NCBI GenBank assembly: GCA_029263125.1
Contig: JAJCYD010000005.1
Span: 103,720-167,719, forward strand
Source of the DNA: Solirubrobacteraceae bacterium
Lineage (GTDB): Bacteria; Actinomycetota; Thermoleophilia; Solirubrobacterales; Solirubrobacteraceae
Direction: 5' to 3'
Length of the DNA stretch: 64,000 nt
The notes beneath the pieces are model-generated. The model did not search any database and was not told where the DNA came from. It saw only the letters and a program-made list of their open reading frames with translations. The position numbers and the translations under genes are program-made. Each line of letters starts with the position of its first letter. Within the stretch, counting starts at the first letter, position 1. Shown piece after piece: positions 1 to 64,000 of this stretch.

Positions 1-858
1 CATGATCTCGCAGGTCGCGACACGGCCGCCGTCGGTCGCACGGACGAGGCGCTGGGAGATGACGCCCTTCAGCGTCCCGGCGAGCATCGAGCGGACCTGC
101 TGGTGCATGTGCGGCGGGAAGAAGTCGATGATGCGGTTGACGGTCTCGGCGGCGTCGACGGTGTGCACGGTCGACAGCACAAGGTGGCCGGTCTCGGCGG
201 CGGAGAGCGCGGTGTGCACCGTCTCCTCGTCGCGCATCTCCCCGATCAGGATCACGTCGGGGTCCTGGCGCAGCACGCGACGCAGCGCGTGCTTGAAGGA
301 CAGCGTGTCCATCCCGACCTCGCGCTGGTTGATGATCGACTGCTTGTCGACGTGCAGGAACTCGATCGGGTCCTCGATCGTGACGATGTGCTTGGACATC
401 GTGTGGTTGATGTGATCGAGCATCGCCGCAAGCGTCGTGGACTTGCCCGAGCCGGTGGTCCCGGTCAGCAGGATGATGCCGCGCCCCTCCTCGGAGAGGT
501 CGGTGATGACCGGCGGCAGCAGCAGGTCGGAGACCGAGCGAATCGAGACGGGGATCGCCCGGCAGACGATGCTCAACGCGCCGCGCTGGCGGAAGGCGTT
601 GACGCGGAAGCGCGCGACACCGGAGATCGAATAGGAGAAGTCGACCTCGAACTCCTCGGCCAGCTCGTTGAGCTTGACCGGGTCCTGGAGCATCGTGCTC
701 ACAGCCTGTTCGGTGTCATGGGCGGTCAGCGGCGGTTGGTCCTCGATGGGACACAGGTCGCCGTCGACGCGGGTCATCGGCGGGGTCTCGACCTTCAGGT
801 GCAGGTCCGATCCCCCGGATGCCACCAGTGTGCAGAGGGCGTTGTCGATGTCGAACAC
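1..858 (-). CDS. pilT: Type IV pilus retraction ATPase PilT (C-terminus lies beyond the window edge; absent from the supplied ORF track)
   Basis: My own reverse-strand translation reads VFDIDNALCTLVASGGSDLHLKVETPP...GIILLTGTTGSGKSTTLAAM...IVTIEDPIEFLH...QREVG...LRQDPDVILIGEMRDEET...LSTVHT...ATCEIM. It has Walker A and the PilT/GspE signature blocks. The GTG at 858 is in frame with the Walker A codons. Confidence 0.85.
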   Translation of the reverse strand, partial: MFDIDNALCTLVASGGSDLHLKVETPPMTRVDGDLCPIEDQPPLTAHDTEQAVSTMLQDPVKLNELAEEFEVDFSYSISGVARFRVNAFRQRGALSIVCRAIPVSIRSVSDLLLPPVITDLSEEGRGIILLTGTTGSGKSTTLAAMLDHINHTMSKHIVTIEDPIEFLHVDKQSIINQREVGMDTLSFKHALRRVLRQDPDVILIGEMRDEETVHTALSAAETGHLVLSTVHTVDAAETVNRIIDFFPPHMHQQVRSMLAGTLKGVISQRLVRATDGGRVATCEIM

Positions 859-940
859 GTGGCCCCCATCGGTCGCTGCGGGCCGGCGCCTGAGAGCCGG
901 GTGGGGCCAACTGGACGAATGTCGTCGGTCGTCAACCCGG

Positions 941-1843
941 CTAGCTCGTCGCAGCTGCCCCCAGCGCGCTGCGCAGCGCCCGCGCGAACGCCTCGGGCTG
1001 CTCGACCGCGGGGTCGTCGGCGGCGCCGTCGATCACGTGCAGCGGCCATCCATAGCGCGTGCTCGCCGCCTGCGCGACGGACAGCCGGACCTGGAGATCC
1101 TCGCGGCCCCAGATCAGGGTCGTCGGGACGGCGATCTGCTCCAGCTGCGTCGCTTCGATCGCGGGCAGCGCGAGCGCCGGCATCAGGCTGCGCAGCGCCG
1201 CCTTGCCGGCGGCGCTGCGCGCTCCCTGCAGGGCGTAGGCCTCGAGCGTCGCCAGGCGGTCGCCCATCGCGTCGCGCAGGCCGTCGTGGTCGGCCATGCA
1301 GACGCGCATCAGACCGCGCTGCGAGCGCGGGGAGGGTCGCGCCACGAAGCGCACCAGCCCCAGCGCGAAGCGCGGCGCCGGCCGAAATCGCGCGAGGCCG
1401 TAGGAGTCGACCAGCACGAGCCCGCTGAGCGTGCCCGCGGCGGCCGCGAAGCGCGCCGCCAGCGCGCCGCCGAGCAGATGGCCAACAACGACCGGCGGCG
1501 ACGAGCACGTCTGCTCGATCAGCTCGCCGAGCCAGGTCAGCATGCGTGGGGCGTCCAGCGCGCCGTCGAACTCGACGGAGGCGCCGTGGCCGGGCAGGTC
1601 GGGCGCGATCACGCGATGGTCGTTGGCGAGGCCGGGGATCACGCGCGTCCACGTCGCCGCGAACTCGCCCGGGCCGTGCAACAGGATCAGCGGCGGACCA
1701 TCGCCGCCCTCCAGCACGGCGGTCGAGATGCCCGCCAGCCGCAGGCGCCGCTCCGAGACGGGCATCGTCGCCAGCAGGCGCGCGCGAGCGCTGTCGCCTC
1801 CAATGGCGCCCTGCGCGGGGCGCGGCCGTGTGATCGTGGTCAT
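941..1843 (-). CDS. Alpha/beta-hydrolase-fold protein that appears to lack its catalytic residues
   Basis: LILLHGPGEFAATW...APDLPGHGAS fold signature. The nucleophile elbow reads GHLLGG rather than GxSxG, and the His position reads GAADDP. GAGGAG lies 6 nt upstream of the ATG at 1843. Confidence 0.8.
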   Translation of the reverse strand: MTTITRPRPAQGAIGGDSARARLLATMPVSERRLRLAGISTAVLEGGDGPPLILLHGPGEFAATWTRVIPGLANDHRVIAPDLPGHGASVEFDGALDAPRMLTWLGELIEQTCSSPPVVVGHLLGGALAARFAAAAGTLSGLVLVDSYGLARFRPAPRFALGLVRFVARPSPRSQRGLMRVCMADHDGLRDAMGDRLATLEAYALQGARSAAGKAALRSLMPALALPAIEATQLEQIAVPTTLIWGREDLQVRLSVAQAASTRYGWPLHVIDGAADDPAVEQPEAFARALRSALGAAATS

Positions 1844-1972
1844 GGGGGTCTCCTCATGGTCGGCGGTCTGCTCCTGTGGCAACCGAAGCTACGAGCGGAG
1901 CGCCGTGCGCGCATCGCCTGAACGACCCAACCGCGAGCCGGCGAGCGCATGGGTCCTTTCACCCAGCGCGGC

Positions 1973-3610
1973 TCACAGCAGCTCGTGCCGGTAGGCATAG
2001 GCAGTGGCGGCGGCGCGCGAGGAGACGCCGAGCTTCACGTAGATGTTGCTCACGTGGCGGTCGATCGTGCGCTGGCTGAGCACGAGCTCGGAGGCGATCT
2101 GGCGGTTGGTCGCTCCGGCGACGAGGCGGCGCAGCACCTGCAGCTCGCGCCTGCTCAGACCGTGGGCGTCGTCCGCGCCGCCATCGTGCTCGCCGGCATC
2201 GATCGACGCCAGGTCCGGCCCTGCGCCGAGCCTTTCGAGGGCGTCGCGCGCCTCGCCGAGCTCGAGCCGCGCCGCGTCGTCGTCGCCCAGCGCGTGGCAG
2301 GCGCGGCCCACCAGGATGCGGGCGCGAGCCGCCTCGTAGGGGGCTTCGAGCTCGTGCCACACGCGCCACGCGCGGCGCAGGCTGGGCAGCGCCGCGGCGG
2401 GATCGCCGTCGGCGAGCTCGACGGCTCCGCGGGCATGCTCGACGATCGCCTCCAGGACGTCGCTGGCATGGCCCGCGGCCAGCGCCTGCAGCTGCTCGGC
2501 GGCGCTGCGGGCGGCGGCGACGTCGCCGCCGGCGAGCAGGATCTCGACGCACGCGGGCAGCAGCTTGATCTGGGCCAGCCGGTCGGTCGTCTCGCCGACC
2601 GCGCGCCGGATCGCCGCGCAGGCAGCGTCCGCGTTGCCCTGCGCCAGGCGCAGCAGCGAGAGCCCTGGCTGCGCCTCGCGACCACAATGGCCAGCCTCCC
2701 TGTACGCCGCCTCGGCAGCTTCGAAGCGGCCTCGCAGGCGGTGGATCTCGCCCTCGAGGTAGGCGGCCTCGCCGACCGTCTTGCGGTTGTCGCCCTCTGC
2801 CGCCCTGCGGCTGGCGCGCCGCGCCTCCTCCAGCGCCTCGGGCCAGGCGCCCCTGAGCTGCATGATCTCGGCACGGTGCACGAGGCAGCGGCCGCTGAAG
2901 GCGACCATGTCGGGCTGGCGTTCGCACCAGCGCGTCAGGGCCGCCGTCCACTGCTGTGCGCGACGCGGTTCGTAGGCGGCCTGGCAGCCGAGGATCACGC
3001 CGCAATAGACCAGCCCACTGGCGATCGGCGAGAGCTCGCCGGTCGTGACGGACACCATCGCTTCGTCCAGCAGCGCCAAGCCTTCATCGACCCGACCGGC
3101 GTTGACCAGCAGGTGCCCCTGAAGGTGCGTCGCCAGGGCGAAGAGGTCCTGATCACCGAAGCGCTGGCCGATCGCGGCGACCTCGGCGGCGACCGCAGCG
3201 CCCGCCTCCATGTCGCCGGCGCTCTCGTGCCGGAAGGCGCGCGGCAGCAGCAGGTAGCCCTGCTCGACGCAGTCCTCGCCGTGACCGTCCACAAGCCGCT
3301 GCGCGCGGCCCAGCCAGCCGCTGCCGCGGCCGAGCTCCCCGCTCATGAACAGATGCGTCCCGGTCCAGAAGGCACAGCGCGCCGCGCGCAGCGTCGCGCC
3401 GGCCTGCAGGTGGGCATGGTGTGCGAGCTCGAGCTCGCTGACGTACTCGTCGTCGCGACCGAGCATGTAGGACGAGGTCGCCAGCAGCTCGAGGTCGGCG
3501 GCGCCCAGCCCGGCCTCGAGGTCGGCGCGCGACAGCGCGTCGTGGGCGGCCCGCCACGCGCGGGCGTCATAGGCGTCGCGGCCTTGCTGGAGCTCGTCGA
3601 GATCCGCCAC
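1973..3610 (-). CDS. LuxR-family transcriptional regulator with a long helical/TPR-like N-terminal region
   Basis: C-terminal HTH LSRRELQVLRRLVAGATNRQIASELVLSQRTIDRHVSNIYVKLGV. GTG start at 3610 (VADLDELQQGRDAY); the upstream part of the long ORF looks non-coding. Confidence 0.8.
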   Translation of the reverse strand: MADLDELQQGRDAYDARAWRAAHDALSRADLEAGLGAADLELLATSSYMLGRDDEYVSELELAHHAHLQAGATLRAARCAFWTGTHLFMSGELGRGSGWLGRAQRLVDGHGEDCVEQGYLLLPRAFRHESAGDMEAGAAVAAEVAAIGQRFGDQDLFALATHLQGHLLVNAGRVDEGLALLDEAMVSVTTGELSPIASGLVYCGVILGCQAAYEPRRAQQWTAALTRWCERQPDMVAFSGRCLVHRAEIMQLRGAWPEALEEARRASRRAAEGDNRKTVGEAAYLEGEIHRLRGRFEAAEAAYREAGHCGREAQPGLSLLRLAQGNADAACAAIRRAVGETTDRLAQIKLLPACVEILLAGGDVAAARSAAEQLQALAAGHASDVLEAIVEHARGAVELADGDPAAALPSLRRAWRVWHELEAPYEAARARILVGRACHALGDDDAARLELGEARDALERLGAGPDLASIDAGEHDGGADDAHGLSRRELQVLRRLVAGATNRQIASELVLSQRTIDRHVSNIYVKLGVSSRAAATAYAYRHELL

Positions 3611-3776
3611 GAGAAGAACGTACCTAGCCCGCTGTCCGACAGTCGATGGGTGAGATCGGCCTGTTCTCGCCCGCACGCACGTTGGGTAGTACTGCCGATG
3701 CGGGCGCCACGCCGTCGGACGTACGTTGCCGGCACGCTTTCCGCAACGGACGGTTGGCACAGCCAAGGAGACAGAC

Positions 3777-4940
3777 ATGGCCAACGAGACGACCCACCCG
3801 TCGCGCGGCGCCGGCCCCCGCAGCGCGACCCAGGCCCCAGGCCCCGCCGGCGTCGAGTCGGTCGAGACCGTGATCATCGGCGCGGGCCAGGCGGGCCTGG
3901 CGACCGGCTACCACCTGACCCGCAGCGGCCACGCGTGCGTGATCCTCGAGGCCGACGCGTGCGTCGGCGCCCAGTGGCGGCGGCGCTGGCCGTCGCTGCG
4001 GCTGTACTCGGCCGCGCGCCTGGACGGGCTGCCGGGAATGCGCTTCCCGGCCAGCGCGAGCTCGTTTCCGAGCGCCGCTCAGATGGCCGACTACCTCGAG
4101 GCCTACGCCGAGCGCTTCGAGCTGCCCGTGCGCTGCGGCGTGACCGTCGACGGACTGCGCCGCAACGGCGAGCGCTACGTCGTCACGACGGGCTCGCGGC
4201 GCTACGAGGCCGACAACGTCGTGGTGGCGAGCGGAGGGTTCCGCGACCCGTACGTGCCGCAGCTCGCGGCGCAGCTGGACCCGGCGATCCTCCAGCTGCA
4301 CTCCAGCGACTATCGCGAGCCCGGGCAGCTGCGACCCGGTCCGGTGCTCGTCGTCGGCGCCGCTCATTCCGGCGCGGACATCGCGTGCGAGGTCGCGGCC
4401 GAGCATGAGACGGTGCTGTCGGGCCCCGCCACGGGGCAGCTGCCGTTTCGCTGCGACGGGCCGTTGGCGCGTCACCTGATGCCGCCCGTGCTGCGCGTGC
4501 TCGCCACGCGCGTGCTGACCGTGCGCACGCCGATCGGTCGCAAGGCACGCGCGAAGGTGCGCTCCGGCGGCGGCCCGCTGCTGCGCCATCGCTCGCCCGA
4601 GCTGCGCGCGGCCGGCGTCGAGCGCGTGCTGGAGCGCACGTCCGCGGTCGTCGACGGCAGGCCCATGCTCGAGGGCGGCCGCGTGATCGATGCCGCGAAC
4701 GTCATCTGGTGCACGGGCTTTGACAACGACTACGGCTGGATCGCCTGCGAGCTGCCGATCGGCGACGACGGCTACCCCGTGCAGCGGCGCGGCGCGGTTG
4801 ACGGCTGCCCGGGGCTGTACTTCGTCGGGCTCACCTTCCAGGACTCGTTCAGCTCGATGCTGATCCTGGGCGCAGGGCGCGACGCCGCCGGCGTCGCCGC
4901 GCAGATCGGCCAGCACGCGCCGCGCCCGGTGGCCGCCTGA
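3777..4940 (+). CDS. FAD/NAD(P)-binding monooxygenase-like oxidoreductase (flavin-containing monooxygenase class)
   Basis: Two dinucleotide-binding motifs (IIGAGQAGL and VVGAAHSGADIA). AAGGAG lies 7 nt upstream of the ATG at 3777. Divergent from the LuxR gene. Confidence 0.75.
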   Translation: MANETTHPSRGAGPRSATQAPGPAGVESVETVIIGAGQAGLATGYHLTRSGHACVILEADACVGAQWRRRWPSLRLYSAARLDGLPGMRFPASASSFPSAAQMADYLEAYAERFELPVRCGVTVDGLRRNGERYVVTTGSRRYEADNVVVASGGFRDPYVPQLAAQLDPAILQLHSSDYREPGQLRPGPVLVVGAAHSGADIACEVAAEHETVLSGPATGQLPFRCDGPLARHLMPPVLRVLATRVLTVRTPIGRKARAKVRSGGGPLLRHRSPELRAAGVERVLERTSAVVDGRPMLEGGRVIDAANVIWCTGFDNDYGWIACELPIGDDGYPVQRRGAVDGCPGLYFVGLTFQDSFSSMLILGAGRDAAGVAAQIGQHAPRPVAA

Positions 4941-5087
4941 GGACCCCGCGGCGGGCGACCGAGCGCGAGCCCGCAAGCTCGTCTGCCGCGAGCAGCAGCT
5001 CGATCATGGCGCCGTCCGTAGCGGATGGCGTTCAGGTCGCGCTGGGCGGGTGCGCGAGGACGTTGATGATGTGGCCCGACGAGACGT

Positions 5088-6188
5088 CTAGGCGACGTCG
5101 CGGAGCTTCTGGGCCTCCGCGAGGGACTGCAGCTTCTTCAAGGACTGGTTCTCGATCTGGCGGATGCGCTCGCGCGTGACGTTGAACGTGCGGCCCACCT
5201 CGTCGAGCGTGCGGGGGTGCTCGCCGCCGAGGCCGTAGCGCAGCTCGAGCACGCGGCGCTCGCGGTAGGAGAGGTTCTCCAGTGCCTCGCGCAGCGCCTC
5301 CTTGGTGAGGATCTCCGCGGCGCGCTCGTAGGGCGACTCGGCACGCTCGTCGGCGATGAACTGCCCGAACTCGGACTCCTCCTCGTCGCCGACGGGCTTC
5401 TCCAGCGAGACCGGCGCCTGCGCGGAGCGCTTGATCGAGTCGACCTCCTCGGGATCGATGCCGGTGACCTCGGCGATCTCCTCCGGGGTGGGCTCGCGAC
5501 CGAGCTCGGTGACGAGCTTGCGCTCGGCGCGGCCGATCTTGTTGAGCTTCTCGACGACGTGGACCGGGATCCGGATCGTGCGCGCCTTGTCGGCGAGCGC
5601 GCGAGCGATCGCCTGACGGATCCACCAGGTCGCGTAGGTGGAGAACTTGAATCCCTTGCGGTAGTCGAACTTCTCCGCCGCGCGCACGAGACCGAGCGTG
5701 CCCTCCTGGATGAGGTCGAGGAACGGCAGCCCCTGGTTGCGGTAGTTCTTGGCGATCGAGACGACAAGGCGCAGGTTGGATTCGACCATCTTCTGCTTGG
5801 CGTCGAGGTCGCCGCGCTCGATGCGCTTGGCGAGGTCGACCTCCTCTTGGGCGGTGAGCAGACGGACCTTTCCGATGTCCTTCAAGAACAGCTGAAGGGA
5901 GTCCGTCGTCATGTCCGGCTTGAGGTCGATCGTCGTCTTCTTGCGCGCACGGCGCTTGTCGGGCGCGCGCTCGACGGCGTTGGCGGCCGCAGCGGCTGGA
6001 TCGATCTCCTCGACGAGCTCGATCTCCGACTTCTCCAGGTAGCCGTGGAGCTCTTCGATGTCGGCCTCGTCGAGATCGACCTCGGCGACCGCGCCGGCGA
6101 TCTCGGCGTACGTGAGCACGCCGGTCAACTGGCCCTTGGCGACCAGGCCCTTGATCTCTTCGAGTTCTTGCAGTTCGACTACGGACAT
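5088..6188 (-). CDS. rpoD: Principal RNA polymerase sigma-70 factor
   Basis: Acidic region 1, [12 protein letters not shown] (region 2.4) and [19 protein letters not shown] (region 4.2). ATG at 6188 (MSVVELQ). Confidence 0.93.
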
Positions 6189-6428
6189 TGCATTCGCTTT
6201 CACGTCGTGCGCCGACTCTGGGATCCGCCCGCACACTCGAATAACCGAGGCGAGGACTGTACTTCTGGGGCAGCACCTCGCCCAACCTAAGAGGCCAACT
6301 GTAGCGTGCCGACTCAGCCACTACTACGAGTCGGTGGGCCGCCCGTCTCACGTCGCGCTGCGGGATGGCGCCGAGCACGTGGCATCATGCACGTCGTGTC
6401 TGAAGATCCCGATCCAGAGCGCGAGGTC

Positions 6429-7025
6429 ATGACGAGCCTGCCGCGCACGAGACCCGCGCGCCGCAGCTCCAAGCGGGCGCCTCGGCAGACCGCCGACGGC
6501 ACGTCCAACGGCTCCACGGCGGACCTGCCGCCGGACAGCGCGGGAGGGCAGTCGCGCGACACGCCCAAGGCGACGACGCCGGCCAAGCACAAGCCGACGG
6601 CCAAGCCCACGCCGACGGCCAAGCCCAAGGCACAGGCCAGGCCCAAGACACAGGCCAGGCCCAAGGCACAGGCCACGCCCAAGGCCCAGGCGACGACGGG
6701 GCCGGGCGCGCCGCGCCGCGAGCCACGCCGCACTCCGCGTCCCAAGCCCGCAACCGCGACGTCCGGCGATGCACCGGCAAAGCGGCGCACGGCGCCGCCG
6801 AGCGACGCGCCCCGCAGCGATCCGCCACGCGACCCGCCCAAGCGCAAGGTGCCGGCCGCCGGATATGCCGCTCCGTCCAGCCCACCTTCGGAGGATGCGC
6901 CCACGTCGCCGGTCTCGGACCTCGTGACGACGACGATGCAGGCCGCGGGCGAGCTGGCGCAGATCGGGGTCGACGTGGGGCGCTCGGCGCTGCGCTCGAT
7001 GCTGGACCGCCTTCCCAAGGCCTGA
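6429..7025 (+). CDS. Basic Pro/Ala/Lys/Thr-rich low-complexity protein with a C-terminal amphipathic helix
   Basis: High third-position GC throughout. Contains KAQARP-type tandem repeats and ends ...TTMQAAGELAQIGVDVGRSALRSMLDRLPKA. The start is ambiguous (6387 or 6429). Confidence 0.55.
   Translation: MTSLPRTRPARRSSKRAPRQTADGTSNGSTADLPPDSAGGQSRDTPKATTPAKHKPTAKPTPTAKPKAQARPKTQARPKAQATPKAQATTGPGAPRREPRRTPRPKPATATSGDAPAKRRTAPPSDAPRSDPPRDPPKRKVPAAGYAAPSSPPSEDAPTSPVSDLVTTTMQAAGELAQIGVDVGRSALRSMLDRLPKA
6627..6698. repeat. In-frame 18-nt tandem repeat, about 4 units
   Basis: Units are aaggcacaggccaggccc / aagacacaggccaggccc / aaggcacaggccacgccc / aaggcccaggcgacgacg. They encode KAQARP-KTQARP-KAQATP-KAQATT. 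Confidence 0.9.
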
Positions 7026-7202
7026 CGAGATAGGGTCCGCGAGGTCTGCCGGTCTCCGGGTCTCCCGGAGAGCGGGGTGATCGACGAGCCGGTAGGGACA
7101 CCGGATCGGCGGGGAGCACGGGTCGCGCGACGGATGGCCTCGCGCGCTCGGCCGCGGCCTCTTGGGCCGGCTGCCCCTTCCCCGCAGGCGGCGAACCCTG
7201 TG

Positions 7203-7919
7203 ATGTTCTGCGTCCGTTCAGACCGCACCGCCTTCACCGCCGCGCTCTGTGCGGGACTGGCCTGCTGCACGTTCGCAGCCTCAGCGCGCGCCGACCGCGA
7301 AACCGGCGGCGCCTCGACGCCGACGAAGATCCCCAAGAACGTGGCTCCCGCGGGTTATGGCACGCCCGGCAAGCGGTCGATCGTGGCCGCTTCGACCGCC
7401 GTCGTCGGCAAGCGGGTGATCGTCCGAGGAACGATGCCCGGCGCCGCTCGCCGGCGCGTGTACCTCCAGCGCCTGGATCCCAAGCGGGGGTGGCGCAACG
7501 TCGCTCGTGCGCGCGTTCGCAGCACCAAGCGGCTGCTCATCCGCTGGAAGCCGCAGCGCAGCGGGCGCACGAGCCTGCGCGTGGTCCTGCGGCGCCGCGT
7601 GGGCGCGGCGGGCACCGCGCCCGTCGCGAACATCAACGTCTACCGGCCGGCGCGGGCGACGCTCTTCGGGCCGGGACTGTTCGGTCGCCAGACGTTCTGC
7701 GGCCAGAGGCTCACGCCTGACCTGCTGGGCGTCGCCCATCGCCGCCTCGCGTGCGGAACGCTCGTGGCGATCCTGCACAACCGCCGCGAGATCGTCGTCC
7801 CGGTCGTCGACCGCGGCCCGTTTCACGCGGGCTTCGATTGGGATCTCACGCAGGGCACAGCCGATCTACTGGGGTTCGAGGGCACCGGCGACATCGGCTA
7901 CGTACGCGCCGTCGACTAG
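7203..7919 (+). CDS. Secreted RlpA-like double-psi beta-barrel protein (septal ring lytic transglycosylase family)
   Basis: N-terminal signal peptide MFCVRSDRTAFTAALCAGLACCTFAASARA. C-terminal DPBB block FCGQRL...VAHRRLACGTLVAILHNRREIVVPVVDRGPF. Confidence 0.75.
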   Translation: MFCVRSDRTAFTAALCAGLACCTFAASARADRETGGASTPTKIPKNVAPAGYGTPGKRSIVAASTAVVGKRVIVRGTMPGAARRRVYLQRLDPKRGWRNVARARVRSTKRLLIRWKPQRSGRTSLRVVLRRRVGAAGTAPVANINVYRPARATLFGPGLFGRQTFCGQRLTPDLLGVAHRRLACGTLVAILHNRREIVVPVVDRGPFHAGFDWDLTQGTADLLGFEGTGDIGYVRAVD

Positions 7920-7929
7920 CGTCCGCGCC

Positions 7930-8649
7930 ATGGCCGCGGCCGTCGCCCTGATCCTCGGGCTCGCGCTCGCCTGGTTCGCCGGGATCCGGCGGCTGCTCAA
8001 CCGCTCCAGGCTCGTCGCCCGGTCGATCATCGCCGACCCCGAGCAGCACACCACGATGGATGCGCGCGGGGCGGTGCGCTCGGTCCAGGCCGCCGACGTG
8101 ACGCTTCCGGCAGGCGCCCTGCGGGAGATCTGGACGCCGATGCACCTCGAGCGCCTCGCGCGCACCTACTGGCGCTTTCTGTCGCGCTGCACGCTCGGCG
8201 TGATCCACGTGAGCTACGACGAGTCCAGCCGGGCGGTCGTGCTGCTCACGCGGCCCTTCGTCCTGCTGCGCTTCCACGCGCCGGACTACGAGATGGACGC
8301 CGACCGCGGCGTCGTGCGCTGGCGGATCGCCCGCGGCGTGCTCGTGTCGCGCAGCGGCCATGACGGCGACGGCTACCTGCAGATCGAAGTGCGCCGCTGC
8401 GCAGCGGTCGATCCCGAGACCGCGCGCGTGCACGTCGAGGTGGAGGTGGCGAACTTCTATCCGGCCCTGGCCAGCGCGGTCGCCCGCTGGTTCTACTCGG
8501 CGACGCAGTCGCGCATCCACGTGATCGTCACGCACGGCTTTCTGCGCTCGCTGGCCCGGCTGGACCTCGAGCCGTCGGTCGTTGGCCGCTACGCGGCGAC
8601 AGAGGATCGCGGCGACGTTCCCGATCGCAGCGATCGATCCGGCACGTGA
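7930..8649 (+). CDS. Hypothetical protein with an N-terminal transmembrane helix
   Basis: ATG at 7930 (MAAAVALILGLALAWFAG). Coding-like composition. I recognise no family. Confidence 0.55.
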   Translation: MAAAVALILGLALAWFAGIRRLLNRSRLVARSIIADPEQHTTMDARGAVRSVQAADVTLPAGALREIWTPMHLERLARTYWRFLSRCTLGVIHVSYDESSRAVVLLTRPFVLLRFHAPDYEMDADRGVVRWRIARGVLVSRSGHDGDGYLQIEVRRCAAVDPETARVHVEVEVANFYPALASAVARWFYSATQSRIHVIVTHGFLRSLARLDLEPSVVGRYAATEDRGDVPDRSDRSGT

Positions 8650-8703
8650 TGCCGGCCGGTCCGGCCGCACGCGATCGTGGCGTGCGGTCCGGTGCCGGAG
8701 TGC

Positions 8704-8937
8704 CTATGCGCCGCGCGGGTGCGCGGTGTGGCGCGGGAGGTGCCGGCCTTCCAGCAGCCGCGGCACGAACATGAGCGCGGCGAAGCCGACGAGCACGTAG
8801 ACCGCGTCGGTGAGGGTGCCGGTTCCGAAGATCTCGGACACGACATTGGTGTCGAACAGCGCGATGACGGCCCAGTTCAGGCCGCCGACGATGAGCAGGG
8901 CGATCCACAGGGGATCGAGCCGCTTGAGGAGTTCCAT
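8704..8937 (-). CDS. DUF378-family small membrane protein
   Basis: LLIVGGLNWAVIALFDTNVVSEIFG...YVLVGFAAL pattern. AAGGAGG lies just upstream of the ATG. Confidence 0.75.
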   Translation of the reverse strand: MELLKRLDPLWIALLIVGGLNWAVIALFDTNVVSEIFGTGTLTDAVYVLVGFAALMFVPRLLEGRHLPRHTAHPRGA

Positions 8938-9017
8938 CACGCCTCCTTTGATTGACGCGACGGGGTGTATGGGACGTCACCTGATACCCCGCCGCTTGCG
9001 GGAGGTTTCACCGTTTC

Positions 9018-9470
9018 TCAGATCATGCCCGGGGGCTTGCGGGCCCCGGCGGACTCCCCGCTTCGCAAGGCGGCGCCGGTGAGCATCAGCAGGCTCCCCG
9101 CCAGCGCGACGTACCACCCCCAGCGAAGCTCGATCTGGCCGGGCGGCTCACCCGGTCGATCGATGACCCCGACGTAGAGCACCAGGCCCACGACGAGGAT
9201 CGACAGGACGGCGGTCAGCTCTCCACGTGCCCACGACAGCTGGTGATCGCGTGCGATCACGTAGGCGAGAACGAACGGAGCGATCGCGATCACCAGGAAG
9301 ACCCAGCGCAGGATGTGGTGGACCTGCCAGGCGCTCTTGTCGCCGATGCCGGCAGAGCCGGCGATCTCGGCCAGCGGGCTCACCGCGGCATACCAGGGGC
9401 CGAACACGCAGGCCGCGAGCAGCAGCGCTCCGAACATCGCGGCGAGCTCCTTGGGCGTCAGACGCTGCAT
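9018..9470 (-). CDS. Hypothetical integral membrane protein (about 4 TM helices)
   Basis: Hydrophobic segments with coding-like GC3. No recognisable family. Confidence 0.55.
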   Translation of the reverse strand: MQRLTPKELAAMFGALLLAACVFGPWYAAVSPLAEIAGSAGIGDKSAWQVHHILRWVFLVIAIAPFVLAYVIARDHQLSWARGELTAVLSILVVGLVLYVGVIDRPGEPPGQIELRWGWYVALAGSLLMLTGAALRSGESAGARKPPGMI

Positions 9471-9623
9471 CTCCGGGGAACGTACCGCTCGGGCGCGCCG
9501 TGGGATCGGCGCCGCGAGGCTCGGCGCACATCAACACCCGGTACGGGGTGGACGATGCAGGCATCGCGATCATCACTGTCACCTCGTGTTGCTGCTCAAC
9601 GAGCGGCTGATCCTGATCAGCAT

Positions 9624-10397
9624 CTACTGCTGACCGATGCCGTAGCGCGCGAACAGCGCGCCCTCGTGCTCCAGCAGCCAGCGCAGCGCCACGCGGTAGG
9701 GCTCCCGCAGGTGCGCGCCCTCGACGATCGAACGCTCGCCGGCATCGCCGGCGAGCAACGGTGCGGTCGACAGGAACAGCTCGTCGACCAGGCCGCCGGT
9801 CAGCAGTGAGGCGTTGAGACGCGGCCCGCCCTCGCACAGGATCGACCGCACGCCGTGGGCGTCACGCAGCTGCGACAGCGCCGCCGGGAGGTCGACCGGC
9901 TCGAAGCGCAGGTACTCCACCTCGGCGCGGACGTCGGCCAGCGAGCTCGCAGACGACGTGACGATGACGACGCGCGAATCGGGGTCCTGCAGGAGCGGCA
10001 GGTCTGAGGGCACGTTCAGCGATCCGCTGACGATCACCGCCAGCGGATCGGCCTGCAGTCCCACGGCGCTGCGCTGCTCGCGCCGCGCCGGATCGGGCAC
10101 GATGCGCCCATAACGCTCGACGCGGGCGGTGCCCGCCCCGATCATCACCGCGTCGACGCGGGTGCGCATCGCGTGAAAGAGCTGGCGGTCGGCGACGCTC
10201 GACAGCCCGCCGCTCTTGCCCTGCAGCACCGCGCGGCCATCGGTCGTGTGGACCATGTTCAGCGCCATGCTCGGTCGGCCAGGCGGCGCGCTCTCCCACG
10301 GCCGCCACTGGTTCATGGCCTCGTCGGCGGTCAGCTCGGCCGGCTCGGGCAGCAGCCGGCGCAGCGTCACGGCCGGCTCGTTGCGAGCGGGGGTCAT
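9624..10397 (-). CDS. RibD C-terminal domain / pyrimidine reductase family protein
   Basis: LNMVHTTDGRAV...DRQLFHAMRTRVDAVMIGAGTARVERYG...ILCEGGPRLNASLL. Start taken at MTPARNEP. Confidence 0.7.
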   Translation of the reverse strand: MTPARNEPAVTLRRLLPEPAELTADEAMNQWRPWESAPPGRPSMALNMVHTTDGRAVLQGKSGGLSSVADRQLFHAMRTRVDAVMIGAGTARVERYGRIVPDPARREQRSAVGLQADPLAVIVSGSLNVPSDLPLLQDPDSRVVIVTSSASSLADVRAEVEYLRFEPVDLPAALSQLRDAHGVRSILCEGGPRLNASLLTGGLVDELFLSTAPLLAGDAGERSIVEGAHLREPYRVALRWLLEHEGALFARYGIGQQ

Positions 10398-10528
10398 GCT
10401 CGGCTGTCTGCAGGGGTGTGCGGCATCGCCCGCAAGTAGAACAGCTTCGCGCGTTCCCCTCGAAGCTTCACGTCCACGACATACCCCGTGTGCCATGCTC
10501 GGGAGACAGTGGGTATCCAGGAGATCGC

Positions 10529-11446
10529 ATGAGCGACAGGCTGATCGGCGTCGACGTTGGCGGCACGAAGATCTCGGTCGCCGTCCTTGATGGCACGACG
10601 CTTCATCCGCCGAAGATCCGGCGTACCGACACCAGCGACGGCGAGCACCTGCTCGAGCAGCTCGTCGAGGCGATCGGTGAGGCCGGTGAGGCGCAGGCCG
10701 TCGGCGTCGCCGTGCCCTCGGTGATCGACTTCGCCAGCGGTCGCGTGCGCACGTCGGTCAACGTGCCGCTCGCCGACATCGCGCTGCGCGAGGTGCTGAC
10801 CGAGCGCCTCGGAATCCCGGTCTTCGTGGACAACGACGCGACCTGCGCGGCGCTGGCGGAGGCCTACGACGACGGCGGTGAGCTTGTCGCCCGCCATCTC
10901 GTGATGTTCACGGTGGGAACGGGCGTCGGCGGCGGGATCGTCATCGACGGCCGCGTCTATCGCGGCGCCACCGGCGCGGCGGCGGAGATCGGCCACACGA
11001 TCGTCGGCGGCGCGCTCGGCGGCACCCCCTTCCCCCACGCCGGCCGCTTCCCGCAGCCCGGCTCGCTGGAGGCGCTGGCGTCGGGAAGCGCCCTGAACGA
11101 GCTCGGGAACGAGCACGGCCTGCCCGACGCCACGACCGTCGATGCCGCCCGTGAGGGCCATGAGGGCGCGTGCGCGGCGATCGACCTGCTCGGCCGGCGT
11201 CTCGGGGTCGGGATCGCCAACGCGATCAACACCTTCGACCCCGACCTCGTCGTCATCGGCGGCGGCGTCTCGGCGGCGGGCGAGCTGCTGCTGGCGCCCG
11301 CCCGCGAGGAGGCCGCGCGCTTCGTCCTGCACGGCGTCGGCACGAAGACGCTGATCTGCCAGGCGCGCTACGGACCCGAGGCGGGCGTGCGCGGCGCCGC
11401 CCTGCTCGCCGGCCAGGAGATCGAGAGCGAGGCGGCGGTGCGATGA
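10529..11446 (+). CDS. glk: ROK-family glucokinase
   Basis: LIGVDVGGTKISV, ATCAALAE and VGTGVGGGIV ROK motifs. CAGGAG RBS upstream of the ATG at 10529. Confidence 0.85.
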   Translation: MSDRLIGVDVGGTKISVAVLDGTTLHPPKIRRTDTSDGEHLLEQLVEAIGEAGEAQAVGVAVPSVIDFASGRVRTSVNVPLADIALREVLTERLGIPVFVDNDATCAALAEAYDDGGELVARHLVMFTVGTGVGGGIVIDGRVYRGATGAAAEIGHTIVGGALGGTPFPHAGRFPQPGSLEALASGSALNELGNEHGLPDATTVDAAREGHEGACAAIDLLGRRLGVGIANAINTFDPDLVVIGGGVSAAGELLLAPAREEAARFVLHGVGTKTLICQARYGPEAGVRGAALLAGQEIESEAAVR

Positions 11447-11892
11447 GGATCGCGCTCGCCGTCGATCACGCGGGCGTGGCGCTGCACGACCCGATCAGCG
11501 AGGCGCTGCGCGACGACGGCCACGAGGTCGAGGATCTCGGCGAGCACGACGACTACCCGGACGTGGCGCTGGCGATCGGTCGCGCTGTCGCGGGCGACGA
11601 CGCCGAGCGCGGCATCCTGGTCTGTGGCTCGGGCGCCGGGGTGTCGGTCGCCGCATCCAAGCTTCCGGGAATCCGTGCCGCGACCTGCCACGATCACTAC
11701 TCAGCCGCGCAGTGCGTCAGCCACGACGACTGCAACGTGCTGTGCCTCGGCGCGCGGGTGATCGGCCCGGCGGTCGCCGCCGAGCTCGCGCGGGCGTTCG
11801 CCGGCGCGACGTTCAGCGGCGAAGAACGCCACGTGCGCCGCCTACAGAAGGTCTTCATCTTGGAACGCGACGGACTGGAGTCGAAGCTGTGA
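11443..11892 (+). CDS. rpiB: Ribose-5-phosphate isomerase B
   Basis: MRIALAVDHAG...ILVCGSGAGVSVAASKLPGIRAA...NVLCLGARVIG. ATGA overlap with the glk stop. Confidence 0.9.
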   Translation: MRIALAVDHAGVALHDPISEALRDDGHEVEDLGEHDDYPDVALAIGRAVAGDDAERGILVCGSGAGVSVAASKLPGIRAATCHDHYSAAQCVSHDDCNVLCLGARVIGPAVAAELARAFAGATFSGEERHVRRLQKVFILERDGLESKL

Positions 11893-11900
11893 CAAGCGTC

Positions 11901-14636
11901 ATGAACGTCAACGAACGTCTCGCCGCCATGACCGAGACCGGCACGGCGGTCTGGCTGGATCAGATCCGCCGCTCGCTCACGCAGGGCGGCGAGCTGCGAC
12001 GGCTCGTGGAGGAGGACTCGCTGCGCGGCGTGACCTCCAACCCGGCGATCTTCGAGAAGGCGATCCTCGGTTCCCAGGACTACGACGAGCAGATCGAGCG
12101 CCTCGCGCGCGACGGCCTGAACACGCGCGCCGTGTACCAGGAGATCGTCATCCAGGACGTGCAGGAGGCCTGCGACGTCCTGCGCCCCGTCTACGACGAG
12201 CTCGACGGCGCCGACGGCTTCGTCTCGCTGGAGGTCGATCCCGACCTCGCGTTTGACTCCGACCGCACGATCGCGCAGGCCCGCGAGTACTGGGGGCGCG
12301 TGGACCGTCCCAACGTGATGATCAAGATCCCCGGCACGAGCGAGTGCCTGCCGGCGATCGAGCAGGCGACGTACGGGGGAATCAACGTCAACGTCACGCT
12401 GCTGTTCGCCGTCGACGCCTACGCCGAGGTCGCCGAGGCCTACATCCGCGGCCTGGAGCGCCGCCATGCCGAGGGCCTCTCGCTCGACGTGCGCTCGGTC
12501 GCATCGTTCTTCGTCTCGCGCGTCGACGGCGAGGTCGACAAGCGCCTGGAGGCGCTGGACCGCTCGGATCTGCGCGGCACGGCCGCGGTCGCCAACGCGC
12601 GCGCCGCCTACCAGCGCTTCGAGGAGCTCTTCCGCGGCCCGCGGTTCGCAGCGCTGGTCGCGGCGGGCGCGCCGGTGCAGCGCCCGCTATGGGCGTCGAC
12701 CGGCGTGAAGAACCCGGAGTACGCGGACACGCTGTACGTCGCGGAGCTGCTGGGTCCCGACACGGTCAACACGATGCCGATGCCGACGATGATGGCGTGC
12801 GCCGAACGCCTGGAGGTCGCGGGCGAGACCGTGCGCGAGGAGTCGGCCTCCGTGCTGGCCGGGCTGGCTGAGGCCGGCATCGACATCGGCGACGTCACCG
12901 ACAAGCTGCTGCGCGACGGCGTCGACGCGTTCGTCACGCCGATGGAGAAGCTGCTGGCCGGGATCGAGGCCAAGCGCGAGGCGATCTTCACGGGGCGCCC
13001 CGAGACGATCGACGCGTCGCTGCCCTTCGAACTGGAGGGGCACGTCGCCGAGCTCGTCAAGCGTGCCGAGACCGAGCAGGTCGCTCGGCGCATCTGGAAG
13101 AAGGACCCGACGCTGTGGGGTCCGCGCGACCAGCCAGAGGTCGCCGACCGGCTCGGCTGGCTCTGCGCGCACGAGACCTACGCCGAGCACATCGACGACC
13201 TCGAGGAGCTCGCGGCCTCGCTGGCGGCCGAGGGGTTCACGGACGCGGTGCTGCTGGGCATGGGCGGCTCGTCGCTGGCCCCAGAGGTGCTGCGCCTGAG
13301 CTTCGGCGAGCGCCAGCACGACCGCCTGCGCCTGCAGGTGCTCGACAGCACCGACCCGGGCGCCGTGCTCGCGGTGCAGTCGTCGGTGGCGCTGGAGCAC
13401 ACGATCTTCGTCGTCTCGACGAAGTCCGGCGGCACGATCGAGACGATGTCGCTGTTCGAGCACTTCTGGTCTGCGTGCCCGAACGGCTCGCAGTACGTCG
13501 CGATCACCGACCCGGGCTCGTCGCTTGCATCGCTGGCAGCCGAGCGCGGCTTCCGGCGCACGTTCCTCAACGACTCCGACGTCGGCGGGCGCTACAGCGC
13601 GCTGACGTTCTTCGGGCTCGTGCCGGCGGCACTGATGGGCGTCGATCTGCAGCGCCTGCTCGACGGCGCCGGCGTGGCGGCCGAGGCGTGCGCCGGCTAT
13701 CGCCCCAGCGAGGACAACAGCGGCCTGTGGCTGGGCATCGCGCTGGGGGCCTGCGCGCTCGCCGGCCACGACAAGCTGACGTTCGTCGTCGATGACCCGA
13801 TCGCGTCGTTCGGCGTCTGGGCCGAGCAGCTCGTCGCGGAGTCCACAGGCAAGGAGGACACGGGCGTGCTGCCGGTCGCAGACGAGCCGGTCGGCGCGCC
13901 GGAGGTCTACGGCGATGACCGCATCTTCGCCTACCTGCGCGACACCGGGAACCCCAGCGAGGAGCTCGACGCGGCGGTCACCGAGCTCGCCGACGCCGGC
14001 CACCCGACGGTGACCCTGACGACCGACGGCCCGGAGGATCTCGGCCGGATCTTCTTCATCGCCGAGTTCGCGACGGCGGTCGCCGGCTGGGCGCTCGGCA
14101 TCAACCCCTTCGACCAGCCCAACGTCCAGGAGGCCAAGGACGCGACGGCCGCGGTGCTCGATGACCTCGCCGGCGGCGGCTCGCTCGACGAGCCCGACGA
14201 CGCCGGCGACGACGCGCTGCGCGCGCTGCTGACGTGCTCGCCGCCCGCGTACGTCGCGATCCTCGGGTATGTCACGCCCGCGGCCGCGGTCGATGAGGCC
14301 ATCGCCGAGCTGCGCGTGGCTCTGCGCGATGCGACGGGCGCGACCACGACCTTCGGCTACGGGCCGCGGTACCTGCATTCGACGGGGCAACTGCACAAGG
14401 GCGGCCCGTCGGGCGGACGGTTCCTGGTGCTGGTCCACGATGGCCCCGACGACGTCGCCATCCCAGGCCGGCCGTTCGGCTTCGGCGTGCTGAAGAACGC
14501 CCAGGCGGCCGGGGACCTTGCGACGCTGCGCTCGCACGGTCTGGCGGCCGAGAAGCTGCGCCTGGAGGGCGACGATGTCGCGGCGGCGGTGCGGTCGTTG
14601 ACCGCGCGGGTCGTGGGCCTGCTGCATGGCGGCTGA
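11901..14636 (+). CDS. Bifunctional transaldolase / glucose-6-phosphate isomerase fusion
   Basis: The N-terminal half is transaldolase (VWLDQIRR...GVTSNPAIFEKA...MIKIPGT). The C-terminal half is PGI/SIS (LLGMGGSSLAPEV...FVVSTKSGGTIET...GGRYSALT). One uninterrupted 911-codon frame. Confidence 0.88.
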   Translation: MNVNERLAAMTETGTAVWLDQIRRSLTQGGELRRLVEEDSLRGVTSNPAIFEKAILGSQDYDEQIERLARDGLNTRAVYQEIVIQDVQEACDVLRPVYDELDGADGFVSLEVDPDLAFDSDRTIAQAREYWGRVDRPNVMIKIPGTSECLPAIEQATYGGINVNVTLLFAVDAYAEVAEAYIRGLERRHAEGLSLDVRSVASFFVSRVDGEVDKRLEALDRSDLRGTAAVANARAAYQRFEELFRGPRFAALVAAGAPVQRPLWASTGVKNPEYADTLYVAELLGPDTVNTMPMPTMMACAERLEVAGETVREESASVLAGLAEAGIDIGDVTDKLLRDGVDAFVTPMEKLLAGIEAKREAIFTGRPETIDASLPFELEGHVAELVKRAETEQVARRIWKKDPTLWGPRDQPEVADRLGWLCAHETYAEHIDDLEELAASLAAEGFTDAVLLGMGGSSLAPEVLRLSFGERQHDRLRLQVLDSTDPGAVLAVQSSVALEHTIFVVSTKSGGTIETMSLFEHFWSACPNGSQYVAITDPGSSLASLAAERGFRRTFLNDSDVGGRYSALTFFGLVPAALMGVDLQRLLDGAGVAAEACAGYRPSEDNSGLWLGIALGACALAGHDKLTFVVDDPIASFGVWAEQLVAESTGKEDTGVLPVADEPVGAPEVYGDDRIFAYLRDTGNPSEELDAAVTELADAGHPTVTLTTDGPEDLGRIFFIAEFATAVAGWALGINPFDQPNVQEAKDATAAVLDDLAGGGSLDEPDDAGDDALRALLTCSPPAYVAILGYVTPAAAVDEAIAELRVALRDATGATTTFGYGPRYLHSTGQLHKGGPSGGRFLVLVHDGPDDVAIPGRPFGFGVLKNAQAAGDLATLRSHGLAAEKLRLEGDDVAAAVRSLTARVVGLLHGG

Positions 14637-14684
14637 GTACCCGGCTTCTGCGTAGATCCTCAGGGACGCATCCACCAGCCGGGC

Positions 14685-14723
14685 TGGTCGGGTTACGCAT
14701 GCGAACCATGCAGAACCCGCCCA
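14685..14723. repeat. REP-like hairpin, copy 1 of a short palindromic repeat family
   Basis: tggtcgggttacgcatg-cgaac-catgcagaacccgccca. Same core as copies at 14757, 50799 and 50861. Confidence 0.7.
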
Positions 14724-14756
14724 ATTCACCGCAGGGCGCACAGATTCTGCGAGTCC

Positions 14757-14793
14757 GGGCGGGTTTGGCATCCATGTCATGCCGAACCCGCCC
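14757..14793. repeat. REP-like hairpin, copy 2 (best preserved; may also act as a terminator between convergent genes)
   Basis: gggcgggtttggcat-ccatgtc-atgccgaacccgccc. 15-bp stem with one G-T wobble. Confidence 0.8.
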
Positions 14794-14888
14794 AGCCCTC
14801 GCGATGGCATGGCCCGCCGACCACGCCGGAGCGCCGTGATCGTGACCTGCACCCGCTCCCAACAGCGACCCCGTATGGCCCAGGCAGG

Positions 14889-15368
14889 CTAGGCCCCCGG
14901 CTTGGCCGTCATCAGGAAGATCGACACGATCACGAGCAGCAGGGCGATCGAGCCGAACAGCGCCGCACGGCCCTCCGCGGCGCGGTAGTCGTCACTCGGA
15001 CCCGTGCCCGCCCGCTGGTCGCGCAGGGCGATCTCCAGCAGGCGCTTGTCCAGCGGCGTGAGAACGGCGCCGACCAGGGCGAAGAGCACGATCAGGATCG
15101 CGAACGTCGCGCTGATCCACGGATCACCGAGGCTGTAACGGTCAAGCGCGAGATAGAGGCCGGCAAGCAACACGACGGTCATCGCCGGCGTGATCAAACC
15201 GCGTGCCAGCGTGAGGTGCAGCCGATGCAGGGCCGGCAGGTCGTCGGGGTGCGCGCGCTTGAGCTGCGTGTCAAGCAGCGGATAGGCGAACACGACGCCG
15301 AACGCGAGCACGACGGCGAGGATGTGGATCGTCAGGACGACGTCGAAGAACACGATGGCGGTGAGCAT
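14889..15368 (-). CDS. Integral membrane protein, DUF2269-like
   Basis: Four hydrophobic helices and an N-terminus of the form FFDVVLTIHILAVVLAFG. Family assignment is from memory only. Confidence 0.55.
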   Translation of the reverse strand: MLTAIVFFDVVLTIHILAVVLAFGVVFAYPLLDTQLKRAHPDDLPALHRLHLTLARGLITPAMTVVLLAGLYLALDRYSLGDPWISATFAILIVLFALVGAVLTPLDKRLLEIALRDQRAGTGPSDDYRAAEGRAALFGSIALLLVIVSIFLMTAKPGA

Positions 15369-15573
15369 GAGCCAAGCCTCTCAGGAGCACCGGGCCTCTG
15401 CCAAGCTCGATCGGGGTGGCAGTCACGCGACGCGTGCCTCGGGGTCCTCCGAGCGCCCGCCGGGATTGGTGACGGCGATCGTCGGTGGCCCGCTGTTGCT
15501 GTGGCTGCCGCGTCGCACCGGAGGACCGAGAGCCTCCGCTTCCGTCGGTGGGTCGCCCAGCTACCCTGCGTGC

Positions 15574-16008
15574 ATGTCTGGAGAATGGCTTGGCACGAAC
15601 GTCCCGCTGCATGCTCATCACGAGCGACCGGTGGGAATGGGCCTGCACATCTGCGCGGTCGTTCAGCGCGGATCGGGTTCCCCCAGGGAGTACGTCGAGG
15701 TCGTCAACGACGGTGCCGAGCCGGTGACCGTGACGGGGCTTGAGCTGACGGACTGCCCCGGGCAGCACCACGAGCATGTCTATACGTTTCCGCAGGGCGA
15801 GCTCGAGCCCGGCGAGACGGCCTACATCTACAGCGCGAGCGGCTCGAACCAGCGCACGCGCACCGGCGACCTGATCCTGTACGCCGGCCTGCAGGCATCC
15901 GTCTGGCAGGACGACTCGCATGTCGCATTCCTGCGCCACCCGGATGGCCAGATCATCGACACGATGCATGCCGGGCGCCCGCCGCGCCATCCCGACGGCC
16001 ACTCGTAG
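15574..16008 (+). CDS. Lamin-tail-domain (LTD) protein with no signal peptide
   Basis: EYVEVVNDGAEPVTVTGLELTD...GETAYIYS...VWQDDSHVAFLRHPDGQIID matches the LTD pattern. ATG at 15574 is in frame. Confidence 0.6.
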   Translation: MSGEWLGTNVPLHAHHERPVGMGLHICAVVQRGSGSPREYVEVVNDGAEPVTVTGLELTDCPGQHHEHVYTFPQGELEPGETAYIYSASGSNQRTRTGDLILYAGLQASVWQDDSHVAFLRHPDGQIIDTMHAGRPPRHPDGHS

Positions 16009-16050
16009 CGGACACGACCACGACGCTCGCGTCTGCGCGTCGTCGGACCC

Positions 16051-16163
16051 GTGCACAACTGACGTCTCGATCGATGCCAGCCGCGGATCCGGCAGTTATG
16101 CATCACAGTGATGCATAACTGCCGAGTCGAGAATCAAGCGCTGTCGAGCCGTCAGTTGTGCAC
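16051..16163. repeat. 113-nt nested-palindrome element, copy A
   Basis: Perfect 14-bp terminal inverted repeats gtgcacaactgacg / cgtcagttgtgcac. Perfect 33-nt apical palindrome ggcagttatgcatcac-a-gtgatgcataactgcc (16091..16123). Second copy at 33733..33845. Confidence 0.9.
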
Positions 16164-16267
16164 GCGTGACCCACAAGGGTGACCCCCGAGATGGACTACC
16201 GCGCTCCGCACACTCCGGGCTCCCTCGCGCTCTGCCGGTGCTCGCTCAGTGAGCGGATCTGGCTAGC

Positions 16268-18862
16268 GTGCGGCGCATGAGCCTGGTCGATGCCCTTCCC
16301 GCCGAGCCCAGCGCCGATGCGCTCTACGACGCCTTCACCGACTGGGCGGCGGGGCAACACCTAAGCCTGTATCCGCATCAGGAGGAGGCGGCGATCGAGC
16401 TGTTCACCCACAACAACGTGGTGCTCGCCACGCCGACCGGCTCGGGGAAGTCGATCGTCGCGGTGGCCGCGCATTTCGCGGCGCTGGCCGAGGGCCGCGT
16501 GACGTTCTACACGGCGCCGATCAAGGCGCTGGTCTCGGAGAAGTTCTTCGCGCTCTGCACGATCTTCGGCGCACAGAACGTCGGGATGCTGACCGGGGAC
16601 GCGTCGGTCAACGCCGATGCGCCGATCATCTGCGCCACGGCGGAGGTGCTGGCGAACATCGCGCTGCGTGAGGGCGCCGGCGCGGATGTCGGCCAGGTCG
16701 TGATGGACGAGTTTCACTACTACGCCGACGGCCAGCGCGGCTGGGCATGGCAGGTGCCGCTGCTGACGCTGCCCGGCGCGCAGTTCCTGCTGATGTCCGC
16801 CACGCTTGGCGACGTCTCGGAGATCGCCGACGACCTGACCCGCCGAACGGGTCGCGAGACGGTGGTCATCGGCGACGCGCAGCGGCCGGTGCCGCTCACC
16901 TTCGCCTGGTCGGCGCAGCCGATTCACGAGCTGCTGGAGGAGCTGGCGGCGGCCGATCAAGCGCCGATCTACGTCGTGCACTTCACGCAGGCATCGGCGA
17001 TGGAGCGTGCACAATCGCTGCTGTCGGCGAAGCTGTGCACGCGCGAGGAGCGCGACGCGATCGCGGACGCGCTCGGCGCGTTTCGCTTCACCGCCGGCTT
17101 CGGGCGCACGCTGTCAAAGCTCGTGCGGGGCGGCGTCGGGGTGCACCACGCCGGGATGCTACCGCGCTACCGGCGCCTGATCGAGCAGCTCGCGCAAACG
17201 GGCCTGCTGAAGGTGATCTGCGGCACCGACACGCTCGGCGTGGGCATCAACGTCCCGATCCGCACGGTGCTCTTCACGAGCCTGGCGAAGTTCGACGGCA
17301 CCCGCCACCGGTTGCTGAAGGCACGCGAGTTTCATCAGATCGCCGGGCGCGCCGGACGCCCCGGCTTCGACACGCGCGGCACCGTCGTCGTGCAGGCGCC
17401 CGATCACGTCATCGAGCGCACGCGCGCGCTGGCCAAGGCGGGCGACGATCCGAAGAAGCGCCGCAAGGTCCAGACCAAGAAGCCCGCCGACGGCGAGGTC
17501 AGCTGGACCGAGGAGACCTTCGAGCGCCTGAAGTCCGCCGTGCCCGAGCCGCTCGTGTCGCGCATGCGCGTCGACCACGCGACGATCCTCAACGTCGTCA
17601 ACCAGCCGGCGGACCCCGTCGAGGCGATGCGAGCGCTGATGGAGGACAACCACGAGGACGAGCGCGGGCGCCGGCGCCTGGTGGCGCGCGCGCAGGAGCT
17701 CGGGGACGAGCTCGTGGGCGCCGGCGTGCTCGTGTGGCTGGCAGAGCCCGACCCGGAGGGCCGCACCCTGAAGCTCGCCATCGAGCTGCAGTCGGACTTC
17801 GCGCTCAACCAGCCGCTTGCGTCCTTCGCCTTCGAGGCGTTCGGACTGCTGGACGCGGAGTCCGACACCTACACCCTGGACGTGCTGTCGGTGCTCGAGG
17901 CGATCCTCGACGATCCGTTCCCCGTGCTGATGGCCCAGGCACACAAGGCGCGTGGCGAGGCGGTCGCCGAGATGAAGGCCCAGGGCATCGAGTACGACGA
18001 GCGCATGGAGCTGCTGGAGGAGGTCAGCTATCCCAAGCCGCTGGGCGAGCCGCTGCTGGACGCGCTGCGCACCTACCGCGAGACCCATCCGTGGGTGCGC
18101 GACTGCGACCTCTCCCCGAAGTCGGTCGTGCGCGACATGTACGAGGGCGGGCGCACGTTCACCGAGTTCGTCGCCTTCTACGGCCTCGCGCGCTCGGAGG
18201 GCCTGGTGCTGCGATACCTCAGCAACGCCTACCGGGCGCTGCGCCAGACAGTGCCCGAGGAGGTCAAGACCGACGAGCTCGACGAGCTCATCGAGTGGCT
18301 CGGGGAGACCGTGCGCCAGACCGACTCGAGCCTGCTCGACGAGTGGGAGGCGCTCACGGATCCCGAATCGGTCGCCCGCGTGGCGCAGGCCATGGCAGCG
18401 GGCGAGACGGCCCCGCCGCCGCGCCCGATCACCGCGAACCCGCGTGCGTTCAACGTCATGGTCCGCAACGCGATGTTCCAGAAGGTCCAGCTGGCGGCAC
18501 GCGACGACGCTCCTGGTCTCGCCCAGCTCGAGGCCGCGGCCGCCGCACTCGCCGACCCGCCGGGCAAGGTCGCGATGAACGCGGATGCATGGGAGGCCGC
18601 GCTGGGCGCCTACTGGGACGAGTACGACGCGATCGACACCGGACCCAACGCTCGGTCGCCGCAGCTGCTGATGATCGACCGCCAAGCGGGCGGGGCCGCA
18701 GCACGAATGTGGGCGGTGCGCCAGATCATCGGCGACCCCGACGACCACCACGACGTCGCGATCGTGGCAACGGTCGACCTCGACGCCTCCGACGCGGCCG
18801 GAGAGCCGGTGATCCGCACCACGTCCTTCCGATCAGCCCACTTCGCCGGCCCAAACCCGTAG
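16268..18862 (+). CDS. Superfamily-2 DEAD/DEAH-box helicase with a long C-terminal extension (DUF3516-type)
   Basis: ATPTGSGKS (motif I), VMDEFHY (motif II), MSATLG (III) and HHAGMLP/QIAGRAGRPG (VI). Alternative ATG start at 16277. Confidence 0.85.
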   Translation: MRRMSLVDALPAEPSADALYDAFTDWAAGQHLSLYPHQEEAAIELFTHNNVVLATPTGSGKSIVAVAAHFAALAEGRVTFYTAPIKALVSEKFFALCTIFGAQNVGMLTGDASVNADAPIICATAEVLANIALREGAGADVGQVVMDEFHYYADGQRGWAWQVPLLTLPGAQFLLMSATLGDVSEIADDLTRRTGRETVVIGDAQRPVPLTFAWSAQPIHELLEELAAADQAPIYVVHFTQASAMERAQSLLSAKLCTREERDAIADALGAFRFTAGFGRTLSKLVRGGVGVHHAGMLPRYRRLIEQLAQTGLLKVICGTDTLGVGINVPIRTVLFTSLAKFDGTRHRLLKAREFHQIAGRAGRPGFDTRGTVVVQAPDHVIERTRALAKAGDDPKKRRKVQTKKPADGEVSWTEETFERLKSAVPEPLVSRMRVDHATILNVVNQPADPVEAMRALMEDNHEDERGRRRLVARAQELGDELVGAGVLVWLAEPDPEGRTLKLAIELQSDFALNQPLASFAFEAFGLLDAESDTYTLDVLSVLEAILDDPFPVLMAQAHKARGEAVAEMKAQGIEYDERMELLEEVSYPKPLGEPLLDALRTYRETHPWVRDCDLSPKSVVRDMYEGGRTFTEFVAFYGLARSEGLVLRYLSNAYRALRQTVPEEVKTDELDELIEWLGETVRQTDSSLLDEWEALTDPESVARVAQAMAAGETAPPPRPITANPRAFNVMVRNAMFQKVQLAARDDAPGLAQLEAAAAALADPPGKVAMNADAWEAALGAYWDEYDAIDTGPNARSPQLLMIDRQAGGAAARMWAVRQIIGDPDDHHDVAIVATVDLDASDAAGEPVIRTTSFRSAHFAGPNP

Positions 18863-19001
18863 TACGCGCCGCAGGCGCGCGGGCCGCTTCGCCGCGCCTC
18901 CTCCGCTTGAACAAGCTCGTTCACCTACCAGACACATCCACCGGCCTATGCTCCCGGTAGATCGACTCGTGCACCACCCACGACCTCCCGGGAGCGCACC
19001 C

Positions 19002-19952
19002 TTGACTCAGATCGGATTCGTCGGCCTCGGAAAGATGGGCGGCAACATGGTCGCCCGCATCACGCGCGACTCCGACCATGACGTCGTCGCCTTCGACCGC
19101 GACCCCGACGTCGTCACGACGATCGCCGAGCAGACCGGCGCCCGGGGCGCCGACTCCCTCGAAGACCTCGTCGGCAAGCTGCAAGCGCCGCGCCTGGTCT
19201 GGATCATGGTCCCCGCGGGCGCGCCCACCCAGGGCACGGTTGATGCCCTCGCCGAGTTGCTGCAAGCAGGCGACACGGTCGTCGACGGCGGCAACTCCAA
19301 GTGGACCGACGACAAGGCCCGCGCCGCGACGCTCGCCGCCGGCGGCATCGACTACGTCGACGTCGGCACGAGCGGCGGCGTCTGGGGGCTGGAGGTCGGC
19401 TACTGCATGATGGTCGGCGGACCCGACGAGGCGGTCACGCGCTTGGCGCCGATCCTCGACGTCCTCGCGCCCGAGACCAACGAGCTCAGCCGCGACGCGA
19501 TCGGCCCGCGCGGGTGGGGGCATTTCGGACCGTCGGGCGCCGGGCACTACGTGAAGATGGTCCACAATGGCGTCGAGTACGGCCTCATGCAGGCCTACGC
19601 GGAGGGCTTTGATCTCTTCGACAAGTCCGAGTACGACCTGGACAACGCGAAGATCGCGCACCTGTGGGGGCAGGGCTCGGTCGTGCGCTCGTGGCTGTGC
19701 GAGCTCGCCGCGCGCGCGTTTGAGCTGCAGGGCAACGACCTCTCAGAGCTCAGCGGCTACACCGCGGACTCCGGCGAGGGCCGCTGGACGATCGCCGAGG
19801 CCATGGACCGCGACGTTCCCACGCCGGTCATCACCGCCTCGCTCTTCGCGCGCTTCTACAGCCGCGCCAACGGCGACTTCACCCACCGCATGCTGTCCGC
19901 GCTGCGCGCGCAGTTCGGCGGGCACGCGACGAAGAAGTCCGCCGACGGATGA
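19002..19952 (+). CDS. gnd: 6-phosphogluconate dehydrogenase, short decarboxylating form
   Basis: IGFVGLGKMGGNMV...DGGNS...KMVHNGVEYGLMQAYAEGF. TTG at 19002 with GGGAG upstream; the longer ORF start is less likely. Confidence 0.85.
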   Translation: MTQIGFVGLGKMGGNMVARITRDSDHDVVAFDRDPDVVTTIAEQTGARGADSLEDLVGKLQAPRLVWIMVPAGAPTQGTVDALAELLQAGDTVVDGGNSKWTDDKARAATLAAGGIDYVDVGTSGGVWGLEVGYCMMVGGPDEAVTRLAPILDVLAPETNELSRDAIGPRGWGHFGPSGAGHYVKMVHNGVEYGLMQAYAEGFDLFDKSEYDLDNAKIAHLWGQGSVVRSWLCELAARAFELQGNDLSELSGYTADSGEGRWTIAEAMDRDVPTPVITASLFARFYSRANGDFTHRMLSALRAQFGGHATKKSADG

Positions 19953-21487
19953 CCCCACCCGCCCAGCCGCCACCAGGCACAAATCCACTGACCGAAGCGC
20001 TCGAGCGCCAACCCGTCCACGCGACGGTGCTCGTGATCTTCGGCGCGACGGGCGACCTCGCCAAGCGCAAGCTGCTGCCCGCGCTCTATAACCTCGCCCA
20101 CGAGGGCGCGCTGCCCGAGCACTTCGCGCTGATCGGCAACGCCCGCTCCGAGCTCTCAGATGAGGAGTTCCGCGCGTCGGCCGTGGCTTCGGTGCGGGAG
20201 TTCTCGCGCCGCGAGCCCGACGAGACGGTGCTCGACAAGCTCTTCGCCGACGCGCGCTACGTGAGCGGGTCCTTCGGCGACGACGAGGTCTTCGAGAGCC
20301 TCGCGACGATCCTGCCCGAGCTCGACGAGCGGGCCGGCGTGACGCTGAACCGCTGCTTCTACCTCTCCACGGCGCCGGAGTTCTTCCCGGTCATCGTCAA
20401 GCAGCTCGGCGCGCACGATCTCGGCGAGCCCGCGGACGCCGAGGCCCGCGTGATCATCGAGAAGCCGTTCGGCACGCGCCTGCAGGAGGCACGCGAGCTC
20501 AACGAGACGGTGCTGTCGGTCTTCGAGGAGCGCCAGGTCTTTCGCATCGACCACTACCTCGGCAAGGAGACCGTCCAGAACGTGCTGGCGCTGCGCTTCG
20601 CCAACGGGATGTTCGAGCCGTTGTGGAACCGCAACTACATCGACCACGTGCAGATCACCGCCTCGGAGGACATCGGGATCGGCACGCGGGCGGGCTACTA
20701 CGACAACGCGGGAGCGCTGCGTGACCTCGTCCAGAACCACATGCTCCAGCTGCTGACGCTGCTGTGCATGGAGCCGCCGGTCGACTTCTCCGCCGACGAG
20801 GTCCGCAATGAGAAGGTCAAGGTCCTGCGCGCGATCCACGCCCCGACCGAGGACGAGGTCGCCGACATGACGGTGCGAGGGCAGTACACCGCGGGCAACG
20901 TCGCCGGCGTGGATGTGCCGGGCTACCTCGACGAGGACGGCGTGCCCGAGGACTCCCACACCGAGACGTTCGCGGCGCTGCGCCTGGAGGTCGACAACTG
21001 GCGCTGGGCGGGCGTGCCGATGGTGCTTCGCACCGGCAAGTCGCTGGCGCGCAAGGTCACCGAGATCGCCGTGACGCTCAAGCCCGTCCCCCACATCGCC
21101 TTTACCGGCGAGGGCTCCCAAGGCGTGCGGCCCAACGTGCTCGTGCTGACCGTGCAGCCCAACGAGGGCGTCTCGCTGGCGATCGGCGCGAAGATCCCCG
21201 GCACGCGGATGGCGATCCGCCAGGTGCAGATGGAGTTTCTCTACGGCTCGGCGTTCTTGTCGCAGTCACCGGAGGCCTACGAGCGGCTGATCCTCGACGC
21301 GATGCGCGGCGACGCGACGCTCTTCACCCGCAACGACGAGGTCGAGGCGCAGTGGAACATCATCGACCCGATCATCGCCGCCTGGCAGCGGACGACCGAG
21401 CCGCCGGCGCGCTATGAGGCCGGCTCGCAGGGACCCGCCGAAGCGCAGACGCTGCTCGGCGCCAATCGCGCGTGGAGGATGATCTGA
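19949..21487 (+). CDS. zwf: Glucose-6-phosphate 1-dehydrogenase
   Basis: VIFGATGDLAKRKL, RIDHYLGKE and EKPFG motifs. ATGA overlap with gnd. Confidence 0.93.
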   Translation: MTPPAQPPPGTNPLTEALERQPVHATVLVIFGATGDLAKRKLLPALYNLAHEGALPEHFALIGNARSELSDEEFRASAVASVREFSRREPDETVLDKLFADARYVSGSFGDDEVFESLATILPELDERAGVTLNRCFYLSTAPEFFPVIVKQLGAHDLGEPADAEARVIIEKPFGTRLQEARELNETVLSVFEERQVFRIDHYLGKETVQNVLALRFANGMFEPLWNRNYIDHVQITASEDIGIGTRAGYYDNAGALRDLVQNHMLQLLTLLCMEPPVDFSADEVRNEKVKVLRAIHAPTEDEVADMTVRGQYTAGNVAGVDVPGYLDEDGVPEDSHTETFAALRLEVDNWRWAGVPMVLRTGKSLARKVTEIAVTLKPVPHIAFTGEGSQGVRPNVLVLTVQPNEGVSLAIGAKIPGTRMAIRQVQMEFLYGSAFLSQSPEAYERLILDAMRGDATLFTRNDEVEAQWNIIDPIIAAWQRTTEPPARYEAGSQGPAEAQTLLGANRAWRMI

Positions 21488-22575
21488 GCCCCACGGCCGT
21501 CAGCGACGCCGTCTGGAGCGCGCAGGACACGACCCCCGCGGCGATCGAGGCCGCGCTGAGCACGCTCGTCGCCGAGCGCCATCGCGAGAACGAGTGCTAC
21601 GTCGCCGCGCGCGCGCTGAACCTCGTGTGCATCGTCGACGCGCAGTTCAGCGGCGAGGTCGCCAACCGCCTGCGCCGCGTCGGGCGCTACCACGCGTCGC
21701 GAACCGTCGTCTGCTCGGTCTCGCCCGGCCGCGCGACGATCGATGCGCGCGCGACGGTCGCCTCGGAGGCCGACCCGCGCCCCGGCGAGTTCTCGCTGAT
21801 GCGCGAGACGGTCGTCGTGTCGGTCGGCGAGCGCCACGTCCCCCACCTCGCCCGGATCGTCGACCCGCTCGTGGTGACCGACCTGTCGACCGTCGTGTGG
21901 TCGCCGCACGGCAATCGCGCCGCGGTGGACTCCCTCGTCGCGCCGGCCGGCGGCACGCGGCCGATCGCGCAAACCGTGTTGCTGGACTCCGCCAGCGAGC
22001 CCGATCAGCGCGCGGCGCTTGACCGCGTCTGCACCCTAGCCCAGCGCGCCGCCGTCGTGGACCTCGGGTGGCTGCGCGCGACGCCGTGGCGCGAGCGCGT
22101 CGCCGCGCACTACGACCCCGCCGGCCGCCGGCCCGAGCTCGGCACGATCTCCAAGGTCTCCGTGCGCCATGGCTCCGATTCGCTGGTGTCCGGGCTGCTG
22201 CTGATCGGCTGGCTGTGCGACCGGTTGGGCTGGCGGCCCGAGCAGCTCACGCGCCACGGCGACCTGCTGCGCGGCCGCGCGCGCTCACGGCGCGGCGAGG
22301 TGGAGCTGCGCCTCGAGCCGACCGGGATCATGCGCGTGCCGGGCCTGTCGGGCGTGGAGATCCGTTCGGACCTCGGCTCGGTGCTGGCGCTTGAGCGCGG
22401 CGAGGGCGGGCTGACGGCGCGCCGCACCGAGCGCGGCGGTGAGCAGCGCTCGTGGACGGTGCTCGGCGCCTCGCGCGGCGAACCCGGGATCCTGGGCGAG
22501 GGCATCCGACACACGCTGCTGCCAGACGCCACCTACGCTCCCGCGCTGGCGGCCGCACGGAGCATGCTCGCGTGA
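21472..22575 (+). CDS. opcA: Glucose-6-phosphate dehydrogenase assembly protein OpcA
   Basis: Lies immediately after zwf with a 16-nt overlap. ARALNLVCIVD...RYHASRTVV pattern is typical of OpcA. Confidence 0.8.
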   Translation: MEDDLSPTAVSDAVWSAQDTTPAAIEAALSTLVAERHRENECYVAARALNLVCIVDAQFSGEVANRLRRVGRYHASRTVVCSVSPGRATIDARATVASEADPRPGEFSLMRETVVVSVGERHVPHLARIVDPLVVTDLSTVVWSPHGNRAAVDSLVAPAGGTRPIAQTVLLDSASEPDQRAALDRVCTLAQRAAVVDLGWLRATPWRERVAAHYDPAGRRPELGTISKVSVRHGSDSLVSGLLLIGWLCDRLGWRPEQLTRHGDLLRGRARSRRGEVELRLEPTGIMRVPGLSGVEIRSDLGSVLALERGEGGLTARRTERGGEQRSWTVLGASRGEPGILGEGIRHTLLPDATYAPALAAARSMLA

Positions 22576-24494
22576 AGCAGGTCGTCTCCAGCTCGCCGCT
22601 GGGCGGCAGCCCGTTCCCGCCGATCGCCGACTACGCGTTCCTGTCGGACTGCGAGGCCACGGCGCTCGTGGCGCCCAACGGCAACGTCGAGTGGATGTGC
22701 GTCCCGCGGATGGACAGCCCGAGCCTGTTCGGCGCGATGCTCGATCGCGACGCGGGGATGTTCACCCTGTCACCGGCCGATACCAACGTGCCCGCCGGCC
22801 GGCGCTACCTGCCGGGAACGAACATCCTGGAGACGACGTGGGGAACGAAGTCCGGCTGGCTGATCGTTCGCGACGTGCTGCTCGTCGGCCCGTGGCGCCA
22901 TGACCGCGACCGGTCGCAGACCCATCGCCGCTCGCCAACCGACTACGACGCCGAGCATGTCCTGCTGCGCACGCTGCGCTGTGTCAACGGAACCGTGCAG
23001 ATGCAGATGGAGTGCGACCCGATCTACGACTACGGCCGCTGCCCCGCGGAATGGGAGTACGCGGGCGAGGCCTATGAGGAGTGCACGGCGACCTTCGAGG
23101 GCTGCGACCTGACGCTGAGCCTGCGCTCGGACCTGCGCCTCGGCATCGAGGGCGCCCGCGTGCAGGCGCGATCGACGATGCACGACGGCGACCTCGCCTA
23201 CGTGGCGATGAGCTGGGGCGGGCACCCGGCCCCGCAGGACTTCGAGGACGCCTACAAGCGCCTGGTGTTCACCGCCGACTACTGGCACGAGTGGCTCTCG
23301 CAGGGCCGCTTCCCCGATCATCCGTGGCGCGAGCACCTGCAGCGCTCGGCGCTGACGCTCAAGGGCCTGTCCTACGCGCCGACGGGCGCGCTCCTCGCGG
23401 CGCCGACCACGTCGCTGCCCGAGACCCCGGGCGGCAACCGCAACTGGGACTACCGCTACACGTGGATCCGCGACTCCACGTTCATGCTGTGGAGCCTGTA
23501 CTCGCTGGGCTTCGACTGGGAGGCCGACGACTTCTTCAACTTCCTCGCCGAGGTCTGCGACCAGGATGGCCTGCAGGTCATGTACGGCATCGGCGGAGAG
23601 CGCGAGCTCGACGAGTCCGAGCTCGATCATCTCGGGGGCTATGAGAACGCCCGGCCGGTGCGGATCGGAAACGGCGCCTACAAGCACCGCCAGCACGACG
23701 TCTGGGGCAGCTTCCTGGACTCCTTCTACCTGCACACGAAGTCGCGCGACAGCCTGCGCGAGCGCTACTGGCCGCTGATCTACGACCAGGTCGAGCAGGC
23801 ACTGACGCACTGGCGCGAGCCCGACCGGGGCATCTGGGAGATCCGCGGCGAGCCCCAGCACTTCACGTTCTCGAAGATCATGTGCTGGGTCGCCGCCGAC
23901 CGCGGCGCGCGCCTGGCGCGCCTGCGCGAGGACGACGAGCGCGCCGAGCGCTGGCAGGCGGCTGCCGACGAGATCCACGCCGACGTGCTCGAACACGGCG
24001 TCGACGAGCGCGGGGTGCTCACCCAGCGATACGGCTCGCCGGCCCTGGATGCGTCGCTGCTGATGATCCCGCTCGTGCGCTTCCTGCCGCCCGACGACGA
24101 GCGCGTCGTGAGGACCGTCAACGCGATCGCCGAGGAGCTGACGGTCCACGGGCTCGTGCTGCGCTACCGCGTCGACGAGACCGACGACGGCCTGGATGCC
24201 CAGGAGGAGGGCACGTTCACGATCTGCTCGTTCTGGCTGGTCAGTGCTCTGTCGGAGATCGGCGAGCACCGCCGCGCGCGTGAGCTGTGCGAGCGACTGC
24301 TGGCCTACGCCAGCCCGCTGCTGCTCTACGCCGAGGAGCTCGACCCGCAGTCCGGGCGCCACCTGGGCAACTTCCCGCAGGCCTTCACGCACCTGGCACT
24401 GATCAACGCCACGTTGCACGTGATCCGCGCCGACGACCGGCTCGCCCAGGAGAACCAGGTGCTCGACGCCACGCGCCGGGAGTCCGAGCCGTGA
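22572..24494 (+). CDS. Glycoside hydrolase family 15 protein (trehalase/glucoamylase-like)
   Basis: IADYAFLSDCEATALVAPNGNVEWMCVPRMDSP...NWDYRYTWIRDS...FWLVSAL. GTGA overlap with the opcA stop. Confidence 0.85.
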   Translation: MKQVVSSSPLGGSPFPPIADYAFLSDCEATALVAPNGNVEWMCVPRMDSPSLFGAMLDRDAGMFTLSPADTNVPAGRRYLPGTNILETTWGTKSGWLIVRDVLLVGPWRHDRDRSQTHRRSPTDYDAEHVLLRTLRCVNGTVQMQMECDPIYDYGRCPAEWEYAGEAYEECTATFEGCDLTLSLRSDLRLGIEGARVQARSTMHDGDLAYVAMSWGGHPAPQDFEDAYKRLVFTADYWHEWLSQGRFPDHPWREHLQRSALTLKGLSYAPTGALLAAPTTSLPETPGGNRNWDYRYTWIRDSTFMLWSLYSLGFDWEADDFFNFLAEVCDQDGLQVMYGIGGERELDESELDHLGGYENARPVRIGNGAYKHRQHDVWGSFLDSFYLHTKSRDSLRERYWPLIYDQVEQALTHWREPDRGIWEIRGEPQHFTFSKIMCWVAADRGARLARLREDDERAERWQAAADEIHADVLEHGVDERGVLTQRYGSPALDASLLMIPLVRFLPPDDERVVRTVNAIAEELTVHGLVLRYRVDETDDGLDAQEEGTFTICSFWLVSALSEIGEHRRARELCERLLAYASPLLLYAEELDPQSGRHLGNFPQAFTHLALINATLHVIRADDRLAQENQVLDATRRESEP

Positions 24495-25201
24495 CGCGCG
24501 TGCGTTCGTTTCCCGACGCCGAGGCCGTCGCCCGCTATGCCGCAGACGCGCTCGCGTGGCGGATCGGCGATGCGCGCAAGTCGGGCCGGGAGGTGCACAT
24601 CGCGCTCGCCGGCGGGGGAACGCCGCGCCGCACCTACGAGCTGCTGGCGGACATCGAGGCGGCGTGGAATCACGTCCATCTGTGGCTCGGCGACGAGCGT
24701 TGCGTGCCGCCCGACCACCCCGACTCCAACGCGCGGATGGTGCGCGAGTCGCTGTATGCCAACGCGCGCGCCGAGCCTCCGAAGCTGCACGAACTGCCTT
24801 CGCCCGAGGTTCCCGAGGACGCTGCCTGGCTCTACGGCCTGCAGATCCGCGATGCGATGCCGGACCTCGTCTTCGACATCGTGCTGCTCGGCATGGGGCC
24901 TGACGGGCACACGGCCTCGCTGTTCCCCGGTCACCCGGGGCTGCGCGCAACCGAGGCGCCCTGCATCGCCGTGCGCGACTCGCCCAAGCCACCGCCCGAG
25001 CGCGTGACGCTGACGCTGCCGGTGCTGCGCCGCGCCCGCCACACCCTGCTGCTCGTGACCGGCGCCGACAAGCGCGAGGCGCTGGCGCGGACGCTGGCGG
25101 GCGATGAGTCGCTGCCGCTGGCGTTGCTGGGAGCGGGGTTGGACGAGGTCGCGTGCGACCCGGCCGCCGCCGCGGCCGACCCGACATCGTCGCGGCGCTG
25201 A
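24491..25201 (+). CDS. pgl: 6-phosphogluconolactonase
   Basis: HIALAGGGTPRRTYELL...HLWLGDERCVP...LLGMGPDGHTASLFPG. GTGA overlap with the GH15 stop. Confidence 0.88.
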   Translation: MTRVRSFPDAEAVARYAADALAWRIGDARKSGREVHIALAGGGTPRRTYELLADIEAAWNHVHLWLGDERCVPPDHPDSNARMVRESLYANARAEPPKLHELPSPEVPEDAAWLYGLQIRDAMPDLVFDIVLLGMGPDGHTASLFPGHPGLRATEAPCIAVRDSPKPPPERVTLTLPVLRRARHTLLLVTGADKREALARTLAGDESLPLALLGAGLDEVACDPAAAAADPTSSRR

Positions 25202-25214
25202 GGTGTGAATCCGT

Positions 25215-25364
25215 TTGGCGCTGCTGGACGGCACCCGTGATCGCACCGCGCTGGTGGCAGCGCCGGCCGGGGCCGACGGCGTCGCGCAGGTCGACCTCGC
25301 GGCCGACATGGATCTCAGCCTGAGCACGCTCGCGCGCGTGGCGCTGCTCAGGCCCGACCAGTGA
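25215..25364 (+). CDS. Candidate small ORF (49 codons, below the track cutoff) or a gene fragment
   Basis: TTG start 9 nt after AGGTG. 46 of 50 codons end in G/C while second positions are balanced. Reads (M)ALLDGTRDRTALVAAPAGADGVAQVDLAADMDLSLSTLARVALLRPDQ. Confidence 0.3.
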   Translation: MALLDGTRDRTALVAAPAGADGVAQVDLAADMDLSLSTLARVALLRPDQ

Positions 25365-25405
25365 TGTGTCGTCCGCGACAGGCCGGCGCGCGATGATGGC
25401 GCCGC

Positions 25406-25986
25406 ATGCTCGCCTCCGCGGCCGCTGCCGCCGCCCTCGCCGCCTTCGCGCCCGTCGTCGTCCACGACTCGCGCGAGCGCTCGCTGCTGACCTCGGTCGC
25501 GGCCGCGTCGGTCCCCGCGCCCGGCCGCGGCGGCGATCTGCGACCCGCGGTCTACGGGCGGGCGGCGCCGGCCGACGGCGACGCGACGTGGTTGCAGTAC
25601 TGGCTGTTCTCCGCCCGCCAGGACCAGGACCGCGGCACGAGGCCGACGGCCGTGGGCGGGCGCTGCGCGGGCGGCTCGTGCGCGTGACGGCGTCGTCGCC
25701 GAGCTGGATGACCTACGGCGGCCGGTGGGGCGGCGCGCGCGCACGCTGGTGGGTGCCCGGCGAGCAGGACTCGCCGCCCGGACCGGCCTTTCAGCAGCAG
25801 GGCCGCTGGAGCGATCCCGACGGCTGGGCGCGCGCCGCGTCGTCGTGCCGCGCGGACTGCGACGAGGTCGACGAGTGCGACGGCGCCGAGCAGGCGCTGG
25901 GCGGCGGGGCCGCCGCCGGCGCGGCGGGGCTGGGGTTGCTGGTCATCCGCCGCAGGCGCCGGCGCGATCGGCCAGCGAGCGCTTGA
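25406..25986 (+). pseudogene. Frameshifted remnant of a secreted/membrane-anchored protein
   Basis: The signal-like N-terminus and ...ATWLQYWLFSARQDQDRG sit in one frame. HEAD...SPSWMTYGGRWGG...SPPGPAFQQQGRWSDPDGW...CDEVDECDG...TM...RRRRRR sit in another. The junction is near 25634-25638. The 581-nt span is not a multiple of 3. Confidence 0.45.
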
Positions 25987-26047
25987 CGACGACGGCCAAT
26001 GGTCGGATCCATGTGCCGCCGGATCGCTGACGCCATAGCCTGGGCGT

Positions 26048-26470
26048 ATGACCACGCAGCCGCCGGCGTCGCAACCGCCGACCCTCTACGACGCGGTCGG
26101 CGGCGAGCCGGCGTTTCGCCGGATCGTCGCTCGCTTCTACGAGCTCGTCGCGGTCGACGAGATCCTGCGTCCGGTGTACCCCGAGGCTGATCTCGCGCCC
26201 GCCGAGGAGCGCCTCAGGCTCTACCTCATCGAGCATTGGGGAGGTCCCGCGGCCTACACGCAGCTGCGCGGCCCGGCGCGCCTGGCGGCCCGCCACATGC
26301 CGTTTCGGATCACACGAGCGCATCGGGACGCCTGGCTGCGAGCGATGCGCATCGCTCTCGACGAGGCCGGCCTCGCGACGGAGCACCGCGATCGCCTCTG
26401 GGGCCACCTGGAGACCGTGGCGACGAACCTGACGACCCACGAAACGCCGTCGACCCTGCGGATGCGCTAA
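26048..26470 (+). CDS. glbO: Group II truncated hemoglobin
   Basis: LYDAVGGEPAFRRIVARFYELVAVDEILRPVYPE...LRLYLIEHWGGP...RLAARHMPFRI...RDAWLRAM. Confidence 0.88.
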   Translation: MTTQPPASQPPTLYDAVGGEPAFRRIVARFYELVAVDEILRPVYPEADLAPAEERLRLYLIEHWGGPAAYTQLRGPARLAARHMPFRITRAHRDAWLRAMRIALDEAGLATEHRDRLWGHLETVATNLTTHETPSTLRMR

Positions 26471-26661
26471 GCCGGCATCCACGGATCGGTGAGATCCGGG
26501 CTAAGGGTCCGCGCAGGAAGATGTGCGGGGGTCTGGCTGCCCGATCGTGGATGCCAGGCGACGCGCGCGAGCGCAGGCGGGCGCCAGCCCGTCGAGCATC
26601 GCGCGTGGCGTCTGGCGCCGCGAGACGGTGGCCAGACACCGCAGGTATTCATGCTCGGGCC

Positions 26662-26862
26662 CTAAGCCCGGTCGTTGCCGAGCAGGTCCTCGACGGTCGG
26701 CTGCTCTCGGACGATCTCGTCGACGTCCTGAGCGTCCTGTACGACCTGCTCGGTCGACGGCGCGCCGTCGAGCACCTCCTGCGTGGACGGGCTCTGGACC
26801 TCCGGAAGCTTCGGATGCGCGTGGACGCTGCGACGCCGCGGACCGTCGGCGGAATGGCTCAT
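26662..26862 (-). CDS. Small acidic hypothetical protein (66 aa)
   Basis: AGGAG lies 6 nt upstream of the ATG and GC3 is high. No family recognised. Lies 55 nt downstream of the secreted-protein gene on the same strand. Confidence 0.6.
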   Translation of the reverse strand: MSHSADGPRRRSVHAHPKLPEVQSPSTQEVLDGAPSTEQVVQDAQDVDEIVREQPTVEDLLGNDRA

Positions 26863-26917
26863 CGTCTGCTCCTACCCGCTGGCGCCGCGCTCTCACGCGG
26901 ATGCGGCGGAGCCGTGC

Positions 26918-28510
26918 TCAGCGCAGCTCGATCGCCCGCGGCATGGTGAAGGTCTTGTAGGTCTTGCGGTTGCGGGTGGTCTTGCGCACCCTCGTGCTCA
27001 GGCGATACACCGCGGCCGGTCCGTCGGGGGCGTCGATCGTGACGCTGTAGCGGCCCTTGGAGTCCGGGCGGATGCGCTTGACGACCTTCGTGCTCTTGCA
27101 CGACACCCGCTGGCTGACGACGATCCTCGCGACCGGCCGGCCGAGCGGCAGGATCACCCGGCCCGACAGCCGGACCTTGCCGCCCGAGCTGCGCGGCGTG
27201 TTGATGACCATCCGCCTGCGCAGCTTGAGGGCCAGCGAGCGCTCCTTGCCGACGATCGCCTGATAGCGCGCCCGGTTGGTGTTTCGCAGGCGCTTGGCCG
27301 GCAGCTTCGTGCGCGCGGTGAAGCTGCCGTCCGAGCGGATCTTCGTCGTCGTGACGGTCTTGCCGGTCCCGCGGAAGCGGATCGAGACGGTCCGGCCCGC
27401 AAGGCTGCGATCGGCGACGCCCAGCAGCCGTACCCGGCCTTTGAGCTCCTTGACGTCGGTCAGCACGAGCCGGCGGGAGGTGCAGCCCAGCACGAGATCA
27501 GCGGCGGCGTTCGCGGATTCCGGTGCGCCGCAGGCACCGGAGCCGCTGACGATCGCCTCGCCGACGACGAGATCGGCGAGGCTCTGTCCGAGGATCGAGA
27601 CCTGCACGCGCAGCGCCTGCTGGCGCAGGGTGGTGCCCGCGCGCGTCTGCTGGCCGGGCGTGACCTTCACCTGCGCGAGCGTCGCGGGAATGGCGATCGT
27701 AGGCAGCGCGTCGAGCACCGCCTTGACGGTCGTCCGCAGCAGCGTTCCGAAGAGGGCGTTGTCGAAGCTCAGACCAGCCGGCAGCGCGATCAGCGACAGG
27801 TCGACGTTCGAGGGATCGATGCTGCCGCTGTCGATCAACGTCAGCACCTGATCGAGCGCGCCACCGATGCCGAGGTCCTGCCCGAGCACCGAGATCCCGG
27901 CCACGGTCGAGGTCCCGCTGAGCTGTGGCGTCCCGCCCGTGGCGCACCGCGCGGCGGCATACGCCATCGCCCCCTGCACGCGCAGCAGCTCGGCGGTCGG
28001 CAGCTGACCGTTGGGCACGAGCGCCTGGAGCGCGGGGCGCAGGTCCAGCGAGAGGTTGGCGATCGACCCCAGGATCGGTGTCAGCAGCGTTTGCAGGGTG
28101 CCCGTGATCGGGACGGTGACGCTCGCGAGCGCATCGCCGATCTGGGCGGTCGGGAGCGTGATCGGCAGCTGCGGCAACGCCAGGACGCGCACGTCGGCGA
28201 TCCCGCCCGCGGCTCCCGCGGTCTCGGCGCCGGGCGATCCGCCGAAGACCGTGTTCGCGCTCACCGCGTTGGCGGACAACAGGACCGGCAGGGGAGCGTT
28301 GAGCCCGGCGGCGGCGGTGCGGCAGGCGCCCGAGCCGCGGTTGGCGACGACGGGCTCGATGACCGCACCGCCGAGCACCGTGCCGCGAACGGCGCTGGCC
28401 TCGCAGCCGAAGGACGCGGCGGATGCCGCCGACGGCGCAGCCGCCGAGGCAAGCGCGGCGATCAGCGCGGCGGTCAGCAACCCGGCGCGATGTGAGCGAA
28501 GGTGACGCAT
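26918..28510 (-). CDS. Secreted hypothetical protein: Ala/Gly/Leu-rich region followed by two very basic beta-sandwich-like repeats
   Basis: GAGGAG RBS, then MRHLRSHRAGLLTAALIAALASAAAPSAASA signal peptide. GSGAC occurs twice. The C-terminal repeats are G(R/K)VRL.G...GR.V.I...IR.D..G.(F/Y) (carboxypeptidase-regulatory-like). Confidence 0.7.
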   Translation of the reverse strand: MRHLRSHRAGLLTAALIAALASAAAPSAASAASFGCEASAVRGTVLGGAVIEPVVANRGSGACRTAAAGLNAPLPVLLSANAVSANTVFGGSPGAETAGAAGGIADVRVLALPQLPITLPTAQIGDALASVTVPITGTLQTLLTPILGSIANLSLDLRPALQALVPNGQLPTAELLRVQGAMAYAAARCATGGTPQLSGTSTVAGISVLGQDLGIGGALDQVLTLIDSGSIDPSNVDLSLIALPAGLSFDNALFGTLLRTTVKAVLDALPTIAIPATLAQVKVTPGQQTRAGTTLRQQALRVQVSILGQSLADLVVGEAIVSGSGACGAPESANAAADLVLGCTSRRLVLTDVKELKGRVRLLGVADRSLAGRTVSIRFRGTGKTVTTTKIRSDGSFTARTKLPAKRLRNTNRARYQAIVGKERSLALKLRRRMVINTPRSSGGKVRLSGRVILPLGRPVARIVVSQRVSCKSTKVVKRIRPDSKGRYSVTIDAPDGPAAVYRLSTRVRKTTRNRKTYKTFTMPRAIELR

Positions 28511-28628
28511 GAGCTCCTCAGAACCCTTCGGCCGCTGCGCCACAAGGCTTGAGTCGCGCTTGCGGCGCATCACTGATCGCCATCGCATCGCACACCAACG
28601 CGAGCCGCCGGTGCGACACGATGCAGCG

Positions 28629-29666
28629 ATGCTGACGATCGCCGACGCCCGAGACCAGTGGGCACCGCAGGGCGTGTTCCTCAACACCGCGAGCTATGGC
28701 CTGCCGCCGCGGGCGGGCTTCGACGCCCTGCAGGCGGCGCTCGCCGAATGGCGTGACGGCCGAGGAAGCTGGGAGCGCTGGGGGGAGAGCACCGAGGGCG
28801 CGCGCGCGGCATTCGCCTCGATGGTCGGCGTCGAGCGCGCGCGCGTCGCGGTCGGCGCCACGGTGTCGGAGTTCGTCGGGCTCGCCGCCGCGTGCCTGTC
28901 GCCCGGCTCGCGCGTGCTGATCCCCGACGTCGAGTTCACGTCGACGCTGTTTCCGTTCCTCGTCCAGGAAGCCCGCGGCGTCACCGTCACGACCGTTGCG
29001 CCATCCCAGCTTGCCGAGGCGATCGACGCGCGAACGGATGTCGTGGCGTTCAGCGCCGTGCAGATGAGCACCGGCGAGGTCGCCGACCTCGACGCGATCA
29101 CCGCCTCAGCCGCCCACCACGGCGCCCTGACGCTGCTCGACGCCACGCAGGCATGCGGGTGGCTGCCGATCGACGCGACGCGCTTCGACGCGATCATCGC
29201 CTCGGCCTACAAGTGGCTCCTCTCACCGCGAGGCACGGCCTTCATGGCCGTCGGCGACCGCTGGCTGGAGCGCATCGTCCCCCACAGCGCCGGCTGGTAC
29301 GCCGGCGAGGACGTCCACTCCAGCTACTTCGGACCGCCGCTGCGCCTCGCGCGCGACGCGCGCCGGCTGGACACCTCGCCTGCATGGTTCTCGTGGGTCG
29401 GCGCGCAGCCGGCTCTCGAGCTGCTCAACCGCATCGGCATCGCAGCCGTACATGCTCACGATGTCGGACTCGCCAACCGTCTGCGGGCCGGGCTGGGCAT
29501 GGAGCCCTCCAACAGCGCGATCGTGTCCGCCGATGTCGCCGACGCCGCGGGTCGCCTGCAACGGGCCGGTATCGCCGCGGCGCAGCGCGGCGGGCGCCTG
29601 CGGGTCTCCTGCCACCTCTACAACACCGAGGACGACGTCGACGCAACGCTCGACGCGCTCGCCTGA
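28629..29666 (+). CDS. Class V aminotransferase-fold PLP enzyme (possible EgtE-type C-S lyase)
   Basis: DATQACGW...ASAYKWLLSPRG (PLP lysine context). Lies 70 nt upstream of egtB on the same strand. Confidence 0.75.
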   Translation: MLTIADARDQWAPQGVFLNTASYGLPPRAGFDALQAALAEWRDGRGSWERWGESTEGARAAFASMVGVERARVAVGATVSEFVGLAAACLSPGSRVLIPDVEFTSTLFPFLVQEARGVTVTTVAPSQLAEAIDARTDVVAFSAVQMSTGEVADLDAITASAAHHGALTLLDATQACGWLPIDATRFDAIIASAYKWLLSPRGTAFMAVGDRWLERIVPHSAGWYAGEDVHSSYFGPPLRLARDARRLDTSPAWFSWVGAQPALELLNRIGIAAVHAHDVGLANRLRAGLGMEPSNSAIVSADVADAAGRLQRAGIAAAQRGGRLRVSCHLYNTEDDVDATLDALA

Positions 29667-29736
29667 ATCGCAGCGGCACCCTGCCAACGCGCCGCGTTCA
29701 CGATTTGGTCATGGCCCACGGGGTAGCGTCCCCGTG

Positions 29737-30843
29737 ATGGCGACGACGACGTCCCTCGGGGAGGCGCTGCAGGACGTACGCGCGAGAACGCTCGACCTCG
29801 TCTCCCCCTTCTCGCATGCGGAGCTCGAGCGCGTGCAGCACCCGCTGATGAGCCCGCTGGACTGGGATCTCGGCCACATCGCCGCCTACGAGGATCTCTG
29901 GCTCGTCCATCGCCACGGCGGCGAGCCGCTGCTGCGCGGCGACCTCGCCGACCTCTATGACGCCTTCGAGACGCCGCGCGACCAGCGCGGCGAGATCGCA
30001 TTCCTGCGCGGCCAGGACGTCTTCGACTACATCGCGGAGGTGCGCGAGCGCTCGCTGGATGTGCTCGACCGCGTCGGCCCCGGCGACGGCACGCTCTTCG
30101 AGATGGTCATCCGCCACGAGGCCCAGCACAACGAGACGATGCGCCAGACGCTCTTTCTCGGCGGCCTGCCCGGCGGCCGCCCCGAGCCGCTCGCGGACGG
30201 CGCTCCGCCGCACGAGAGCTGGATCGACATCCCGGCGGGCTCGTTTGCGATGGGCGCCGGCGATCACGGCTTCGCCTTCGACAACGAGCGCCCGCGCCAC
30301 GCCGTCGACGTGCCCGCCTTCTGGATCGCGCGCCACCCGGTGACCAACGCCTCGTGGATGCACTTCGTCGAGGGCGGCGGCTACGAGCGCCGCGAGTGGT
30401 GGTCGGCCGAGGGGTGGTCGTGGAAGGAGGAGTACGACATCACCCACCCCGAGGGCTGGACGGCGGACGGGCCGGCCGATGACGACCACCGACCCGTCCT
30501 GCACGTCTCCTGGTTCGAGGCCGACGCCTTCGCCCGAGCGCACGGCGCGCGCCTCCCCACCGAAGCGGAGTGGGAGAGGGCGTCGACCTGGACCCAGGAG
30601 CCCTTGCAGGACGTCGGAGCGGCGTGGGAATGGACCTCCACGTGCTTCGACGGCTACTCAGGCTTCCGCGCGCACCCCTACCCCGAGTACTCCGAGGTCT
30701 TCTTCGGCCAGGGCCATCGCGTGCTGCGTGGCTCCTCGTGGGCGACCGAGGACCGCGTGCGCGCCACCACGTTCCGCAACTGGGATCTCCCCGTGCGCCG
30801 GCAGATCTTTGCCGGCCTCCGACTCGCAAAGGACGTGACGTGA
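29737..30843 (+). CDS. egtB: Ergothioneine biosynthesis sulfoxide synthase EgtB (DinB-like plus FGE-sulfatase domains)
   Basis: WDLGHIAAYEDLW...RHEAQHNETM (DinB-like), then FDNERPRHAVDVPAFWIARHPVTN...HVSWFEADAFARAHGARLPTEAEWE...VLRGSSWAT. Confidence 0.85.
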   Translation: MATTTSLGEALQDVRARTLDLVSPFSHAELERVQHPLMSPLDWDLGHIAAYEDLWLVHRHGGEPLLRGDLADLYDAFETPRDQRGEIAFLRGQDVFDYIAEVRERSLDVLDRVGPGDGTLFEMVIRHEAQHNETMRQTLFLGGLPGGRPEPLADGAPPHESWIDIPAGSFAMGAGDHGFAFDNERPRHAVDVPAFWIARHPVTNASWMHFVEGGGYERREWWSAEGWSWKEEYDITHPEGWTADGPADDDHRPVLHVSWFEADAFARAHGARLPTEAEWERASTWTQEPLQDVGAAWEWTSTCFDGYSGFRAHPYPEYSEVFFGQGHRVLRGSSWATEDRVRATTFRNWDLPVRRQIFAGLRLAKDVT

Positions 30844-31835
30844 TGGAGCCGATTCTCGCGGGCGATATCGAGGTGCAGTCATACCTCGGGCCTGGCGACG
30901 AGCGCACGCTCGCCGACGATGTCCTCGACGGCCTGACCCGGCCGTTGAAGGAGCTGCCCCCCAAGCACTTCTACGACGCGCGCGGCTCGGAGCTCTTCGA
31001 CGCGATCTGCGAGCTGCCCGAGTACTACCAGACGCGCACCGAGCGCCTGATCCTCCAAAGCAGCGCCGAGGACATCGTCGAGGTCTCCGGCGCGGCCGAG
31101 CTCGTCGAGCTCGGGTCGGGGTCGGCGAGCAAGACCCGCGTGCTGCTGGACGCCATGTGCGAGGCCGGCACGCTTGAGCGCTATGTCCCCTTCGACGTCA
31201 GCGCCACGACGGTGCACGCGGCGGCCGACACGCTCGTGCAGGAATACCCGGGGATGTCGGTGCACGGCGTCGTCGGCGACTTCGAGCGCCACCTCACGCA
31301 CCTACCCGAGGCGGTCGGCCCGCGGCTCGTCGCGTTCCTCGGCGGCACGCTGGGCAACTTCCCGCCCGGCAGCCGGCGGCGATTCCTGCGCGGCCTGCGC
31401 AACGTGCTGGGCTCCGACGGCCACCTGCTGCTGGGCACCGACCTCGTCAAGGACCCGCGCGTCATCGAGGCCGCCTACGACGACAGCTCGGGCGTGACGG
31501 CGCAGTTCAACCTCAACGTGCTGCACGTGCTCAACCGCGAGCTGGACGCGAACTTCGACGTCGACGCCTTCGAGCACGTCGCGTTCTTCGACCGCCAGCG
31601 CGAGTGGATCGAGATGCGCCTGCGCGCGACCGACGTGCAGCGCGTGCACATCGGCAAGCTCGGCCTGGACATCGACTTCGCCGCCCGTGAGGAGCTGCGC
31701 ACGGAGATCAGCGCGAAGTTCACGCCGCAGCGCCTGGAGGACGATCTGCAGGCCGCGGGCCTGGAGCTCGTCGAGCTCTACACCGATCCCGAGGACCTGT
31801 TCGCCGTGTCGCTGTCGCACCGCGCCGGCGGCTGA
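30843..31835 (+). CDS. egtD: L-histidine N-alpha-methyltransferase EgtD
   Basis: LKELPPKHFYDARGSELFDAICELPEYYQTRTE...VELGSGSASKTRVLL...FLGGTLGNF. Its ATG shares one base with the egtB stop (TGATG). Confidence 0.88.
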   Translation: MEPILAGDIEVQSYLGPGDERTLADDVLDGLTRPLKELPPKHFYDARGSELFDAICELPEYYQTRTERLILQSSAEDIVEVSGAAELVELGSGSASKTRVLLDAMCEAGTLERYVPFDVSATTVHAAADTLVQEYPGMSVHGVVGDFERHLTHLPEAVGPRLVAFLGGTLGNFPPGSRRRFLRGLRNVLGSDGHLLLGTDLVKDPRVIEAAYDDSSGVTAQFNLNVLHVLNRELDANFDVDAFEHVAFFDRQREWIEMRLRATDVQRVHIGKLGLDIDFAAREELRTEISAKFTPQRLEDDLQAAGLELVELYTDPEDLFAVSLSHRAGG

Positions 31836-31841
31836 GCGGCG

Positions 31842-32234
31842 TCAGCCGGACGCAAGGTCCTCGGGCAGCTCGACGGTCCAGCCGTCGAAGGCGCACGGGC
31901 CCTCGGCTGCGCCCGCGGCGACCATCCACATCACCCACCTGTCGATCATCTCGCGGTCGACCGCGGTCGGCTGCGTTGCCCCCGCCACGACCCACTCGCT
32001 CTTCTTCGACGAGCTCTTGGCCTGCGTACGCGCGTCGACGTCGTAGTCGGTTTCGGCCTTGATGAAGTCGACGAGATGCTGCGCCTCTGCCTCGCCGGGG
32101 GCGAGATAGATGAAGCACAGCCGCAACAGCGTCTGCTCGGTGACGCCGTGGCTTTCGAGCATCTTCCAGATGCCCGCGTTCGCCCGCAGCTGCTGGGAGA
32201 GCAGGAGATCGAACCACTCGCGCTCGTCGCTCAT
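31842..32234 (-). CDS. RraB-like (regulator of ribonuclease activity B family) protein
   Basis: General RraB/DUF1260 layout ending ...AAGAAEGPCAFDGWTVEL. Assignment is from motif memory. Confidence 0.5.
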   Translation of the reverse strand: MSDEREWFDLLLSQQLRANAGIWKMLESHGVTEQTLLRLCFIYLAPGEAEAQHLVDFIKAETDYDVDARTQAKSSSKKSEWVVAGATQPTAVDREMIDRWVMWMVAAGAAEGPCAFDGWTVELPEDLASG

Positions 32235-32256
32235 GGACGCGTGAAGGCCGAGCCCA

Positions 32257-32718
32257 TCAGCGCTTGGGCATCGTCTCGTGCTTGGAGCGCTTGCGGCCCT
32301 TGTTGAGCTGCTCCACGACGAGCGTCGCGTTCTTCTTGAAGAGCACGAGCACACCGTCGGTCAGCGCGACCTCGGAGTCCAGGTCCCCGGCCTGCTCGCC
32401 GCCGACGTGCAGCTCGAGGTCGCCGCGCTCGTAGGCCTCGATCGCGATCGTCGTCATGACGGCGGTGTCGACGGCTTTGCCCTCGCGCTTGCGTCCCGCC
32501 CAGCCGTTGAGCTCGGAGGTGACCGACGGCGGAGCGGAGATCAGGCCACGGAAGCCCCGCCCGCGATCCAGCTCGGAGTTGTGCTCCTCGGTCTCCTGCG
32601 TGACGCGCCTGGTGATGAGCTCGCGCACGGTCAAGCTCTCCTGCGCCTGCAGCCTGTACTCCATGAGCCACTCGCCGTCGCCCATCTCGTCTCGGCATTG
32701 CACCGTCAGTTCGGCCAT
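32257..32718 (-). CDS. Hypothetical soluble protein (153 aa) with a basic C-terminal tail
   Basis: Balanced composition and high GC3. Lies 22 nt upstream of the RraB-like gene. No family recognised. Confidence 0.6.
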   Translation of the reverse strand: MAELTVQCRDEMGDGEWLMEYRLQAQESLTVRELITRRVTQETEEHNSELDRGRGFRGLISAPPSVTSELNGWAGRKREGKAVDTAVMTTIAIEAYERGDLELHVGGEQAGDLDSEVALTDGVLVLFKKNATLVVEQLNKGRKRSKHETMPKR

Positions 32719-32842
32719 GTTCGAAGCTCCTTGATCGCCCGCATACCAGTCATGTTCGCTTGTTCCTACGCGCGGCGCGTCTCCGCGGAACAGCGCGCGG
32801 TCCTCGATGCCGGTCTCTCCGCCCGACTAGGGTTCGCCGACG

Positions 32843-33607
32843 ATGCTGATCGATGGCTCAACGGCGCTCGTCGTCGGCGGCGCCTCCGGGCTCGGCGCGG
32901 CCACGGTCCGCGCGCTCAGCGAGCGCGGCGCGCAGGTGGTGATCGCCGATGTCGACGTTGAGCGAGGCGAGGCGCTGGCCGGCGAGCTCGGCGCCCGGTT
33001 CGTCACAGCCGACGTCACCGACGCCGAGCAGCTCGCGGGCGCCGTCGGCGCCGCGGCGGCGCTGGCCGGCGGACTGCGCGTCTGCGTGCAGTGCGCGGGG
33101 ATCGGCCATGCCGAGCGGATCGCGCGCAGCCGCGGCCCGCACGAGCTTTCGTCCTTCGAGCGTGTGATGGCGATCAACGTCGTCGGGACGTTCAACGTCC
33201 TGCGCCTCGCTGCCATGGCCATGCGCTCCAACGATCCGGCCGGCGAGGACGGCGAGCGTGGCGTCTGCGTCACCACCGCCTCGATCGCGGCCTACGACGG
33301 GCAGGTCGGCCAGGTCGCCTATGCGGCCTCCAAGGGCGCGGTCGCAGCGATGACGCTGCCCGCCGCACGCGAGCTCGCCGGTTCGGCGATCCGCGTCTGC
33401 GCGATCGCCCCGGGCCTCTTTGACACCCCGCTGCTGGCGGGCCTGCCGGCGGACGCGCGCCAGCAGCTCGCTGCGTCGATCCCCTTCCCGCCGCGCCTGG
33501 GCCGCCCGGAGGAGTTCGCCCGCCTGGCCTGCGAGATCGTGGCCAACCCGATGCTCAACGGCGAGGTCATCCGGTTAGACGGCGCGCTGCGCATGGCCCC
33601 CCGCTGA
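32843..33607 (+). CDS. Short-chain dehydrogenase/reductase (3-hydroxyacyl-CoA dehydrogenase type II-like)
   Basis: [14 protein letters not shown] (TGxxxGxG), NCAGI-like CAGIG, and YAASKGAV (YxxxK). Confidence 0.85.
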
Positions 33608-33732
33608 GCGGGCGTCCCGTTGAACGTGTGGTCCCGCCACCCGGCGCCGGTGCCTGGGTGGCTGCTGGAGCAGTGGCGCAGCCGTCGAGAAGGAGTCGTG
33701 TGCAGCACCGGGGCGACAAGTCCTCAGAGCGC

Positions 33733-33845
33733 GTGCACAACTGACGGCTCGTTGATCGCCCGCAGCCAATCCGGCAGTTATGCATCAAGGTGATGCATAA
33801 GCGCCGAGTCGAGGATCACGCCGGGTCGATCCGTCACTTGTGCAC
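33733..33845. repeat. 113-nt nested-palindrome element, copy B
   Basis: Ungapped 92/113 identity to copy A in the same orientation. Terminal repeats match 14/14 and 13/14. Apex reads ggcagttatgcatca-agg-tgatgcataagcgcc. Confidence 0.9.
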
Positions 33846-33905
33846 ATGCAAACCGCACGACGCTTCATCAGGTTTGGTGACACACCTGCACCGCCGCGTT
33901 GCGCG

Positions 33906-34253
33906 ATGATGGGTGCCGTGGCATACGACGAAGATCTCGCAAACCGCATCCGCGAGCTGATCGCCGCCGAGCCCGGCGTGACCGAGAAGCGGATGTTCGG
34001 GGGACTGGCGTTTCTGATCGGCGGCCACATGTCGGTCACAGCCAGCCGCCAGGGCGGCTTGATGGTGCGCGTCGACCCCGACCAGACCGACGACCTCCTG
34101 GCCAAGTCTCACGCGGCGCCGTTTCAGATGCGCGGCCGCCGGCTGCGCGGCTGGCTGCGGATCGATGCCGACGGCGTGCGCACCAAGCGCCAGCTCGAGC
34201 CGTGGGTCAGGCGCGGTGTCGGCTACGCCCGCTCGCTGCCTCCCAAGTCCTGA
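33906..34253 (+). CDS. TfoX/Sxy N-terminal-domain protein
   Basis: YDEDLANRIRELI...EKRMFGGLAFLIGGHM...LMVRVDPD. The longest ORF start (33840) lies inside the repeat element, so I use the downstream ATG. Confidence 0.7.
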   Translation: MMGAVAYDEDLANRIRELIAAEPGVTEKRMFGGLAFLIGGHMSVTASRQGGLMVRVDPDQTDDLLAKSHAAPFQMRGRRLRGWLRIDADGVRTKRQLEPWVRRGVGYARSLPPKS

Positions 34254-34288
34254 TTTCAACCCAGCGCGCGGTATCCGCTCGACGAGCG

Positions 34289-34426
34289 CTCACCAATGGC
34301 TTCGCTCTGGCCTTCGAGGTCGGGGCCGGGTTCTGCGCCGCGGGCGCGCTCGCCGCGGCGCTGCTGCTGCGAGCGCACTCGGCGCCTGAGATGGCGCGCG
34401 GCGACCTGGAGCCGGCCGGCGCGTGA
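34289..34426 (+). pseudogene. Possible C-terminal remnant of an MFS-type transporter gene
   Basis: The tail of a spurious long ORF reads ...LTNGFALAFEVGAGFCAAGALAAALLLRAHS..., like the last TM helix of MFS efflux pumps. No upstream body is present. Confidence 0.25.
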
Positions 34427-34596
34427 GAGCGCGAGGGTCAGCGGCGGCGTGGGATCCGACGGCAACGCTTGGGAAATCGTCAGGACAATCGTGCTGTCGG
34501 ATCCATCGTCGCGGTTGCGTACGCGCGTTCTCCGTAGGAGTAGCGCTTGGTCTCGTCCAAGGTGCAGCCAGCGCTCGTGATGCGCTGGTTGCGCGT

Positions 34597-36285
34597 TCAC
34601 CCCAGCGCCGCCGCCAGCACCTTCTTGGCCACCGGCGCCGCCGTCGTCCCGCCGAAGCCCGCTCCGACGAGCAGGACCGCGACGGCCACCTTCGGCTTCC
34701 GGGCGGGCGCGAACGCGACGAACCAGGCGTCGGCGTCCTTGGGGTCATCGGAGTTGGGGCGAAGCTCGGCGGTACCGGTCTTGCCCGCGACCTGGACGCC
34801 CGGCAGCGCGCCCGACCTGCCGGTCCCAGACCGCACGACGCCGACCATCATCGACCGTACCGCGCGCGCCGTCTTCGCGGAGACCACGCGGCGCTTGACG
34901 ACCTTGTCGATCGTCGCGATACGCGGGCGCACGCGGGTTCCGCCATTGCCGATCGTCGCCGCGACCGACGCCATCACAAGCGGCGTGGCGAGGTCGCGCT
35001 CCTGCCCGATCGCCGCCGACCCGACGGCGAGGGCATCGCTCAACTCGTCCGGCGAGGCGATCGTGCTCGGCTTGGTCGCCGGGATCTTGGATTCCTCGTC
35101 GAAGCCGAAGCGGCGCGCGGTCTGCACCAGGCGCTTGGCGCCGACCTTCACCCCCAGCGGCGCGAAGACCGAGTTGCAGGACTCGATGAACGCCTCGGTC
35201 AGCGTGCCGCCGCAGTTCTCGCCCCCGGCATTGCCGAGCTTGACGCCCGACAGCGTCGCGGAGGTCGCGAAGGCGAACGTCGTCGACGGCGTGGCGACGC
35301 CGCTCTCAAGCGCGGCGGCGGTCGTGATGATCTTGAACGTGGACCCGGGCGGCTGCGGCGCCGAGACCGCCAGGCCGGCGACCGCGAGCACGGCGCCGTC
35401 GCGCGGGCGGATGACCGCCACGCCGCCGGTCCGGTCGCCGAGCGCGGCCTGTGCCGCGCGCATCAGCCCCGGCCGCAACGTCGACTTCAGCGAGCGGCCG
35501 CGCTGCGCGCTCGTGCGGTCGATGACGCGTGTGCCGAACGTCAGCCGAGCGGACGGATGGCCCGCGAGGCGTTCGTCGTAGACGCGTTGCAGGCCGGTGG
35601 GCTTCTCCCCGGATTCGCCGGCCACCGACGCCCCGAGCGGCGTCGCGTTCAGGCGCGTGCCATCGGCGGCCAGGACCGAGGCACGGCGCGGCTGGCGGCC
35701 CGCGCGCACGCGGACGTTCTCGCCGGCGCGCAGGCCGGGCAGGCGCATCGAGGGCTGCCAGTCGATGCCGGCCTGCTCACCCCGACCGGAGACCGCAAGC
35801 ACGACCGTGCCTCGGAGATCGTCGAAGTCGCGCAGCTTCACCGCGACCGCCAATGAGATGTTCCCGTCGCGCTCGTCGTCCGCGGCGCCGGTCCGCACGG
35901 ACGTCACGCCGGCGGTCGTATCGACGCCGTCGTAGGACCTCGCGAACGCCGCTTCGGGAGTCTTCGCGCGGGCCGCGGGCGTCAGCGCTCGCCACATCGC
36001 CGGCCGGTCGCCCTTCTGCCACGCCGCCGCGAACCGCGCGGCCGCGGCCCGCCGGTCCTCGCGCGCCTGGGTCTGCCAGCGCCAGGCGAAGCCGCCGGCC
36101 AGGATCGCCGCGACCGCCACCAGGAGGCCGATCGACGGCCAGGGCACGCGGCGCCGCGGCCGCGGGCCGCCCGTGACCCTGAAGCCGCGGCCGCCGCGCC
36201 GTCGCGAGGACGGCCGGCTGCTGGGCAGCATGAGCGAGCCCGCCCCCGGCCCCAACCCACTCCTTCGCCGACGACCACGAGCCAT
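34597..36285 (-). CDS. Class B penicillin-binding protein (NTF2/MecA_N-like domain plus transpeptidase)
   Basis: STFK, SCN and KTGT active-site motifs. N-terminal Arg-rich cytoplasmic tail and one TM helix. Start at MARGRRRR (36285). Confidence 0.85.
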   Translation of the reverse strand: MARGRRRRSGLGPGAGSLMLPSSRPSSRRRGGRGFRVTGGPRPRRRVPWPSIGLLVAVAAILAGGFAWRWQTQAREDRRAAAARFAAAWQKGDRPAMWRALTPAARAKTPEAAFARSYDGVDTTAGVTSVRTGAADDERDGNISLAVAVKLRDFDDLRGTVVLAVSGRGEQAGIDWQPSMRLPGLRAGENVRVRAGRQPRRASVLAADGTRLNATPLGASVAGESGEKPTGLQRVYDERLAGHPSARLTFGTRVIDRTSAQRGRSLKSTLRPGLMRAAQAALGDRTGGVAVIRPRDGAVLAVAGLAVSAPQPPGSTFKIITTAAALESGVATPSTTFAFATSATLSGVKLGNAGGENCGGTLTEAFIESCNSVFAPLGVKVGAKRLVQTARRFGFDEESKIPATKPSTIASPDELSDALAVGSAAIGQERDLATPLVMASVAATIGNGGTRVRPRIATIDKVVKRRVVSAKTARAVRSMMVGVVRSGTGRSGALPGVQVAGKTGTAELRPNSDDPKDADAWFVAFAPARKPKVAVAVLLVGAGFGGTTAAPVAKKVLAAALG

Positions 36286-36347
36286 GTCCCGAAGGTTGTA
36301 CGTGGTCTGCAGTTCACGCGCCAGTTGCGGGTGAAAGCATGCGGGTG

Positions 36348-36983
36348 TTATCGCCCGACGCGATATGTCACATGCGTCACCGCCGGTGAATCCACGACCG
36401 TGACCGGTCGCAGGTGCAGGTCGCCGACCCCATCCAGCAGGCGGTCGCCGGCACCGAGGATGACCGGAACGATGTGCAGGCACAGCTCGTCGAGCAGCCG
36501 GGCGCAGAGCGCCTGCTGCACCGTGCTGGCGCCGCCGGCGATCGCGACGTCCCGATCGCCGGCCGCGTCCCGAGCCTGCGCCACGGCGGACTCGATGCCG
36601 CCGGTGACGAACGTGAACGTCGTGTCGCCCCGCATCGCCAGGGGGTCGCGCTCGTGGTGGGTGAGCACGAAGACCGGCGCGTGGAAGGGCGGCTCCTCGC
36701 CCCACCAGCCGGTCCAGGTGTCATCCCAGGGTCCGTCGGCGCCGCCGAACATCCCGCGTCCCATGACGTACGCGCCGACGTCCCGCACGGCCTCCTCGAT
36801 GACCTCGGAGTCCGTGGAGCGCTCGCCGCCCTCCACGCCATGCTGGCTTCGCCAGCCCTCGGTCGCGAGCGCCCACTCGTGCAGTCGTTCACCGCCCTCG
36901 CCAAGGGGATGCTCGGGGCTCTGGTTCGGTCCGGCGACGTAGCCGTCAAGTGAGATGGAGATGTGACAGGTGATGGAGTTCAT
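36348..36983 (-). CDS. Dihydrofolate reductase-like / RibD C-terminal family protein
   Basis: ISISLDGYVAGPN...YVMGRGMF...FVLTHH...IAGGASTVQQAL...DELCLHIVPVILG. Confidence 0.8.
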   Translation of the reverse strand: MNSITCHISISLDGYVAGPNQSPEHPLGEGGERLHEWALATEGWRSQHGVEGGERSTDSEVIEEAVRDVGAYVMGRGMFGGADGPWDDTWTGWWGEEPPFHAPVFVLTHHERDPLAMRGDTTFTFVTGGIESAVAQARDAAGDRDVAIAGGASTVQQALCARLLDELCLHIVPVILGAGDRLLDGVGDLHLRPVTVVDSPAVTHVTYRVGR

Positions 36984-37019
36984 GCCGATAGGACCGGCAT
37001 GCGCCGCTCATCTCATCGC

Positions 37020-38180
37020 TCAGCTCAAGCGCTCGACGAGCATCGCCTGGCCCATGCCGCCCGCCACGCACATCGACTCGATCCCGTAACGGCCGTCCTT
37101 GGCGTCCAGGCCGTTGAGCAGCGTGGTCATGATGCGCGCGCCGGTCATGCCGAAGGGGTGGCCGAGCGCGATCGCGCCGCCGAAGGGGTTCAGCTGCTCC
37201 TCGGTGATGTGAAGCTCCTGCATGCATGGCACGATCTGCGCGGCGAACGCCTCGTTGATCTCGACGACGTCGATGTCGCCGATCTTCAGGCCGGACTGCT
37301 CCAGCAGCGCCTTGATCGCGGGGATCGGGCCGAGGCCCATCGTCTCGGGACGCAGCGCGGCGACGGTCGAGGCGACGATCCGAGCGCGTGGCTTCAGTCC
37401 GAGCGCGCCCGCCCGCACCTCGGACATCACGAGCACCGCGGCGGCGCCATCGTTGAGCGGGCAGGCGTTGCCTGCCGTCACGGTGCCGTCCTCCTTGAAG
37501 ACCGGCTTCAGCGCGGCGAGCTTCTCGATCGTCGTCCCCGGGCGCGGTCCGTCGTCAGAGAGCAGCTCGCCACCGTCGGGCAGCGCGACGCCGACGATCT
37601 CGCGGTCGAAGTGCCCGGATTCCTGCGCTGCGACGGCCCGCGTCTGGGAGATCAGCGCCCACTCGTCCTGCGCTGCACGCGAGACGTCGCGCTGCGCTGC
37701 GACGTTCTCGGCGGTCAGACCCATCGGGATGTAGACGTCATACAGCGACCCCTCAGAGCCATCCAGCAGCGGGTGCTTGGCCTCGTCGGCGATCGCGGCG
37801 CCCAGGCCAGCGCGCGAGACCGCCTCGACTCCGGCGGCGATGTACTGCTCGCCCTCGCCGGCCTTGATCGCGTGGAAGGCCATCCGCAGCGTCTGCAGCG
37901 AGGACGCGCAGAAGCGGTTGACGGTGCATGCGGGGACACGCTCATGAAAGCCCGCCAGCAGCGTGGCGTTGCGCCCGACGTTGTAGGCCTGCTCTCCGAT
38001 CCCCGACGCGGAGCCCATCATCACGTCGACGGTCTCGTCGAGATCGACCTCGGGGTTGCGCTCGCGCAGGGCGCGCAGCGGCGTCGCGGCGAGCTCGTCC
38101 GCGCGCACGCCGATAAGCGAGCCCTTGAACGCGCGGCCGATGGGTGTACGGACGGCGTCGACGATCACGGCTTCGGGCAT
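37020..38180 (-). CDS. fadA: Acetyl-CoA C-acyltransferase (thiolase)
   Basis: NRFCASSLQT (Cys nucleophile), NEAFAAQ, GHPFGMTGAR and MCVAGGMGQA. Confidence 0.92.
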   Translation of the reverse strand: MPEAVIVDAVRTPIGRAFKGSLIGVRADELAATPLRALRERNPEVDLDETVDVMMGSASGIGEQAYNVGRNATLLAGFHERVPACTVNRFCASSLQTLRMAFHAIKAGEGEQYIAAGVEAVSRAGLGAAIADEAKHPLLDGSEGSLYDVYIPMGLTAENVAAQRDVSRAAQDEWALISQTRAVAAQESGHFDREIVGVALPDGGELLSDDGPRPGTTIEKLAALKPVFKEDGTVTAGNACPLNDGAAAVLVMSEVRAGALGLKPRARIVASTVAALRPETMGLGPIPAIKALLEQSGLKIGDIDVVEINEAFAAQIVPCMQELHITEEQLNPFGGAIALGHPFGMTGARIMTTLLNGLDAKDGRYGIESMCVAGGMGQAMLVERLS

Positions 38181-38300
38181 GAGGACCTCCAGGTTGGTTG
38201 TGCCTCCGGCGGTCGCACTCCACGGAGACGTGTTTCACAGCGACGTCGCACTCGCCGCAGCCAGCCTGCATTGTGACACGATTGACTGGTCAGTCGGGTT

Positions 38301-39317
38301 CTATGCCAGCCGCTTGCCCAGCAGGGCCGCATGCGCGGCGACGTCGCTGGCAAACGCCGCGAAATGCGACGAGTACAGCGACTGGGGACCGTCGCAGCGT
38401 GCGTGCTCGGGGTCGTCGTGGACCTCGACGATGAGGCCGTCCGCGCCCACGGCGGCCGCGGCACGCGACATCGGCTCGACGAGCGCGCGGTCGCCGGCGG
38501 CATGCGACGGATCGACCACGACCGGCAGGTGCGTGTGCAGCTTCAGCCACGGGATCGCGCCGAGGTCCAGGGTGAAGCGCGTCGCCGTCTCGAACGTGCG
38601 GATGCCGCGCTCGCAGAGGATGACCTCCTCGGTGCCCTCCTTGAGCACGTAGTCGGCTGCCATCAGCAGCTCGTCCAGCGACGAGGACAGGCCGCGCTTG
38701 AGCAGCACCGGCTTGCCGAGCCGTCCCGCGACCTCCAGCAGCGCATAGTTCTGCATGTTGCGAGCACCGATCTGCACGACGTCCGCGATCGCCTCGATCG
38801 CTTCGGCATGGCTGGCATCCAGCAGCTCGGTGACGATCGGCAGGCCGGTCTCCTCGCGCGCCTGCACGAGGATCTCCAGCGCCGCGGTGCCCAGACCCTT
38901 GAAGGCGAACGGCGACGTGCGCGGCTTGAAGGCGCCCCCGCGCAACATCGAGGCGCCGCCGGCACGCACCGCCGCGGCGACCGAGAGCGTCTGAGCGCTG
39001 GACTCGACCGTGCATGGTCCCGCGATCAAGCAGAACGTCTCGCCCCCGCCGATCGTGCGGCCACCGATCTCAAAGCTCGAGGCGTGGTCGGAGAGCTCCG
39101 ACGAGGCGAGCTTGTAGGGCCGGGAGATCGGCACGACCCGGTCGACGCCCGCCATGCCCTCGAGCCCCAGCTCGATGACGCCCTCGGGGTCGCCGATCGC
39201 CCCGATCGCGGTCGTCAGCTCGCCCGGCATCACGACGACGTGGACGCCTGTGGCGGCGAGCCGCTCGCGCACGGCCTCCACCGCCTCCTCCGGCGCCCCC
39301 GGTTGCATGACGATCAT
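38301..39317 (-). CDS. aroF: 3-deoxy-7-phosphoheptulonate (DAHP) synthase, type I-beta with an N-terminal ferredoxin-like regulatory domain
   Basis: MIVMQPGAPEEAVEAV regulatory-domain N-terminus. Catalytic blocks LIAGPCTVES, LRGGAFKPRTSP, QIGARNMQN, LKRG and DPSH. Confidence 0.88.
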   Translation of the reverse strand: MIVMQPGAPEEAVEAVRERLAATGVHVVVMPGELTTAIGAIGDPEGVIELGLEGMAGVDRVVPISRPYKLASSELSDHASSFEIGGRTIGGGETFCLIAGPCTVESSAQTLSVAAAVRAGGASMLRGGAFKPRTSPFAFKGLGTAALEILVQAREETGLPIVTELLDASHAEAIEAIADVVQIGARNMQNYALLEVAGRLGKPVLLKRGLSSSLDELLMAADYVLKEGTEEVILCERGIRTFETATRFTLDLGAIPWLKLHTHLPVVVDPSHAAGDRALVEPMSRAAAAVGADGLIVEVHDDPEHARCDGPQSLYSSHFAAFASDVAAHAALLGKRLA

Positions 39318-39472
39318 CATCGGCTTGACGATCGTATGGGAAGCGATCCAGGCCATGGTCGCGGTGATGCGCCGCCTGATCAGAGCGGCCGCTGTCGCTC
39401 GGACACCGCGCGCTGGGCCGCGTCCTACCGACTCGCCTGGAACCGTTCGGCGCCCGACCGGGTCTGACGTGC

Positions 39473-40090
39473 ATGGCCCGGAGGGACAAGCTCTATCGTG
39501 AGGGCATCGTGGCGCACCGCCAGATCGAGGACGAGAGCGAATTGGTGCGCCGTGCCCGGACAGGTGATCGCTCGGCCTTCGACGAGCTCGTCCACCGCCA
39601 CGCCGACGGTCTCTACCGTGTCGTCGCTCATCTGTGCTGCGGTCCGCACGAGGCCGAGGAGGTCACCCAGGAGACCTTCTTGCGAGCCTGGCGCGGACTG
39701 CCCGGCTTTCGCGAGGACGCGAAGTTCTTCACCTGGCTGTACCGGATCGGCGTCAACGAGGCGCGGCGACGCAACGACCGCGGGCGCCGCGCGGAGACCG
39801 TGACGTCGCTGGACGATCATCGCGGCCACGAGCTCTCCGACAGCCGGCCTCGACCGGAGGCACGTGCCGAGCAGGAGGAGCTGCGTCGGGACCTGCAGCG
39901 AGCGATCGACGGCCTGCTCGTCCATCACCGAACCGCGCTTGTGCTGCGTGACATCGAGGGTCTCTCGACCGCGCAGGCGGCAGCGGTCCTGGGCGTGCGC
40001 GAGGCCGCGTTCAAGAGCCGCCTGCATCGCGCTCGCATGGCTCTGCGCAGCGCGCTCGCCCAGCACGCCCCAGAGCGGGCGGCGCGATGA
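39473..40090 (+). CDS. ECF-type sigma-70 family RNA polymerase sigma factor
   Basis: Region 2 reads FDELVHRHADGLYRVV...VTQETFLRAWRGL. Region 4 reads LRDIEGLSTAQAAAVLGVREAAFKSRLHRAR. Confidence 0.88.
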   Translation: MARRDKLYREGIVAHRQIEDESELVRRARTGDRSAFDELVHRHADGLYRVVAHLCCGPHEAEEVTQETFLRAWRGLPGFREDAKFFTWLYRIGVNEARRRNDRGRRAETVTSLDDHRGHELSDSRPRPEARAEQEELRRDLQRAIDGLLVHHRTALVLRDIEGLSTAQAAAVLGVREAAFKSRLHRARMALRSALAQHAPERAAR

Positions 40091-40608
40091 TCTCCGAGCA
40101 CCGCTTCACGGCCGCGCGCCTGTCGGCCTATCGGGACGACGACCTGCCCGACGACGAGCACCGCCGCGTGCGCACCCATCTGCGCGGCTGCCGGCCCTGT
40201 CGCGAAACCCTCGACGAGATGGCGATGTTCGCTTCTCGCCTGCGCACCTCAAGCACCCCGCCGCCCGCGGGGCTTGCCGAGCGCGTCATCGCTCACCTCG
40301 ACGCCGAGAGCCCGGCGATCCAGCTTCGGGTGGTCGACGAGGACACGTCACGAGCACCGCGGCACCCGTCACGGCCCGTCGCCACCGTCGCTGCGCAGTG
40401 GTCCGTCACCCGCGGACATCTGCGCACCACGCTGCCCCTGGCGATCCTCGTGGGCATCGCGATCACGCTGCTCAAGGACCTCGGACCGCTGCTCGCCGAT
40501 GGGCTCACGACGCAGAACTGCGTCGTCTGCGGCCTGAACTTCGTGCTCTCGTTCGTGCTCATGAACGTCGGAATCATGCTCGCCAGCTCGCGGCGCCACA
40601 CCGGCTGA
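40087..40608 (+). CDS. ZAS-type anti-sigma factor fused to an NrtS-like membrane domain
   Basis: ATGA overlap with the sigma gene. HLRGCRPC (Hx3Cx2C) near the N-terminus. C-terminal TTLPLAILVGIAITLLKDLGPLLADG...CGLNFVLSFVLMNVG resembles NrtS-family small membrane proteins. Confidence 0.7.
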   Translation: MISEHRFTAARLSAYRDDDLPDDEHRRVRTHLRGCRPCRETLDEMAMFASRLRTSSTPPPAGLAERVIAHLDAESPAIQLRVVDEDTSRAPRHPSRPVATVAAQWSVTRGHLRTTLPLAILVGIAITLLKDLGPLLADGLTTQNCVVCGLNFVLSFVLMNVGIMLASSRRHTG

Positions 40609-40748
40609 GCGCGAGGTCGTGCCTGACGACGAGGATCGGCGAAGCGATCTGCGCCGCCTGAAGTGGTCTGCGGCGTTCTTCGTCGCGTGTGCCGTGCTGG
40701 TGCTCGGCGCCGGCGCGATCGGGCTGTACCACTGAGCCTGATCGCGCG

Positions 40749-41381
40749 CTACAGGCCGAGGTCCCGCACCCCGAGCTCGTCGGCGCCGAGGTGATGGGCC
40801 AGCTCGTGGCGGACCGTGCGCGTGACCTCGTGGCGCAGGACGTCGGGGTCGTGGCCGAAGTCGCGGCGCAGGGTGTCGCGGTAGATGACGATCCGGTCGG
40901 GCACGTCGTCGCGCGCGACGCCATCGCCGTGGTAGAGGCCGTAGGCGCGAGCACGCCGGCCGCCGTCGGAGATGACGACCGCGACGTTGCGCTCCAGGGC
41001 GCGCTGCAGCAGGTCGGGCAGCTCGTCCATCGCCTCGCGCACGAGCTCGGCGAAGTCGTCGTCGTTGTACGGATCCAGGGCCATGAACTCGACCTCGTCG
41101 GGCTCGGCGGCGACCCCGGCGCGAGCCAGCCGCTCGGACTCCTCGACGAGCCGCTCGAACTCGTCCTCGGACTGCGTCTCGCTCCAACCGGCCATCCGCA
41201 GCCCCAGCGACAGCATCACCAGGCCGACGAGCGCGATGACGAGGACGACCAGCGTGCCGCCCTGAAACAGCCGCAGCGGGAAGGAGAACGCGCTCACGCC
41301 GTACAGGCCCAGAGCGAGGAACCCGACGGCCAGCGCGCAGAGCGCCGACAGCAGGACCCGCTTGGTCGTCGGGGACCGCAC
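40749..41381 (-). CDS. Membrane-anchored minimal zinc metallopeptidase (DUF1025/MtfA-like)
   Basis: Two N-terminal TM helices and a C-terminal VRHELAHHLG (HExxH). GTG at 41381, 8 nt after the acyl-CoA dehydrogenase stop. The rest of the 444-aa track ORF is out-of-frame read-through of that gene. Confidence 0.72.
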   Translation of the reverse strand: MRSPTTKRVLLSALCALAVGFLALGLYGVSAFSFPLRLFQGGTLVVLVIALVGLVMLSLGLRMAGWSETQSEDEFERLVEESERLARAGVAAEPDEVEFMALDPYNDDDFAELVREAMDELPDLLQRALERNVAVVISDGGRRARAYGLYHGDGVARDDVPDRIVIYRDTLRRDFGHDPDVLRHEVTRTVRHELAHHLGADELGVRDLGL

Positions 41382-41389
41382 GGCCGGCG

Positions 41390-42538
41390 CTATCGCATCG
41401 TGCGGGCGATGACGACCCGCTGGATCTCGTTCGTGCCCTCGTAGATCTGCGTGATCTTCGCGTCGCGCATCATCCGCTCGACCGGGTACTCGCTGACGTA
41501 GCCGTAGCCGCCGAGCACCTGGATGGCCTCCAGGGTCACGGCCATCGCCGTATCCGACGCGAACAGCTTGGCCATCGAGGTGTACTTGCCGACGTCGGGC
41601 TCGGCGCGGTCGGCCTTCGCGCAGGCCTTGTAGAGCAGTTCCCGTGCTGCCGCGGTGCGCGTCTCCATGTCGGCGAGCTTGAACTGGATCGCCTGCAGCT
41701 CGTTGATCGGCTTGCCGAACGCGATCCGCTCGCGCGCGTATCCGGCGGCGTAGTCCGTCGCGCCCTGGGCGAGCCCGACGGCCTGCGCCGCCGCGCCCAG
41801 GCGCGTGCGCTCCAGCGTGGCGAGCGCGATCGACAGGCCCTTGCCCTCGGCGCCGATGAGGTTGTCGGCCGGGACCCGCACGTCGGTGAACGACGGCGAG
41901 CCCGTCGGCGAGCCCCGGATGCCGAGCTTGTGCTCGAGCTTGCCGTGATCGAAGCCGTCGCGATCGGCCTCCACGACGAACGCCGAGCTGCGGTTGTTCT
42001 CGCGGTCGGTCTTCGCGAAAACGATGTAGAAGTCGGCGACGCTGGCGTTGGAGATCCAGTTCTTCTGGCCGTTGATGACCCACTCGTCGCCGTCACGCAC
42101 CGCCGTCGTCCGCAGAGCAGCGGGGTCAGATCCCGCCTCGGGCTCCGACAGCGCGAACGCCGGCGCCAGCTCGCCCGACGCGCAGCGCGGCAGCCAGCGC
42201 TGCTTCTGCTCCTCGGTGCCGAAGCGGGCGATCGGCAGCGTGCCGAGCTCCTGGAGCATGAGGATCAGCGCCGAGGACCCGCACGCCTTGGCGATCTCCT
42301 CGACGGCCATCTGCAACATCAGCGTGCCGGTCCCGGTGCCTCCGTACTCCTCGGCGAACGGCAGCGCGAGGATGTCGTGCTCGGCGAGCAGCTCGCGGAT
42401 GTCCTGCGGGTACTGCGAGGTGCGATCGATCTCGGCTGCGCGAGGCGCGATCTGCTCCTGGGCAAGCTCGCGAATCGCGTCGCGCAGATCCGCGAGCTCG
42501 TCGGGGATGTCATAGACGTCGGTGGCGGTGGCCGGCAC
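41390..42538 (-). CDS. Acyl-CoA dehydrogenase (short-chain type)
   Basis: ALSEPEAGSD, WISNA and QIYEGTNEIQRVVIAR motifs. Confidence 0.92.
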   Translation of the reverse strand: MPATATDVYDIPDELADLRDAIRELAQEQIAPRAAEIDRTSQYPQDIRELLAEHDILALPFAEEYGGTGTGTLMLQMAVEEIAKACGSSALILMLQELGTLPIARFGTEEQKQRWLPRCASGELAPAFALSEPEAGSDPAALRTTAVRDGDEWVINGQKNWISNASVADFYIVFAKTDRENNRSSAFVVEADRDGFDHGKLEHKLGIRGSPTGSPSFTDVRVPADNLIGAEGKGLSIALATLERTRLGAAAQAVGLAQGATDYAAGYARERIAFGKPINELQAIQFKLADMETRTAAARELLYKACAKADRAEPDVGKYTSMAKLFASDTAMAVTLEAIQVLGGYGYVSEYPVERMMRDAKITQIYEGTNEIQRVVIARTMR

Positions 42539-42604
42539 GGACGTTCATCGTACCGGCGGCAGATTGACGCTTAGGGTCGCTGTGCAGCGGGCATACACCG
42601 GCCC

Positions 42605-42835
42605 ATGGGCATAGGCACATCAATCTTTCTCATCGCCGTCGGCGCGATCTTCAAGTTCGCGGTCACCGCCACCGTCTCGGGGATCTCGATCTCGACGGTC
42701 GGCACCATCCTCATCGTCGTCGGGATCGTCGGGCTGGTGATCTCGCTCGTCTTCATCATGCAGGCCGATCGTGGTCTGCCGGTCGAGCGCGAGCGGGTCG
42801 TCGAACGCGATCCGTACGTCGATCGCCGCCTCTAG
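42605..42835 (+). CDS. Small two-TM membrane protein (DUF6458-like)
   Basis: MGIGTSIFLIAVGAIFKFAV...VGTILIVVGIVGLVISLV followed by a charged tail. Confidence 0.65.
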   Translation: MGIGTSIFLIAVGAIFKFAVTATVSGISISTVGTILIVVGIVGLVISLVFIMQADRGLPVERERVVERDPYVDRRL

Positions 42836-42877
42836 GCACTCGACGAGACCCGTCAGACGGTCGTCGACTCGAGATCG

Positions 42878-43108
42878 TCAGCGGGCGGCGCAAGCAGCCC
42901 CGGTGCGTTCGGGTCGTCGGAACCGCATGGCAGCGAGACGTTGAACCCTTTCACGGCGCCCGAGGTCGCCAGCGGGAGCACCGGGATCGGCCGCAGCCAC
43001 CGGCGGCGCGCCTGCTTGGAGCGCTCTCTCGGGGGCCTCTGGCGCGGTTGCGCAGCCAGACAGCCCCGCGATCCATAGTACGATGACGATGAGTCTGTGC
43101 TTGGGCAT
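42878..43108 (-). CDS. Putative small lipoprotein; the reading frame downstream of the lipobox is doubtful
   Basis: MPKHRLIVIVLWIAGLSGC signal with a lipobox. From about codon 20 the overlapping frame (track ORF 42853..43122) has much higher GC3. Confidence 0.3.
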   Translation of the reverse strand: MPKHRLIVIVLWIAGLSGCATAPEAPERALQAGAPPVAAADPGAPAGDLGRRERVQRLAAMRFRRPERTGAACAAR

Positions 43109-43274
43109 CGACCTGGAAGCACATCAGGTGGTGGATCGCCGGAAGCCTGGGCGGGCTCGATCGCGCACCGCGTGCGCGCCTACTTCGTAGCGGTCGTGCG
43201 CCAACTACTGGGGATCACGCCGTTTGGCCTTCGTGGCCAGGGGTAGGTGAGCACACGGTCTTTATTCTCCCGAA

Positions 43275-44075
43275 ATGAGAGGCAAGCTCATAACTACCCT
43301 CGACACCGCTCTCGACTTCGCCCTTCACCTTCCGCCCAGTGACGCTGCCGGCGGACTCGATCAAGACGAAGAGTGGTGCGAGGTCACGATCGATGACGAA
43401 CGCAGGCGCATCCGGCTTCACGACTACGCCGAGATCTTCGGCGTTCCGGGACTCTACGAGCGCCTTTTCCAGGAGAGCCTGGAGTGCGACTCTCCGCGGG
43501 TCGTCGGCGATCTGCTCGCCGAGCAGCTCGGTGAGAACGGCATCGATCCGGCCCGCCTGACGGCGCTCGACTTCGGCGCCGGCAACGGCATGGTCGGCGA
43601 GGTCCTCGATGATCTCGGCGTCGGCGCGATCGTCGGCGTCGACCTGCTCGAGGAGGCCAAGGACGCCGCATTTCGCGATCGTCCCGGCCTCTACGAGGAC
43701 TACCACGCGCTCGACCTCACGGCGCTCAGCGAGGACGACAGGTCCGACCTCGCGGAGCACGACTTCGACCTCATGAGCTGCGTCGCGGCGCTGGGCTTCG
43801 GCGACATCCCGGCGGTCGCGTTCGCCGAGGCGCTGAACTTCGTCTCAGACGGCGGCTGGACGGCGTTCAACGTGCGCGACCGCTTCTTCGAGGAGAGCGA
43901 CCCGACCGGCTTCGGCGGCTTCCTGCGAAGGCTGTTCCGCGAAGGCGCGCTCGAGAAGCGCGCGCAGGTCCGCTACACGCATCGCGTGTCGGTCGACGGA
44001 GAGCCGCTGCGCTACCTCGCCGTCGTCGCCAACAAGCAGGGCGAGATCCCGATGGACTGGGCAGCCGCCGCCTGA
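43275..44075 (+). CDS. Class I SAM-dependent methyltransferase
   Basis: Motif I LDFGAGNGMVGEVL followed by GVDLLEEA. Confidence 0.75.
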   Translation: MRGKLITTLDTALDFALHLPPSDAAGGLDQDEEWCEVTIDDERRRIRLHDYAEIFGVPGLYERLFQESLECDSPRVVGDLLAEQLGENGIDPARLTALDFGAGNGMVGEVLDDLGVGAIVGVDLLEEAKDAAFRDRPGLYEDYHALDLTALSEDDRSDLAEHDFDLMSCVAALGFGDIPAVAFAEALNFVSDGGWTAFNVRDRFFEESDPTGFGGFLRRLFREGALEKRAQVRYTHRVSVDGEPLRYLAVVANKQGEIPMDWAAAA

Positions 44076-44093
44076 ACGGCGGCAGGTCAGCAG

Positions 44094-44702
44094 TCAGACG
44101 CTCAGCGGCTCGGTCGGCAGGCCGCCGCTGGCCCCCGAGGCGAGGAGGGCGCCCGCGAAGGCGCCCAGCAGCATGCCGTGCAGCTCCTGGCGCGTGAGGT
44201 CGTCGTGGGCGATCCAGTCGAGGATCGCGCCGTCGAGGAAGCCCAGCCATCCGTGCACCGCGGCACGGGTCGCCGGGCGGGTGCCGTCCTCGCCCAGCCC
44301 CGCGAGGATCCGTGCAGCGGTCGTCGAGCGGACCTCGGCCATGATCTCGCGCACTTCGCTGGCGCTGCTGCCCAGCAGCGTGGCGTAGGCGGTCGGGCGC
44401 TCCTGCACCCAGGTCAGGAACGCGTCGAGCGTCGTCGCGAGCTGTTCGGCCGGCGGGCGGCCGGGCTCGGGCTCGGTACGCAGCCGCAGCTCCTCGGCCC
44501 CCTCGGCGAGCGTGGCCTCGAACAGGCGCCGCTTGCTCGGGAAGTAGTGGTACAGCAGCGCCTTTGAGATCTGCGCCTCGCGGGCGAGCTGGGACATCGA
44601 CAGCCCCTCGTAGCCGTGACGAGCGAAGAGCTCGGTCGCGCGCTCGAGCAGCAGCTCGCGGCGCTCGTCGCGCTGCAGTCGTCGGTAGGCGCGCTCGGAC
44701 AT
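44094..44702 (-). CDS. TetR/AcrR-family transcriptional regulator
   Basis: LLERATELFARHGYEGLSMSQLAREAQISKALLYHYFPSK HTH. Confidence 0.9.
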   Translation of the reverse strand: MSERAYRRLQRDERRELLLERATELFARHGYEGLSMSQLAREAQISKALLYHYFPSKRRLFEATLAEGAEELRLRTEPEPGRPPAEQLATTLDAFLTWVQERPTAYATLLGSSASEVREIMAEVRSTTAARILAGLGEDGTRPATRAAVHGWLGFLDGAILDWIAHDDLTRQELHGMLLGAFAGALLASGASGGLPTEPLSV

Positions 44703-44726
44703 CTGCAGAGCATCCTACCGCGTCTC

Positions 44727-44779
44727 TTGACCGACGGTCGACAAGCGTGCTACCTTCGCTGTTGACCGATGGTTGACAA
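44727..44779. promoter_or_regulatory. Two copies of an 18-nt motif, TTGACCGAYGGTYGACAA; candidate TetR operators
   Basis: ttgaccgacggtcgacaa (44727..44744) and ttgaccgatggttgacaa (44762..44779). Both lie in the 92-nt divergent gap between the TetR and DUF2339 genes. Confidence 0.5.
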
Positions 44780-44794
44780 AGGGAGATGACGGCG

Positions 44795-47080
44795 ATGGGG
44801 CGCATCAGCGAGCACCGCGTGTTGAGGCTCGAGCAGCAGACGGTGAACCTTCACGAGCGCCTCAGCGCGCTCGAGGCCCGGGGCGCCGAGGCGCCCGCCG
44901 CGCCCTCGCCGGTAGCGCCCGTCGCTCCCGCGCCTGCGCCGTTTCCCGCGGTCGTGACCACGTGGCGATCCTCCGCGCCCGGCCCCACCGCCGGCCATCC
45001 CGAGGCCGCCGCGACCCAGCCCGCCGCCGACTGCGCCGCCGCCCCGTCGGCCGCAGCCCCGCGGACGCCGGCCGCCGCCGCCCCGGCCGCGCGTCGTGAG
45101 GGCTCCGATCTCGAAGATCTGCTCGGCGGCCGGGTGCTCGCCTGGACGGGCGGCGTGGCCGTCGTCGCGGGCATCGCCTTCCTGCTCGCGATCGCCGTCT
45201 CGCGCGGCTGGATCGGCCCTGGCGCCCGCACGCTTCTGGCGGGCACGCTGTCGCTCGCGCTGATCGGCGCCGGGGCATGGCTGTATGAGCGGCGCGGGCG
45301 GACCGACGCCGCGCTGGCGACCCTGTCGGCCGGCGTCGCCGGCCTGTTCTGCACGGTCGCGGTCGGCGGTCCCGTCTACGGCGTTCTGCCTGCCGCGGCG
45401 GCGCTGGCGCTTGCCTTCGGCGCGGGAGCGCTGGCCACGGCCTTCGCCGTGCGCTGGGAGTCGCACGGGATCGGAGCGCTCGGGATCGTCGGCGCGCTGA
45501 TCGCGCCCGTGCTGGCCGGAGCCCCGTCCACCGCCACCACGCTCTCGCTGCTGTGGCTCGCGGCCGCCTCGGGCGCCGCCGTCCTCGTGTGGCAACGCTG
45601 GGACTGGCTGGCCGTCGCGGTGTTCGCGATCGGCGCCGGACAGTGGTTGTGGTGGCTGGCGGAGTCCGACCGTGGGGCGGCCGCGCTGCTGCTCGTGCTG
45701 TGCGCCTTCGGAGCATTGAACGTCGCCGCCGCGATCGGCTTTGAGCTGCGCGTGCCCGCCGCTCGCCTGCGCGCCTCCTCGGCCCTCCTGCTGACCGTCA
45801 ACGCCATGACGCTCGCGCTCGCCGGCTGGCTCGCCCTCGACGGCACCGGCACCACGACCCTCGGCCGGCTGTGGATCGGCGCCCTCGCCGCGGTCCACAT
45901 CACCGTCGGACTCATGACGAAATCGACCCGCGTCAACCGCGACATCCGACTGCTGGCGCTCGTCCTCGGCGTCATCCTCGCCGACGTCACGGCCGGCCTG
46001 CTGCTCGAAGGCGCGGTCCTCGCCGGCGCGTTCGCCGTCACGACCGCGGGGCTCGGCCTGCTGGCCCGCCACCGCCTCGCCGACCGCAGCGACGCCGAAG
46101 CCGGTCGGGACGCGACCCTGCTGAGCCTCGGCCTCGGCGGCCACCTGCTGCTGACGAGCATCCAGGCGCTGACGCAGATGTCACCCGACGCCGTCGCCGC
46201 CGGCGACACGATCGCGGCCGGCGGATACGCCGCGGTCGCCGTGGTCGCCTGCGCGGCGTTCGTCGCGGGCCGCTTCGTCGACGACGTGCGACCCGAGTGG
46301 CGGATCGGCCTCGACGTCGTGGCGATGTCCGCCGTCGCGTACCTGACGACCGCCGCGCTGGATGGCCCGGTACTGGCCGCCGCATTCGCGGCCGAAGCCG
46401 CCGTCCTGGGCTCGATCGCTCGCCGGGAGCGCGACCCGGTCGCGGCCTGGGGCGGCGGCGCCTACCTGGCCCTCGCCCTGGGTCACGGCCTGAGCCTGGA
46501 AGCACCACCCGAGGCGCTGGTGGCGGGATTGGGCGACGTGCCCGGCGCCGCGCTCGCCCTGGCGGCCGCGGGCGCCGCCGCGCTGCTCGGCGCCCGGCAG
46601 CTCGGCCAGGCGCGCCGCGATCGTGCGCTGCGGGCCGGCGACGACGCGCGAGCCCTGATGGCGCACCTTCATGCGGCGCTCGGGGCCGCGGGCGCGGTGA
46701 CCGTGCTGCACCTCGCGTCGACGGCGCTCGTCACAGGCTTTCAGCCCGGCAGCGGCGCCACGGAGGCGGGCCTGTTCGATCTCGGCGTCCGCGAGCTCGG
46801 ACAGCTCCTGCTGAGCGGGCTGTGGGCGATCGCCGGAGTCACCGCGCTCGTCGTCGGGCTGCGACGCGACCACCGCGCCCTGCGGCTCGGTGCCCTCGCG
46901 CTGCTGATGGTGACCGTCGGCAAGGTCTTCCTCTACGACCTCGCGGCGCTGACCTCGCTGTACCGAGTCGGGTCCTTCATCGGCCTCGGCCTGCTGCTGC
47001 TGGTCGCGGCCGGCATCTGGCAGCGCATGCGCCCGCGCCCGCTTTCAGACCTGCGCGAGGTGCCCGATGCGGTGAGATAG
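44795..47080 (+). CDS. DUF2339-family polytopic membrane protein
   Basis: N-terminal coiled coil, a Pro/Ala linker, LLGGRVLAWTGGVAVVAGIAFLL, then about 20 hydrophobic helices. The ATG at 44795 is better spaced from GGGAG than the one at 44786. Confidence 0.75.
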   Translation: MGRISEHRVLRLEQQTVNLHERLSALEARGAEAPAAPSPVAPVAPAPAPFPAVVTTWRSSAPGPTAGHPEAAATQPAADCAAAPSAAAPRTPAAAAPAARREGSDLEDLLGGRVLAWTGGVAVVAGIAFLLAIAVSRGWIGPGARTLLAGTLSLALIGAGAWLYERRGRTDAALATLSAGVAGLFCTVAVGGPVYGVLPAAAALALAFGAGALATAFAVRWESHGIGALGIVGALIAPVLAGAPSTATTLSLLWLAAASGAAVLVWQRWDWLAVAVFAIGAGQWLWWLAESDRGAAALLLVLCAFGALNVAAAIGFELRVPAARLRASSALLLTVNAMTLALAGWLALDGTGTTTLGRLWIGALAAVHITVGLMTKSTRVNRDIRLLALVLGVILADVTAGLLLEGAVLAGAFAVTTAGLGLLARHRLADRSDAEAGRDATLLSLGLGGHLLLTSIQALTQMSPDAVAAGDTIAAGGYAAVAVVACAAFVAGRFVDDVRPEWRIGLDVVAMSAVAYLTTAALDGPVLAAAFAAEAAVLGSIARRERDPVAAWGGGAYLALALGHGLSLEAPPEALVAGLGDVPGAALALAAAGAAALLGARQLGQARRDRALRAGDDARALMAHLHAALGAAGAVTVLHLASTALVTGFQPGSGATEAGLFDLGVRELGQLLLSGLWAIAGVTALVVGLRRDHRALRLGALALLMVTVGKVFLYDLAALTSLYRVGSFIGLGLLLLVAAGIWQRMRPRPLSDLREVPDAVR

Positions 47081-47089
47081 GGTCGCGAC

Positions 47090-47449
47090 ATGTCTTCCAT
47101 CTTCGATTCAGACGACATCGAGGTCTCGCCCGAGCAGACCGCGAAGGCGCTGGCTGACGGGACCGCTCAGGTCATCGACGTACGCGAGCGCTACGAATGG
47201 GACGAGGGCCGGATCGAGGGCACGGTCCACGTCGAGCTCGAGCGCCTCGCGTCGGCGGCCCAGGGCGGCCAGATCGACCGCGACAAGCCCGTGATCTTCC
47301 ACTGCCGCCTGGGCTCGCGCTCGGCGATGGCCGCGCAGGCGTTCCGCGCATCGGGCTTCGACGCCTACTCGATGGCGGGTGGCATCCAGCTCTGGGACGA
47401 CCAGCGACGGCCCCTGATCCCCGAAGGCGGCGCGGTCGCCGACCACTGA
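47090..47449 (+). CDS. Rhodanese-domain sulfurtransferase
   Basis: VIDVRERYEWDEGRIEG...IFHCRLGSRSAMAA active-site loop. Confidence 0.85.
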   Translation: MSSIFDSDDIEVSPEQTAKALADGTAQVIDVRERYEWDEGRIEGTVHVELERLASAAQGGQIDRDKPVIFHCRLGSRSAMAAQAFRASGFDAYSMAGGIQLWDDQRRPLIPEGGAVADH

Positions 47450-47468
47450 GCCCGCGGAGGAGAACGAC

Positions 47469-47870
47469 ATGGCAGAAGAGGAAGTCAACGAGGTCGTGAC
47501 CGGCGAGGGCTATGCGCTGGGCAACATCGCCGCGCTCGGCCACGGCGGCGGCTTTCGCAAGATCCGTCCCGCGCTCGACGTCAAGGCGCTGGGCATCAAC
47601 GCGATCGTCATGCCCGAGGAGTTCGCCGGGCGACGCCACTACCACTACGAGCAGGAAGAGACGTACTTCATCCACCAGGGCCACGCCGAGCTCGAACTGG
47701 GCGACGGCTCGGTTCATCGCCTCGGCCCCGGCGGGATCGTCCGCATGGACGCCGCCACCGTCCGGCGGATCCGCAACGTCGGCGAGGGCGATCTCATCTA
47801 CGTCGCTGTCGGCGGCAAGGACGGCTACGTGGAGAACGACGGCCACCTGCTGCCGTCTGAGGAGGGTTGA
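47469..47870 (+). CDS. Cupin-domain protein
   Basis: HYHYEQEETYFIHQGHAELELGD...GPGGIVRMDA cupin motifs. Confidence 0.75.
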   Translation: MAEEEVNEVVTGEGYALGNIAALGHGGGFRKIRPALDVKALGINAIVMPEEFAGRRHYHYEQEETYFIHQGHAELELGDGSVHRLGPGGIVRMDAATVRRIRNVGEGDLIYVAVGGKDGYVENDGHLLPSEEG

Positions 47871-47912
47871 CTGAGCTGAGTCCAGCGGCATCGGCCCAGC
47901 CCGAGTGGAGGG

Positions 47913-48530
47913 TCAGCGAGCGACGGTGAGAGGAACGGCGAACTCAGCAGTCGCATCCGGCATCGGCTTGCTCATGCGTGTCGGGAGGGAAAGCCGGACC
48001 GCGTCTCGGTAGGCGACCGAGAACACAGCGATGGTCCTGGCTCGATGCAGCGCGGGGTCGCGCGACATCGCGGTGCTCCACGAGAGCCCGCCGTCCGGTG
48101 ACGAACGAACGGGCTTCGAGTAGGTCAGCGCGATGACAGTTCCGTCCGTCGTCGCGCGCTCATAGCGCAGGGACAGGCGTTCCACCGACGTCCCGAAGCG
48201 CAGCGAGATGCGCTTGCCGGGGCGAACCGGCAGCTTCGGTCCCTCGGGAGCGCGAGCGCGCAAGGCGCAGGCGAGCGCGATTGCCTCGCCATTCGGCGGC
48301 GCGCAGAACGACGCCGGTCCGACGATGCGGCGGTTGCCCCCGCTGCCCACGAGAACTTGTGCTGAGCGCACGCGCGCGTCAACCACCTTGCGCGGTGCGG
48401 CGTTCGCTGAGTTCACGACGCCGCGGCCCTCCTGGGCCTCGCCGGAGCCGGCCACGCCGCCGAGAATCACGCCGCCGCCAATCGCGACGGCGACAACCAA
48501 CAGCACGCCCAGTAGGACAAGCTTCTTCAT
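47913..48530 (-). CDS. Hypothetical membrane-anchored/secreted protein
   Basis: MKKLVLLGVLLVVAVAIGGGVILGG N-terminal anchor. No family recognised. Confidence 0.55.
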   Translation of the reverse strand: MKKLVLLGVLLVVAVAIGGGVILGGVAGSGEAQEGRGVVNSANAAPRKVVDARVRSAQVLVGSGGNRRIVGPASFCAPPNGEAIALACALRARAPEGPKLPVRPGKRISLRFGTSVERLSLRYERATTDGTVIALTYSKPVRSSPDGGLSWSTAMSRDPALHRARTIAVFSVAYRDAVRLSLPTRMSKPMPDATAEFAVPLTVAR

Positions 48531-48654
48531 GTCCTGATCTACGTCGCGCACGCGCGATGCGTCACACACCTTCGCCGTCGGCACAGCGGATGTCTGTTGA
48601 CCGAAGTCCAGGGATGGCACCCAGCGCGAACTCCGCAATGGCAGCGGCGACATC

Positions 48655-48855
48655 ATGCGCGCCCTTGACCGAGGCGAGGCGTTCGTCGTGACACGTAACG
48701 GCGTACCGGTCGGCGAGCTGGTCCCCGTGCGCGCCCGTGAGTTTGTTGGCGCAGACGCCGCGGTTGCCGCGTTCGCGGGCGCACCGGCGATCGATGCCGG
48801 GTTCCGGGCGGACGTCGACGCGCTGCTCGACCACGACCCCTCGCCTCATGGCTGA
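48655..48855 (+). CDS. Phd/YefM-type antitoxin, N-terminally truncated
   Basis: RGEAFVVTRNGVPVGELVPV core. Homology (TQRELRNGSGDI) continues upstream of the only start codon, back to a stop at 48598, with no ATG/GTG/TTG in between. Confidence 0.6.
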   Translation: MRALDRGEAFVVTRNGVPVGELVPVRAREFVGADAAVAAFAGAPAIDAGFRADVDALLDHDPSPHG

Positions 48856-49267
48856 CGAGCAGATCCCACGCGGGATCATCGACACATCGGTCGTCATCGA
48901 CCTCGAGCATGTCCCCGCTGGCGATCTACCGGCCGAGTTGGCCGTGTCCGCGGTCCCCTGGCCGAACTCGCGGCAGGCCCCCACGCGACATCCGATCCGC
49001 ACGAGCGCGCGGCGACAGGACCGCTTGCAGCGCGCGGAGGCGACCTTCGAGCCGCTGCCGGTGGACGCGAATGTGGCCCGTGCATACGGTCGCATCTACG
49101 CGGCCGTCTCCGGGACTGGTCGCAAGGCACGAGGAGCGCGACCCCTGGATCTCGTGATTGCCGCCACCGCGCTGGCGTCCGATCTCCCGCTGTATACACG
49201 CAATCCCGGCGACTTCCGCGGCACCGAGAGCCTCATCGGCATCGTCACACTCGCACCCGCGACCTGA
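48848..49267 (+). pseudogene. vapC: PIN-domain VapC toxin scrambled internally by two compensating frameshifts
   Basis: GIIDTSVVIDLE...RLQRAEATFEPLPVD...LDLVIAATALASDLPLYTRNPGDF. Between about 48956 and 49012 the expected LAELAAGPHATSDPHERA is readable only in the -1 frame. Confidence 0.7.
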
Positions 49268-49550
49268 GCGCGTGTGCGATGTGAAGTGGACGTGGCTGGA
49301 CGGCTATCCAACCGCCGAATCACTGGAGCGCATCCGGGGCGCCCTGAGCGCGGTCGTCGGGCAAGCGTGCCCAAGCGCTGTGAGCACCGGGCCGGCTGCC
49401 GCGAAAGCGCTGGAATCGTCGAGAAGCAGAACTCTTGCCGCTGCTGTTCGCGCCAAGCGTACAGGCGGCAGATCTCGATGCCGTACGTCCCAGTGTCGTC
49501 AGCTCTCCGAGGATCTGCACGACCCGTGTAGAGACGTGTACACTGCTCGC

Positions 49551-49796
49551 ATGGAACGGGTGAACGTCACGCTGGACGACGAACAGGCGCAAAAGCTCTT
49601 GCGATTGGCTGAGCGCATGCGCGTCCAGCCGGGCACCGTCGCCCGATCACTGCTCGCGCAAGCGTTGGATGACGCCGACCCCGATCCGCGCAACGTCGTC
49701 GCACTCCTGGACGGCATCGACGGCGCCCATGAGCGCGCACAGCTCGGGTTGCGCCAGGCGCACGCGGGACAGACGATCGCCGTCGACCAGCTGTAG
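49551..49796 (+). CDS. Ribbon-helix-helix (CopG/ParD-like) antitoxin
   Basis: MERVNVTLDDEQAQKLLRLAERM RHH N-terminus. Lies immediately upstream of the ParE-like gene. Confidence 0.7.
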   Translation: MERVNVTLDDEQAQKLLRLAERMRVQPGTVARSLLAQALDDADPDPRNVVALLDGIDGAHERAQLGLRQAHAGQTIAVDQL

Positions 49797-50089
49797 TGGC
49801 ATCGGTCGAGCTGGCCACGGCGGCGCTCGAGGATCTCGAGCGAATGATCGTCACGCACAGCCTGCCCGCCGACACGCGCGCTCGCGTCGCGCGATCACTG
49901 CGCGGACTCGGGCAATTTCCACGGATGGGCGCCGCACTCGAGGGCCGGTGGGACGGCTTCCGCTTCGTGCTCGGCCCATGGCGCTGGCTGCTGCTCGTCT
50001 ACGTCTACCTCGAATCCGAAGACCGCGTCGTCATTGTCACCATGCAAGACGCACGGACGTCATCCGCGGCTACCGCGATCAAACGCTGA
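49796..50089 (+). CDS. parE: RelE/ParE-family toxin
   Basis: 97 aa. QFPRMGAALEGRWDGFRFVLGPWRWLLLVYVYLESEDRVVIVTMQDAR matches the ParE fold pattern. Its GTG overlaps the antitoxin stop (TAGTG). Confidence 0.7.
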   Translation: MASVELATAALEDLERMIVTHSLPADTRARVARSLRGLGQFPRMGAALEGRWDGFRFVLGPWRWLLLVYVYLESEDRVVIVTMQDARTSSAATAIKR

Positions 50090-50259
50090 TCCACCCGCGA
50101 CCCCCGGCCCCGCCGAGCGCCGCGTTTCGCGCACAGGAACGCTCTGTTCGCCTGCGGCAGTTCGCTGCCGACCTCGGCGCGTGGCCGCGGCTTTCAGACC
50201 GCTGGAAGCGTCGAGAACGCGAAAATCTGTTCAGCGCACGCGCTGCAACCAGCCCGGCC

Positions 50260-50669
50260 GTGACCCGACAGACCTCGCCGAGCTGGCCGCCAACATCGCC
50301 GGTCACCGGCTGCGCATGACCGAGCTGCTGACGCGGGGCGCGCGCATGCGCGACAAGCGCACCGCCCGATTCTGCGCCGCCCTTATCGCCCATGAGCAGG
50401 CGCTATGGACCTTCACCACCACACCCGGGGTGCCGGCCACCGACAACGCCGCCGAACGCGCCCTGCGTCACGCCGTCATGTGGCGCAAGACCAGCTATGG
50501 CACCCAAACCGAACACGGCAACCGCGCCGCGAGCGACTGCTGAGCATCCGCGAGACCTGCCGCCTCCAAGGCCGCCGCGTGCACACCTACCTCACCGAGG
50601 TGATCACCGCCGACCTCCACGGCCAGCCGGTCGCAGCTCCGCTGCCGCCATGACCCCGTGAACGCTTAC
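50260..50669 (+). mobile_element. 3' stump of an IS66-family insertion sequence (frameshifted transposase C-terminus plus terminal inverted repeat)
   Basis: ...ALWTFTTTPGVPATDNAAERALRHAVMWRKTSYGTQTEHGNR in one frame. It continues as ERLLSIRETCRLQGRRVHTYLTEVITADLHGQP in another. The element ends ...gaacgcttac at 50669, the reverse complement of the GTAAGCG start typical of IS66 ends. Confidence 0.65.
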
Positions 50670-50798
50670 CCTCGCCAGCGCCGCGCGAACTGCGGCTGTC
50701 GTCACGTCCACGGCGCTAGCAAGCGGAAAGAGCCGCAATCGTCGACGGGGGCGGTCTCGGGGCGGCGATCGACAGCCCGTCACCTGCGAGCACCGGGT

Positions 50799-50837
50799 TG
50801 GGCGCTTTCTGCATGCATGCCATGGGAAACGCGGCCA
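50799..50837. repeat. REP-like hairpin, copy 3 (degenerate)
   Basis: tgggcgctttctgcatg-catgc-catgggaaacgcggcca. Confidence 0.6.
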
Positions 50838-50860
50838 GCCAGACCCGCATCGCATCGAGC

Positions 50861-50899
50861 TGGCCGCTTTCTGCATGCCTGTCATGCCAAACCCGCCCA
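50861..50899. repeat. REP-like hairpin, copy 4 (degenerate left arm)
   Basis: tggccgctttctgcatg-cctgtc-atgccaaacccgccca. The right arm matches 14779..14793 in 14 of 15 positions. Confidence 0.65.
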
Positions 50900-51054
50900 G
50901 ACGCTCGGCCAGCCGTCAGAGCGCCGCTCCCTCGCGCTCCGAACGCTCTCCCCGCATCGCGGGCCTGCCGCGCTGCCGCTTCCATGCGACTGTGCAGCCG
51001 GCCGCGGAGTCGCGGTGCTCCCTTCGCGTGCAAGCGGCACAGCTCCGAACGTTC

Positions 51055-51080
51055 GAAAGCCGCTCAACTGAGCGGCTTTC
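51055..51080 (-). terminator. Stem-loop 11 nt downstream of the ssrA 3' end
   Basis: gaaagccgctc-aact-gagcggctttc. Perfect 11-bp stem with no U-tract. Confidence 0.6.
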
Positions 51081-51091
51081 GAGGGTTCCGA

Positions 51092-51455
51092 TGGAGACGG
51101 CGGGAATCGAACCCGCGTCCGCGATCGCGTTACGGTGGCCTCTACGAGCGTAGCCGGCGCTCTGATCTCATCTTCGGGTCGCCTCGCCGGCGGGGTTTCC
51201 GAAGACCAGCTCCCTGAAATGTCCCCGGTTCGGCGAGAGCGGACCTCCCCGGGTAAGCCGACGTGTTGTTTCCGGCGATCCCCACGGTCGGCAGGCGGGG
51301 GCCAGAACCACGCAATTAGCTGTTAGGCCATTGCGAGGGGGAACTCATGTGAAGAGTCCGCACTTATGGTTTGCCAGGTGTTTTACGAGGCCTCCTGGCA
51401 CCTCGGCTCGCATCCACCGCTACGTGTCCGACCACGTCGAAGCCATGTCGTCCCC
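51092..51455 (-). ncRNA. ssrA: tmRNA (transfer-messenger RNA)
   Basis: Reverse strand starts GGGGACGACATGGCTTCGACG and ends GGTTCGATTCCCGCCGTCTCCA. The acceptor stem has a G3:U wobble and CCA is not encoded. Internal tag frame GCG GAC TCT TCA CAT GAG TTC CCC CTC GCA ATG GCC TAA. Confidence 0.93.
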
Positions 51456-51515
51456 GTGTTGGTGCGCCAGCGAGTCTAGCCAACCGCGCAAGGCCGCCGG
51501 ACGATCGGGCGCGGC

Positions 51516-52247
51516 TCAGCTCGGCGGCGCGACGACCGTCGGCACGTCCTCCGGCGTCGGCTCGACCGGAAGCGACGGGTCCGGCGGCGGAGCGGCCTCG
51601 CCTCCGGTCGGCGGGAGCGCGTCGGTCGTCGTGGGTGGCGGGGTGGTCGTCGTGGTGGTGGTCTCGGGGGCGGGCACCGTGACGGTCGTCTGACGATTCT
51701 GCGACGGCGCACTCTCCTCCGACGGCGCCGTGTCCGTCTTGGTGTCGCGCTCGGGGTCCGTGCCGCCGCCGAAGAACGTCGTCCCGCGACCGCCGCCGGA
51801 CGCCGAGCCGCCCGCCACGAGTTCGGGCACGGTCAGCACGACAGCCGCGACGACGAAGCCGAGCAGTCCCGTGACGATCGCCACGCGCAGACCTCGCGAA
51901 TGCCGGCCGCCGCTGCCATCGGGGATCTCACCCGCCTGCGCGACACGGTCCTGCTGGGGAGGCTGGACCGCAGTCGCCGCCGGCTCGTCTAGCGGCTCCG
52001 GCGGCGCATTGCGGACGATTCCCCGAACCGGCACCGCCCGCGTCACGACGTCCGTCGACCTCGACACGACGTCCTTGAGGATCGCGACGACGACCGGGGT
52101 GAACGCCGCCGCGACGAGCGTGCCGGGCGCCCACAGCTTGGAGCAGGCGTATGCGGCGATCGCGGATGCCACCGCGGTGACGAACAGCGTCTTGGTGTCC
52201 ACGCCGCCCGAGGGGGCGCGCGGATGGGGTGTCGCGGATGCGGACAT
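51516..52247 (-). CDS. Hypothetical membrane protein with a Thr/Pro-rich C-terminal tail
   Basis: Two TM segments, a poly-Thr run (TTTTTTPPPTTT) and coding-like GC3. Confidence 0.55.
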   Translation of the reverse strand: MSASATPHPRAPSGGVDTKTLFVTAVASAIAAYACSKLWAPGTLVAAAFTPVVVAILKDVVSRSTDVVTRAVPVRGIVRNAPPEPLDEPAATAVQPPQQDRVAQAGEIPDGSGGRHSRGLRVAIVTGLLGFVVAAVVLTVPELVAGGSASGGGRGTTFFGGGTDPERDTKTDTAPSEESAPSQNRQTTVTVPAPETTTTTTTPPPTTTDALPPTGGEAAPPPDPSLPVEPTPEDVPTVVAPPS

Positions 52248-52533
52248 CGCTGCGCAGCCAGGCTAGGACACGTCGCGACTCCTCGCCGCATCCCAACGCG
52301 CGCTTAACGAAAGAGCGACGCAGAGGGCAGTTCCGCTTCGAGGACCCGTTCGGCCCGGTCGCACCTCGAAAGGGCGCCCCGGCTTCTGGGTGGCGCGGCC
52401 TCACACCTCGGCGGCCTCGCTCTTGTGCGGTTCTGACTTCCGCGTCGCACTGCGAAGGATGCACATCCGACCTGACCCGGACAAGAGCCGATCCGCACAA
52501 GATCCCGCACGTTCCGTGAAATAGTCTGAGGGC

Positions 52534-54324
52534 ATGACCGTCCAAGACGTCTCCTGGGACCTTTCACCGCTCGTCCATGGCGAGGGCGACGCCGGCGCCG
52601 ACCGCCTGCTCGACGAGGCCGCGACCCGCGCGCACGCCTTCTCGGAGGCCTACGCCGGCAAGGTCGCCGAGCTCGATGCCCCCACGTTCGTCGCCGCGGT
52701 GCGCGAGATGCAGGGCATCTCCGAGCTCGCCGCCCGTGCCGGCAACTACGCGATGCTGCGCTTCAGCATCGACACCGCCGACCCCGCGCTCGGCGCGCTG
52801 CTGCAACGCGTGCAGGAGAAGGGCACGGCGCTGGAGACCCAGCTGCTGTTCTTCGAGCTCGAGTGGGCCACGCTCTGCGACGAGCACGCCGACGCGCTGA
52901 TCGCCGCCGACGGTCTGGACACGGCCCGCCACTTCCTGCGCTCCGCTCGCCGCTATCGCCCGCACCTGCTGACCGAGCCCGAGGAGAAGATCCTCACCGA
53001 GAAGTCGGTCTCCGGCGCCTCGGCCTGGGGCCGGCTGTTCAGCGAGCACGTCTCCGCGCTGCAGGTCTCCCTTCCCGGCGAGGACGAGCCGCTGACGCTG
53101 GATGGCGCGCTCGCCCGGCTGATGTCCGGCGACCGCGACGCGCGCCGCACGGCGGCCGAGAGCGTGACGGCGGCGCTGCAGCCAGGGGTGCGCACCCGCG
53201 CGTTCATTTTCAACACGCTGCTGCACGACAAGGCGACCGACGACCGGCTGCGCTCCTTCCCCAACTGGCTGGCGTCGCGCAACCTCTCAAACGAGGCCTC
53301 CGACGAGTCCGTCCAAGCGCTGCTGACGGCCGTGCGCAACCGCTATGAGCTGCCGCGGCGCTGGTATCGCCTGAAGGCGCAGCTCCTGGGGATCGACCAG
53401 CTCGCCGACTACGACCGCATGGCCGCGGTCACTCAGGACGACGAGGACCCCGTCGAATGGGAGGAGGCCAAGGAGCTCGTGCTGGACTCCTACGCGTCCT
53501 TCACCCCCGAGCTCGGCGATCCGGCGCGGGCGTTCTTCGACGAGCACCGCATCGACGCGCCGCCGCGGCCGGCCAAGCGCGGAGGCGCCTTCGCCGCCTA
53601 CACCGTCCCCAGCGAGCATCCCTACCTGATGCTCAACTACACCGCCAAGCGCCGCGACGTGCTCGTCCTGGCCCACGAGATGGGCCATGGCCTGCACGCC
53701 GAGCTCGCCCGGCCGCGCGGGATCCTCGAGCAGCACACGCCGCTGACGCTCGCCGAGACCGCGTCGGTGTTCGGCGAGACGCTCGTCTTCCGGCGCCTGC
53801 TCGAACGGGCTTCGACGCCCGAGTCGCGGCTGAGCCTGCTCGCCGAGTCGATCGAGGGCTCGATCGCCACGGTCTTCCGCCAGACGGCGATGAACCGCTT
53901 CGAGGAGCTCGTGCACACCTCGCGCCGCGATGAGGGCGAGCTCGCCGTGGACCGCTTCAACGAGCTGTGGGTGCAGTCCCAGGAGGAGATGCTCGGCGAC
54001 AGCGTGGCGCTCACCGACGGCTACGCGATGTGGTGGTCCTACGTGCCGCACTTCATCTCCACCCCCGGCTACGTCTACGCGTATGCCTACGGCCAGCTGC
54101 TGGCGCTGTCGATCTACAAGCGCTACGTCGACGAGGGCGAGTCCTTCGTGCCCAGCTACCTGAAGCTGCTGCGCGCCGGCGGCTCGCACAGCCCCGAAGA
54201 GCTCGGAGCGATGGTCGGGATCGACCTGTCGGACCCCGGCTTCTGGGACAGCGGGCTGGACCTCGTCGAGGCGCAGCTCACCGAGGCCGAGGAGGCCGCC
54301 CACGCGTCGCTGTCGAGCGCGTGA
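52534..54324 (+). CDS. pepF: M3-family oligoendopeptidase F
   Basis: HEMGHGLH zinc site. Overall length and layout fit PepF. Confidence 0.88.
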   Translation: MTVQDVSWDLSPLVHGEGDAGADRLLDEAATRAHAFSEAYAGKVAELDAPTFVAAVREMQGISELAARAGNYAMLRFSIDTADPALGALLQRVQEKGTALETQLLFFELEWATLCDEHADALIAADGLDTARHFLRSARRYRPHLLTEPEEKILTEKSVSGASAWGRLFSEHVSALQVSLPGEDEPLTLDGALARLMSGDRDARRTAAESVTAALQPGVRTRAFIFNTLLHDKATDDRLRSFPNWLASRNLSNEASDESVQALLTAVRNRYELPRRWYRLKAQLLGIDQLADYDRMAAVTQDDEDPVEWEEAKELVLDSYASFTPELGDPARAFFDEHRIDAPPRPAKRGGAFAAYTVPSEHPYLMLNYTAKRRDVLVLAHEMGHGLHAELARPRGILEQHTPLTLAETASVFGETLVFRRLLERASTPESRLSLLAESIEGSIATVFRQTAMNRFEELVHTSRRDEGELAVDRFNELWVQSQEEMLGDSVALTDGYAMWWSYVPHFISTPGYVYAYAYGQLLALSIYKRYVDEGESFVPSYLKLLRAGGSHSPEELGAMVGIDLSDPGFWDSGLDLVEAQLTEAEEAAHASLSSA

Positions 54325-54381
54325 GATGAGCCCGGCACACGAGTTGCGCAGGGCGTTATCTGCGCTTGTCACAATGCACGC

Positions 54382-55290
54382 ATGAGTCAGCTTTGGCCAG
54401 CGCCCTCCAGGCCCGCCAGCGAGCCGCCCACCGGCGATCCGGCCGCCCTGCAACCCGCACCCCCCGGCCACGAGCCGCCCGATCACGAGCAGGTTCTGCC
54501 GGGGCGCCCCGAACCGCCCAAGCCGCTGTGGCGGAGGTCGATCGGATGGCTCGCCGCCGCCGGGCTGCTGCTGCTGAAGTTCGGCAAGGTCCTGCTGCTG
54601 CTGCTGCCCAAGGCGAAGATCCTCACGACGTCGGGGACGATGCTCGTCTCGATCGCCGCCTACAGCCTGATCTGGGGCTGGAAGTTCGCCGCCGGGTTCG
54701 TGCTGCTGCTGTTCGTCCACGAGATGGGCCACGTCATCCAGCTGCGGCGCGAGGGCATCGAGGCGTCCGCGCCGATGTTCATCCCGTTCCTCGGCGCGGC
54801 GGTCATGGCCAAGTCGCTGGGCAACGACGCCACCGCGGAGGCCCGCGTCGGGCTCGCCGGCCCGATCCTCGGCACGCTCGGCGCCCTCGCGCTCGTGCCG
54901 GTCGCGATCAACACCGGCGACGACTTCTGGTACGCGCTCGTCTTCGTCGGCCTGTTCCTGAACCTCTTCAACCTGCTGCCCGTGGTGCCGCTGGACGGCG
55001 GCCGTGCGATGGCCGCGCTGTCGCCGAGGTTCTGGTTCGTCGGCCTGTTCGGGCTTGCGCTGCTGACCTTCACCTACCCCAACCCGATCCTCCTCCTGAT
55101 CCTGCTGCTGGGCGGCTATGAGACCTACAAGCGCTGGAAGGCGCGCAAGGAGGGCGGCGACGAGGTCCAGGCGTACTACAACGTCAAGCGAGCACATCGC
55201 TGGGCCATCGCCGCGGTCTACCTCACGCTGATCGTCGTCTGCGCGGTCGGGATGGAGCTCACCCACATCGAGCGCAGCATCCCCACCTGA
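54382..55290 (+). CDS. Site-2 protease (M50) family metallopeptidase
   Basis: HEMGHV in a TM helix plus NLLPVVPLDGG. Confidence 0.85.
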   Translation: MSQLWPAPSRPASEPPTGDPAALQPAPPGHEPPDHEQVLPGRPEPPKPLWRRSIGWLAAAGLLLLKFGKVLLLLLPKAKILTTSGTMLVSIAAYSLIWGWKFAAGFVLLLFVHEMGHVIQLRREGIEASAPMFIPFLGAAVMAKSLGNDATAEARVGLAGPILGTLGALALVPVAINTGDDFWYALVFVGLFLNLFNLLPVVPLDGGRAMAALSPRFWFVGLFGLALLTFTYPNPILLLILLLGGYETYKRWKARKEGGDEVQAYYNVKRAHRWAIAAVYLTLIVVCAVGMELTHIERSIPT

Positions 55291-55325
55291 CGCCGGTCAG
55301 CAGTGCGGCTCGGTAGCGTCTAGCC

Positions 55326-56228
55326 GTGCCTGAAATCGCAGTCGAGCGCCTGAGCAAGCGCTACGGGGAGACGCTGGCTGTCGACGATCTCTCCTTCACC
55401 GTCGAGGCGGGACGCGTCACCGGCTTCCTCGGGCCCAACGGCTCGGGCAAGTCGACGACGCTGCGCGCGCTGCTGGGACTGATCCGGCCGACGAGCGGTC
55501 ATGCGCTCGTGCTGGGCCGCCCGTTCCACGAGCTCGCCAACCCGGTGCAGACCGTCGGCGCGTCGCTGGACGCCAGCGACGTGCACCCCGGACGCACCGG
55601 GCGCAGCCATCTGCGAACGCTGTCGGCGGCCGCCGGGCTGCCCAACAGCCGCGTCGACGAGGTCCTCGACATGACCGAGCTGACTCCGGCGCGCGACCGC
55701 CGCGTCAAGGGCTACTCGATGGGCATGCGCCAGCGCCTGGCGCTCGCGGCCGCGCTGCTCGGCGATCCGAAGATCCTGATGCTCGACGAGCCCGCCAACG
55801 GCCTGGATCCGCAGGGCATGCGCTGGCTGCGCGACATCCTCGTGGCCCTCGCGGGCGAGGGGCGGGCCGTGCTGATCTCAAGCCACGTCCTGTCGGAGGT
55901 CGAGCAGACCGTCGACAGCGTCGTCGTGATCGGCGCCGGTCGCCTGGTCATGCAGGGCTCGCTGCAGGACCTCATCGCCGGCGACCAGCGGCCCGCGCTC
56001 GTGCGCTCACCACGGCGCGACGAGCTGCGCGAGCTGCTGGAGCAGACCGGGGCCAGCGCGACCGTCGACGGGCGCTCGGATCGCATGCTCGTGCACCACG
56101 CGTCGCTTGAGGACATCGGGCTGCTGGCGGCCAAGCACGGCATCCCGGTGTTCGAGCTCACTCGGGCGGTCAGCACCCTGGAAGATCGCTTCCTGGAGCT
56201 GACCGGCGAGGGCGGCAACGTCCGATGA
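55326..56228 (+). CDS. ABC transporter ATP-binding protein (ABC-2 type)
   Basis: GPNGSGKST (Walker A), YSMGMRQRL (signature) and ILMLDEP (Walker B). Confidence 0.9.
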   Translation: MPEIAVERLSKRYGETLAVDDLSFTVEAGRVTGFLGPNGSGKSTTLRALLGLIRPTSGHALVLGRPFHELANPVQTVGASLDASDVHPGRTGRSHLRTLSAAAGLPNSRVDEVLDMTELTPARDRRVKGYSMGMRQRLALAAALLGDPKILMLDEPANGLDPQGMRWLRDILVALAGEGRAVLISSHVLSEVEQTVDSVVVIGAGRLVMQGSLQDLIAGDQRPALVRSPRRDELRELLEQTGASATVDGRSDRMLVHHASLEDIGLLAAKHGIPVFELTRAVSTLEDRFLELTGEGGNVR

Positions 56229-56950
56229 GGATCCTGCGCTCGGAGTGGCTGAAGGCCATCTCGGTGCCCACCGCGTGGATCCTGCTCGGCACGATGGTGC
56301 TGATCGAGGCGCTTGCCGCGGGCCTCGTCACGGGCCTGGTCGACGTCAAGGAGCTGCGCGGCCGAGACCCGGCCTCGCTGCTGATCGGCACGCCGCTGTC
56401 GACGGTGCTGATCTTCACGCTCGGCGCGCTGCTGGCGACCAACGAGTACCGCCACGGGACGGCGAACCAGACGTTCGTCATCACGCCGCGCCGCGAGCGG
56501 GTGATCGTGGCGAAGCTCGCGGTCGGGCTCGTCATCGGGGTCGTGTCGGCGCTGCTCTACATCACCGTCAACGCGGGCCTCGCGCTGTCGATCCTCTCCA
56601 ACCGCGGCGTGCCGGTCGACGGCGACCTGGCCGTCAACATCTACAGCGGGGTGGGAGTCGGGATCGTGCTCGGCTGCGTGTTCGGCGTCGCGCTGGGCGC
56701 GCTGTTGCGCAACCAGGTGCTGGCGATCGTTGTCGGGCTCGTCCTGTTTCTCCTGCGCGGCGTCGTCGCCCTGTTCATCGGCACGACGGTCGGAAAGTTC
56801 TTTCCCGGCGAGGCGCTGCTGGCGCTGCAGGGCACGCCCACCAACGAGAACCTGCTCAGCCAGACCGACGCCGGCCTGGTGCTTGCGGCGACATGCCTGG
56901 CGCTGGCGATCGCCGGGGTCGCGGCGACGCGCTACCGCGAGATCACATAG
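56225..56950 (+). CDS. ABC-2 family transporter permease
   Basis: Six hydrophobic helices. ATGA overlap with the ATPase gene. Confidence 0.8.
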   Translation: MRILRSEWLKAISVPTAWILLGTMVLIEALAAGLVTGLVDVKELRGRDPASLLIGTPLSTVLIFTLGALLATNEYRHGTANQTFVITPRRERVIVAKLAVGLVIGVVSALLYITVNAGLALSILSNRGVPVDGDLAVNIYSGVGVGIVLGCVFGVALGALLRNQVLAIVVGLVLFLLRGVVALFIGTTVGKFFPGEALLALQGTPTNENLLSQTDAGLVLAATCLALAIAGVAATRYREIT

Positions 56951-56954
56951 CCCG

Positions 56955-57434
56955 TCAGCGGTTGGCGTCTGAGAGCGCGCGCGAGAGGTCGCGCTTCATC
57001 TCGCGGTCCTTGATCGACTCGCGCTTGTCAAAGCGGTCCTTGCCCTTGGCAAGCGCGATCTCGACCTTGGCCCGGCCGTTGGAGAAGTACATCCGCGTCG
57101 GGACGAGGGTGAGGCCCTTCTCCTTGGTCTGCGCCTTGAGCCTGTCGATCTGGCGGCGGTTGAGCAGCAGCTTGCGGTCGCGCTCGGGATCGTGGTTGTT
57201 GCGCGAGGCCGGGCCGTAGGGCGGGATGTGGATCGAGACGAGGTACACCTCGCCGTCGCGGATCAGCGCGTAGCCCTCCTTGAGCTGGCAGCCGCCCTCG
57301 CGCAGGGACTTGACCTCGGTGCCCTCGAGCACGATGCCGCACTCGACCTTGTCGCGCAGGTCGTACTTGAAGCTCGCATAGCGGTTGGACGCGATGTCGC
57401 CGGGCGCGACCTTGCGCTTCTTGCTCTTGGCCAT
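56955..57434 (-). CDS. smpB: SsrA-binding protein SmpB
   Basis: NRYASFKYDL...GIVLEGTEVKSLREG...YLVSIHIPPY...HDPERDRKLLL. Only the last 159 codons of the 607-aa track ORF are real. Confidence 0.93.
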   Translation of the reverse strand: MAKSKKRKVAPGDIASNRYASFKYDLRDKVECGIVLEGTEVKSLREGGCQLKEGYALIRDGEVYLVSIHIPPYGPASRNNHDPERDRKLLLNRRQIDRLKAQTKEKGLTLVPTRMYFSNGRAKVEIALAKGKDRFDKRESIKDREMKRDLSRALSDANR

Positions 57435-57478
57435 GGATTGAGCGTAGTACGGTGTGGCTCGTCCACACATCCGGGGGG

Positions 57479-58931
<1,453 letters not shown>

Positions 58932-59029
58932 CGTCCCGGCATGGCCGGGCTGCACGTCGGAGATGTGGCGCGACCTCGTCTGTGATCAGGACTCACGACC
59001 GGGAGTGCCCAGCGGTTGCGCGCTCACAT

Positions 59030-59069
59030 GAGTAGCCCCTGCTAGCACTGGTGCTAGCAGGCGCTACTC
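59030..59069. terminator. Long hairpin between convergent thiC and rnr (candidate bidirectional terminator)
   Basis: gagtagcccctgctagcac-tg-gtgctagcaggcgctactc. 19-bp arms with one mismatch. Confidence 0.6.
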
Positions 59070-59086
59070 ACCCGGCGCAGGACGAC

Positions 59087-60934
59087 TCAACCGCGGGGCG
59101 AGGATGCGCGACCGGGCCGCGAGCCGGCGCCCGATCGCGAGCCGGCCGTTGGTCGTGCGCTGCGCGCGTCCATCGGCGAGCCCGCGCCGGCGCCATCCAC
59201 CGGACCGAGATCGACGCGTCCGCGGGCGGTGTCCACGCGCTCGACGCGCACGCGGACGGGGTCGCCCAGACGCAGGGTCTCCCCCGTGCGCTCGCCGGTG
59301 AGGATCGTGCCCTGCTCGTTGAGCTCCCACCAGTCGCCGCGCAGCGCTCGCAGCGGCAGCATGCCCTCGTGGCCGCCCTGCAAGCGCACGAAGGCGCCCG
59401 CGCCGATCAGGCCGGTGACCTCGCCGTCGAACTGGCGATCCCAGCCGCGCTCGAAGAGCTCGCGCTCGAGCACGAAGGCGCGCGTGACGCGGTCGGCGAG
59501 ACGTTCGGTCTGCATCGCGTCGCGCTCGCGCTCTGAGGACCACGCGCCCGTCGCCTCCATCACGTGGCCCTTCGGCGGCTGCTCGCCGCCGCCGACGGCG
59601 CTGAGCAGCGCTCGGTGGCAGACGAGGTCCGGGTAGCGGCGAATCGGCGAGGTGAAGTGGCAGTAGTGCGTGAGCCCGAGCCCGGCATGGCCGAGGTTCC
59701 TGGGGTCGTAGGTGGCCTGCTTGAGCGAGCGCAGGATGAGGAACGTCAGCGCGTCGCGGCCGTGGCCGGTGCGGCGCACGTGCTGGCCGACCATCCGCGA
59801 GCAGGCGGCCACGACCTCGGCGGCCTCGCTCGGCGTCATGTGCTCGCTCACCGGCGGCGTCGCGACGCCCAGCGAGTCCAGCTGCTCGATGAGCCGCAGC
59901 GCGCTCTCCCCGTCGGGCTTCTCGTGAACGCGGTACAGCGCCGGCACGCCACGGTCGGCGAGCAGCCGCGCCACCTGCTCGTTGGCGGCGATCATCAGGT
60001 GCTCGATCAGGCGATGGGACTCGGTCTGCTCGCTCGCGCCCGCCGCGGCCACGTGTCCGCGGGCATCGAAGGCGAACTCCGGCTCGCTGGTCTGCAGCTC
60101 CAGCGCCTCCTGCGCCATGCGCCGCTCGTGCAGCGCCGCGCTCACCGCTCGGGCGGCCGCCAGCGGAGCCGACCATGGCTCCTGCGCCGATTGCGCTCCC
60201 GCGAACAGGCGGTCCACGCGCTCGTAGTCCAGCCGCGCGTCCGAGCGGATCGTCGAGCGGTAAAACGCGGCTCGCGCCACACGGGAGCCGTCGAAGTCCA
60301 GCTCGACGGTCACCGCCGCACGCTGCTCGCCGGGCACGAGCGAACAGGCATCGTTGGACAGCGCCTCGGGCAGCATCGGCTCGACGCGACCGGGGACGTA
60401 GACGCTCGTCGCTCGCCGGGCCGCCTCGCGGTCGACGAGCGAGCCGGGCGCGACGAACGCGCTGACGTCGGCGATGTGCACCCACACCCGCGTGCCGCCG
60501 CCATCGAGCTCCTCGGCGGAGATCGCGTCGTCGAAGTCGCGCGCCGTCGCCGGATCGATCGTGAACGTCGCCAGCGCCGTGAGGTCGCGGCGCACCACCG
60601 CAGGGTCCGGGCCGCCATCGCGAGCCGTGCGCGCCGCCCGGTCGACGGCGGGGTCAAAGCACCGCCGCAGGCCGCGGTCGAGCATCAGCGCCTCCAACAC
60701 GTCGGCGGCGACGTCGGGCTGGCCGAGACGGCGCAGCACCTTCGCGTGTCCGCCGCTGCGCGACGACGGGCGCACGAGCACGAGATCGCCGGCGCGTGCC
60801 TTGGAGGCGCGCTCGACGATCATCCGGCCGCCGCGGCTGAAGAACGGCTCGGCAGTGAGGTTGCGCCCGCGCTGCCGCAGCTGGGCGACGATCGCGTCGC
60901 CGCCGTGGCCGCCGAGCGGCACGCGCCGGCTCAC
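59087..60934 (-). CDS. rnr: RNase II/R-family 3'-5' exoribonuclease with a C-terminal S1 domain
   Basis: RNB blocks (TIDPATARDFDDAIS, HRLIEHLMIAANE, HFTSPIRRYPDL) plus an S1-like C-terminus. Its GTG start overlaps the ctp stop. Confidence 0.88.
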   Translation of the reverse strand: MSRRVPLGGHGGDAIVAQLRQRGRNLTAEPFFSRGGRMIVERASKARAGDLVLVRPSSRSGGHAKVLRRLGQPDVAADVLEALMLDRGLRRCFDPAVDRAARTARDGGPDPAVVRRDLTALATFTIDPATARDFDDAISAEELDGGGTRVWVHIADVSAFVAPGSLVDREAARRATSVYVPGRVEPMLPEALSNDACSLVPGEQRAAVTVELDFDGSRVARAAFYRSTIRSDARLDYERVDRLFAGAQSAQEPWSAPLAAARAVSAALHERRMAQEALELQTSEPEFAFDARGHVAAAGASEQTESHRLIEHLMIAANEQVARLLADRGVPALYRVHEKPDGESALRLIEQLDSLGVATPPVSEHMTPSEAAEVVAACSRMVGQHVRRTGHGRDALTFLILRSLKQATYDPRNLGHAGLGLTHYCHFTSPIRRYPDLVCHRALLSAVGGGEQPPKGHVMEATGAWSSERERDAMQTERLADRVTRAFVLERELFERGWDRQFDGEVTGLIGAGAFVRLQGGHEGMLPLRALRGDWWELNEQGTILTGERTGETLRLGDPVRVRVERVDTARGRVDLGPVDGAGAGSPMDARSARPTAGSRSGAGSRPGRASSPRG

Positions 60935-62139
60935 AGCTTGCCCGCGAGCACCTTCAACGCGCGGACCAGCGCCTCGTCCTCGTCGCGCGTCTTCGGATCG
61001 TCGCGCACCGAGACGTCGGGCTTGATGCCGCTGCCGGTCTTCACGCCCGCGCCACCGAGGTTGCGCCCGCTGGGCAAGAAGTACTGACCGACGGTGATGT
61101 CCAGCGCGCCGCCGTTGGGAAGGCGCATGATCTGCTGGAAGACGCCCTTGCCGAAGGTCTTCACGCCGACGACGGTCGCGCGATCGCGGTCCTGCAGGGC
61201 GCCCGCCACGATCTCGGAGGCCGACGCGGTGCCACCGTCGACGAGCACGACGGTCGGCAGCTTCCCCGCGAGCACGTCGCCCGTGGCGTTCAGCGTGACC
61301 GGGTCGACCGATCGCCCCTTTGTCGTGACGATCGGACCGCCGCGCAGGAACATGCTCGCGATCAGCTGCGCCTCGCTGACCAGGCCGCCGCCGTTGCCGC
61401 GAAGGTCCAGGACGATGCCCTTGGCGCCGCGCTTGCGCTGCTTGCGGATCGCGTCGGCGACCTCCTCGTGGGCCGTCTCCGGTCCGAACGTCGAGAGCGT
61501 GATGTAGGCCACGCGCGTGCCGCCGGCGTTGGCGATCCGCGACGTGACGACCGGCACCGAGATCGTCGCGCGGGTCACGCGCTTGGTGATCGACTTCTTG
61601 CCGCGCAGCAGGCGCAGCGTGACCTTCGTTCCCGCCGGGCCCTTGACGCGCGCCGAGGCCGCCTCCTCGGGGACCCCTGCCAGCGTGCGCCCGTTGGCGG
61701 AGGTCAGGACGTCGCCGACCCGGATGTCGGCCTTCTCGGCGGGCGAGCCCTTGTACACCGTCTCGATCCGCAGGCCCGCCTTGACGCCGCGCACCGTCGT
61801 GCCGATTCCGGAGAACTGGTTGTTGATCGCGCGCGTGAACTGCGCGTACTCCTTCGGCGAGAAATACGCCGAGAAGCGGTCGTCGAGCGACTCGACGGCC
61901 CCCTTCAGCGCCGCGTCGGAGAGCTTGTCGCGACCCACGTCGCGGTAGTAGCGGTCGTGGATCGTGTCCAGTCCTCGCAGCACGATGCGGCTGGAGTCGT
62001 CCCCGACGAGCACGTCGGCGATCGGGTCGGGCAGGTAGCGCGGATGTCCGCCGAGCCAGATCCCGGCCACGAGCACGGCCAGCGACGACAGGACCGCGAC
62101 GACCTTCGAGGTGAGCAGGCGGCGCAGCACGCCGACCAC
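60931..62139 (-). CDS. ctp: S41 C-terminal processing peptidase with a PDZ domain
   Basis: VLDLRGNGGG, DGGTASASEI and FGKGVFQ catalytic blocks. N-terminal TM anchor. Confidence 0.88.
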   Translation of the reverse strand: MVGVLRRLLTSKVVAVLSSLAVLVAGIWLGGHPRYLPDPIADVLVGDDSSRIVLRGLDTIHDRYYRDVGRDKLSDAALKGAVESLDDRFSAYFSPKEYAQFTRAINNQFSGIGTTVRGVKAGLRIETVYKGSPAEKADIRVGDVLTSANGRTLAGVPEEAASARVKGPAGTKVTLRLLRGKKSITKRVTRATISVPVVTSRIANAGGTRVAYITLSTFGPETAHEEVADAIRKQRKRGAKGIVLDLRGNGGGLVSEAQLIASMFLRGGPIVTTKGRSVDPVTLNATGDVLAGKLPTVVLVDGGTASASEIVAGALQDRDRATVVGVKTFGKGVFQQIMRLPNGGALDITVGQYFLPSGRNLGGAGVKTGSGIKPDVSVRDDPKTRDEDEALVRALKVLAGKL

Positions 62140-62166
62140 CCTAGAGACTGCCCATGATCGGCCCGC

Positions 62167-64000
62167 TCAGCGACTGCGGATCAGGGCCGCGCGCCGCAAC
62201 TGGGTCCGCAGGCCCTTGCGGTTGGTGACCAGGCGGCTGTCGGCGACCGCCACGAAGGTCACCTTGCCCTTGCGTGTCCCGAAGAGGAGGTTGCGGTTGC
62301 TCTTCGTCGTGACGCGGTAGACGCCCGGCAGGATCTTGCGCAGGCGCTTGCCATAGCCGCGGCGCAGGGTGCTGGTCGAGCTGCCGCGCCTGACCTTCTT
62401 GCGGTTCTTGTGGCCGGGCCCGGTGGTCGCCGCGAAGCGGACGCGCCCGGCGGTCGAGAACGCCGCCAGCGTGCTGCCGCCGCCCTTGACGCAGTAGCGC
62501 AGCACGCCGCGCGCGACGCGTCCGGGCGGGCCGAGCCGGCGACCGACGAGCGCCCGCGTGGAGTTCAGCGACAGGCGCCCGATCGAGCGCAGGCCGATCT
62601 TCTGGCTCTTGGGCACGCAGCGCGAGCGCTCGGCCGGCGCGGCCTCGGTGCGGTTGGGCACGCGCGCGGCGAAGACCTCCTGGTAGGGCGAGTGCTCGGG
62701 GTCAGACGCCGGCAGGTTGTTGCGCTGCGTGTCGTTCCAGAACGGGATCGCGACATCGTCGTCGGCGACGAGGCCCTGGTAGTCGCCGATGAACTTGCCC
62801 GAGGTCGACGTCGGCGCGTTGACGGCCGGATCCCACATGCGCGCGGACGCGCGGCGGTCGGTGAACGTCGCGCCGCCGTCCTCCGAGCGCGCCAGGTACG
62901 TGTCGATGAAGTAGTTGGAGGGGTCGTTGCGGCGGTCGAAGAAGGAGATGTTGACCTGGCCGGACTCGGTCACCGCGATCCACGGCTGGAACTGGTCGGC
63001 GTCGCCGTTAACCGGATCCTGGTTGACGCGCACCGGCTTGCTGTAGGACCGCCCGCCGTTGGTGGACCTGAACAGCACGATGTCCGAGCCCGACTGCGGA
63101 CCCGTCCCGTCGCCTCCGGCCTTGTAGTCCACGCCGGCGAGATCGTTGGCCTTCTTGCTGCTGAGCAGCTTCTGCAGCCCCGGCACCGTCAGCGTGCCCT
63201 GCTTGATCTCCTTGCCGATCGTCGCAAGGTTTCCCAGCAGCGGGAAGCCCTCGCCGTTGCGCGACGCGGCGGCGACGTAGATGGTGCCATTGCCGTCGAC
63301 GGCGGTCGTCGGCAACGACAGGTTACGGAAGGCCTCGCCGGCGAATGGCCTGTTGACGCCGGAGATCCCCGCGATCGGCACCGCAAGCGACCACGACGCC
63401 CCGCGGTTGGTCGACTTGGATTGCATGAGCGCGTTGAGCTGGTTGTCATACCACGTCGCGTAGACCTCGCCCCTGGGCCCGATCGCCAGGTGGCAGCCGA
63501 TGCCCGAGATCAGCGTCTTCTGGCTGATCGGCAGCGGGATGTTGTCGCCAGGCGCAATGCCACCCCAGGACTTGCCGCCGTCGCGCGATCGCATCACCAC
63601 GATCTGCTGCAGCGGGATGGTCGAGCCGTCAAAGCTCCAGCAGATGTACATCGTGCCGATCTTGCCGTCGCGCGGCTTGTTGGGGGCGCCATTGACGTCG
63701 GTGTTGTTGTCGACCGCGATCCAGTTCTTGTCGTCGAGGAAGAGCCGGTTGGTCAGGGCGTTGACGCGGTTGTTGTGGACCACGGTCGGTCCGGTCCATG
63801 GCTGCCCGGGCCGCTTGGTGTGGACGGTCATGTTGAAGCCCGTGAAGGACGCCGTTCCGCCGGGCGCGTCGAGGACGTTGGCGTAGGCATTGCCCTCGTC
63901 GTCGAAGTCGATCGTGATGTCCGACGTCGTGCGATACGCGGCTTCGTTTGCGGGATCGCACTGGCCCGGCGTCTCGCAGTAGCCCGGCAGCTGGCCCTGG
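62167..64000 (-). CDS. BNR/Asp-box (sialidase-fold) secreted protein with a basic C-terminal domain; N-terminus lies beyond the window edge
   Basis: Four Asp-boxes (SRDGGKSW, STNRGASW, STNGGRSY, SEDGGATF). My translation shows the frame stays open upstream of the track's M at 63831, to base 64000 (...NAYANVLDAPGGTASFTGFNMTVH). Confidence 0.75.
   Translation of the reverse strand, partial: QGQLPGYCETPGQCDPANEAAYRTTSDITIDFDDEGNAYANVLDAPGGTASFTGFNMTVHTKRPGQPWTGPTVVHNNRVNALTNRLFLDDKNWIAVDNNTDVNGAPNKPRDGKIGTMYICWSFDGSTIPLQQIVVMRSRDGGKSWGGIAPGDNIPLPISQKTLISGIGCHLAIGPRGEVYATWYDNQLNALMQSKSTNRGASWSLAVPIAGISGVNRPFAGEAFRNLSLPTTAVDGNGTIYVAAASRNGEGFPLLGNLATIGKEIKQGTLTVPGLQKLLSSKKANDLAGVDYKAGGDGTGPQSGSDIVLFRSTNGGRSYSKPVRVNQDPVNGDADQFQPWIAVTESGQVNISFFDRRNDPSNYFIDTYLARSEDGGATFTDRRASARMWDPAVNAPTSTSGKFIGDYQGLVADDDVAIPFWNDTQRNNLPASDPEHSPYQEVFAARVPNRTEAAPAERSRCVPKSQKIGLRSIGRLSLNSTRALVGRRLGPPGRVARGVLRYCVKGGGSTLAAFSTAGRVRFAATTGPGHKNRKKVRRGSSTSTLRRGYGKRLRKILPGVYRVTTKSNRNLLFGTRKGKVTFVAVADSRLVTNRKGLRTQLRRAALIRSR

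Follow-up and report, generated by a model that had tools for sequence, protein, structure and literature searches.

A small palindromic repeat with REPIN-like features, built from four copies of a 14-nt box, in a member of the Solirubrobacteraceae

Two copies of a 113-nt intergenic element, A and B, were identified in the window, the whole 64-kb stretch of Solirubrobacteraceae DNA that was analysed, and in each copy a 14-nt box (RTGCAYAACTGNCG) is repeated four times, giving two inverted doublets. On balance, the evidence leans towards an interspersed palindromic repeat of the REP/REPIN/BIME kind that is non-coding and confined to its lineage, which is equivalent to a MITE without target-site duplications (TSD). 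It looks like a previously undescribed small palindromic repeat family of a familiar class and not a new kind of system; as it stands, this orphan family opens no new question.

Copy A is at 16051..16163 (+) and copy B at 33733..33845 (+), scoring 144.7 and 135.1 bits with the covariance model (CM). They are direct repeats approximately 17.7 kb apart and are identical at 92 of 113 positions (81%) without gaps. The similarity ends sharply at the limits of the element, beyond which the flanks are unrelated and cannot be aligned. This agrees with the first-pass annotation, in which a second copy of the same length and orientation, with unrelated flanks, had been reported. A search of the window with nhmmer identified each of the two with E ~1e-37 and no further copy in the 64 kb. 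The perfect 14-bp terminal inverted repeats that had been described for A are present, with GTGCACAACTGACG at 16051-16064 (+) and 16150-16163 (-), 0 mismatches each; in B the same sequence is at 33733-33746 (+, 0 mismatches) and 33832-33845 (-, 1 mismatch). These four are the only matches in the window, where 0.5 would be expected, and none of 100 shuffles reached four. The AT-rich centre of A, at 16091..16123, is likewise a perfect 33-nt palindrome (16 + 1 + 16) as had been stated, GGCAGTTATGCATCAC-A-GTGATGCATAACTGCC, with two ATGCAT cores and a G+C content of 48%, which is lower than that of the 1-kb flanks (68%) and of the whole window (71%).

A single 14-nt box, present four times, accounts for what had been called a nested palindrome, a feature that was overlooked in the first-pass annotation. 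The homology of the inner to the outer boxes was found when a profile of the terminal unit also matched the arms of the central palindrome. In copy A, box 1 (16051..16064, +) is of the G-type, GTGCACAACTGACG, and forms the left terminal inverted repeat with its head outward; box 2 (16090..16103, -) is of the A-type, ATGCATAACTGCCG on the minus strand, and forms the left arm of the apex palindrome; box 3 (16111..16124, +) is also of the A-type, ATGCATAACTGCCG; and box 4 (16150..16163, -), of the G-type, is the right terminal inverted repeat. The boxes of copy B are less regular. Its box 1 (33733..33746, +, G-type) and box 2 (33772..33785, -, A-type) are exact, box 3 (33793..33806, +) is degenerate, ATGCATAAGCGCCG, with 2 mismatches (CT to GC at element positions 69-70), and box 4 (33832..33845, -, G-type) has 1 mismatch, GTGCACAAGTGACG. 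When the box was sought as RTGMAYAACTGNCG with no more than 1 mismatch, there were 7 matches in the window against 0.27 expected, all of them within A and B, and no solo box was found elsewhere in the 64 kb. Comparison with the outer unit, GTGCACAACTGACGTCTCGAT, shows 15 identities over 21 positions for the inner right arm of A, ATGCATAACTGCCGAGTCGAG, a score equalled by 21 of 20,000 shuffles (p ~0.001), and 14 over 21 for the inner left arm of B (180 of 20,000 shuffles as good, p ~0.009). On this evidence, the inner and outer units are homologous.

Each doublet, of approximately 53 nt, has a G-type box on the outside and an A-type box on the inside, in opposed orientation and separated by 25 nt of poorly conserved spacer. 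A 7-nt linker (CACAGTG) connects the two doublets head to head, so that pairing gives a 14-bp stem from the outer boxes and a 16-bp stem from the inner ones. At the ends of the element the box is extended to approximately 20 nt, (CGC)GTGCACAACTGACGKCTCGA, a unit that has only a 6-nt palindromic head, with no internal hairpin and no GTAG. The 14-nt signature RTGCAYAACTGNCG is usable for typing and for tracing the mobilising enzyme.

Both copies are situated between co-directional plus-strand genes, as had been noted before. Copy A is 42 nt past the stop of a Lamin-tail-domain (LTD) gene (16008) and 113 nt ahead of the ATG of a helicase gene (16277). Copy B is 125 nt past the stop of an SDR gene (33607) and 60-72 nt ahead of a TfoX_N gene. 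The best protein matches assign the window to a Solirubrobacterales (Thermoleophilia) organism. The helicase is a DUF3516 SF2 protein with no more than 89% identity to proteins from MAGs, the named matches being Solirubrobacteraceae, Baekduia and Paraconexibacter. An N-terminal alignment and an exact-protein match place its start at ATG 16277 and rule against the first in-frame GTG (16268). A TANNNT-type -10 box, TAGCGT, read from the sequence at 16264-16269, ends 7 nt ahead of this ATG and suggests that the helicase mRNA may be leaderless. In Logan contigs of the same strain, the called ORFs do not cover the element, and the translations of A and B have almost no 5-residue words in common.

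The pentose-phosphate genes in this part of the window are split, with a fused transaldolase-PGI ORF (974 aa) apart from gnd-zwf-opcA-GH15-pgl (window 11712-14636 and 16277-25300). The DUF2269 gene, the LTD gene, copy A and the DUF3516 helicase gene are found between the two parts.

The DNA of relatives was examined over approximately 124 kb around homologues of the helicase (87-89% identical) and of the LTD protein (82-83%), with TfoX homologues also fetched. No related sequence is present in the upstream regions of the helicase genes of four relatives (L007, L012, L018 and L019) or of the TfoX gene of L012, and none was found at the LTD genes in the fetched loci. Since the helicase, LTD and TfoX genes of the relatives are without it, the element is not an ancestral feature of these genes. 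Each of the three genes has other neighbours in every relative examined, from which it follows that this lineage has a highly fluid gene order. With gene order unconserved around them, the relatives' loci offered no empty site.

A third member of the family is nevertheless present in this DNA, at 13600-13719 of a contig from another Solirubrobacterales organism (L015; ena:ERZ25039516 contig_8382). The CM built from A and B matches it end-to-end (E = 2.5e-4 over 200 kb; 31.2 bits), and it is also detected by nhmmer (E = 0.01). It lies in a gene-free gap at a locus unrelated to the sites of A and B, and not beside helicase or TfoX genes. Its left end, TGAACAACTGACGTCTCGAC, agrees with the left end of A at 19 of 20 positions. 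The terminal hexamers are ATGAAC/GTTCAT, against GTGCAC/GTGCAC in the window, so that there have been two double changes with complementarity kept. The interior differs from that of A and B, with no ATGCAT apex and with an extra internal unit: a doublet of 59 nt (13600-13658; CM E = 0.003) is closed by a second unit resembling the right end, and a third unit is at the far right. Because this member keeps its paired ends and yet differs inside, the end box is the conserved, co-evolving part of the family and the interior the variable part.

The L015 element is flanked by direct repeats of 108 nt that are 94% identical (13485-13592 and 13744-13850), the first of which runs up to the element's left end. 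Both repeats contain a GAAGGCCCGC...GCGGGCCTTC hairpin and have no Rfam match above noise. It is possible that these repeats are a long duplication tied to insertion, or else a tandem duplication.

Another sequence from the relatives was rejected as a member of the family. This is a perfect 34-nt palindrome at 13828-13861 of L007, ATACCAACTCGCTTATG/CATAAGCGAGTTGGTAT, which shares with the element only the TTATGCATAA centre and was taken to be a stand-alone operator-like site. It has an MMPL gene on one side and a Pyr_redox_2 / lactamase_B-rhodanese / TauE cluster on the other, and an ArsR-type HTH gene is close by.

The inverted repeat of A extends imperfectly to 24 nt (16047-16070 / 16144-16167, 92%), and the CGC just outside GTGCAC is mostly conserved across seven aligned end-units. 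On account of this conservation, the full element is probably approximately 119 nt, A being 16048-16166 and B 33730-33848, with a semi-conserved CGC added to each side. Target-site duplications, for which inspection of the flanks had been recommended, are found neither at A and B nor at the L015 member with either the 113-nt or the 119-nt limits. A palindromic duplication (GTGCAC, TGCA or GC) is formally possible at A and B, the terminal GTGCAC being a 6-bp palindrome; the L015 member has ends, ATGAAC...GTTCAT, that are not a direct repeat. Three copies without a target-site duplication argue against a classical MITE made by a DDE enzyme, and the lack of one fits elements of the REPIN type, not those of the DDE type.

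The 21 differences between A and B are not evenly spread (Fisher p = 0.0009): 15 of the 43 loop or spacer positions are changed, and 6 of the 70 stem positions. Boxes and stems therefore evolve at a slower pace than the spacers. The boxes are either under constraint or of younger age, and variation in the spacers is unrestricted. All 6 stem changes in B break pairs and none is compensatory, so the covariation that had been proposed as a check was not seen between these copies. B looks like a decaying copy of an A-like sequence because its stem changes break pairs in this uncompensated way, and such changes are as expected for the decay of a selfish repeat. The pattern of divergence is that of REPIN and MITE populations, and is unlike that of a conserved RNA structure.

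A rival reading is that of a functional RNA. The element would then be a long terminator, factor-independent or 'I-shaped', whose hairpin also stabilises mRNA and is under selection where the LTD and SDR genes end, or else it would be an sRNA or a structured part of a 5'-UTR. The folding check that had been suggested gave a very stable predicted structure for A (-66.9 kcal/mol, z = -8.8), with -52 kcal/mol (z = -4.5) for B, both copies are suitably placed at 42 nt and 125 nt past the stops of co-directional genes, and stems are better conserved than loops. The reverse strands of A and B, however, fold about equally well, as expected for a DNA palindrome, and the fold of the L015 member is no better than that of shuffles (z = -0.3). 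The stems are followed by GCGTGACC in A and ATGCAAAC in B, with no U-tract and no match to a terminator consensus, and there are 0 terminator-like sites at both loci. Rfam matches at gathering thresholds in the window are limited to a tmRNA and a TPP riboswitch, both outside the elements, and at E up to 10 the region 15950-16270 has only noise matches of 14-15 bits. The element is therefore not a named Rfam family, in line with the first-pass annotation. The suggestion made there of a structured RNA or terminator tip is weakened by the equal folding of the strands, the missing U-tract and the lack of compensatory changes between A and B, where every stem change in B breaks a pair, and a functional RNA seems improbable.

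The location of A and B upstream of plus-strand genes, in equal orientation, would also suit a cis-regulatory module. The four boxes, above all the 10-3-10 apex TTATGCATCA-N3-TGATGCATAA, would then be operators of a dimeric or tetrameric regulator of the helicase and TfoX_N genes, both of which are plausibly linked to DNA metabolism. The centre of the apex is 170 nt ahead of the helicase ATG and 117-129 nt ahead of the TfoX start, and the 10+10 half-sites are identical in A and B despite the decayed stem of B. In L012 the helicase and TfoX genes are 1.3 kb apart, hinting at a functional link. It could be that the shared orientation of A and B and their place upstream of DNA-related genes are meaningful, there being only two copies. 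Such a regulator is nonetheless unlikely. The likely helicase promoter is approximately 100 nt downstream of A, the L015 member has neither the ATGCAT apex nor such genes beside it, and the similarity of A and B spans all 113 nt. As this similarity includes the spacers, A and B share descent and are not convergent operators. The dimeric-regulator site that had been put forward is further weakened in that the box occurs only inside the elements and the orthologous genes of the relatives are without it. Known sites whose consensus sequences were compared by eye (the actinobacterial RecA-NDp/PafBC promoter, LexA box, CIRCE/HAIR and IHF site) were rejected, none fitting both copies, and a scan for sigma-70 promoters gave no sites at the A and B loci.

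A further reading makes the element a substrate for site-specific recombination, as an attC-like (R''-L''...L'-R') or Xer/resolvase-type site, in which case the direct copies might bracket an excisable or invertible segment of 17.6 kb. The element resembles an integron attC in having four boxes in two inverted pairs that are paired on folding, and in a length within the attC range. The GCACAAC / GTTGTGC of the outer boxes agrees at 6 of 7 positions with the attC core consensus, RYYYAAC / GTTRRRY. Set against this are the 25 nt between outer and inner boxes, where the R and L boxes of attC are approximately 5 nt apart, and the 81% identity of the copies. A cassette array is lacking, the scanned ORFs do not include intI, and the approximately 17.6 kb between the copies consists of housekeeping genes. 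An identity as an integron attC was rejected on the grounds of the missing array, the missing intI and the box spacing, and recombination of any such kind is very unlikely.

The genes of the window are of a housekeeping kind, including tal-pgi, gnd, zwf, opcA, pgl, ergothioneine genes, a sigma factor, tmRNA and a TPP riboswitch, and the composition is uniform. A genomic island or att sites were likewise rejected, given this uniform composition and the core-metabolism genes (gnd, zwf, opcA, pgl and the ergothioneine genes) between A and B. No transposase, integrase, recombinase or RAYT (Y1_Tnp) is present among the 39 window ORFs scanned against Pfam, and neither RAYT nor transposase is among the gene calls of the relatives' fetched loci. 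The original proposal of a MITE- or REP-type mobile element therefore stands in part. The discrete ends, unrelated flanks, decay-like differences and the L015 member at another location support it; the lack of a target-site duplication, of a transposase or RAYT among the scanned ORFs of the window, and of an empty site do not.

REPINs are inverted doublets of conserved short sequences around a less conserved spacer, they form hairpins and are extragenic, and their hairpins have been reported with compensatory changes (PMC3116915). Because its architecture best matches that of the published REPINs and REP clusters (PMC3116915, PMC5581495), a dispersal enzyme that recognises the boxes is proposed for the element. 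Like a REPIN, it is extragenic and of approximately 100 nt, has conserved short inverted boxes around a less conserved spacer, is predicted to form a long hairpin as ssDNA or mRNA, and is without a target-site duplication. As in REP clusters, the units alternate in orientation, forming a tetrad in the window's copies and, in L015, a triplet. There are also differences. Tens to hundreds of copies are usual for REPINs, whereas 2 are known here in 64 kb and 1 in approximately 124 kb of relatives' DNA. Between A and B there are 0 compensatory and 6 pair-breaking changes, in contrast to REPINs, although A/B and L015 differ by two paired double changes, on the basis of three copies only. REP-RAYT systems have a single-copy RAYT (Y1_Tnp) gene associated with the repeats, of which there is none among the 39 ORFs scanned. 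The REPIN/RAYT systems of the cited papers are from Pseudomonas, Escherichia and Haemophilus (PMC5581495), unlike the present host, which belongs to the Thermoleophilia (Actinomycetota).

Counting against the REPIN reading are the small number of known copies (three), the lack of a RAYT among the scanned ORFs, and the lack of GTAG and of compensatory changes between A and B. In E. coli, the REP unit is imperfectly palindromic and carries a conserved GTAG tetranucleotide at the 5' side; the 14-nt box of the element is not an imperfect palindrome and has no 5' GTAG. As its features agree only partly with those of REP/RAYT systems proper, membership of these is not established.

MITEs with functional hairpins are known from other bacteria, such as the Correia elements of Neisseria and the ERIC/IRU sequences of the enterobacteria. 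The terminal inverted repeats at discrete ends that characterise a MITE are present in the element (14/14 in A, 13/14 in B). It is similar to Correia and ERIC sequences in size (~100-150 nt), in its terminal inverted repeats and intergenic location, often with co-transcription, and in an interior that varies between subfamilies. As in ERIC, an inverted repeat is conserved at its centre. Target-site duplications (TA in the case of Correia) and descent from a DDE insertion sequence characterise Correia elements and most MITEs. The element differs from them, and from DDE-derived MITEs generally, in that flanking direct duplications are absent at its three copies; no parent insertion sequence was found among the 39 scanned ORFs or the gene calls of the fetched loci, and there is no similarity to the plasmid and phage collections.

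The family appears, from the sequence searches, to be narrow and lineage-restricted. The exact 20-mer apex pattern TTATGCATCANNNTGATGCATAA was sought in 185,579 species genomes. Its 6 matches, all in Bacillaceae, Erysipelotrichaceae and Moraxellaceae of low GC, were rejected as hairpins that occur by chance. There were 0 exact matches to the terminal-repeat pair and the right inner block in the JGI metagenomes, and 0 to three blocks in IMG/VR. A high-copy family across many taxa is excluded, since these exact-block scans gave no true match. Using blastn, chance matches of no more than 40 nt were obtained with plasmids and nothing with phages. A full-text literature search for the element sequences found no paper, and the literature searches yielded neither a description of the sequence nor a pairing of Solirubrobacterales with MITEs or of Conexibacter with REP sequences.

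Logan contigs of the same strain (SRR15505512/13) break at the elements. One (L009) starts 11 nt to the left of A, at window position 16040; two (L010 and L011) both stop at position 85 of B, and another (L020) starts at position 57 of B (window 33789-33817). From the ends of the contigs L010, L011 and L020, the assembly graph appears to branch at the apex loop of B in two samples. This branch could be due to another B-like copy, a strain polymorphism or an artefact of the palindrome. Hairpins of this kind coincide with contig ends in short-read assemblies of the strain.

If the element is an interspersed repeat of the REP/REPIN kind, an enzyme acting in trans would recognise the boxes and scatter copies into intergenic DNA. 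Recognition would probably take place on folded single-stranded DNA, for which a RAYT/HUH-type or other TSD-free transposase would be suitable. After insertion, the copies would decay. In place, a copy would probably act passively, by analogy with REP elements, as a very stable hairpin in any read-through transcript. The hairpin might be a barrier to 3'-5' decay, a pause site or weak terminator, or an insulator between co-directional genes, so that copies may insulate or stabilise the transcripts of neighbouring genes. Should the element prove to be multi-copy in its source genome, a REPIN/BIME-like repeat would be added to the Solirubrobacterales, which are abundant and poorly studied soil Actinomycetota.

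A bolder version, which seems improbable, is that the four-box hairpin is the substrate of an undescribed TSD-free transposition or recombination system in the Thermoleophilia. The enzyme would be RAYT/HUH-like, or like an attC-type tyrosine recombinase, acting on folded ssDNA; the doublet of approximately 53 nt would be the replicative unit and the tetrads its dimers. If true, this would be the first REPIN-like 'replicator' population to be described in this deep actinobacterial lineage.

A second palindromic intergenic family, unrelated to A and B, is present in the window at 14681-14798 and 50799-50899. It consists of four hairpin units of approximately 42 nt, rich in GCATGC/CATGC and ending in GAACCCGCCC, which are 63-89% alike and are arranged in two pairs. 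One pair is between tal-pgi and the DUF2269 gene and the other is near the tmRNA gene, approximately 190 nt away from its 3' end. Folding of the pairs gave z = -4.2 and -3.0. This family is absent from the relatives' fetched loci and from Rfam. From its presence it follows that the source genome tolerates REP-like repeats.

Other features were identified elsewhere in the window. The tmRNA gene is at 51089-51455 (-), with 169 bits, and a 23-nt hairpin at 51044-51091 abuts its 3' end. The TPP riboswitch, at 57462-57574 (+) with 65.7 bits, overlaps the start of the longest ORF at 57543-58931. An ergothioneine-type cluster is located between A and B at 28509-31835, with genes for a class-V aminotransferase, an FGE-sulfatase/DinB_2 protein (EgtB-like) and a histidine-specific methyltransferase (EgtD-like). 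Upstream of the ORF for the principal sigma factor, 5088-6236 (-), there are 4-5 tandem repeats of 18 nt (ACGCCCAAGGCGACGACG-like) at 6561-6650, which could encode a stretch rich in Lys, Pro and Ala.
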